Shown here: piece by piece, positions 1 to 28,145 of the stretch
Numbering within the stretch: position 1 is the stretch's first letter
Layout of the letters: each line of letters starts with the position of its first letter
Position numbers and translations under genes: made by a program
NCBI GenBank assembly: GCA_903930165.1
Contig: CAIYXO010000575.1
Location: 1-28,145 of the forward strand
Length of the DNA stretch: 28,145 nucleotides
Source of the DNA: an uncultured Verrucomicrobiota bacterium
GTDB taxonomy: Bacteria > Verrucomicrobiota > Verrucomicrobiia > Limisphaerales > UBA9464
Reading direction: 5' to 3'
The notes under the pieces: generated by a model
What the model was told of the DNA's origin: nothing
Database searches by the model: none
The model's input: the letters and a program-made list of their open reading frames with translations, nothing else

Positions 1-1
1 G

Positions 2-1063
2 GACGACGCGGGTGAGCAGGAGCGCGAGCCGGGCCTCGTTGAGCATGTGGCCCGAGTCGTTCGAAGCCGAGCCGTCGACCCCGAGGCTGACGGGGCTGCC
101 GCCGCCGCGGAGGTCGTTGACGCGGCAGACGCCGGAACCGAGCCGCATGTTGGAGCACGGGCAGTGGGCGATGCCGGTGCGGGTCCGGGTGAGATGCCCG
201 ACCTCGCGGTCGTTGAAGTGGATGCCGTGGGCGAGCCAGACGTCGTCGCCTTCCCAGCCGAGCTTCGACATGTAGGCGAACGGCCGCGCGCCGAGCATCT
301 TCAGGGCGTCGGCGTTCTCGGGGATAGTCTCGCCGCAGTGGGTGTGGAGGCGGACCTTGAGCGAACGGGCGAGGCGGGCGGTCTCGCGGTAGAGGTCGCC
401 GGTGCAGCCGAACACGGTGCAGGGCGCGAAGGCGACGTGGGACATGGCGCCGGGACCGGTCCGGTGGTGCGCGTCGTACAGGCGCTGGCAGTCGGCGAGG
501 ATCGTGTCGGTGTCCTGGCAGGACCATTCCGGCATGATGTCGCTCGGGATGTTCACCGATCCGCGGCAGCCGACGTAGCGGATCCCGAGCGCCGCCGCCG
601 CCTCGAACCCGGCGTCGAGCATCCTGTCGGAGCCGTCGTTGGGGAAGAGGTAGTGGTGGTCGCTGGTCATCGTGCACCCGCTGAGCAGGAGCTCGGCGCA
701 GGCGACCTGGGTGGCGACGTGGAGGTCGTCGGGCGTGAAGTTCCGCCAGAGCGGCATGTGGCCGGCGAGCCAGGGCAGCAGCGGGAGGTTCGAGACCGGG
801 CCGAACGCGCGGGCCAGGTTCTGGAACATGTGGTGGTGGGTGTTGACCATGCCCGGCAGCACGATGCCGCCGCGGGCGTCCACCACCTCGGCCTCCGCAC
901 CCGAACCCCGAACCCGCGGCGCGGCGCCGGTCCCGACCGAGCGGATGATGCCGTCCTCCGCCAGCAGCCACGCCCCGCGCAGGACGCGTCGGTCCGCGTC
1001 CATCGTCACCAGGTGGCCGATGTTGCGGACCAGCGTCTTCGTCTTGGGTGCGGCTTGGGTCAT
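2..1063 (-). CDS. Metal-dependent amidohydrolase, cog0402 8-oxoguanine/isoxanthopterin deaminase / AtzB-like subfamily; 3' end runs off the window
   Basis: Hand translation from ATG at 1063 gives MTQAAPKTKTLVRNIGHLVTMDADRR...PGMVNTHHHMFQ...SDHHYLFP...HTHCGE...WLAHG...HCPCSNMRLGSG...GVDGSASND. HxH, HxxE and GxDG metal/catalytic motifs are present, with no stop before the edge. SD AAGGAGG lies 10 nt upstream. Not listed in the ORF track. Confidence 0.9.
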   Translation of the reverse strand, partial: MTQAAPKTKTLVRNIGHLVTMDADRRVLRGAWLLAEDGIIRSVGTGAAPRVRGSGAEAEVVDARGGIVLPGMVNTHHHMFQNLARAFGPVSNLPLLPWLAGHMPLWRNFTPDDLHVATQVACAELLLSGCTMTSDHHYLFPNDGSDRMLDAGFEAAAALGIRYVGCRGSVNIPSDIMPEWSCQDTDTILADCQRLYDAHHRTGPGAMSHVAFAPCTVFGCTGDLYRETARLARSLKVRLHTHCGETIPENADALKMLGARPFAYMSKLGWEGDDVWLAHGIHFNDREVGHLTRTRTGIAHCPCSNMRLGSGVCRVNDLRGGGSPVSLGVDGSASNDSGHMLNEARLALLLTRVV

Positions 1064-1073
1064 GTCGGAGGTT

Positions 1074-1080
1074 CCTCCTT
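1074..1080 (-). promoter_or_regulatory. Shine-Dalgarno site (AAGGAGG) of the amidohydrolase gene
   Basis: Plus strand cctcctt at 1074-1080 reads AAGGAGG on the minus strand, 10 nt before ATG 1063. Confidence 0.75.
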
Positions 1081-1111
1081 CCCGGCTGACGGGCAACCGG
1101 GGAGCGGAACG

Positions 1112-2260
1112 CTAGGGAGGTCCGGCGCGTTCGACCGGAGCGTTGGTCCAGTAAGGCGTGGGAAGTGCCGGATCCAGCTTCAGGGCGGCCGGCGAGAAGG
1201 CGTCGGTGACGACCGAGGCGACCGGGACGGGCGAGCGGACGACGCCGAGGTCGAGCAGGATGCGGCCGAGTTCCTCCCAGCGGCGGAGATCGACCGCCCC
1301 CATCGATTCGCCGCGGGAGGCGTCACCCTCCACGAGGCGCAGCTCCCGCATCTTCACGTAGCTGAAGCGCATGCCGCCCGCGTCCATGGTGGGCGAGATC
1401 GACCGGATGTGGGCGTGGATGGGTTCGGGGTCCTTGAAGTAGGACTGCCAGCCGAGGTAGGCGCCGCGGCTGAACTTCGCGACGAGTTCCGGGTGCTTCT
1501 CGACGAGCTGGCGGTTGGCGATGATCACGCGGTAGGGGTCGAAGCCGGACTCGCTGATCTGGAGAACCCGCGAGGCGACGCCCTCGCGCAGGGCGTAGTA
1601 GGGTTCGCTGGTCGGGTAGGCCTGCATGATCCAGTCGGGGTCCTTCACGAAGTTGGCCACGTTGCCCGTGATCGGACGCACCCGGATCTTCTTCAGCGCG
1701 TATTTCTTCTGGAGGAACTGGAGCCAGGTGCCGCCGATCTGCATGGCGAGGTCGCGGTCCTCGAGGTCGGCGAAGGAACGGACCGGGGAATCCGCGCGGA
1801 CCATCACTCCCTGCGGGTCGTGCTGGAAATAGGAGTTCACCGCGACGATGGGCAGGCCCCGGTCGACGGCCACGAAGACGGCGTCGCCGCGGACGATGCC
1901 GAGGCCGTAGGGATCCAGCGCCACGCGCTTCTCGATCTCGGAGTTGGGGCCGCCGATGAGGACGTTCACCTTCACGCCCTCGGCATCCCAGATCCCGCGT
2001 TGCTGGGCCGCGTAGTAGCCGCCGTGCTCGGGTTCGGGAACCCAGTCGTGGATGAAGTTGAGCGGCTCGGACCGGGCCTTGGCGTCCACGGAACCGGCGG
2101 CGCCCGAAGGGTTCTGGCCTCCGCATCCGGCGAGGAGCCAGGCCACCAGCATCGTGGCGACGACCACCATCAGCCTGGCGGTCCAGCGGAGGGCGGTGGC
2201 GAGCTGGGCCTGGGCCGCGGAGGAATCCTGGAGATCGGAGCCTGTCTCGGGGCGGTTCAT
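1112..2260 (-). CDS. ABC transporter substrate-binding lipoprotein, NMT1/THI5 (SsuA-like) family
   Basis: 382-aa ORF with a hydrophobic signal ending in lipobox LLAG-C, then DWVPEPEHGGYYAAQQRG, GLGIVRGD, QHDPQGVMV and GFDPYRVII segments typical of NMT1/THI5 binding proteins. The start codon is uncertain. Confidence 0.85.
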   Translation of the reverse strand: MNRPETGSDLQDSSAAQAQLATALRWTARLMVVVATMLVAWLLAGCGGQNPSGAAGSVDAKARSEPLNFIHDWVPEPEHGGYYAAQQRGIWDAEGVKVNVLIGGPNSEIEKRVALDPYGLGIVRGDAVFVAVDRGLPIVAVNSYFQHDPQGVMVRADSPVRSFADLEDRDLAMQIGGTWLQFLQKKYALKKIRVRPITGNVANFVKDPDWIMQAYPTSEPYYALREGVASRVLQISESGFDPYRVIIANRQLVEKHPELVAKFSRGAYLGWQSYFKDPEPIHAHIRSISPTMDAGGMRFSYVKMRELRLVEGDASRGESMGAVDLRRWEELGRILLDLGVVRSPVPVASVVTDAFSPAALKLDPALPTPYWTNAPVERAGPP

Positions 2261-2421
2261 GGAGTCAGACTTGGCCGGATGCGATCAGATGGGACTCACG
2301 CCAAGGCGCAAAGACGCCGACTGGGGGATTGGAAACCGCTGATTCTCCTCCGTTGCAGCGCGACTTGGCGGGTTGGCGTGCGGGTCCTGTCAGCATGGAT
2401 CGGGATCGGTTCGGGTGCAGG

Positions 2422-2463
2422 AAAAGGGGGCTTCCGACCGCACACACAACAGCCGGAAGCCCC
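2422..2463 (-). terminator. Intrinsic terminator-like hairpin downstream of the TonB-dependent receptor
   Basis: Minus strand reads GGGGCTTCCG-17 nt-CGGAAGCCCC-C-TTTT: a 10-bp perfect stem, extendable with G-U pairs, starting 20 nt after the receptor stop. The U-tract is short (4). Confidence 0.6.
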
Positions 2464-2483
2464 ACGCACTGGAGGAGGATGGA

Positions 2484-4913
2484 TCAGAACTTGTAACGGA
2501 CCTGGCCGCTGATGCGGAAGGGCTGCTCGGGGAAGATCACGTCGTTGCCCGCGAAACCGGGATCGATCGAGGTCCAGTTCCGCTCGTCGGTGATGTTGAA
2601 GAAGTTGATCTGAACGTCCCACTTCGGCTGCTTGTAGAAGACGAAGGCGTTGATGACGTACTGGGCCGGGATGATCAGCGTGCCGTTCTGGTTCTGCCAC
2701 TGTTCGCCGGTGACCTGCGGGCCGACGCTGGCGCCGAAGCCGCTGTCGAACTGGTAGGTCAGGTAGGCGTTGAAGAGGATCCGCGGAACCGAGGCGGCGC
2801 GGGTCTTGCCGAGCACCGGGGCATAGGAGTAGTTCGGGCTGCCGCGGCCGGTGCCGGACTGGCCGTCCACGATGAACCCGACCGGGAAGCCATCGAGGTA
2901 GTTGCCGGTCTGCTGGCCGGGGCGGGAGTCGGCGGTGGCGTCCTGGTAGGTGAAGTTGGCGCTCGCGTTGAAGTTGCGGTCCGGCTGGTAGAACGCCTCG
3001 AGCTCGAGGCCCTTGGTCTCGATGCCGATCGGGTCGCCGACCAGCTGCGGGGCCACGCGGGTCTGGTTGAAGAGGGAGGCGCCGACGAAGACCTTGTTGT
3101 CGAGCAGGCTCGCCTTGGATCCGACCTCGATCAGCTCGCTCTCGGTGGAGAGGGAGCGCTCGAGTCCGGCCTTGGTGTTGCTGGTGCCGTCCACGCCGCC
3201 GAAGTTCGCGCTGCCCTGGATCGCGTTGACCAGGTTGTAGGTCGCGTAGCTCGTCAGCGTCGGCATCCACTTGTAGATGCCGCTGATGAAGACCGAGGTG
3301 TTGAAGACGTCGGTCGAGACGTTGTAGCGGTTGCCGACGGGGAACCCGACGGCCTCCGGGCTGCGGGCGGAGGCGCTGATGTAGTCCCCGCGGCCGCCGG
3401 CGATGATGGAGAACTTGTCATGCAGCTTCATGTCCCACTGCGTGAAGAAGGCTCCCTGGCGGATCTCGGAGTTCTGGTCGCCGTTGCCGAAGAAGTAGTT
3501 CGAGCCGTAGCCGGGGGCGCCGGGGACGAGGACCGTGCTGCCGCCGTAGGTGGTGATGGCCGGGTTGACGGGCAACCGGAAGGAGGTGGCCGGCTGGGTG
3601 ACGTCGTAGAGGAAGAACGGCTCGATCGAGAAGTCCTGGTAGGAGACGAGCGAGGCGTAGCGGAGGTCGACGCCGCTGATGGTCTTGATGGGCAGCTCGA
3701 AGCTCCCGAGCTTGGGCGCGATCTCGTAGTGGAGCTCCGTGCGGTCGTTGACCATCCAGTTCTCCGGCACGTATTCGGTGTAGCCGTAGCCGGAGGCCTT
3801 GCGCGACTCCTGGGTCTCGCCGTAGGCCCGGTTGACCAGCTTGCCGAAGTCGTTGATCAGGTAGGTCGAGATCAGCTGCGAGGAGAACTTCTTCGCGGCG
3901 GCGCTGTCGCCGGGGGCGTTGATCGTCTGCCAAGGGTAGACGTGGACGCGGGAGGCGAGGTTGGTGTTGAGCAGCGCGAAGTTCGCGTTGAGGCCGAAGG
4001 CGCCGATGGAGGTCAGCGGATCGCCGAACGCGTTGTTCGGAAGCACCGGGCCCGCGATGTAGAGCCAGTCGTCGATCAGCTCCTGGGTGACGCGGTTGAT
4101 GCCGATGACCTCGTTGAACCGGGAGGTGTAGAACTGCGCGTTCCAGTCGAAGGTGAGCTTCTCGTTCGGGCGGAACGTCAGGGCGCCGAAGATGTCCTGG
4201 GTGTTGTCCTTGACGTTCTGGTAGTAGCCCTCGGCCTCGCGTCCGAGGTAGCTGACGCGCCAGGCGAGCTTCTCGTTGATCGGCCCGCCGTAGTCCAGGA
4301 TCCACTCCGGGTTGAAGTAGCTCTGTCCGCCCGGGACGTAGCTGCCCCAGCGGGTGATGAGCTCGCCGTGGTTGGCGTCGAAGTAGGGGAGCTTGGTGAC
4401 GAAGTTGACGTAGCCGCCCGGGCCGTTGCCCTGGGGTCCGTAGACCGCGGAGCCCGGGCCCTTGACGATGTCCATCGCCTCGACGCCGTTGAAGCTCGCG
4501 AGCACCGAGTTGCGGCTGTAGATGGTCCGCTGGCCGTTCTGGTAGATCTCCGAGAGGTCGCCGCGGATGACGGGGACGTTCGCGAGTCCGTAGCGGGACG
4601 GCGTGTAGACGCCGGGCGAGTACTGGTTGAAGTCCGTCGCGCGGGAGATGGCGCGGGCCTCCATCTGGGCCTTCGTCACCAGGGACACCGACCGCGGGGT
4701 CTCGAGGATGCTCCGGTCGTCGCCCATCACCGACTCCACGGGGCGGGCGGTCGGAAGGACGGTCTCCTCCAAGGGCAGGCCCTCGACAACCACCTTGTCG
4801 AGCACGTTGGTCGATCCGGGAGTGGCCTCCTGCGCCTGCGCGGCCAGGAACGGGACGAGGGCGAAGGTGGCGACGCCACCGATACGGCCCGGAAGCCAGA
4901 AACGAGGTTTCAT
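2484..4913 (-). CDS. TonB-dependent outer-membrane receptor
   Basis: 809 aa with signal peptide (…FLAAQA/QE), TonB box LDKVVVEG, plug motifs (ETPRSVSLV, IRG, MDIVKGPGSAVYG, GGYVNFVTK) and a C-terminal aromatic-ending beta strand GQVRYKF. Confidence 0.95.
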   Translation of the reverse strand: MKPRFWLPGRIGGVATFALVPFLAAQAQEATPGSTNVLDKVVVEGLPLEETVLPTARPVESVMGDDRSILETPRSVSLVTKAQMEARAISRATDFNQYSPGVYTPSRYGLANVPVIRGDLSEIYQNGQRTIYSRNSVLASFNGVEAMDIVKGPGSAVYGPQGNGPGGYVNFVTKLPYFDANHGELITRWGSYVPGGQSYFNPEWILDYGGPINEKLAWRVSYLGREAEGYYQNVKDNTQDIFGALTFRPNEKLTFDWNAQFYTSRFNEVIGINRVTQELIDDWLYIAGPVLPNNAFGDPLTSIGAFGLNANFALLNTNLASRVHVYPWQTINAPGDSAAAKKFSSQLISTYLINDFGKLVNRAYGETQESRKASGYGYTEYVPENWMVNDRTELHYEIAPKLGSFELPIKTISGVDLRYASLVSYQDFSIEPFFLYDVTQPATSFRLPVNPAITTYGGSTVLVPGAPGYGSNYFFGNGDQNSEIRQGAFFTQWDMKLHDKFSIIAGGRGDYISASARSPEAVGFPVGNRYNVSTDVFNTSVFISGIYKWMPTLTSYATYNLVNAIQGSANFGGVDGTSNTKAGLERSLSTESELIEVGSKASLLDNKVFVGASLFNQTRVAPQLVGDPIGIETKGLELEAFYQPDRNFNASANFTYQDATADSRPGQQTGNYLDGFPVGFIVDGQSGTGRGSPNYSYAPVLGKTRAASVPRILFNAYLTYQFDSGFGASVGPQVTGEQWQNQNGTLIIPAQYVINAFVFYKQPKWDVQINFFNITDERNWTSIDPGFAGNDVIFPEQPFRISGQVRYKF

Positions 4914-4978
4914 CAGTTCGGACGGATTAGTTGGGTTGTTTGAGTGCGACGGGGGTCAGGCGCCGCAATGCCCCCAAG

Positions 4979-4994
4979 GCATCCGGCGTGCCAA
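4979..4994 (-). promoter_or_regulatory. Candidate sigma54 (-24/-12) promoter for the TonB-dependent receptor
   Basis: Minus strand TTGGCACGCCGGATGC matches consensus YTGGCACG-N4-TTGC: GG and GC are exactly 10 nt apart, with one mismatch (ATGC). It implies a start site near 4967 and a ~55-nt leader before ATG 4913. Confidence 0.6.
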
Positions 4995-5018
4995 TCATCC
5001 CCCCGCTTCTTCGGCATT

Positions 5019-5169
5019 TCCAGCATCCGCCTGAAGCCCCATTCTCCCCGACCCCGACCCTCCGGGTCCCCAATCGGGCGTCGGTTGCCCATTTCCTTGG
5101 GCTTCCGCGCAATTTCGGGGGAGTGGCCGGAGACGGGTCGACCAGGCCTCGATGAGGCGGATTGCTGGA
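5019..5169. repeat. ~150-bp imperfect palindrome (rod-like fold) in the divergent intergenic region
   Basis: Nested stems share an axis near 5094: 5019-5032/5155-5169 (14 bp, 1-nt bulge), 5055-5065/5127-5140 (11 bp, 3-nt bulge), 5068-5071/5117-5120, 5078-5084/5105-5110, 5087-5091/5098-5102; loop TTTCCT. Confidence 0.65.
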
Positions 5170-5394
5170 TAGTCGGCGGATGCAGGCAGGAGATTCAGCG
5201 ACGGGGTTGGGCGGGGGCGTCGGACGTCCGCCGGGGGCGTGTGGCGGTATTTGGCCATGCTGGGCAGGCGTGTGTCCCGCGGGGGTTGGAGGTGCTGATC
5301 CAGAAGCGACAGGGCGTCGGGGGTCCACGGGCAATCGGAACGTGATTGGGCGGATGACGAGGCCGTGGAACATCCTCTGCTTTCCGGTTTGAGG

Positions 5395-5952
5395 ATGGCC
5401 CGTACCCCGAACCGCCCAAACCCCGAGGACGAGGTGTTCATGAAGTCGCTGGCCGACTTCGCACACCGCGAGCTGGCGACGGACCGGCGTTCGCCGTTCG
5501 CGTCCGACGTGGTGGAGACCTCGACCGGGAAGCTCGTGATGCGTCGGCTGAACGGCGTGCGGATCGAAAACGACCCTTCGAGCCACGCCGAGGTGCGGGT
5601 GATGCGGGCCGCCTGCAAGAAGCTCAAGACCACCAGCCTCAGGGGCCACACGCTGTACACCACCTGCGAGCCGTGTCCGATGTGCATGGCCATGGCCCTG
5701 TGGGCCGGGATCGACCGGGTCGTGTTCGGATCGACCATCGCGGACGCCTCGCGCCACTGCGCGCAGATCTACGTCCCCGCCAAGACGCTGCAGCGGAAGT
5801 CCGACATGGACTGCGAGGTCGTGGGCCCGGTGCTCCGCAAGGAGTGCGTCGCCCTGTTCGAGGATCCGCGGATGCTTTCCGCGATGGCGCTGTGGAAGAA
5901 GTCCCGTCGCGGACCCAAGGCCAAGCCCGCGCGCCGCGCTTCCGGATCCTGA
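5395..5952 (+). CDS. Zinc-dependent nucleoside/nucleobase deaminase, cytidine-deaminase fold, guanine deaminase (B. subtilis GuaD type)-like
   Basis: Motifs DPSSHAE and LYTTCEPCPMC...WAGIDRVVFG. ATG at 5395 follows GAGG; the track start at 5365 is less likely. Confidence 0.85.
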   Translation: MARTPNRPNPEDEVFMKSLADFAHRELATDRRSPFASDVVETSTGKLVMRRLNGVRIENDPSSHAEVRVMRAACKKLKTTSLRGHTLYTTCEPCPMCMAMALWAGIDRVVFGSTIADASRHCAQIYVPAKTLQRKSDMDCEVVGPVLRKECVALFEDPRMLSAMALWKKSRRGPKAKPARRASGS

Positions 5953-5975
5953 AACCCCGTCCGCCCCTTTCGTCC

Positions 5976-7361
5976 ATGACCAACGCCGACCTCGTCGCAC
6001 TCGCGGAGCTCCTGCCCGCCGAACGGATCGTCACCGCCCCCACGCAGCTCGAGACCCTGAGCCGCGACTTCTACTGGTACTCTCCCATCCTGAAACGGGA
6101 CCTCTCGGACCGCCGGGCCGACGTGGTCGTGCAGGCGAGGGACGTGGAGGACGTGAAGGCGATCATCCGCTTCGCCTACACCCGCCGGGTCCCTCTCACC
6201 CTGCGCGGAGCCGGCACGGGCAATTACGGGCAATGCATCCCGACCCATGGCGGCATCGTGCTGGACCTGGCGGCGTTGGACCGGATCCACGGCATCTCGC
6301 CCGACGGCGTCGCGGTCTGCGACCCGGCGGCCCGCCTGGCCTCGATCGAGAACGCCGCGCGCCAGGTCGGCTGGGAGCTGCGCTGCTATCCGAGCACGTT
6401 CGTGAAGGCCGGCGTCGCCGGCTTCTGCGCGGGCGGTTCCGGCGGCATCGGCAGCATCACCTGGGGCGGCCTGCGGGAGAACGGCACCGTCCACGCCCTC
6501 ACCATCCTCACCATGGAGGCCGAGCCCCGAGAGATCCGTCTCGCGGGACCGGACATCTTCAAGATCCTCCACGCCTGGGGCACCAACGGGGTGATCGTGC
6601 AGGTGGAGCTGCGCCTGGCGCCGCGGACCAACTGGGCCCAGCTGGCGGTGGCGCATCCGGAGTTCTCCGCCTCCTTCGACTTCGTCGAGGCCATCGCCCG
6701 CAACGACTCCTTCAAGAAGCGCCTCACCTCCTGTTTCGAATGGCCGTTGCCGTCCCACTTCACCCCGCTGCAGAAGTGGGTTCCGAAGGGCCGTGCGCTG
6801 GCCTTCTTCGAGGTGGCGGACGACCAGCTCCAACGCCTGGCCGACGCCGCGAAGAACGGGGGCGGCGAGGTCTGCTTCGTGGCCCCCTACACGGAGCCGC
6901 GCCGCGGGACGCTCCTGAGCGACTACACCTGGAACCACACGACGTTGTGGGCCCTGAAGGGGGATCCATCCCTGACCTATCTCCAGTGCGGCTTCTCCGC
7001 CACCGAGGCCCGGAGCCAGATGCGGCGGCTCAAGGCGCGATTCGGCGACGACTTCCTGATGCACATCGAGTTCGTCCGGTGGGACAACGTGGTCACCCCG
7101 GGCTCCATCCCGGTCATCCGCTACAGCACCGACGAGCGTCTCCGGGAGATGATCGCCTTCTGCGAGAGCCTGGGCGTGAGCGTCGCCAACCCGCACGTGA
7201 ACTTCCTCGAGGGTTCGGGGCGTTGGCGGCCGGACGACGCCAAGCTGGTGGCCAAGCAGGAGTACGATCCCCGCGGCCTCTTGAACCCGGGCAAGATGCG
7301 CGGGTTCGCGGCCAGCCTCGAGGGAGTCACCGGAAACCCGCCGCTCGAGGCTGCCGCCTGA
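5976..7361 (+). CDS. FAD-binding oxidoreductase (GlcD/FAD-linked oxidase family)
   Basis: From ATG 5976, 461 aa: ADVVVQARDVEDV, PLTLRGAGTGNYGQ FAD-binding motif, GGSGGIGS, and C-terminal YDPRGLLNPGKM. The track extension from 5673 overlaps the deaminase and looks non-coding. Confidence 0.9.
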   Translation: MTNADLVALAELLPAERIVTAPTQLETLSRDFYWYSPILKRDLSDRRADVVVQARDVEDVKAIIRFAYTRRVPLTLRGAGTGNYGQCIPTHGGIVLDLAALDRIHGISPDGVAVCDPAARLASIENAARQVGWELRCYPSTFVKAGVAGFCAGGSGGIGSITWGGLRENGTVHALTILTMEAEPREIRLAGPDIFKILHAWGTNGVIVQVELRLAPRTNWAQLAVAHPEFSASFDFVEAIARNDSFKKRLTSCFEWPLPSHFTPLQKWVPKGRALAFFEVADDQLQRLADAAKNGGGEVCFVAPYTEPRRGTLLSDYTWNHTTLWALKGDPSLTYLQCGFSATEARSQMRRLKARFGDDFLMHIEFVRWDNVVTPGSIPVIRYSTDERLREMIAFCESLGVSVANPHVNFLEGSGRWRPDDAKLVAKQEYDPRGLLNPGKMRGFAASLEGVTGNPPLEAAA

Positions 7362-7386
7362 CGAGCCCCTCACACCCACCGAAACC

Positions 7387-8175
7387 GTGAAGACCTGGAT
7401 CCCACCGGAACGATTCCTCCCCTACCTGACCTGGAAGCAGGTGGACGCCCTGCCGCGGGACCGCACGCTGCTGGTGCTGCCGACGGCGGCGATCGAGCAG
7501 CACGGCCACCACCTGCCGCTCGCGACCGACACGCTGCTCAACAACCTGCTCCTGGGCCATGCGTTGAGAAAGGTGCCGGCGGACCTGCCGATCTACGCCT
7601 TGGCGCCGGTGTGCTACGGCAAGAGCAACGAGCACGTGGGTTTCCCGGGGACGCTGAGCGTGGGGCGGGACACTTTCGCCGCGGTGCTGAGGGACCTCGC
7701 GCGCAGCCTCGTGGCGGCGGGCTTCAAGCGGCTGGTCTTCTTCAACAGCCACGGCGGGAACCATTCCCTGCTCGACGTGATGGCACGGGACCTCCGGGAC
7801 GAGTTCGGGATGCGGACGTTCTGCCTCTTCGGAGGAGGCGCGGCGAGCGGACTCGACCCGCAGGAGGCCGCGTATGGCTTCCACGCCGGCGAGGTCGAGA
7901 CGTCGCTGCTGCTCCATGCCACGCCCGAGCTCGTCCACACGGACCGGTACACCGTGAACTACATCGCCCGTCTCGGCGACCCGGGCGTGCTCAAGCCCGA
8001 GTTCGCCTCGGCCACCTTCTCCTGGCTCACCCGGGACATCGCGCCGAGCGGCGTGATGGGCGACCCCACGCCGTCCTCCGCGGAAAAGGGCGAACGTTGG
8101 TGCGACGAGATGAGCTCCCGCGTCGCCGCGGCGCTGCAGGAGATGTATGCCTTCCGCGAGATCCTCGAACGCTGA
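7387..8175 (+). CDS. Creatininase-family amidohydrolase (creatininase/ArfB/MftE family)
   Basis: 262 aa, GTG start, with family metal motifs IEQHGHHLPLATD, SNEHVGFPGTLS, NSHGGN, HAGEVETS and GVMGDP. Confidence 0.9.
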   Translation: MKTWIPPERFLPYLTWKQVDALPRDRTLLVLPTAAIEQHGHHLPLATDTLLNNLLLGHALRKVPADLPIYALAPVCYGKSNEHVGFPGTLSVGRDTFAAVLRDLARSLVAAGFKRLVFFNSHGGNHSLLDVMARDLRDEFGMRTFCLFGGGAASGLDPQEAAYGFHAGEVETSLLLHATPELVHTDRYTVNYIARLGDPGVLKPEFASATFSWLTRDIAPSGVMGDPTPSSAEKGERWCDEMSSRVAAALQEMYAFREILER

Positions 8176-8236
8176 CCGGCGGCCTCGGCGCCCGCCGACC
8201 GTCCGACGCCGAACGCAGTCCGCGTCCGGAACGTGC

Positions 8237-9943
8237 GTGGACCTCGGCGACGGCGTGACGGTGGAACGCGGCGTCCGCCTGCGCCTGCCCGACGGCACCG
8301 AGCTGGTCTCCGACCACTACCGGCCCGCCGCCGGCGGACCGCTGCCGACCCTGCTCGTGCGCCAGCCCTATGGACGCGCGGTGGCCACGACGGTGGTGTA
8401 CGCCCAGCCCAACTGGTTCGCGGCCCGGGGATACAACGTCGTGATCCAGGACGTCCGCGGACGCGGCGACAGCACGGGCCGCTTCGTCCCGTTCGTCCAC
8501 GAGGGCGCCGACGGGGCGGCCACGATCGACTGGCTGGCGGGACGTCCCGAGTGCGACGGGCGCGTGGGCATGTACGGCTTCAGCTATCAGGGGATGACCC
8601 AGCTGCTGGCGGCCGCGGAGCAGCCGGAGGCCCTGCGATGCATCTCCCCGGCGCAGACCGCGGGCGACCTCCACGACGGCTGGTTCTACCACCATGGGGC
8701 CTTCCGGCTCGCCTCGGGAATGAGTTGGGCCGCGCAGATGCTGAAGGCGGACGCCCGACGCCTGCGGCTACGCAAGGCCAGCGACGCCCTCGAGTGCGCG
8801 TGGACGAACCTCGGGGCGTTGTATGCGTCCACGCCCTACGGCCGGGCGCCGGTCCTCACGGCGCGCGGACTTCCCCGATACGCCCGCGACTGGATGGAGC
8901 ACCGCGAACCGGGTCCGTTCTGGAGGCGGCAGGACATCTCCGGACGCGAGTCCAGCATCCGGGTGCCGGCGCTGCACGTCTGGGGCTGGTTCGACACCTA
9001 CCTGCATGGAAGCGAACTGCTCTACCGCGCGCTCTGTGAAGGGGCGGATCCGGCGGTGCGCGGAAGCCAATACCTGGTCGCTGGACCCTGGACGCACATC
9101 CCCTGGGGCCGACACGCGGGAGAGGCGGACCACGGCGCGGCCGCGGAGCTGGACACGGACGCGATCCTGCTGCGGTGGTTCAACCACTGGCTGAAGGGCT
9201 CGGGCGAGTTCGATGCCGAGCCCCGGGTCCGGTCGTTCGTCCTCGGCGAGAACCGCTGGCAGTCGGCCGACCACTGGCCCTTCGACGGGAAGGGGTGCAC
9301 GGAGTCGACCCTGTTCCTCGGTTCCGGAGGACGGGCGAACTCCACCCGCGGCGACGGGGTGCTGGCCGCCACGCCGTCGCCGGAAGGGACGCCGCGCGAC
9401 CAGTTCGTGTACGAGCCCGAGGTGCCGGTCGGCGGACCGGGTCCGGGCGGTGCGTCGGGCTGCTTCAACCAGTCCCGGGCCGACGCGATGAACAACGTGC
9501 TCGTCTACACGGGACCGGTGCTCGACCGGCCGGTCCATGTGCGTGGATGTCCACGCGTGCGCCTCTTCGCCACCAGCCGTCTCGGACACGCGGACCTCTT
9601 CGCGAAGCTGGTCCGGGTGCGGACGGACGGACGTTCCGAGAACGTGACCCACGGGATCGCGCGCAGCGACCGCCTCTTCGGCGGAAAGGCGGGTGTGTTC
9701 CGGGCGGACACGGTGATGGAGTGGGCGTTCCCGCTGGAGCCCACGGACTGCGTGTTCGGGCCGGGCGAACGCATCCGCCTGACCGTCGCCGGCAGCGCCT
9801 TTCCGCTCTACTACCGCAATCCCGGCTCCGAAGTCCCGCCGCACCGGGCCACTTCCTGGGACTGGCTCCAGAACCAGCAGCAGATCGTCCATGACGCGGT
9901 CCACCCCTCGGCCCTTTCGATGCCCACCGTGAGCGGACCATGA
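8237..9943 (+). CDS. CocE/NonD-family alpha/beta serine hydrolase
   Basis: Motifs RQPYG, QDVRGRGDS.G, nucleophile GMYGFSYQG, GWFD, GPWTH and a C-terminal PepX-like beta domain (VLVYT...RIRLTVAGSAFP). In-frame GTG at 8237 chosen; ATG 8147 is an alternative that overlaps the upstream gene. Confidence 0.9.
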   Translation: MDLGDGVTVERGVRLRLPDGTELVSDHYRPAAGGPLPTLLVRQPYGRAVATTVVYAQPNWFAARGYNVVIQDVRGRGDSTGRFVPFVHEGADGAATIDWLAGRPECDGRVGMYGFSYQGMTQLLAAAEQPEALRCISPAQTAGDLHDGWFYHHGAFRLASGMSWAAQMLKADARRLRLRKASDALECAWTNLGALYASTPYGRAPVLTARGLPRYARDWMEHREPGPFWRRQDISGRESSIRVPALHVWGWFDTYLHGSELLYRALCEGADPAVRGSQYLVAGPWTHIPWGRHAGEADHGAAAELDTDAILLRWFNHWLKGSGEFDAEPRVRSFVLGENRWQSADHWPFDGKGCTESTLFLGSGGRANSTRGDGVLAATPSPEGTPRDQFVYEPEVPVGGPGPGGASGCFNQSRADAMNNVLVYTGPVLDRPVHVRGCPRVRLFATSRLGHADLFAKLVRVRTDGRSENVTHGIARSDRLFGGKAGVFRADTVMEWAFPLEPTDCVFGPGERIRLTVAGSAFPLYYRNPGSEVPPHRATSWDWLQNQQQIVHDAVHPSALSMPTVSGP

Positions 9944-10725
9944 AGAACACCGACACCGGACAACCGCCGTTCATCACGCTCGGGGACGTGACCAAGCGCT
10001 GGTCCAACGGCGTGACCGTGCTCGACGGCATCCGGCTCGACGCGGAACGGGGCGACTTCATTTCCCTGATCGGGCCGAGCGGGTGCGGCAAGTCGACGCT
10101 GCTGCGGCTGCTGTCCGGGCTCACGCCGATCAGCGACGGCACGGTGACCATCGACGGCATGGCGCCGGTCGCCGCGCGGGAGATCATGTCGTTCATCTTC
10201 CAGGATGCGACGCTCCTGCCTTGGCGGACGGTTCAGGGCAACGTGGAGCTGGGTCTTGAACTGGCCGGCAACACCACCGCCGCGGCGCGGCGCGAGGCCT
10301 GCGGGGGGCTGCTTCGGCTGGTGGGGCTTTCGGACGTGGCCGGGCACTATCCGCGGCAGCTCAGCGGCGGCATGAAGATGCGCGTCTCGATCGCGCGGGC
10401 GCTGGCGACACGTCCGAAGCTGCTGCTGATGGACGAGCCCTTCGGCGCGCTCGACGAGATGACCCGGGACTTCCTCAACGAGGAGGTGCTGCGGCTGCGC
10501 GAGGTGGACCGGTTCACGACTTTCTTCGTCACCCACAGCGTCGCGGAGGCGGTGTTCCTCTCGACGCGGATCCTGGTGATGAGCGCCAAGCCCGGGCGCG
10601 TCGCCCGGGAGATCGCCGTCCCGTTCCCGTTTCCCCGCACCTCGGCGCTGCGGAGCGCCCCGGAGTTTCTGGAACGGGTGGGTGAGGTCAGCGCCGCGTT
10701 GCGCACCGTGAAGGGAGCCCATTGA
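9940..10725 (+). CDS. ABC transporter ATP-binding protein, NitT/TauT family
   Basis: Walker A GPSGCGKST, Q-loop FQD, signature LSGGMKMR, Walker B LLMDEPF, and VTHSVAEA. ATGA overlap with the CocE stop codon. Confidence 0.95.
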   Translation: MKNTDTGQPPFITLGDVTKRWSNGVTVLDGIRLDAERGDFISLIGPSGCGKSTLLRLLSGLTPISDGTVTIDGMAPVAAREIMSFIFQDATLLPWRTVQGNVELGLELAGNTTAAARREACGGLLRLVGLSDVAGHYPRQLSGGMKMRVSIARALATRPKLLLMDEPFGALDEMTRDFLNEEVLRLREVDRFTTFFVTHSVAEAVFLSTRILVMSAKPGRVAREIAVPFPFPRTSALRSAPEFLERVGEVSAALRTVKGAH

Positions 10726-10744
10726 AAACCCGAAGCAGGACCCC

Positions 10745-11536
10745 ATGAGGAAGATGTTCAAGGAGGCCTTGTGGCCCGCCGCGGTGTTCCTGGCCGTGCT
10801 CGCGCTCTGGCAGGGGGCCTGCACCGTGTTCAGGATACCGCCCTACGTGCTGCCGTCGCCCCCACAGGTCTTCGCGACGGTGGTGGAACGCCACGCGAGC
10901 CTCGTCGCCGCCTTCCGCATCACCGCCGTCGAGGCCGTCGGCGGCTACCTCATGAGCATCGTCGTCGGAGTCCTCGTCGCGCTCGTCTTCGCCCAGAGCC
11001 CGGTGGTGCGACGCTCCCTGTTCCCCTACACCATCCTGCTCCAGACCGTGCCCATCGTGGCCGTCGCGCCGCTCATCCTGATGTGGTTCAAGTCGGGCGC
11101 CTCGAGCGTGATGCTGGTGGCGTTCATCATCTGCGTCTTCCCGATCATCGCCAACACGACCCAGGGGCTGATCAGCGTGCCGCGCAACCTCGTGGACCTC
11201 TTCGCCATGGCGAACGCCTCCCGCGCCAGCCAACTGCTGAAGCTCCGGCTTCCCCACGCCCTGCCGTCGTTGTTCGTCGGACTGCGCATCTCGGCCGGGC
11301 TCTCGGTCATCGGGGCGATCACCGGCGAGCTGTTCGCCAGCTCCAACGCGGTCGGCGAGGGCGGCCTCGGCTACTCGATCACCTACGCCAACAGCCAGCT
11401 CCAGACCGACTACCTCTTCGCGCTGGTCATCACCACCAGCGTGATGGGCTGCCTCTTCTTCTTCACCGTCACCGGGCTCGAATGGCTCTGCCTCCGCCAT
11501 TGGCACGAGTCCGCGATGAAGGTGGATGCGGACTGA
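10745..11536 (+). CDS. ABC transporter permease, NitT/TauT family
   Basis: 263 aa with about six hydrophobic segments and an EAA-like loop DLFAMANASRASQLLKLRLPHALP. Confidence 0.92.
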   Translation: MRKMFKEALWPAAVFLAVLALWQGACTVFRIPPYVLPSPPQVFATVVERHASLVAAFRITAVEAVGGYLMSIVVGVLVALVFAQSPVVRRSLFPYTILLQTVPIVAVAPLILMWFKSGASSVMLVAFIICVFPIIANTTQGLISVPRNLVDLFAMANASRASQLLKLRLPHALPSLFVGLRISAGLSVIGAITGELFASSNAVGEGGLGYSITYANSQLQTDYLFALVITTSVMGCLFFFTVTGLEWLCLRHWHESAMKVDAD

Positions 11537-11540
11537 ACCC

Positions 11541-12554
11541 ATGAATCTCCCACGCCTCCGCCTCCGCACGGCCGCGCTGCTGCCGTCGCTGTTGCTCGCC
11601 CTGGCCGCCTCCCTCCGTGGCCTCGGCGCGCAGCCGGCTTCCAAGGTCGAACCGGCTTCCGCACCGGTGCCGGTCACCTTCCAGCTCGACTGGAAACCCA
11701 ACGCCCAGTTCGCGGGCATCCTCCTCGCCAAGGAGCGCGGATGGTATCGCGAGGCCGGAATCGACCTCTCTGTGAGACCCATCCCGCCGGACGAATCCGT
11801 CGTCCGGAGCGTGGTCACCAACCGCCTCTGGCTCGGCTGCGCCGAGAGCGGCGTCCTCCTGCCGGCCCGCGCCCGCGGTGAACCGGTCCGGGTCGTCGGC
11901 ACCATGCTCCAGGGATCCCCGATGTGCCTGATCAGCCTCAGCCCAGCCCGGCTCCGGAAGCCGGCGGACCTGCGCGGACGACGCATCGGCGTCCATGCGG
12001 ACGGCAACGACGCGATCGACTTCGTGCTGCGTCCCGCCGGATTGGACCGGACCACGGTACGGGTGGAGGTGATGCCCTACGACACCACGCCGCTGTTGGA
12101 CGGCCGCTTCGACGCCGTGCAGGGCTATTCCGTGGACGAGGCGATCGAGCTGCGTCTGGCCGGCCATCCCATCGACCTGATGTTCTTCCACGACCACGGC
12201 TACGCGGCCTATGCGCAGGTCTACTTCACCTCCGAGGCGATGCTGGCCGAGCGGCCGGACCTGGTGCGGCGGTTCCTCGAGGTGTCCGCGCGCGGATGGA
12301 AGGCGGCCGCCCGCGAGCGGGATGCAGCGGTCTCGGTCATCCTGGCCGGTGGGATCCGCGACACGGACCGGGTACACCAGCGGAAGGCGCTCGACGCGCT
12401 GGTTCCGCTCCTGACCCGCGAAGGCGGCCGCAACAGCCATGGGCGCATGCGGAGGGCGACCTGGGAGAAGGCTGTGGACGAGTTCAATTCGCTCCCGACG
12501 GCGGCGCGGAAGATCACGGTGGAAGAGCTGGTAAGCTTCGACTTCCAGCGCTGA
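11541..12554 (+). CDS. ABC transporter substrate-binding protein, NMT1/THI5 (ThiY-like) family
   Basis: Sec-type signal, then FQLDWKPNAQFAGILLAKERGWY, QGSPMCLIS and DAVQGYSVDE segments. ATG 11541 lies 4 nt after the permease stop; the track start is 11526. Confidence 0.88.
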   Translation: MNLPRLRLRTAALLPSLLLALAASLRGLGAQPASKVEPASAPVPVTFQLDWKPNAQFAGILLAKERGWYREAGIDLSVRPIPPDESVVRSVVTNRLWLGCAESGVLLPARARGEPVRVVGTMLQGSPMCLISLSPARLRKPADLRGRRIGVHADGNDAIDFVLRPAGLDRTTVRVEVMPYDTTPLLDGRFDAVQGYSVDEAIELRLAGHPIDLMFFHDHGYAAYAQVYFTSEAMLAERPDLVRRFLEVSARGWKAAARERDAAVSVILAGGIRDTDRVHQRKALDALVPLLTREGGRNSHGRMRRATWEKAVDEFNSLPTAARKITVEELVSFDFQR

Positions 12555-12715
12555 GCCGCAATGCCGCCTGGGGGGAGGAAACCGCTGGTGAGCCGCGGCG
12601 ACCTACGGGGAATCGGCCATCAAGGATCAGGAATCACGAAAATCCGGACGGCTTTGCGCATTTGCGTGAAGTCGGTCTTCGCTCCAACGGGATCGCAACG
12701 GCCAAGGACGACGGT

Positions 12716-13937
12716 TCAGGGCCGACGGGCGCAGGACTCGGTGAAGTCCACCGCCCGCGCCGCGACGGAGCGCCAGTCCAGTTCCCGGGCCACCCGCGCG
12801 GACGCCGCGAGTCCCCACGAGCGGCGGGTTCCCCGGGGGAGGTCCAGCGTTTGCAGCAGCACGCGGGCGAAGTCGGCGCCGTCCCACCCGGAGAACCGCA
12901 GGGCCGGTTCGCCGGCGAAGTAGCGACCCAGGTTCTCGAGCGGCGTGCTGACGCAGGGGATGCCGCATCCGAGGTATTCCACCGCCTTCGCGACGAACGC
13001 GCAGTGGACCCCCTGCGAGGCCTCGTAGGGCACGATCCCGACGGTCGCCGACCGGAGTTCCCGGGCCACCTCGGCATACGGGACGAATCCCGTGGTCTCC
13101 AGCCGCACGCCGGGGGGCCGCCAACCGGACATCCGCGACGAAACGCGCCAGCGCCGGCGTCTCCCGTCCCACGAACCGGAAACGCACCTCGGGTCGGGCG
13201 GCGTGCACACCCAACACCGCCTGGCGGCCGATGGGACCCAGATGATGCTGGTCGAAGGAGCCGTGCATGACGACCACAGGCGCGGGATCGACGTCGGGGG
13301 AATCCTCCTCGGCCGGGGTGAAGAGGCGGGAATCGTACCCGTACTGGATCGCGCACACCTTGGACGCCGGATAGCCGGTGGCGACGAACCTCTCGGCGAG
13401 CGGCGTGGAGACGGTCATCACGCCTTCCGCCTGGAGCCTCCGCGGCATGGACATCTCAAACCGGTTCAACGCCGGCACGAAACCGGTCCGCGTGAAGATC
13501 GCGGGCCACGTCTCCATGAAGCCGGTGAGGTAGTCGAGGAAGTTGAGCACGATCGGGACGCCCCAGCGCCTGCGCAGGCTGCCGGCGGCGACGCCGGAGA
13601 TCGTGTGCTGGGCGAGGACCACGTCAAAGCGGCCCGAGCCGGCGGAGGTGCGTTCCAGTCCGCGGCGGACCCGCTCGGCGTGGCGTGTCAGCGCGGCCGG
13701 GTAGAGGAGGTACTTGAGGTTGCGCAGGCGCGTGTAGCGTCCCATCTCCCAGAGGGTGAACGGGTGGACCACCACGCCGAACCGGCGGGCGACCGCGGCG
13801 GAGTCGGCGAAGTCGGGACACAGGAGGTGGACCTCGTGTCCGCGACGGACGAACTCCTCCACGAGGTAGGGCGCCTCGGCGGAGCCGCCCCCGCTGGGCG
13901 GATGGAAGGGCTCATGGGTCAGGAACGCGACGCGCAT
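12716..13937 (-). pseudogene. Glycosyltransferase family 4 (GT-B fold), frameshifted at a C6 run (13112-13117); either a true pseudogene or a sequence error
   Basis: The N-domain (MRVAFLTHEPFHPPSGGGS...RRGHEVHLL) reads to ...VRLAAP. The C-domain (GVRLETTGFVPYAEV...AKAVEYLGCGIPCVST...LDWRSVA) is in another frame ending at 12716. Deleting one C gives one 406-aa ORF. Confidence 0.85.
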
Positions 13938-13980
13938 GGCGGAGAGGGATCCTGGGCTGGTCGGGGCTGCCGGTTCCGGA

Positions 13981-15123
13981 TCAGGCCTGTTCCCGCAGGA
14001 AGCGGGTGAGGATGGCCGACGCCTTCTCGAGGGACTTCACCTCCACCCATTCGTCCTCGGTGTGGGCCTGGGCGATGTCCCCGGGACCGAACACGACCGC
14101 GGGCGTCCCCGCCGCGGAAAGCGGGGCGGCGTCGGTGAAGTAGTGGACGCCGATGGTCTTCCGGCGGCCGGCGGCGCGGGTCAGCGCGGCCACCAGCGGC
14201 AGTTCCGGGTCGGTGTCGAGCGGTTCGCACGGGGCGGTCCGGAGGTTGTCGAAGCCCGCCTTCAGGCGGTGCCGACGCAGCAGGGCCGTGATCTCCCGAC
14301 GGACACCGGCCTCGGTCTCGCCCGGCAGGGTGCGCCGGTCGATGGCGATGACGCAGTCCGCCGGCACGATGTTGGGCTGCCGTCCGCCGGCGATGCGCCC
14401 GACGTTGACCGTGGGGCGGCCGAGCCTGGGATGCGGCTTCCGCGAGGCGAGTTCCTTGGCGTAGTCCTCCTCGAGGGCGAGGACGATGCGGGCCATGTCG
14501 GCGACGGCGTTGCGCCCGAGATGGGGCGTCGCTCCGTGGGCCGCCCGGCCCACGGAACGGAGCTGCAGCCAGACGTCCCCCTTGTGGGCCGTGACCACCT
14601 CGAGTCCGGTCGGCTCGCCGACGATCGCGAGGTCCGCCCGTCCGCCCGTGCGCGCGAAATGGCGTGAGCCGAGCTGCATGTTCTCCTCGTCGGCGAGGCC
14701 GATGAAGACGATCTCGGTGTCGCGCGGCCTCAGGCCGGAGGCGGCGAGGTCCAGGAGCGCCTGGAAGTAGGCGGCCACGGAGCCCTTGGTGTCGCAGGCA
14801 CCACGTCCGTGGACACGGCCTCCGGCGACACGCGGACGAAGCTGCCCGGACAGGGCGGGCTCGCCGACGGTGTCGAGGTGGGGCGCGAGGAAGAGGCGGC
14901 GGCGTGGACGGCCGGCGGGGACCATCCGCACGACGAGGTTCTCGCGGCCCGGGGCGACCGTCTGCCGTTCAACCTCCAGGCCCGCCTTGGTGGCGAGGTC
15001 GGCGAGGTGTGCGGCCACCCGGTGTTCGCCCGTTAGTTCCGGATCCGGGAGGAAGGCGGGATTGACGCTCGGCAGGGCGATGAGGTCGCAGAGCAGACGG
15101 ACAATGGGAGCCGGTGCAGGCAC
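13981..15123 (-). CDS. M20 family metallohydrolase, ArgE/DapE-like
   Basis: Motifs LIALPSVNP, APHLDTV, GRGACDTKG, ADEE, GEPT, HKG and GPGDIAQAHTEDEWV. GTG at 15123 chosen; ATG 15228 is the track start. Confidence 0.88.
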   Translation of the reverse strand: MPAPAPIVRLLCDLIALPSVNPAFLPDPELTGEHRVAAHLADLATKAGLEVERQTVAPGRENLVVRMVPAGRPRRRLFLAPHLDTVGEPALSGQLRPRVAGGRVHGRGACDTKGSVAAYFQALLDLAASGLRPRDTEIVFIGLADEENMQLGSRHFARTGGRADLAIVGEPTGLEVVTAHKGDVWLQLRSVGRAAHGATPHLGRNAVADMARIVLALEEDYAKELASRKPHPRLGRPTVNVGRIAGGRQPNIVPADCVIAIDRRTLPGETEAGVRREITALLRRHRLKAGFDNLRTAPCEPLDTDPELPLVAALTRAAGRRKTIGVHYFTDAAPLSAAGTPAVVFGPGDIAQAHTEDEWVEVKSLEKASAILTRFLREQA

Positions 15124-15234
15124 GATGGCGGAACCATACACCGGCCCATGGACAATTCGAATCCGGAAACGGGAAATGCTCCGGGAACCGACCGCGGGAA
15201 CGGAGGGAACACGCCGGAAACCCGACATCCACCA

Positions 15235-15504
15235 TCACGAGCCGCCGACCAACCGACGAACCTTGCGGAAAAACCGGCCGACGACTCCCGTGGAATACTC
15301 CGGACGGCCGACGAGGTCCTGTCCGCCGTCGGCCGAGCCGCGGCCGGTGGAACGTCCACAGTGGGGACACCGGGTGTAATAGCGCGCAACCGGATCGCCA
15401 CAGGCCCGACACACACGGAACAAATCTCGACCACACTGCTGGCAGTTCCGGCAGTCCAACGGATTGAGCGCCTCGCAGTGGTCGCAAAGGATGGCGTTGG
15501 GCAT
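15235..15504 (-). CDS. Small double-zinc-ribbon (DZR-like) protein
   Basis: 89 aa with four CxxC pairs (CDHC, CQQC, CRAC, CPHC) plus an extra Cys, and a basic/amphipathic tail. It lies in an intergenic gap, co-oriented with its neighbours. Confidence 0.7.
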   Translation of the reverse strand: MPNAILCDHCEALNPLDCRNCQQCGRDLFRVCRACGDPVARYYTRCPHCGRSTGRGSADGGQDLVGRPEYSTGVVGRFFRKVRRLVGGS

Positions 15505-15681
15505 GGCGGTCGGGACTTCCTTGGCCCGGCGGGATCAATATCCGCGGAGGTGAAATGGACCCAGACGCGGTTCCGCAGACTGGATCATTTACCGGGGTTG
15601 ACAGCACCCTCTCGCAGCGGGCTTCCCGTTGCCAGAAGTAATTTCCCCGGCTCATTCAGGCCGAGTGCCGTGGGGCCGGAC

Positions 15682-18600
15682 TCAGGGACGCAATCGGAGG
15701 TCGTTGGCATTCTTGGGGATCGGGTGTCGTGCGACCTTGCCACCGGGCCAGCGGACCTCGACCGCCTCCGTGCCCTCCGGGCGTCCCAGCACCGTTGTCG
15801 GATCGTCACAGGAAAGATGACCCGACCCGAGGTGGAGTTCCCGCCAGGGACCCGTCTTCCCGACACCGAGCACCCGGACGGCGGCGCCAATGGCCGACGG
15901 GTTTCCTGCAGGCCCTTCCAAACGCACCCGCAGGCCGGGCCTGCCGCCGACATTGCGCCAGAGGGTCGTCGCGGCGCCGTTCTGGCCGACTGCGAGGTCG
16001 ATCCGCCCGTCGCCGTCGAAGTCCGCGACGGCGGCACCACGGCCGTCCCCATGGACGACGACACCGCTCAGGAGGTCGGCTTGGAAGCCTCCCGTTCCGT
16101 TCCCACGGAGCCAAAGCCCCCGGCCGGCGTCGCTGCGTTCGGCGAAGGGCTGCGCCGTGGAATCGTTCTGAGCGAGGAAGAGGTCGTCGTGTCCGTCGCC
16201 GTCGTAGTCGGCCACGCAGAGGCCCTGGACGGTGGACCACTGGGCGGCGGCCGGCAGCGGCCGGACCTCGAAGCGGTCGCCGCGGTTGAGCAGCACCACC
16301 GACTCCTGGGTGTCGATCTCAAGCCGGGTCGCCCGGGTGGCCAACTCCCCGAAAAGCGCCGGCACCGACGAGGTCGAGTAGGCGCGGTACGAGGCCACGC
16401 CGTCGCGCACCGCAGGGAACAGGGCGGTCATCATCATCAGCTCCCGTTCCGGGCGGTCGACGTTCGCGGACGGGTCGTGCCACGCCTCGACCAGGTCGTT
16501 GCCGCCGCCCGAGCCGAAGTCCCCCGCGTACAAACGGCGTGGCGAGGCCGGCGTGCCGACCTGGCGACGGTTCGTCCCCTCGTTCCCAAGCACGACGTCG
16601 AGCCGGCCGTCCTCGTCGAAGTCCCCGGCCGTCACCGAGGACCAGGCCCCGCGGAGCGCCCCGCCGCGGCTCCATGCGAACCCAGGATTCCAGGGCTTCA
16701 GACGTCCACCCTCGTTGCGGAAGAACCGCGGGGCACCCCAGTCGACCGCGACCACGAGATCCGGCCGGCCGTCGCCGTCGAGGTCCGTGAAGCAGGCCGC
16801 GGTGGCCATTCCGCTGTTCTCGAGGCGTTCGGCGACCACGAGGCGTCCGCCTTGGTTGCGGAGCAGCAGCGACGGGGCCGACTCCGGATACCTGCCGGGC
16901 ACGGTCCGGCTGCCCACGAAGACCTCCAACTCGCCGTCGCCATCGACGTCCGCCGCCGCCAGCGGACCGGTGCCGAAGGCGCTTCCGACGAGCATCTCCC
17001 CGCTCCGTCCACTCGCCGGATCATAAAGGCGCAGGGCCCCGCCGTTGGTCAGACCGTCCTCGAAGTTGGACACCCCGGCGACCAGGGCTCCGTTCAACGG
17101 AAGGAGGGTGGTGAGGTCCCGGCCCGTGGGCTTCTGGAACGGGGGACGGTCCACCGCCTTGAACCCGCCGCGGCCGTCGTTGAGGAAGGCGGCCGGACGT
17201 CCGCCGCGTCCCGCTCCGACCACGAGGTCCGGATGGCCGTTCCCGTCGAGATCCGTCCATGTCACCCCAGGCCCCGCTTGCGAAAGCCGCATCGGCAGCG
17301 TGGGTTGGCGCGCGAAGTCGTCGAAAGGCTCGTCGACATGGACATGGCCCAAACGTGCCGAGACGTCCTCGAAGGTCGGCCTGGCCGGCTCTGGGTTCCT
17401 CGAGGCCGGGGGCAACGGCGCGCCGGCGACCACGGTGACGGCGGAGCCGGCGGCGACACCGGACAGAGATTCCACGGCGCCACCGGGCCAGCGGACCTCG
17501 ATGTCCACCTTCGAGGCCTTGCCGGTGGCGAAGGTCCTCTCGGGCGCGTCCCCACCCAGGTAACGGCCGCCCGCGAAGACCTCCGTGGTCTGGGCGGGAA
17601 GCCCGGCGGCACGGACGGTGATGCGTGCTCCGATGCCCGTGCGGTTGGGACCGGAACCGCGCAGGCCGACCCGGACACGGGGCGCCGTCGCGTTGTTCCG
17701 GTACAATCCCGGGGCGTCCGAAAGGTCGTTCATGACCACGTCGAGGTCGCCGTCTCCGTCGAGGTCCCCGAGGGCGACCCCCTGGGAGATGGTGTCGGCG
17801 GTGAAGCCCCACGCGGCGGAGACGTCGTCGAACAAGGCGTCGCCGCGGTTGCGGAAGGCGACGTTCGGCGTGGCAAGCGAGGGCACGGTGCGGACGAGCG
17901 CGGCGACCTGGGCCGGCGTCGAGGCCTGCCCGGCCGCCGCCGCGTCCGCGATCCGACGGGTGGCGTCGCCGTCCTGGAAGTCCCGCCGTTGTCCGTTGGG
18001 GACGATCAGGTCCTCGAATCCGTCCAGGTCCACGTCGAGCGACACCGGTCCCCAGGACCATTCGCTCGCCGCCACGCCGGCCTGCCACGCGGTTTCCGCC
18101 CAGGTCCCGTCGCCGCGCTGGACCTGGAGCACGTTGCGCTGGACCTGCGCCCGCGTCGCGAACTGGCCCGGCAACCGCAGGGTCGGCGCCAGGCCGGCCA
18201 TCTGCGTGTGACGCCACGCCCGGTTGCGGCTGAACATGTCCACCGCGAAGAAGTCCACGTGGCCGTCACGGTTGAAGTCCCCGAAGTCCACGCCCATGGA
18301 GAAGGTCGGGTTGTTCCGCAGCGCGATCGAGGAGAGGGCCTTGAAACGGAGCTTCCGGTCGGGGCCGGTCACGTTCATCCACACACGGTCCGGGGTCTGC
18401 AGGTCGTTGCAGACATACAGGTCGGGGCGTCCGTCGCCGTCCATGTCGTGGAACCGCGCCGCCAGCCCCCAATCCCCCGGCGGCGACGTCAACGGCCGGC
18501 CCGCCTCGTCCACGAAGGTGCCGTCCGTCCAGGAGACCTCGGCGAAGGCGCCGCGTCCGTCGTTGAGGAAAAGCGCGTCGGCCTCGCCCAGTTCCGCGAC

Positions 18601-19359
18601 GTCGCCTCCCGGTCCGAGTTCGAAGCGGTTGGTGAGGTCGGGCGCGGTGACGGGACGGCCGTTGACCGCGACGATCACCGGACCCTGCGGCGTCTGGCGC
18701 ATCTGGTAGCGGGTGTTGGGCTGGTCGAGGACCGTGACCGGCCGGAAGCGCGCGACGTACAGGTCCAGGTCCCCGTCGCCCTCCACGTCCGCCAAGGCGA
18801 GCGAGGTGGCTCCGTGGCGCGAACGCAGGCCCGCGGCATCGGTGGACTCGACGAAACGGCCCCGGCCGTCGTTGAGGAAGAGCCGTGTGCCACCACCAAG
18901 CGCGTTCAGGAACAGGTCCACGTCGCCGTCGCCGTCCACGTCCGCGAAGGCCGCACCGGTCATGTCGAACGATCCGGAGGAGGGATTGCGCCAGTCGATT
19001 CCGGGGAAGGCGGCCGCGGAGACGTCGGCGAAGGCCCACCCGCCGAGGTTGCGGTAGAGCGCCGGCGGGACGTCGGCACCGCAAAGCACCAGGTCGGGCC
19101 GCCCGTCGCCGTCCACGTCGCCGAGCGCCACGCCGGAACCGGAGAGCAGGTTCCGGTTGGTGATCGAGCGTTCGTCCGAGAGCAGGTTCGTGAAGCCGAT
19201 GCCGACCGCGGTGGCCGGCATCCGGGTGAATCCCGCGGCCAGGGAACCGGCGGGTGCCAACGGGCGCGTCTCGAGGGTGGCCGCAGTGGCGGCCCGCGCA
19301 CACGCCAGCAGGAGGACGAGGCCCGCGACACGAAGGGACGATCGGCGTTGGGACATCAT
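15682..19359 (-). CDS. Secreted FG-GAP/VCBS-repeat plus ASPIC/UnbV protein (CRTAC1-like), paralogue A
   Basis: 1225 aa from ATG 19359 with signal peptide MMSQRRSSLRVAGLVLLLACARAATA, 13 D-x-D-x-D-G-type Ca-binding motifs (7+6) and two ASPIC/UnbV-like segments (…GIGARITV…GGRYLG; …AIGAAVRV…GSGHLS). ATGA overlap with the upstream paralogue. Confidence 0.9.
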   Translation of the reverse strand: MMSQRRSSLRVAGLVLLLACARAATAATLETRPLAPAGSLAAGFTRMPATAVGIGFTNLLSDERSITNRNLLSGSGVALGDVDGDGRPDLVLCGADVPPALYRNLGGWAFADVSAAAFPGIDWRNPSSGSFDMTGAAFADVDGDGDVDLFLNALGGGTRLFLNDGRGRFVESTDAAGLRSRHGATSLALADVEGDGDLDLYVARFRPVTVLDQPNTRYQMRQTPQGPVIVAVNGRPVTAPDLTNRFELGPGGDVAELGEADALFLNDGRGAFAEVSWTDGTFVDEAGRPLTSPPGDWGLAARFHDMDGDGRPDLYVCNDLQTPDRVWMNVTGPDRKLRFKALSSIALRNNPTFSMGVDFGDFNRDGHVDFFAVDMFSRNRAWRHTQMAGLAPTLRLPGQFATRAQVQRNVLQVQRGDGTWAETAWQAGVAASEWSWGPVSLDVDLDGFEDLIVPNGQRRDFQDGDATRRIADAAAAGQASTPAQVAALVRTVPSLATPNVAFRNRGDALFDDVSAAWGFTADTISQGVALGDLDGDGDLDVVMNDLSDAPGLYRNNATAPRVRVGLRGSGPNRTGIGARITVRAAGLPAQTTEVFAGGRYLGGDAPERTFATGKASKVDIEVRWPGGAVESLSGVAAGSAVTVVAGAPLPPASRNPEPARPTFEDVSARLGHVHVDEPFDDFARQPTLPMRLSQAGPGVTWTDLDGNGHPDLVVGAGRGGRPAAFLNDGRGGFKAVDRPPFQKPTGRDLTTLLPLNGALVAGVSNFEDGLTNGGALRLYDPASGRSGEMLVGSAFGTGPLAAADVDGDGELEVFVGSRTVPGRYPESAPSLLLRNQGGRLVVAERLENSGMATAACFTDLDGDGRPDLVVAVDWGAPRFFRNEGGRLKPWNPGFAWSRGGALRGAWSSVTAGDFDEDGRLDVVLGNEGTNRRQVGTPASPRRLYAGDFGSGGGNDLVEAWHDPSANVDRPERELMMMTALFPAVRDGVASYRAYSTSSVPALFGELATRATRLEIDTQESVVLLNRGDRFEVRPLPAAAQWSTVQGLCVADYDGDGHDDLFLAQNDSTAQPFAERSDAGRGLWLRGNGTGGFQADLLSGVVVHGDGRGAAVADFDGDGRIDLAVGQNGAATTLWRNVGGRPGLRVRLEGPAGNPSAIGAAVRVLGVGKTGPWRELHLGSGHLSCDDPTTVLGRPEGTEAVEVRWPGGKVARHPIPKNANDLRLRP

Positions 19360-22300
19360 GGGAGGATCCGGATGGGACCGTTGCGGGGAACCACCACCGA
19401 CCGGGCCCCGGCGGCGACCGGGTGCCGGACGACCTCGCCGTCGGGCCAACGGACCTCCAGCTCGCCAGCCAGGCCTCGCGTCCCGAGGACCGTCACCGGG
19501 CTGTCGACGCCGAGTCCGCCACCACCGGCGCGGATCTCGCGACGCGGGCCGGCCTTGCCATCCTGATGCCATCTCAACGAGGCCCCGAGCGCGTCGGGAT
19601 TCCGGGCCGCCCCGAGCAGATGCACGCGGAGTCCCGGCGTGGCGGTGAGGTTGCGATGCAGGAGGGTCGGGGCGGAGTTCTGACCCAGCACCAGGTCCGT
19701 CCGTCCGTCGTGGTCGAAGTCCGCCACGGCGACACCGCGCTGTTCACCCCAGGCAGCGATGCCCGAATGCAGGTCCTCCGCGAAGCCGCCGCGGCCGTCG
19801 CCGAGCAGCAGGAGTCCGCGACCCGCGTCGTAGCGGGCCTCGTCGGAACGGATGCCGAAGACGCCCTGCGCGAGGAACAGGTCCTCGGACCCGTCGCCGT
19901 CGAAGTCGGCCACCGCGATCCCCTGCACCGGCGAGAACTGGGCCACCACCGGCAGCGCCTTCCATTCGAGGTGGTCGCCGCGGTTCAGCAGGATGCCCGA
20001 GTCGAGGTTGATCGCCTCCATCCGGGGAAGATCCGCAGGCAGTCCTTCCAGCAGTTGCGGCAAGGTCGCCCGGCCGAAGGACTCGAGGGTCGGATACCGT
20101 TGCGCCACCGAAGGCAGCATCGCCGCCAACAGCGGCTGTCGGCGCACCGGAAGTTCCACCCCGGCCGGTCCTACGTGGCTCTCGATCATCTCGACGAAGC
20201 CGTCGCCGTTGAAATCCGCGTATCGCACCCGGAGCGGACGTCGCTCGGCGGCGGCGCCGATGAAATGGTTGCGACCCCAGTTCCCGGCCACGAGGTCCAT
20301 GCGCCCGTCGCCGTCGACATCGGCCGCGGTCAACGCCTGCCACAAGCCGGTCCACCGGGAGAGCCGATCGACACCGGATGGAAGACCCGTACCGCGCAAC
20401 GGCGGATCCCAGGGCAAGAGCCGTCCCTGTTGGTTGCGAAGCAGCCGGATCGGTCCCCATTCGCAGGAAAGCGCGAGGTCCTGTCGGGCGTCGCCGTCGA
20501 GGTCGGTGAACACCGCGGACTGGACCAGTCCGACGCGTTCGAGGCGTTCCGTGACGCCGAGTCGGCCTCCGTCGTTCCGGACCAGCAGCGAGGTCGCCGG
20601 CTCCGGATATCGTCCAGCGACATGACGGACGCCCACGAAGATCTCCGGCGCACCGTCGCCGTCGACGTCCGCCGCCGCCAGCGACCCCACCGCCGCGGCC
20701 TTGCCGCCCAGCACCTCGCCGCTGCGTCCACTGGCGAGGTCGATGATCCGAAGGGCGCCACCGTTGGTCTGGCCGTCCTCGTGGTTGCTCACCCCGGCGA
20801 GGATGGCTCCGCCCAGCGGGAGCATCGTGGTCAGGTCGCGGGCGGTCGGGCGGCCGAAGGCGGCGATCGGCAGGACGCCGAACGAGGATCCGGCGGCGTT
20901 TGTCCAGGCTCCCGGCGTCCCACCCTGTCCCGAGGAGACGAGCAGGTCCTCCCAGCCGTCCCCGTCGAGATCCGTCCAGGTCACGCCCGGTCCCGGTGTC
21001 GAGAGGTCGCGTGGCGCGGAGGGCTGACGCGCGAACTCGTCGAAGGGCGTGTCGAAATGGGTGTGCCGAATCCGATCGGAGAGATCCTCGAACCGTGGAC
21101 GTTCCGGCGGCGTGGCCGCGGCCGCGGCCCGCACGGACTCCGACTGGGCGACCACCACCGAACCCGGTCCAACCGCGGGAACGCGGGTCACGGCCCCATC
21201 GCGCCAGGTCACCTCGAGCACCACGGCAGGGTTGGTTCCCGTGGCGAACGTCCGCACGGCATCGTCGCCGGAGAGGTACCGTCCACCGGCGATCATCTCC
21301 TGGGTCTGGACCGGCAGGCCCGGCGCCACGACCCGGATGCGCGCGCCGACGCCGCGTGTGTTCGGTGCGGTTCCGCGGAGCCGCACCAGCAGCCGTCCGG
21401 CCGTCGCCTCGTTGCGCAGCACCTTGGCGGGGCCGTTGAGCGTGTTGAGCACCAGGTCGAGGTCGCCGTCGCCGTCCAGGTCCCCGGCGGCCATGCCGTG
21501 CTCGACACCGGGCTCGTCGAATCCCCAGGCGCCGGAGACGTCCTCGAAGGTCAGGTCGCCGCGGTTGCGGAACGCGGCGTTCGGGGCGTCGAACGGCCGG
21601 AACATCCGCCGCATCTCCAGCAGCTCGCGCGAACTGTTCCTGCCGGACGACTTCATCGCCTCGGCACGGGCACCCACGTCGGCGTCGAGCATGTCCAGGG
21701 CATGGCCGTTCGATACGAGCAGGTCCTCCCAGCCGTCGAGGTCGACATCGAGGAAGACGGGCGTCCATGCCCACTCGGCGGCGCTCAGGCCCGCGAGCCG
21801 ACCGATCTCGGCGAAGGTCCCGTCGGGCCGGCCCCGGAAGAGGGTGTTGTGGGAGAACTGCGGCCGGTCGTCGAGGATCCCCGGCTGGTTGAACCCCGGG
21901 GGAAGGCCGTCCAACTGCACGTTCCGGCGCCAATGCTCGCGGCTCAACATGTCGAGCACGAGGAAGTCGTCCCGTCCGTCGCGGTCGACGTCGGCCGCGT
22001 CGATCCCCATCGAGAACGCCGGCGTATGGCGCAGCGCGACGGACCGGGCCGCCCGGAACCGGAGGGGGCCGCCCGGCGGCGTCTCGTTGATCCAGAAGCG
22101 GTCCTCGGACTGGAAATCGTTGCAGACGTAGAGGTCCGGCCGGCCGTCGCCGTCGAGGTCGCGGAACATCACGCTGAGTCCCCAGTCGTAGGGAGGGCCG
22201 GTGAGCGGCTTCCCCGAGGCGTCGACGAATGCGCCTCCGCTCCAGGACACCGCCGTGAATCCGCCCCGGCCATCGTTCAGGAAGAGGGCATCCGGCTCGC

Positions 22301-23042
22301 CGTTCTCCATCGGCCCGGACGGTGTCATCGAGAAGCGCCCGACCAGGTCCGGGGCGCTGGTGGGACGGCCGTTGTAGGCGACGATCCGTTGACGGCCGCC
22401 CTCGTCGCGCACCTGGTACCGCGCCCCGGGATCGTCCCGGACGGTCACCCCGCGGTAGTTCGACACGTAGAGATCGAGGTCGCCGTCACCGTCGGCGTCG
22501 GCCAGGGCGAGGCTCGATCCCGTCCGGTCCGGATTGATCCGGCCCGACTCCGCGAACCGGCCGCCGCCGTCGTTGCGCAGGATCCGCGTCCCCTGCCCCA
22601 GCGTGTTCACGACCAGGTCCGGATGCCCGTCGCCGTCGACGTCCGGGGACACGACGCCGGTCACCTCCAAGCCCGGGGTCAGACCCGCGGGAAACGCGGT
22701 TCCCGTGGCGTCGGCGAACTTCCAGCCGCCCAGGTTCCGCCACAGCCGGGAGCCGCCGGCGTAGGCGCCGAGGAACACGTCCGTCCGTCCGTCGGCGTCG
22801 AAGTCCGCGAGGGCCACGCCGGAGCCGTTGAGGGGGATCTGGTTGGTCAGGTAGCGGGAGGCGGGAACCCCGTTGGTGAAGGCGATCCCGGTCTCGACCG
22901 CGCGCAGGGACGTGAACCCGGAACGGGCCGTGGCGGCCGCTGCGGGGTAGCCCAACGCCACGGCCAACGCCGCTGCCAGGACGGTCGCATCCGGAAGGAG
23001 GCGGACCTCCGGACGAAGATGTCGGGGCGTTCGACGGGGCAC
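19356..23042 (-). CDS. Secreted FG-GAP/VCBS-repeat plus ASPIC/UnbV protein (CRTAC1-like), paralogue B
   Basis: About 1228 aa from in-frame GTG 23042 (approximate), signal-like VLAAALAVALGYPAAA, 14 D-x-D-x-D-G-type motifs (7+7) and two ASPIC/UnbV-like segments. The track extension to 24149 is the antisense of the epimerase. Confidence 0.88.
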   Translation of the reverse strand: MPRRTPRHLRPEVRLLPDATVLAAALAVALGYPAAAATARSGFTSLRAVETGIAFTNGVPASRYLTNQIPLNGSGVALADFDADGRTDVFLGAYAGGSRLWRNLGGWKFADATGTAFPAGLTPGLEVTGVVSPDVDGDGHPDLVVNTLGQGTRILRNDGGGRFAESGRINPDRTGSSLALADADGDGDLDLYVSNYRGVTVRDDPGARYQVRDEGGRQRIVAYNGRPTSAPDLVGRFSMTPSGPMENGEPDALFLNDGRGGFTAVSWSGGAFVDASGKPLTGPPYDWGLSVMFRDLDGDGRPDLYVCNDFQSEDRFWINETPPGGPLRFRAARSVALRHTPAFSMGIDAADVDRDGRDDFLVLDMLSREHWRRNVQLDGLPPGFNQPGILDDRPQFSHNTLFRGRPDGTFAEIGRLAGLSAAEWAWTPVFLDVDLDGWEDLLVSNGHALDMLDADVGARAEAMKSSGRNSSRELLEMRRMFRPFDAPNAAFRNRGDLTFEDVSGAWGFDEPGVEHGMAAGDLDGDGDLDLVLNTLNGPAKVLRNEATAGRLLVRLRGTAPNTRGVGARIRVVAPGLPVQTQEMIAGGRYLSGDDAVRTFATGTNPAVVLEVTWRDGAVTRVPAVGPGSVVVAQSESVRAAAAATPPERPRFEDLSDRIRHTHFDTPFDEFARQPSAPRDLSTPGPGVTWTDLDGDGWEDLLVSSGQGGTPGAWTNAAGSSFGVLPIAAFGRPTARDLTTMLPLGGAILAGVSNHEDGQTNGGALRIIDLASGRSGEVLGGKAAAVGSLAAADVDGDGAPEIFVGVRHVAGRYPEPATSLLVRNDGGRLGVTERLERVGLVQSAVFTDLDGDARQDLALSCEWGPIRLLRNQQGRLLPWDPPLRGTGLPSGVDRLSRWTGLWQALTAADVDGDGRMDLVAGNWGRNHFIGAAAERRPLRVRYADFNGDGFVEMIESHVGPAGVELPVRRQPLLAAMLPSVAQRYPTLESFGRATLPQLLEGLPADLPRMEAINLDSGILLNRGDHLEWKALPVVAQFSPVQGIAVADFDGDGSEDLFLAQGVFGIRSDEARYDAGRGLLLLGDGRGGFAEDLHSGIAAWGEQRGVAVADFDHDGRTDLVLGQNSAPTLLHRNLTATPGLRVHLLGAARNPDALGASLRWHQDGKAGPRREIRAGGGGLGVDSPVTVLGTRGLAGELEVRWPDGEVVRHPVAAGARSVVVPRNGPIRILP

Positions 23043-23159
23043 GGAGCGAGGATCCCCGCACCGGCCCGTACGTGCCAGCGCAGAAAGGTCGGAGACCCGG
23101 AACGGGGCGACGCCAGTCGGACGTTGATGCGATGGCGGAGGCCGGATCATCCTGCCTCC

Positions 23160-24116
23160 ATGCATTTCCTCGTCACGGGCGGCGCCGGGTTCATCGGGTC
23201 CCACGTGGCCGAACATCTCCTGGCGGCGGGCCACGAGGTGACGGTTTTCGACGATCTCAACCCGTTCTACGACCCGGCGATCAAGCGGGCGGGACTCAAG
23301 GTCCTGGAGCAGTCCGGCGGCGGACGATTCCGGTTCGTCCAGGGCGACCTGGTCGAGCGTCCGGCCCTGGACGCCGTGTTCGCCCGGGGCGGGATCGACC
23401 AGGTGATCCACCTCGCGGCGCGGGCCGGCGTCCGGCCAAGCCTGCAGGAGCCCGCCCTCTACCAGCGGGTGAACGTGGAGGGCACGGTGAACCTGCTCGA
23501 GGCCGGCAGGCTGGCCGGCGTGAGGAAGTTCATCCTCGCCTCGTCGTCGTCGGTGTACGGGGTCAACGCCAAGGTGCCGTTCTCCGAGGACGACCCGATC
23601 TTCCGTGCGATCTCGCCGTACGCTTCGAGCAAGCTGGCCTGCGAGGCCCTCGGGCACACCTACCACCACGTGTACGGACTCGACGTGGTGATGCTCCGCT
23701 TCTTCACCGTGTACGGCCCCCGCCAGCGGCCGGACCTTGCCATCCACAAGTTCGCCCGCCTCATCGAGTCCGGCCGTCCCCTGCCGGTGTTCGGGGACGG
23801 CTCCACGGCCCGCGACTACACCTACGTGGACGACATCGTCTCCGGCGTGCTGGCCTGCACACGTCGGGAGTTCGGGTTCGGGATCTACAACCTCGGCGAG
23901 TCGCAGACGGTGACCCTGTCGGAATTGATCGCGCTGCTGGAGCAGGCGCTGGGCAGGAAGGCCCTCGTGGACCGCCAACCGTTGCAGCCGGGGGACGTGC
24001 CGATCACCTACGCGGACATCTCGAAGGCGCGACGCGACCTCGGCTATGATCCACGGACGAAGATCGCCGAGGGGATCCCGAGGTTCGTCGAGTGGTTCCG
24101 GCGATCCGGCGGCTGA
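23160..24116 (+). CDS. NAD-dependent NDP-sugar epimerase/dehydratase (extended SDR; UDP-glucuronate 4-epimerase-like)
   Basis: 318 aa from ATG 23160: TGGAGFIG Rossmann motif, HLAARAGVR, ASSSSVYG, YASSK (YxxxK), RFFTVYGPRQRPD and RDYTYVDDIV. Confidence 0.93.
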   Translation: MHFLVTGGAGFIGSHVAEHLLAAGHEVTVFDDLNPFYDPAIKRAGLKVLEQSGGGRFRFVQGDLVERPALDAVFARGGIDQVIHLAARAGVRPSLQEPALYQRVNVEGTVNLLEAGRLAGVRKFILASSSSVYGVNAKVPFSEDDPIFRAISPYASSKLACEALGHTYHHVYGLDVVMLRFFTVYGPRQRPDLAIHKFARLIESGRPLPVFGDGSTARDYTYVDDIVSGVLACTRREFGFGIYNLGESQTVTLSELIALLEQALGRKALVDRQPLQPGDVPITYADISKARRDLGYDPRTKIAEGIPRFVEWFRRSGG

Positions 24117-24131
24117 ACAGCGGGCTCCGTG

Positions 24132-24165
24132 GGAAACCGCGGCGGGCACGCTGCCCTGCGGTTCC
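24132..24165. terminator. GC-rich hairpin between the convergent epimerase and dnaA genes, possible bidirectional terminator
   Basis: AACCGC/GCGGTT outer stem encloses GGGCA-CGC-TGCCC. There is no U-tract on either side. Confidence 0.3.
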
Positions 24166-24173
24166 GGAACGGT

Positions 24174-25568
24174 TCAGCGGGTGAGCTGCTTCTCGAGATA
24201 GCCCACGTCCTGGCGGACCTTGGACTCCACCTCCATGCGGTCGCGCACCTGGCGGCAGGCGTGCAGCACCGTGCCGTGGTCGCGTCCGCCGAAGGCGTCG
24301 CCGATGGAGCTGAGGGAATGGTCGGTCAGCTGCCGGGCGAGATACATGGCGATCTGGCGGGGGAAGGCGATGTTCTCCGGCCGCCGCTTGCTGGTCATGT
24401 CCGCCAGGCGGATGTCGAAGTAGTCGGCGACCCGGCGTTGGATCTCGCCGATGGAGATCGCGACCTTGCCCTCCTCCTGGAGGATCTCGCGCAGGAGCGT
24501 CTCGATGGTCTCGAGATCGAGACTCTTCCCGGTGAGCTGGGCGTAGGCGGCGACGCGGACGAGGGCGCCTTCGAGCCGACGGATGTTGGTCCGGATGCGG
24601 TTGGCGAGGAACGAGATGATCTCGGGCGGCAGCTCGACGCTGAGGGCCGCGGCCTTCTTGTGGAGGATCGCGAGGCGGGTCTCGACATCCGGGGCCTTGA
24701 GGTCGGCGGTCATGCCCCACTCGAAGCGCGAGGTGAGACGCTGTTCGAGCCCCTGGATCTCGTTGGCCGGGCGGTCGCAGGTCAGGACGATCTGCTTGTG
24801 GCAGTCGTGGAGCGCGTTGAAGGTGTGGAAGAACTCCTCCTGGATGCGCTCCTTGCCGGCGAGGAACTGGACGTCGTCGATCAGCAGGACGTCGAGCTCG
24901 CGGTATTTCTTGCGGAACTTGGGAAGCTGGCCGTTCTGGAGCGCCTCGATGAACTCGTTGGTGAAGCGCTCGCAGGAGAGGTAGCCGATCCGGGCATTGC
25001 GGCGGTGGGCATGGACGTGCTGGCCGATGGCCTGCAGGAGATGGGTCTTGCCGAGGCCGACGCCACCAAAGAGGAAGAGCGGGTTGTAGGTCAGCCCGGG
25101 CTTTTGGGCGACGGCAACCGAGGCGGCATGGGCGTGGTGGTTGTTGCTGCCCACGACGAAGGTGTCGAAGACGTTGTTCGGGTTGAAGAACGCCTCGGGC
25201 CGGCGGGTGCTCGGTTCCTTGGCGACCGGCGACGGAATCGGAGCCAAGGGCGTCGAGGAGGCCTCGGTGGATTCGGCGGAGTTCGCCGTGCCGGAGGCCG
25301 TGGAACCCGCGGACTCGGCGGCGCGCACCGCGAAGGCGATCTGGACCGGCCGCACCGCGGTTCGGCTGACCACGGAACGGAGGACGTCGAGGTAGTTGTC
25401 CTTGAGCCAGAACTCACAGAACTCGTCCGCCACCTCCAACGTCAGCACATCGCCGTCCATCCGGCTCGCGCTCACCGGGGCGAACCAGAGATTGTAGAGC
25501 TCGGTCTTGAGCATTCCACGCAGCGTCTGCTGCGCGGCGGACCAGATGGCTTGGGCGTTATCGGACAT
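24174..25568 (-). CDS. dnaA: Chromosomal replication initiator protein DnaA
   Basis: 464 aa with domain I (LYNLWFAP), [25 protein letters not shown] (Walker A), [29 protein letters not shown] and domain IV RQIAMYL...[13 protein letters not shown]. Confidence 0.98.
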
Positions 25569-25737
25569 GATGGACTAGGAAGGGATCGGGAAGCGCGGTT
25601 ACGATGGGTTTTTCGGTTTTATTCACCTGACGACTTCACCCGGCCGTAACCTGCCCAAAGACAAGCGTTTGGCCGTGGCTTCCATCGACTGAAACACCGC
25701 GGGATCCAGCGGAAACCGCCCGGATTGCTAGGCTTAA

Positions 25738-25770
25738 AAAGCGTTGGAACCTATTGGTTTCCAACGCTTT
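25738..25770. repeat. AT-rich inverted repeat
   Basis: AAAGCGTTGGAA-cctattggt-TTCCAACGCTTT has perfect 12-bp arms. Alternatively it forms a 14-bp stem with a 1-nt bulge and a TATT loop. Confidence 0.8.
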
Positions 25771-25898
25771 ACTTAGAACTAGCTTTGTGGCCTTAGGGGA
25801 CGGTTTCACCGGAGTGGGCACCCAACTGCACTTGTGACGGCCGAGGCTTCTATGAGAAAGCGGCGGCCGCCGCGAGGAGAAGTTTTGGGGTGTTGCCC

Positions 25899-25918
25899 CC
25901 ACGTTGTTCACAACGTGG
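25899..25918. repeat. Perfect 8-bp inverted repeat overlapping two DnaA-box-like sites
   Basis: CCACGTTG-TTCA-CAACGTGG. Confidence 0.75.
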
Positions 25919-25936
25919 AAAACCGCCCAGAAAAGA

Positions 25937-26113
25937 CTACTTCTTCTTGGCCGGGGCCTTCTTGGCGGGGGCGGCCTTGGCCGGAGCCTTCTTGGCGGGG
26001 GCCTTCTTGGCGGGGGCGGCCTTGGCGGGGGCGGCCTTGGCCGGAGCCTTCTTAGCGGGAGCCTTCTTGGCGGGAGCCTTCTTGGCGGCTTGCTGCTTTT
26101 CGGTAGCGGGCAT
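25937..26113 (-). CDS. 58-aa Lys/Ala/Pro-rich histone H1-like (PAKK-repeat) basic microprotein
   Basis: ATG 26113 to TAG 25937 encodes MPATEKQQA-(AK[K/A]AP)x9-AKKK. SD AGGAG is 9 nt upstream (26123-26127). Variation between repeat units is mostly synonymous third-position changes. It is too short for the ORF track. Confidence 0.85.
   Translation of the reverse strand: MPATEKQQAAKKAPAKKAPAKKAPAKAAPAKAAPAKKAPAKKAPAKAAPAKKAPAKKK
25952..26086 (-). repeat. Nine tandem 15-bp coding repeats
   Basis: Minus-strand unit consensus GCC AAG (AAG/GCC) GCY CCS, repeated 9 times without spacers. Confidence 0.9.
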
Positions 26114-26158
26114 GGATTTGTACTCCTGTTGGTTTGTTGGTTCTCTCTGCGCTTTGCG

Positions 26159-26559
<401 letters not shown>

Positions 26560-26625
26560 TCCGATTTCACAAAAACGTGCGCGGACTTCCCGCTTGTCGG
26601 CACTGATGTCAGGGTCGCTTCCACC

Positions 26626-27798
26626 GTGCGCGAACGATGGCAGAAGTACACCGAGGAGGCCGAGACCTATCTCCTCGCCGTCATCCTGGACGGCCTCCCC
26701 GGCCGCAAGGCCGACATCATCCGGACCTTGCTGGCGGGCCTTTCGCACGTCTTCGCCGGCATCGTGAAGCTTCGCCGGCTGCTCTATTCGCTTCGCATCC
26801 TCCGGGACTCCACGCTCGGCGTCCAGGTGATCGCCGTGGGCAACCTCACCGTAGGAGGCACCGGCAAGACGCCGGTCGTCGAGAAGTTCGCACGGGCCCT
26901 CCAGGACGCCGGACGCAAGGTCGCCATCCTCTCCCGCGGATATCGCTCCCGTCCGAAGCCGGTCAGCGAACGGCTGCTCGACAAGCTCCTGCTCCGCGAG
27001 GACACCACGCCCCCGCGCATCGTCTCCGACGGCCACTCGCTGCTCCTCGATTCGGAGACCGCCGGCGACGAACCCTACATGCTCGCGTCCAACCTGAGGG
27101 ACGTCGTCGTCCTCGTGGACAAGGACCGCGTGAAGGCCGGCCGCTATGCGGTGGAACATTTCGGCTGCGACACGCTGCTCCTCGACGACGGCTTCCAGTA
27201 TTGGCGGCTCGCAGGACGCCGGACGGACGTCGTGCTCATCGACTGCCAGCAGCCGTTCGGCAACGAGTACCTGCTTCCGCGCGGCACCCTGCGGGAGCCC
27301 CCGTCCCATCTCGCCCGCGCCAGCGTGATCTTCCTCACCAAGAGCGACGGACGCACCGCGGCCCTGCGGGAACGCATCCACCAGCTCAACCCGCGGGCGG
27401 ACGTCATCGAGTGCCTGCACCATCCGCTGTACTTCGAGGACGTCTTCACCGGCGAACGCCATGGCCTCGACCTGCTCCGCGGACGGAAGGTGGCGAGCCT
27501 CACCGGCATCGCGCAACCGGAGTCCTTCGAGTCCAAGCTGGCGGACCTGGGCGCCGAGATCGTCCTCGCCCGCCGGTTCGCCGACCACCACCGGTTCACC
27601 CAGCAGGAGGTGCTCGACGCCGTGAACCGCGGCAAGAAGCGGCGTGCCGACATGCTGCTCACCACCCAGAAGGACGCCGTGCGGTTCCCCAAGCTCGATC
27701 GCCGGGACCTCCCGGTCTACTTCATGCGCGTCGAGATCAAGATCCTCGCCGGCGCCGAGGGTTTCGACGAGGCCGTCCGACGCATCTGCTTCCGCTGA
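26626..27798 (+). CDS. lpxK: Tetraacyldisaccharide 4'-kinase (lipid A biosynthesis)
   Basis: 390 aa, GTG start, with VIAVGNLTVGGTGKTP, ILSRGY, GDEPYML, LLLDDGFQ, LLPRGTLREP, FADHH and LLTTQKDAVR. Confidence 0.95.
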   Translation: MRERWQKYTEEAETYLLAVILDGLPGRKADIIRTLLAGLSHVFAGIVKLRRLLYSLRILRDSTLGVQVIAVGNLTVGGTGKTPVVEKFARALQDAGRKVAILSRGYRSRPKPVSERLLDKLLLREDTTPPRIVSDGHSLLLDSETAGDEPYMLASNLRDVVVLVDKDRVKAGRYAVEHFGCDTLLLDDGFQYWRLAGRRTDVVLIDCQQPFGNEYLLPRGTLREPPSHLARASVIFLTKSDGRTAALRERIHQLNPRADVIECLHHPLYFEDVFTGERHGLDLLRGRKVASLTGIAQPESFESKLADLGAEIVLARRFADHHRFTQQEVLDAVNRGKKRRADMLLTTQKDAVRFPKLDRRDLPVYFMRVEIKILAGAEGFDEAVRRICFR

Positions 27799-28071
27799 TC
27801 CGCCCCGGCCGATCCGGGACCGGAATGGGGGACGGATGATGAATTACAGGGGAATGGGTCCGGACAATGGTTCGCGAACGTTATCGCTCGGAGACAAGTG
27901 GCGATTTCGGCATTGCCGGCATCGGAAGGCGAATCTAGAAACCACCCGATCGCCGGTGAAAGCCGGGGATTGGGCGGACACCGGAGAACCAACAATTCGT
28001 CCGTCCGTTCCGGGCCGGGTGCGCTTATTTCAGCAGGGTTCTCCACCCTCGCCTCCTTGGCGTGTTCGACC

Positions 28072-28141
28072 CGGGGCCCCTTTCGCGGGTGCGGCTTCCC
28101 CCGAAGCCGCACCCGCATCCCCTCTCAAGGGACGGGCCCCG
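28072..28141. other. GC-rich branched stem-loop (three-way junction) in non-coding sequence
   Basis: P1 28072-28079/28134-28141 (8 bp perfect), P2 28085-28098/28103-28116 (14 bp perfect, CCCC loop), P3 28118-28121/28129-28132 (4 bp). Confidence 0.6.
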
Positions 28142-28145
28142 CAAC

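Follow-up and report, generated by a model that had tools for sequence, protein, structure and literature searches.

Which compound do ten genes, arranged in two divergent arms on a Verrucomicrobial contig, take up and dismantle? The window analyzed here is the entire contig (28,145 nt), from a metagenome-assembled genome (MAG) of a freshwater Verrucomicrobium (979 contigs, 67.7% complete). The gene families named for it in an initial annotation are all confirmed by profile searches against Pfam and NCBIfam (Table 1). The two-armed cluster is real and widely conserved; it probably imports and breaks down a nitrogen-rich ring compound, with sigma54-controlled uptake and catabolism of amino-oxo fused-pyrimidine heterocycles of the pterin/lumazine and/or guanine/8-oxoguanine class as the favored reading. 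A literature search found no paper describing such a pathway.

Table 1. Genes and predicted promoter elements of the cluster, in window coordinates
Feature	Coordinates	Strand	Evidence
cog0402 amidohydrolase, 8-oxoguanine-deaminase-like	2..1096	-	Pfam Amidohydro_1; gene truncated by contig end
NMT1/THI5-type substrate-binding lipoprotein (SBP1)	1112..2260	-	Pfam NMT1, 1.4e-28; lipobox LLAGC
TonB-dependent outer-membrane receptor	2484..4913	-	Pfam Plug and TonB_dep_Rec barrel
Predicted sigma54-type -24/-12 element, minus arm	4978..4993	-	TGGCAC-N5-ATGC; sequence match, positional conservation
Predicted sigma54-type -24/-12 element, plus arm	5366..5381	+	TGGAAC-N5-CTGC; sequence match, positional conservation
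CDA-fold zinc deaminase	5395..5952 (ATG start 5395 or 5440)	+	HAE and CEPC zinc motifs
VAO/PCMH-fold FAD enzyme	5976..7361	+	Pfam FAD_binding_4
Creatininase-family (PF02633) metal amidohydrolase	7387..8175	+	Pfam, 229 bits
CocE/NonD-family serine hydrolase	8147..9943 (true start possibly GTG 8237)	+	TIGR00976; Peptidase_S15 and PepX_C
ABC transporter ATPase, taurine/nitrate/sulfonate type	9940..10725	+	Pfam/NCBIfam; ATGA overlap with CocE stop
ABC transporter permease	10745..11536	+	BPD_transp_1; SaoP/NtrB/SsuC-like
NMT1/THI5-type substrate-binding protein (SBP2), divergent subfamily	11526..12554	+	Pfam NMT1, 1.7e-42

The minus arm runs past the contig end and continues on another contig of the same MAG (C797), which carries the amidohydrolase C-terminus, a third NMT1 binding protein (SBP3), and a DUF2165 protein; the N-terminal 365 residues of the amidohydrolase lie in the window and the final ~111 on C797 (L002 167-502). 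No regulator gene is present within the cluster, and accessory genes located inside the cluster in relatives are on separate contigs here (FmdA-like and DUF3891 genes on C144, an amidase on C378), so its earlier description as self-contained was overstated. A second CDA-fold gene is on C970.

Roughly 60 of the 80 best loci, with identities as low as 50%, keep the core (CDA-FAD-creatininase-CocE-ATPase-permease) in colinear order; they belong to Verrucomicrobiota, Acidobacteriota (Terracidiphilus, Granulicella, and Tunturiibacter), Bryobacteraceae, and Vulcanimicrobiota. The divergent arm is kept in 13 of the 14 Verrucomicrobial loci with sufficient upstream DNA, down to ~60% identity; the fourteenth (L023) still has the amidohydrolase and SBP1 in the same locus. 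The proposed co-occurrence of these genes in other genomes therefore holds across three phyla, and because the synteny is conserved, the cluster is more than a chance assembly. Relatives add C-N hydrolases (amidase in 35, DUF3891 in 39, and an FmdA-like protein in 25 loci), and several Verrucomicrobial relatives also carry an NAD(P)H oxidoreductase. Receptor orthologs (59-99% identity) occupy the equivalent position in 13 Verrucomicrobial loci; Acidobacterial loci carry an outer-membrane barrel of their own. The conserved genes of the locus include none specific to folate. The neighboring M20 peptidase is ArgE/DapE-like rather than a carboxypeptidase G2 and is found only in the 97%-identical relatives.

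Predicted sigma54-type sites precede both arms. In the window and in 13 Verrucomicrobial loci, a minus-arm site (TGG-N9-TGC) precedes the start of the receptor gene by 80-120 nt, or by 209 nt in a single locus; the plus-arm site occurs in all 22 Verrucomicrobial sequences, 73-81 nt before the deaminase start in 20 of them, and is absent from the seven Acidobacterial and Vulcanimicrobiota loci checked. The chance expectation, estimated from base composition, is ~0.08 per sequence, and the spacer around both sites is otherwise diverged among Verrucomicrobial relatives. The sigma factor gene rpoN is present in four of four relatives and was not found in the incomplete assembly of this MAG (67.7%), which encodes at least 12 enhancer-binding-protein ATPase domains. 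These paired, position-conserved sites fit co-regulation of the two arms and a link to nitrogen; as far as sequence permits a check, the suggestion of co-regulation is not refuted.

Against the NCBIfam model for 8-oxoguanine deaminase (NF006055), its putative activity, the truncated amidohydrolase scores 404 bits; its full-length ortholog L003:3715-5121 (95% identical) reaches 512 bits, just short of the curated 532-bit cut-off. The top PDB matches, 3HPA (373 bits) and 7WW2 (“8-oxoguanine deaminase,” 334 bits), align with it end to end, whereas the isoxanthopterin deaminase 2PAJ is more distant (212 bits); the HxH motif is NTHHH. Unlike the genes for the solved 8-oxoguanine deaminases, this one is flanked by two binding-protein genes and lies behind a TonB receptor. 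SBP1 is 40% identical to SBP3 and 30% identical to a riboswitch-controlled SBP of Klebsiella; SBP2 shares only 21-29% identity with the other SBPs. Of two analogies offered for these proteins, that with ThiY is real but distant (3IX1, the closest PDB match of SBP2, at 57 bits; SBP1 at 25.5 bits), and that with RibY is not supported, the PDB matches including no riboflavin binder. Only the plus arm encodes a permease and ATPase.

The best PDB match of the CDA-fold deaminase is the guanine deaminase of B. subtilis (1WKQ, 59 bits), followed by TadA and guanosine deaminase; the TadA model gives 50.6 against a cut-off of 150. The FAD enzyme (a start at 5673 in the raw open reading frame was rejected and corrected to 5976) is an ortholog-level relative of 6V42/6V43, matching 6V42 over its full length (phmmer E 1.5e-99, 337 bits), and its AlphaFold model (pLDDT 87.7) aligns with that structure in Foldseek at a TM of 0.89. 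6V42 is the sole close solved relative, and its depositors' title reads “flavin oxygenase ... involved in folate catabolism”; a literature search found no publication behind the structure or the folate link, which comes from this PDB title. The creatininase-family protein falls under all equivalog cut-offs (MftE, 143 versus 172; creatininase, 99 versus 235; also IolN); ArfB is not among its matches, and the argument for formamidopyrimidine (FapyG) as a substrate is not supported. The CocE/NonD hydrolase scores 383 bits with TIGR00976 (cut-off 66) and 232 bits with cocaine esterase in the PDB, and has the nucleophile elbow GFSYQG.

Two substrate leads, the likeness of the FAD enzyme to 6V42 and of the amidohydrolase to 8-oxoguanine deaminase, suggest a compound with fused amino-oxo pyrimidine rings. 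The class first suggested (an oxidized purine or a pterin/folate fragment) agrees with both leads (512 versus 532 bits; the 6V42 title), and that interpretation is supported in part (substrate class, co-occurrence, and predicted co-regulation) but not in its ArfB/FapyG, RibY, and self-containment arguments. From gene identities, synteny, promoter footprint, and homologies, we infer a substrate, an order of steps, and the individual reactions. The compound would cross the outer membrane through the TonB-dependent receptor, and three NMT1-type binding proteins would deliver it to a single ABC permease/ATPase pair. Once in the cytoplasm, it would lose its exocyclic amino group as ammonia to two deaminases of nucleobase type that are unrelated to each other (the CDA-fold enzyme and the 8-oxoguanine-deaminase-like amidohydrolase), yielding a 2,4-dioxo ring of the lumazine, xanthine, or urate type. 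The 6V42-like FAD enzyme may then oxidize or oxygenate this ring, the creatininase-family enzyme would open a cyclic amide, and the CocE/NonD hydrolase would cut the linear amides or ureides, releasing further nitrogen. The amidase-signature enzyme, FmdA-like amidase, and DUF3891 protein (encoded elsewhere in this genome) are probable participants.

Several points count against this route: CocE/NonD enzymes are best known for ester or peptide hydrolysis; the nearest match to SBP2, ThiY, binds a thiamine pyrimidine; and the sole published bacterial pterin/lumazine pathway is built from quite different enzymes, namely a molybdenum dehydrogenase, an amidase-signature isomerase, and a UbiD-type decarboxylase (PMC12391406). 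The logic of that pathway (cluster I of Cupriavidus sp. LA-1; Doi et al. 2025) is similar, in that pterin is deaminated to lumazine and the ring is oxidized and rearranged or hydrolyzed towards xanthine, and an amidase-signature protein like the one it employs is found in many relatives of our cluster. However, its molybdenum lumazine dehydrogenase, two-subunit amidase-signature isomerase, prFMN decarboxylase, and purine/pyrimidine permeases are all missing from our locus, and that pathway in turn lacks a VAO-type flavoenzyme, a creatininase-family enzyme, and CocE.

A reduced module occurs in Proteobacteria (Rhizobium, Agrobacterium, Nitratireductor, Ruegeria, Pseudosulfitobacter, a Comamonadaceae strain, Pantoea, and Klebsiella) and comprises a deaminase, FAD enzyme, creatininase, RidA, NMT1-type ABC importer, and often an NAD(P)H oxidoreductase. 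The modules with 6V42/6V43 orthologs (those of Rhizobium johnstonii 3841 pRL12, Agrobacterium, Pantoea, and Klebsiella among others) have an FAD enzyme homologous to ours over its full length and share with our cluster the creatininase-family enzyme, a ring deaminase, and the importer. Their deaminase, however, has a CodA-like amidohydrolase fold (NCBIfam “cytosine deaminase” PRK07583) in place of the small CDA-fold enzyme; that non-homologous deaminases fill one slot speaks for ring-amine deamination as an essential step. Our cluster additionally has the CocE/NonD enzyme (absent from the proteobacterial module), the TonB receptor, and the 8-oxoguanine-deaminase-like arm, with DUF3891, amidase, and FmdA-like enzymes in relatives; it has no RidA and no LysR or TetR regulator, with predicted sigma54 promoters instead.

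About 5 kb from its module, Klebsiella pneumoniae has an operon that encodes an NMT1 SBP (47% identical to the module SBP), a cog0402 amidohydrolase sharing 38% identity with ours, and a 2OG oxygenase, and that is preceded by a xanthine riboswitch (RF03054, 63 bits). This link concerns one genus among the eight proteobacterial loci examined, and no RF03054-type riboswitch was detected in the window or the other loci tested. Members of this class (the NMT1 motif) bind xanthine and urate and switch genes off; their operons encode NMT1/THI5-like binding proteins, TauA-type ABC transporters, PRK12393 or 8-hydroxyguanine-deaminase-like amidohydrolases, and tadA-like CDA deaminases, and are not reported with FAD, creatininase, or CocE enzymes (Yu and Breaker 2020; PMC7373994). 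Our cluster, in contrast, has neither riboswitch nor dioxygenase, and the predicted sigma54 promoters would regulate it instead.

It is possible, if unlikely, that the pathway handles purines only, scavenging guanine and oxidized guanine and no pterins: the CDA enzyme would form xanthine and the amidohydrolase urate, and the FAD, creatininase-family, and CocE enzymes would constitute a non-canonical route of xanthine/urate ring opening. The closest matches of both deaminases agree with this, as do the homologous Klebsiella arm under a xanthine/urate riboswitch (PMC7373994) and the ureidoglycolate lyase and hydantoinase adjoining the Nitratireductor module. Searches of five Verrucomicrobial genomes with the FAD homolog (one a complete 7.9-Mb chromosome, another a complete 6.1-Mb genome) and of this MAG (67.7% complete) found neither OHCU decarboxylase nor HIU hydrolase, so an alternative route would be needed; however, HIU and OHCU also decay non-enzymatically, which makes the lack of both genes weak evidence. 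A riboswitch turned off by xanthine or urate fits producers of these compounds rather than consumers, the title of 6V42 names folate and not purine, and Acidobacterial and Opitutaceae carriers retain the module despite canonical urate genes elsewhere in the genome.

Import and degradation or salvage of a monocyclic pyrimidine, either of the cytosine/isocytosine/uracil type with Rut-like oxidative opening or a thiamine pyrimidine (HMP/FAMP), is improbable in either form. SBP1 and SBP2 both match ThiY (a FAMP binder) and THI5 in the PDB, and the proteobacterial deaminase is classed with cytosine deaminases. The Rut system of E. coli (RutA-G) is a nitrogen-scavenging operon under sigma54 and NtrC in which a flavoenzyme opens a 2,4-dioxopyrimidine ring and amidohydrolases, a RidA-family protein, and a flavin/NAD(P)H reductase deal with what it forms; the flavoenzyme, NAD(P)H oxidoreductase, RidA, and amidohydrolases of the proteobacterial module resemble this RutA/F/C/B logic. 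However, RutA has a luciferase rather than a VAO fold, Rut includes no deaminase, creatininase-family enzyme, or CocE, and its transporter is a permease and not an NMT1-type ABC system. The ThiY matches are distant (25-57 bits), the minus-arm amidohydrolase is of the 8-oxoguanine and not the cytosine type, the window has no Rfam match (TPP and HMP-PP riboswitches included), and the cluster contains no thiamine genes.

Another cyclic amide or peptide-like substrate (creatinine, hydantoins, diketopiperazines, or a peptidyl-nucleoside), for which the creatininase-family and S15/CocE enzymes would be central and the deaminases accessory, is very improbable. The creatininase-family fold, its top NCBIfam match to the peptidase MftE, and the X-Pro dipeptidyl peptidases and amino-acid ester hydrolases among CocE/NonD relatives would suit such a substrate; but the score with the creatininase model is below its cut-off, creatinase, sarcosine oxidase, and N-methylhydantoinase are all absent from the conserved gene set, a deaminase is retained throughout the versions of the module even across a change of fold, and the proteobacterial module dispenses with CocE, which is therefore not a core step. 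Equally hard to credit is that a receptor/binding-protein/deaminase operon merely lies beside an unrelated catabolic operon: Acidobacteria and Proteobacteria do hold the plus-arm core without the 8-oxoguanine-deaminase-like gene, and metatranscriptome contigs touching both arms do not prove co-expression, but the divergent layout persists in Verrucomicrobial loci (and partly in L023), the minus-arm binding proteins have no permease or ATPase of their own, one predicted promoter type is common to both arms, and the pairing is seen again in Klebsiella.

Every gene that the initial annotation had listed for this divergent cluster is borne out by Pfam and NCBIfam matches (see table), and its observation as a whole, uptake systems and catabolic-type enzymes arranged in two arms, is confirmed. 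Its description of the cluster as self-contained was too strong: the minus arm runs on into a second contig of the same metagenome-assembled genome (MAG), C797; accessory genes lie on two others (C144 and C378); and no regulator gene is present in the cluster. The MAG is 67.7% complete and comprises 979 contigs, of which the window (G+C ~69%) is one in its entirety. Bases 1-165 of C797 overlap window positions 3-167 at 99% identity, which indicates an unjoined assembly break within the amidohydrolase gene; C797 continues with the amidohydrolase C-terminus, a third NMT1 binding protein (SBP3), and a DUF2165 membrane protein. Relatives with long contigs have the order DUF2165, SBP3, amidohydrolase, SBP1, and receptor, in some cases with an amidase, reading leftward on the minus side (the receptor, or the amidase, being nearest the spacer); on the plus side the order is CDA deaminase, FAD enzyme, creatininase-family protein, CocE/NonD hydrolase, ATPase, permease, optionally DUF3891, SBP2, and optionally an FMN_red-like protein. 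In the fragmented assembly studied here, genes for an FmdA-like amidase and DUF3891 are adjacent on C144, and an amidase-signature enzyme is encoded on C378. Loci at 97% identity come from Verrucomicrobiales MAGs of ponds and lakes, and metagenomes of lakes, ponds, and freshwater from some ten studies also contain the window DNA.

Genes of the divergent cluster and predicted promoter elements (window coordinates)
Feature	Position	Strand	Basis and remarks
cog0402 amidohydrolase	2-1096	-	Pfam/NCBIfam; cut by contig end; motif NTHHH
NMT1-type binding lipoprotein (SBP1)	1112-2260	-	Pfam/NCBIfam
TonB-dependent receptor	2484-4913	-	Pfam/NCBIfam
Sigma54-type element TGGCAC-N5-ATGC	4978-4993	-	Ahead of receptor
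Sigma54-type element TGGAAC-N5-CTGC	5366-5381	+	Ahead of deaminase
CDA-fold deaminase	5395/5440-5952	+	Pfam/NCBIfam; motifs HAE, CEPC
FAD_binding_4 enzyme	5976-7361	+	Pfam/NCBIfam
Creatininase-family protein	7387-8175	+	Pfam/NCBIfam
CocE/NonD hydrolase	8147 or 8237-9943	+	Pfam/NCBIfam; motif GFSYQG
ABC ATPase	9940-10725	+	Pfam/NCBIfam
Permease	10745-11536	+	Pfam/NCBIfam
Second NMT1 binding protein (SBP2)	11526-12554	+	Pfam/NCBIfam

The genes also occur together in other genomes, as had been expected of a common pathway. The FAD protein was searched against one genome per species, and among the best 80 of 569 confirmed loci a six-gene core (CDA deaminase, FAD enzyme, creatininase-family protein, CocE/NonD hydrolase, ABC ATPase, and permease) is colinear in Verrucomicrobiota, many Acidobacteriota, Bryobacteraceae, and one Vulcanimicrobiota MAG, at identities as low as ~50%; cultured Acidobacteriota with the core include Terracidiphilus gabretensis, Granulicella sp. 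S190, and Tunturiibacter lichenicola. The arm carrying the receptor and amidohydrolase is confined to Verrucomicrobiota, where it is found in 13 of the 14 loci having enough upstream DNA; the fourteenth (L023) retains the amidohydrolase and SBP1 elsewhere within the locus. Unsupervised clustering of all locus ORFs added further conserved members (counts among the same best 80 of 569 loci): DUF3891 (39), the amidase-signature enzyme (35), the FmdA-like amidase (25), DUF2165 (25), and, in Acidobacteria, a distinct CarboxypepD_reg outer-membrane barrel (15). The distribution is patchy, with a strong FAD homolog in six of 300 evenly sampled Verrucomicrobiota species. Homologs of the FAD protein number more than 7000. 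No conserved neighbours of cyanobacterial FAD homologs were found, and the source names of 120 FAD homologs were uninformative.

A reduced version of the gene set exists in Proteobacteria. The FAD enzyme was detected in 141 records (tblastn against annotated plasmids), mostly from Rhizobium, and eight annotated neighbourhoods were compared (Rhizobium johnstonii 3841, Agrobacterium, Nitratireductor, Ruegeria, Pseudosulfitobacter, a Comamonadaceae strain, Pantoea, and Klebsiella). All eight contain the FAD enzyme, a creatininase-family protein, an amidohydrolase-fold "cytosine deaminase," an annotated RidA, and components of an ABC importer. The importer is of the standard three-part NMT1 type (binding protein, ATPase, and permease) in six; the Nitratireductor module has no annotated binding protein, and that of Ruegeria has only a large binding protein of differing size, with neither ATPase nor permease annotated. 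The modules often include an NAD(P)H oxidoreductase and a regulator of the LysR or TetR type as well. Different phyla thus fill the deaminase position with enzymes of two unrelated folds, which is the strongest internal argument for regarding removal of a ring amino group as obligatory.

The FAD enzyme is a VAO-fold flavoenzyme whose single close solved relative is PDB 6V42/6V43; the match to 6V42 covers the full length (residues 12-442; E 1.5e-99, 337 bits), and the AlphaFold model (pLDDT 87.7) superposes on it in Foldseek with a TM score of 0.89 and an rmsd of 2.4 Å, the next PDB match having a TM score of 0.74 and 18% identity. A fold search of Swiss-Prot returned only generic dehydrogenases, those for D-lactate, glycolate, and 2-hydroxyglutarate (TM ~0.7). 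The 6V42 sequence and the Rhizobium protein have signature stretches in common, and 6V42 therefore belongs to the proteobacterial module. The entry is titled [quoted passage not shown]; folate or pterin catabolism is a candidate role for the FAD enzyme, the depositors' title being the one source of this lead. Literature searches, which covered the PDB entry, flavin oxygenases of folate metabolism, creatininase together with RidA and FAD, and DUF3891, found neither a publication behind 6V42 nor a paper describing the pathway. The creatininase-family protein matches only the broad Pfam family PF02633 (229 bits), scoring below the cut-offs for creatininase proper (TIGR04448, 98.9 bits versus 235) and for MftE (143 versus 172). 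The CocE/NonD hydrolase is a clear family member (TIGR00976, 383 bits; cut-off 66.3), with a serine nucleophile elbow, GFSYQG, at residues 144-149.

The minus-arm amidohydrolase is a candidate deaminase of 8-oxoguanine to urate. Its full-length, 95%-identical ortholog in a relative (L003, 3715-5121) scores 512.1 bits against the 8-oxoguanine deaminase equivalog NF006055, 20 short of the cut-off of 532; the window copy, cut by the contig end, scores 404 bits. The closest solved structures are 8-oxoguanine deaminases (3HPA, 373 bits; 7WW2, 334 bits), compared with 212 bits for isoxanthopterin deaminase (2PAJ) and ~203 bits for TrzN, also of cog0402. The plus-arm deaminase has the zinc motifs of the CDA superfamily (in the 170-aa form, HAE at position 49 and CEPC at position 76), and its best solved match is the guanine deaminase of Bacillus. 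It is not TadA (NF008113, 50.6 bits; cut-off 150); a separate CDA-fold gene of the MAG is located on contig C970.

A further lead comes from Klebsiella pneumoniae (L087), in which a xanthine riboswitch (RF03054, 63 bits) stands upstream of an operon for an NMT1 binding protein, a cog0402 amidohydrolase, and a 2OG oxygenase, ~5 kb from the module; the amidohydrolase is 38% identical to that of the window, and the binding protein 47% identical to that of the module. Riboswitches of this class bind xanthine and urate, turn genes off, and have been reported with exactly these gene types (PMC7373994); the main text of that report mentions neither lumazine nor pterin. An Rfam scan of the window at gathering thresholds gave no match, and hence no xanthine aptamer upstream of the binding-protein gene. 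Klebsiella alone has such an element, the Rhizobium, Nitratireductor, Ruegeria, and Comamonadaceae loci having no riboswitch in Rfam scans. Together the FAD enzyme, the amidohydrolase, the CDA enzyme, and the Klebsiella riboswitch point to fused amino-oxo pyrimidine rings, without separating pterins from oxidised purines. The substrate class suggested in the initial annotation is supported to this extent; the substrate itself and every reaction step we infer. Creatinine is rejected as the substrate given the model scores and the absence of companion genes, and thiamine-pyrimidine salvage given that the cluster lacks genes of thiamine metabolism and the window a thiamine riboswitch.

If the amidohydrolase makes urate, the Verrucomicrobia would need another route for it, since the urate genes were not found: OHCU decarboxylase and HIU hydrolase in five Verrucomicrobial genomes carrying the FAD homolog (two of them complete, a 7.9-Mb chromosome and a 6.1-Mb genome), and these two and uricase in the 67.7%-complete MAG. 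Three Acidobacteria and one Opitutaceae carrier have OHCU decarboxylase and HIU hydrolase far from the module. The plus arm may provide the alternative. One rather unlikely form of this idea is that the arm encodes an undescribed, flavin-oxygenase-started ring opening of fused 2,4-dioxopyrimidines that replaces the canonical urate pathway (taken here as uricase, HIU hydrolase, and OHCU decarboxylase) in these Verrucomicrobia, with a gain of several nitrogen atoms. Pterins and oxidised purines, as the nitrogen source, would enter through the dedicated TonB receptor; rings of the lumazine, xanthine, or urate type would be opened first by the VAO-fold oxygenase, then by the creatininase-family protein as a cyclic amidase, and then by serine or amidase-type hydrolases.

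The only published bacterial pterin/lumazine pathway, that of Cupriavidus LA-1, employs a molybdenum dehydrogenase, an amidase-signature isomerase, and a prFMN (UbiD-type) decarboxylase (PMC12391406); no Cupriavidus-type lumazine dehydrogenase, isomerase, or decarboxylase occurs among the cluster genes of the window or their conserved neighbours. A PaoABC-like three-subunit molybdenum oxidoreductase adjoins the module in Rhizobium johnstonii (pRL12; L083, 1893-5689) and in Agrobacterium (L091, 17205-21009), with an XdhC maturation gene beside it in the Rhizobium locus only; the subunit architecture of the rhizobial enzyme is that of the LA-1 lumazine dehydrogenase. Folate degradation in Variovorax involves carboxypeptidase G and a cog0402 pterin deaminase (PMC9513972). 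The M20 peptidase near the window cluster (13981-15228, minus strand) is ArgE/DapE-like (TIGR01892, 204 bits, below cut-off, versus 48 bits to the folate-cleaving carboxypeptidase G2) and is not conserved with the cluster, to which it does not belong, since only the 97%-identical relatives have it. The gene logic of the cluster resembles that of the Rut pathway of E. coli, whose enzymes are not known to be homologous to those encoded here.

The 526-bp spacer between the arms holds both sigma54-type elements. Such matches are no more frequent than chance within the window alone (6 versus 6.8 expected); across orthologous Verrucomicrobial loci, GG-N10-GC lies at a conserved distance upstream of the first gene. 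TGG-N9-TGC precedes the deaminase in 22 of 22 Verrucomicrobial sequences, 73-81 nt before the start in 20 of them, and precedes the receptor in 14, for a chance expectation, estimated from base composition, of ~0.08 per 220-nt sequence; it is absent from the seven Acidobacterial and Vulcanimicrobiota loci checked. In an alignment with 73-75%-identical relatives, the elements stand out as blocks of identity amid diverged spacer sequence. Predicted transcription starts are near 4966 (minus strand) and 5391 (plus strand). Four of four cluster-carrying relatives have rpoN, which was not found in the 67.7%-complete MAG; the MAG encodes at least 12 enhancer-binding-protein ATPase domains, and no sigma54 activator gene is among the conserved neighbours of the cluster. 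The predicted sites support, without proving, co-regulation of the two arms; any connection with nitrogen limitation we can only infer. Among RNA data, both arms are touched only by Logan contigs of a single metatranscriptome and of two "RNA" runs that are doubtful as such, which establish neither transcription nor co-regulation.

Two other spacer blocks, at ~5290-5310 (ATTTGGCCATGCTGGGCAG) and ~5225-5235 (where relatives read CATGAATCGATTTCA), are conserved with the 73-75%-identical relatives and are candidate activator or IHF sites. The ATG at 5395 (GATGGCCC) is conserved in relatives and lies ~14 nt past the -12 element. If translation does begin at this codon, the deaminase mRNA may thus have almost no leader; a GAGG-type ribosome site precedes the ATG at 5440.

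If correct, the proposed pathway would supply a missing piece of the nitrogen cycle, the recovery of nitrogen from pterins, folate fragments, and damaged purines by abundant freshwater and soil bacteria (Verrucomicrobiota, Acidobacteriota, and rhizobia). It would also give functions to several large protein groups known by family only (the VAO-fold flavin oxygenase, branches of the creatininase and CocE/NonD families, DUF3891, and DUF2165) and a biochemical context to proteobacterial xanthine-riboswitch operons. Carriers that are cultured and genetically tractable (R. johnstonii 3841, Agrobacterium, Klebsiella, and Tunturiibacter) make the question directly testable.

Beyond the cluster, an ORF at 12627-13937 (minus strand) matches the N-terminal GT4 glycosyltransferase domain only. 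Very large FG-GAP/ASPIC-UnbV repeat proteins are encoded in tandem on the minus strand (15682-19572 and 19356-24149); the opposite-strand ORF at 19254-24116 matches GDP-mannose dehydratase/epimerase in its last ~300 aa only, and there is probably a real epimerase gene near 23170-24116 (plus strand), where the minus-strand ORF is over-called. A dnaA gene with all three DnaA domains (24174-25568, minus strand) places the cluster ~12 kb from the region likely to hold the replication origin.
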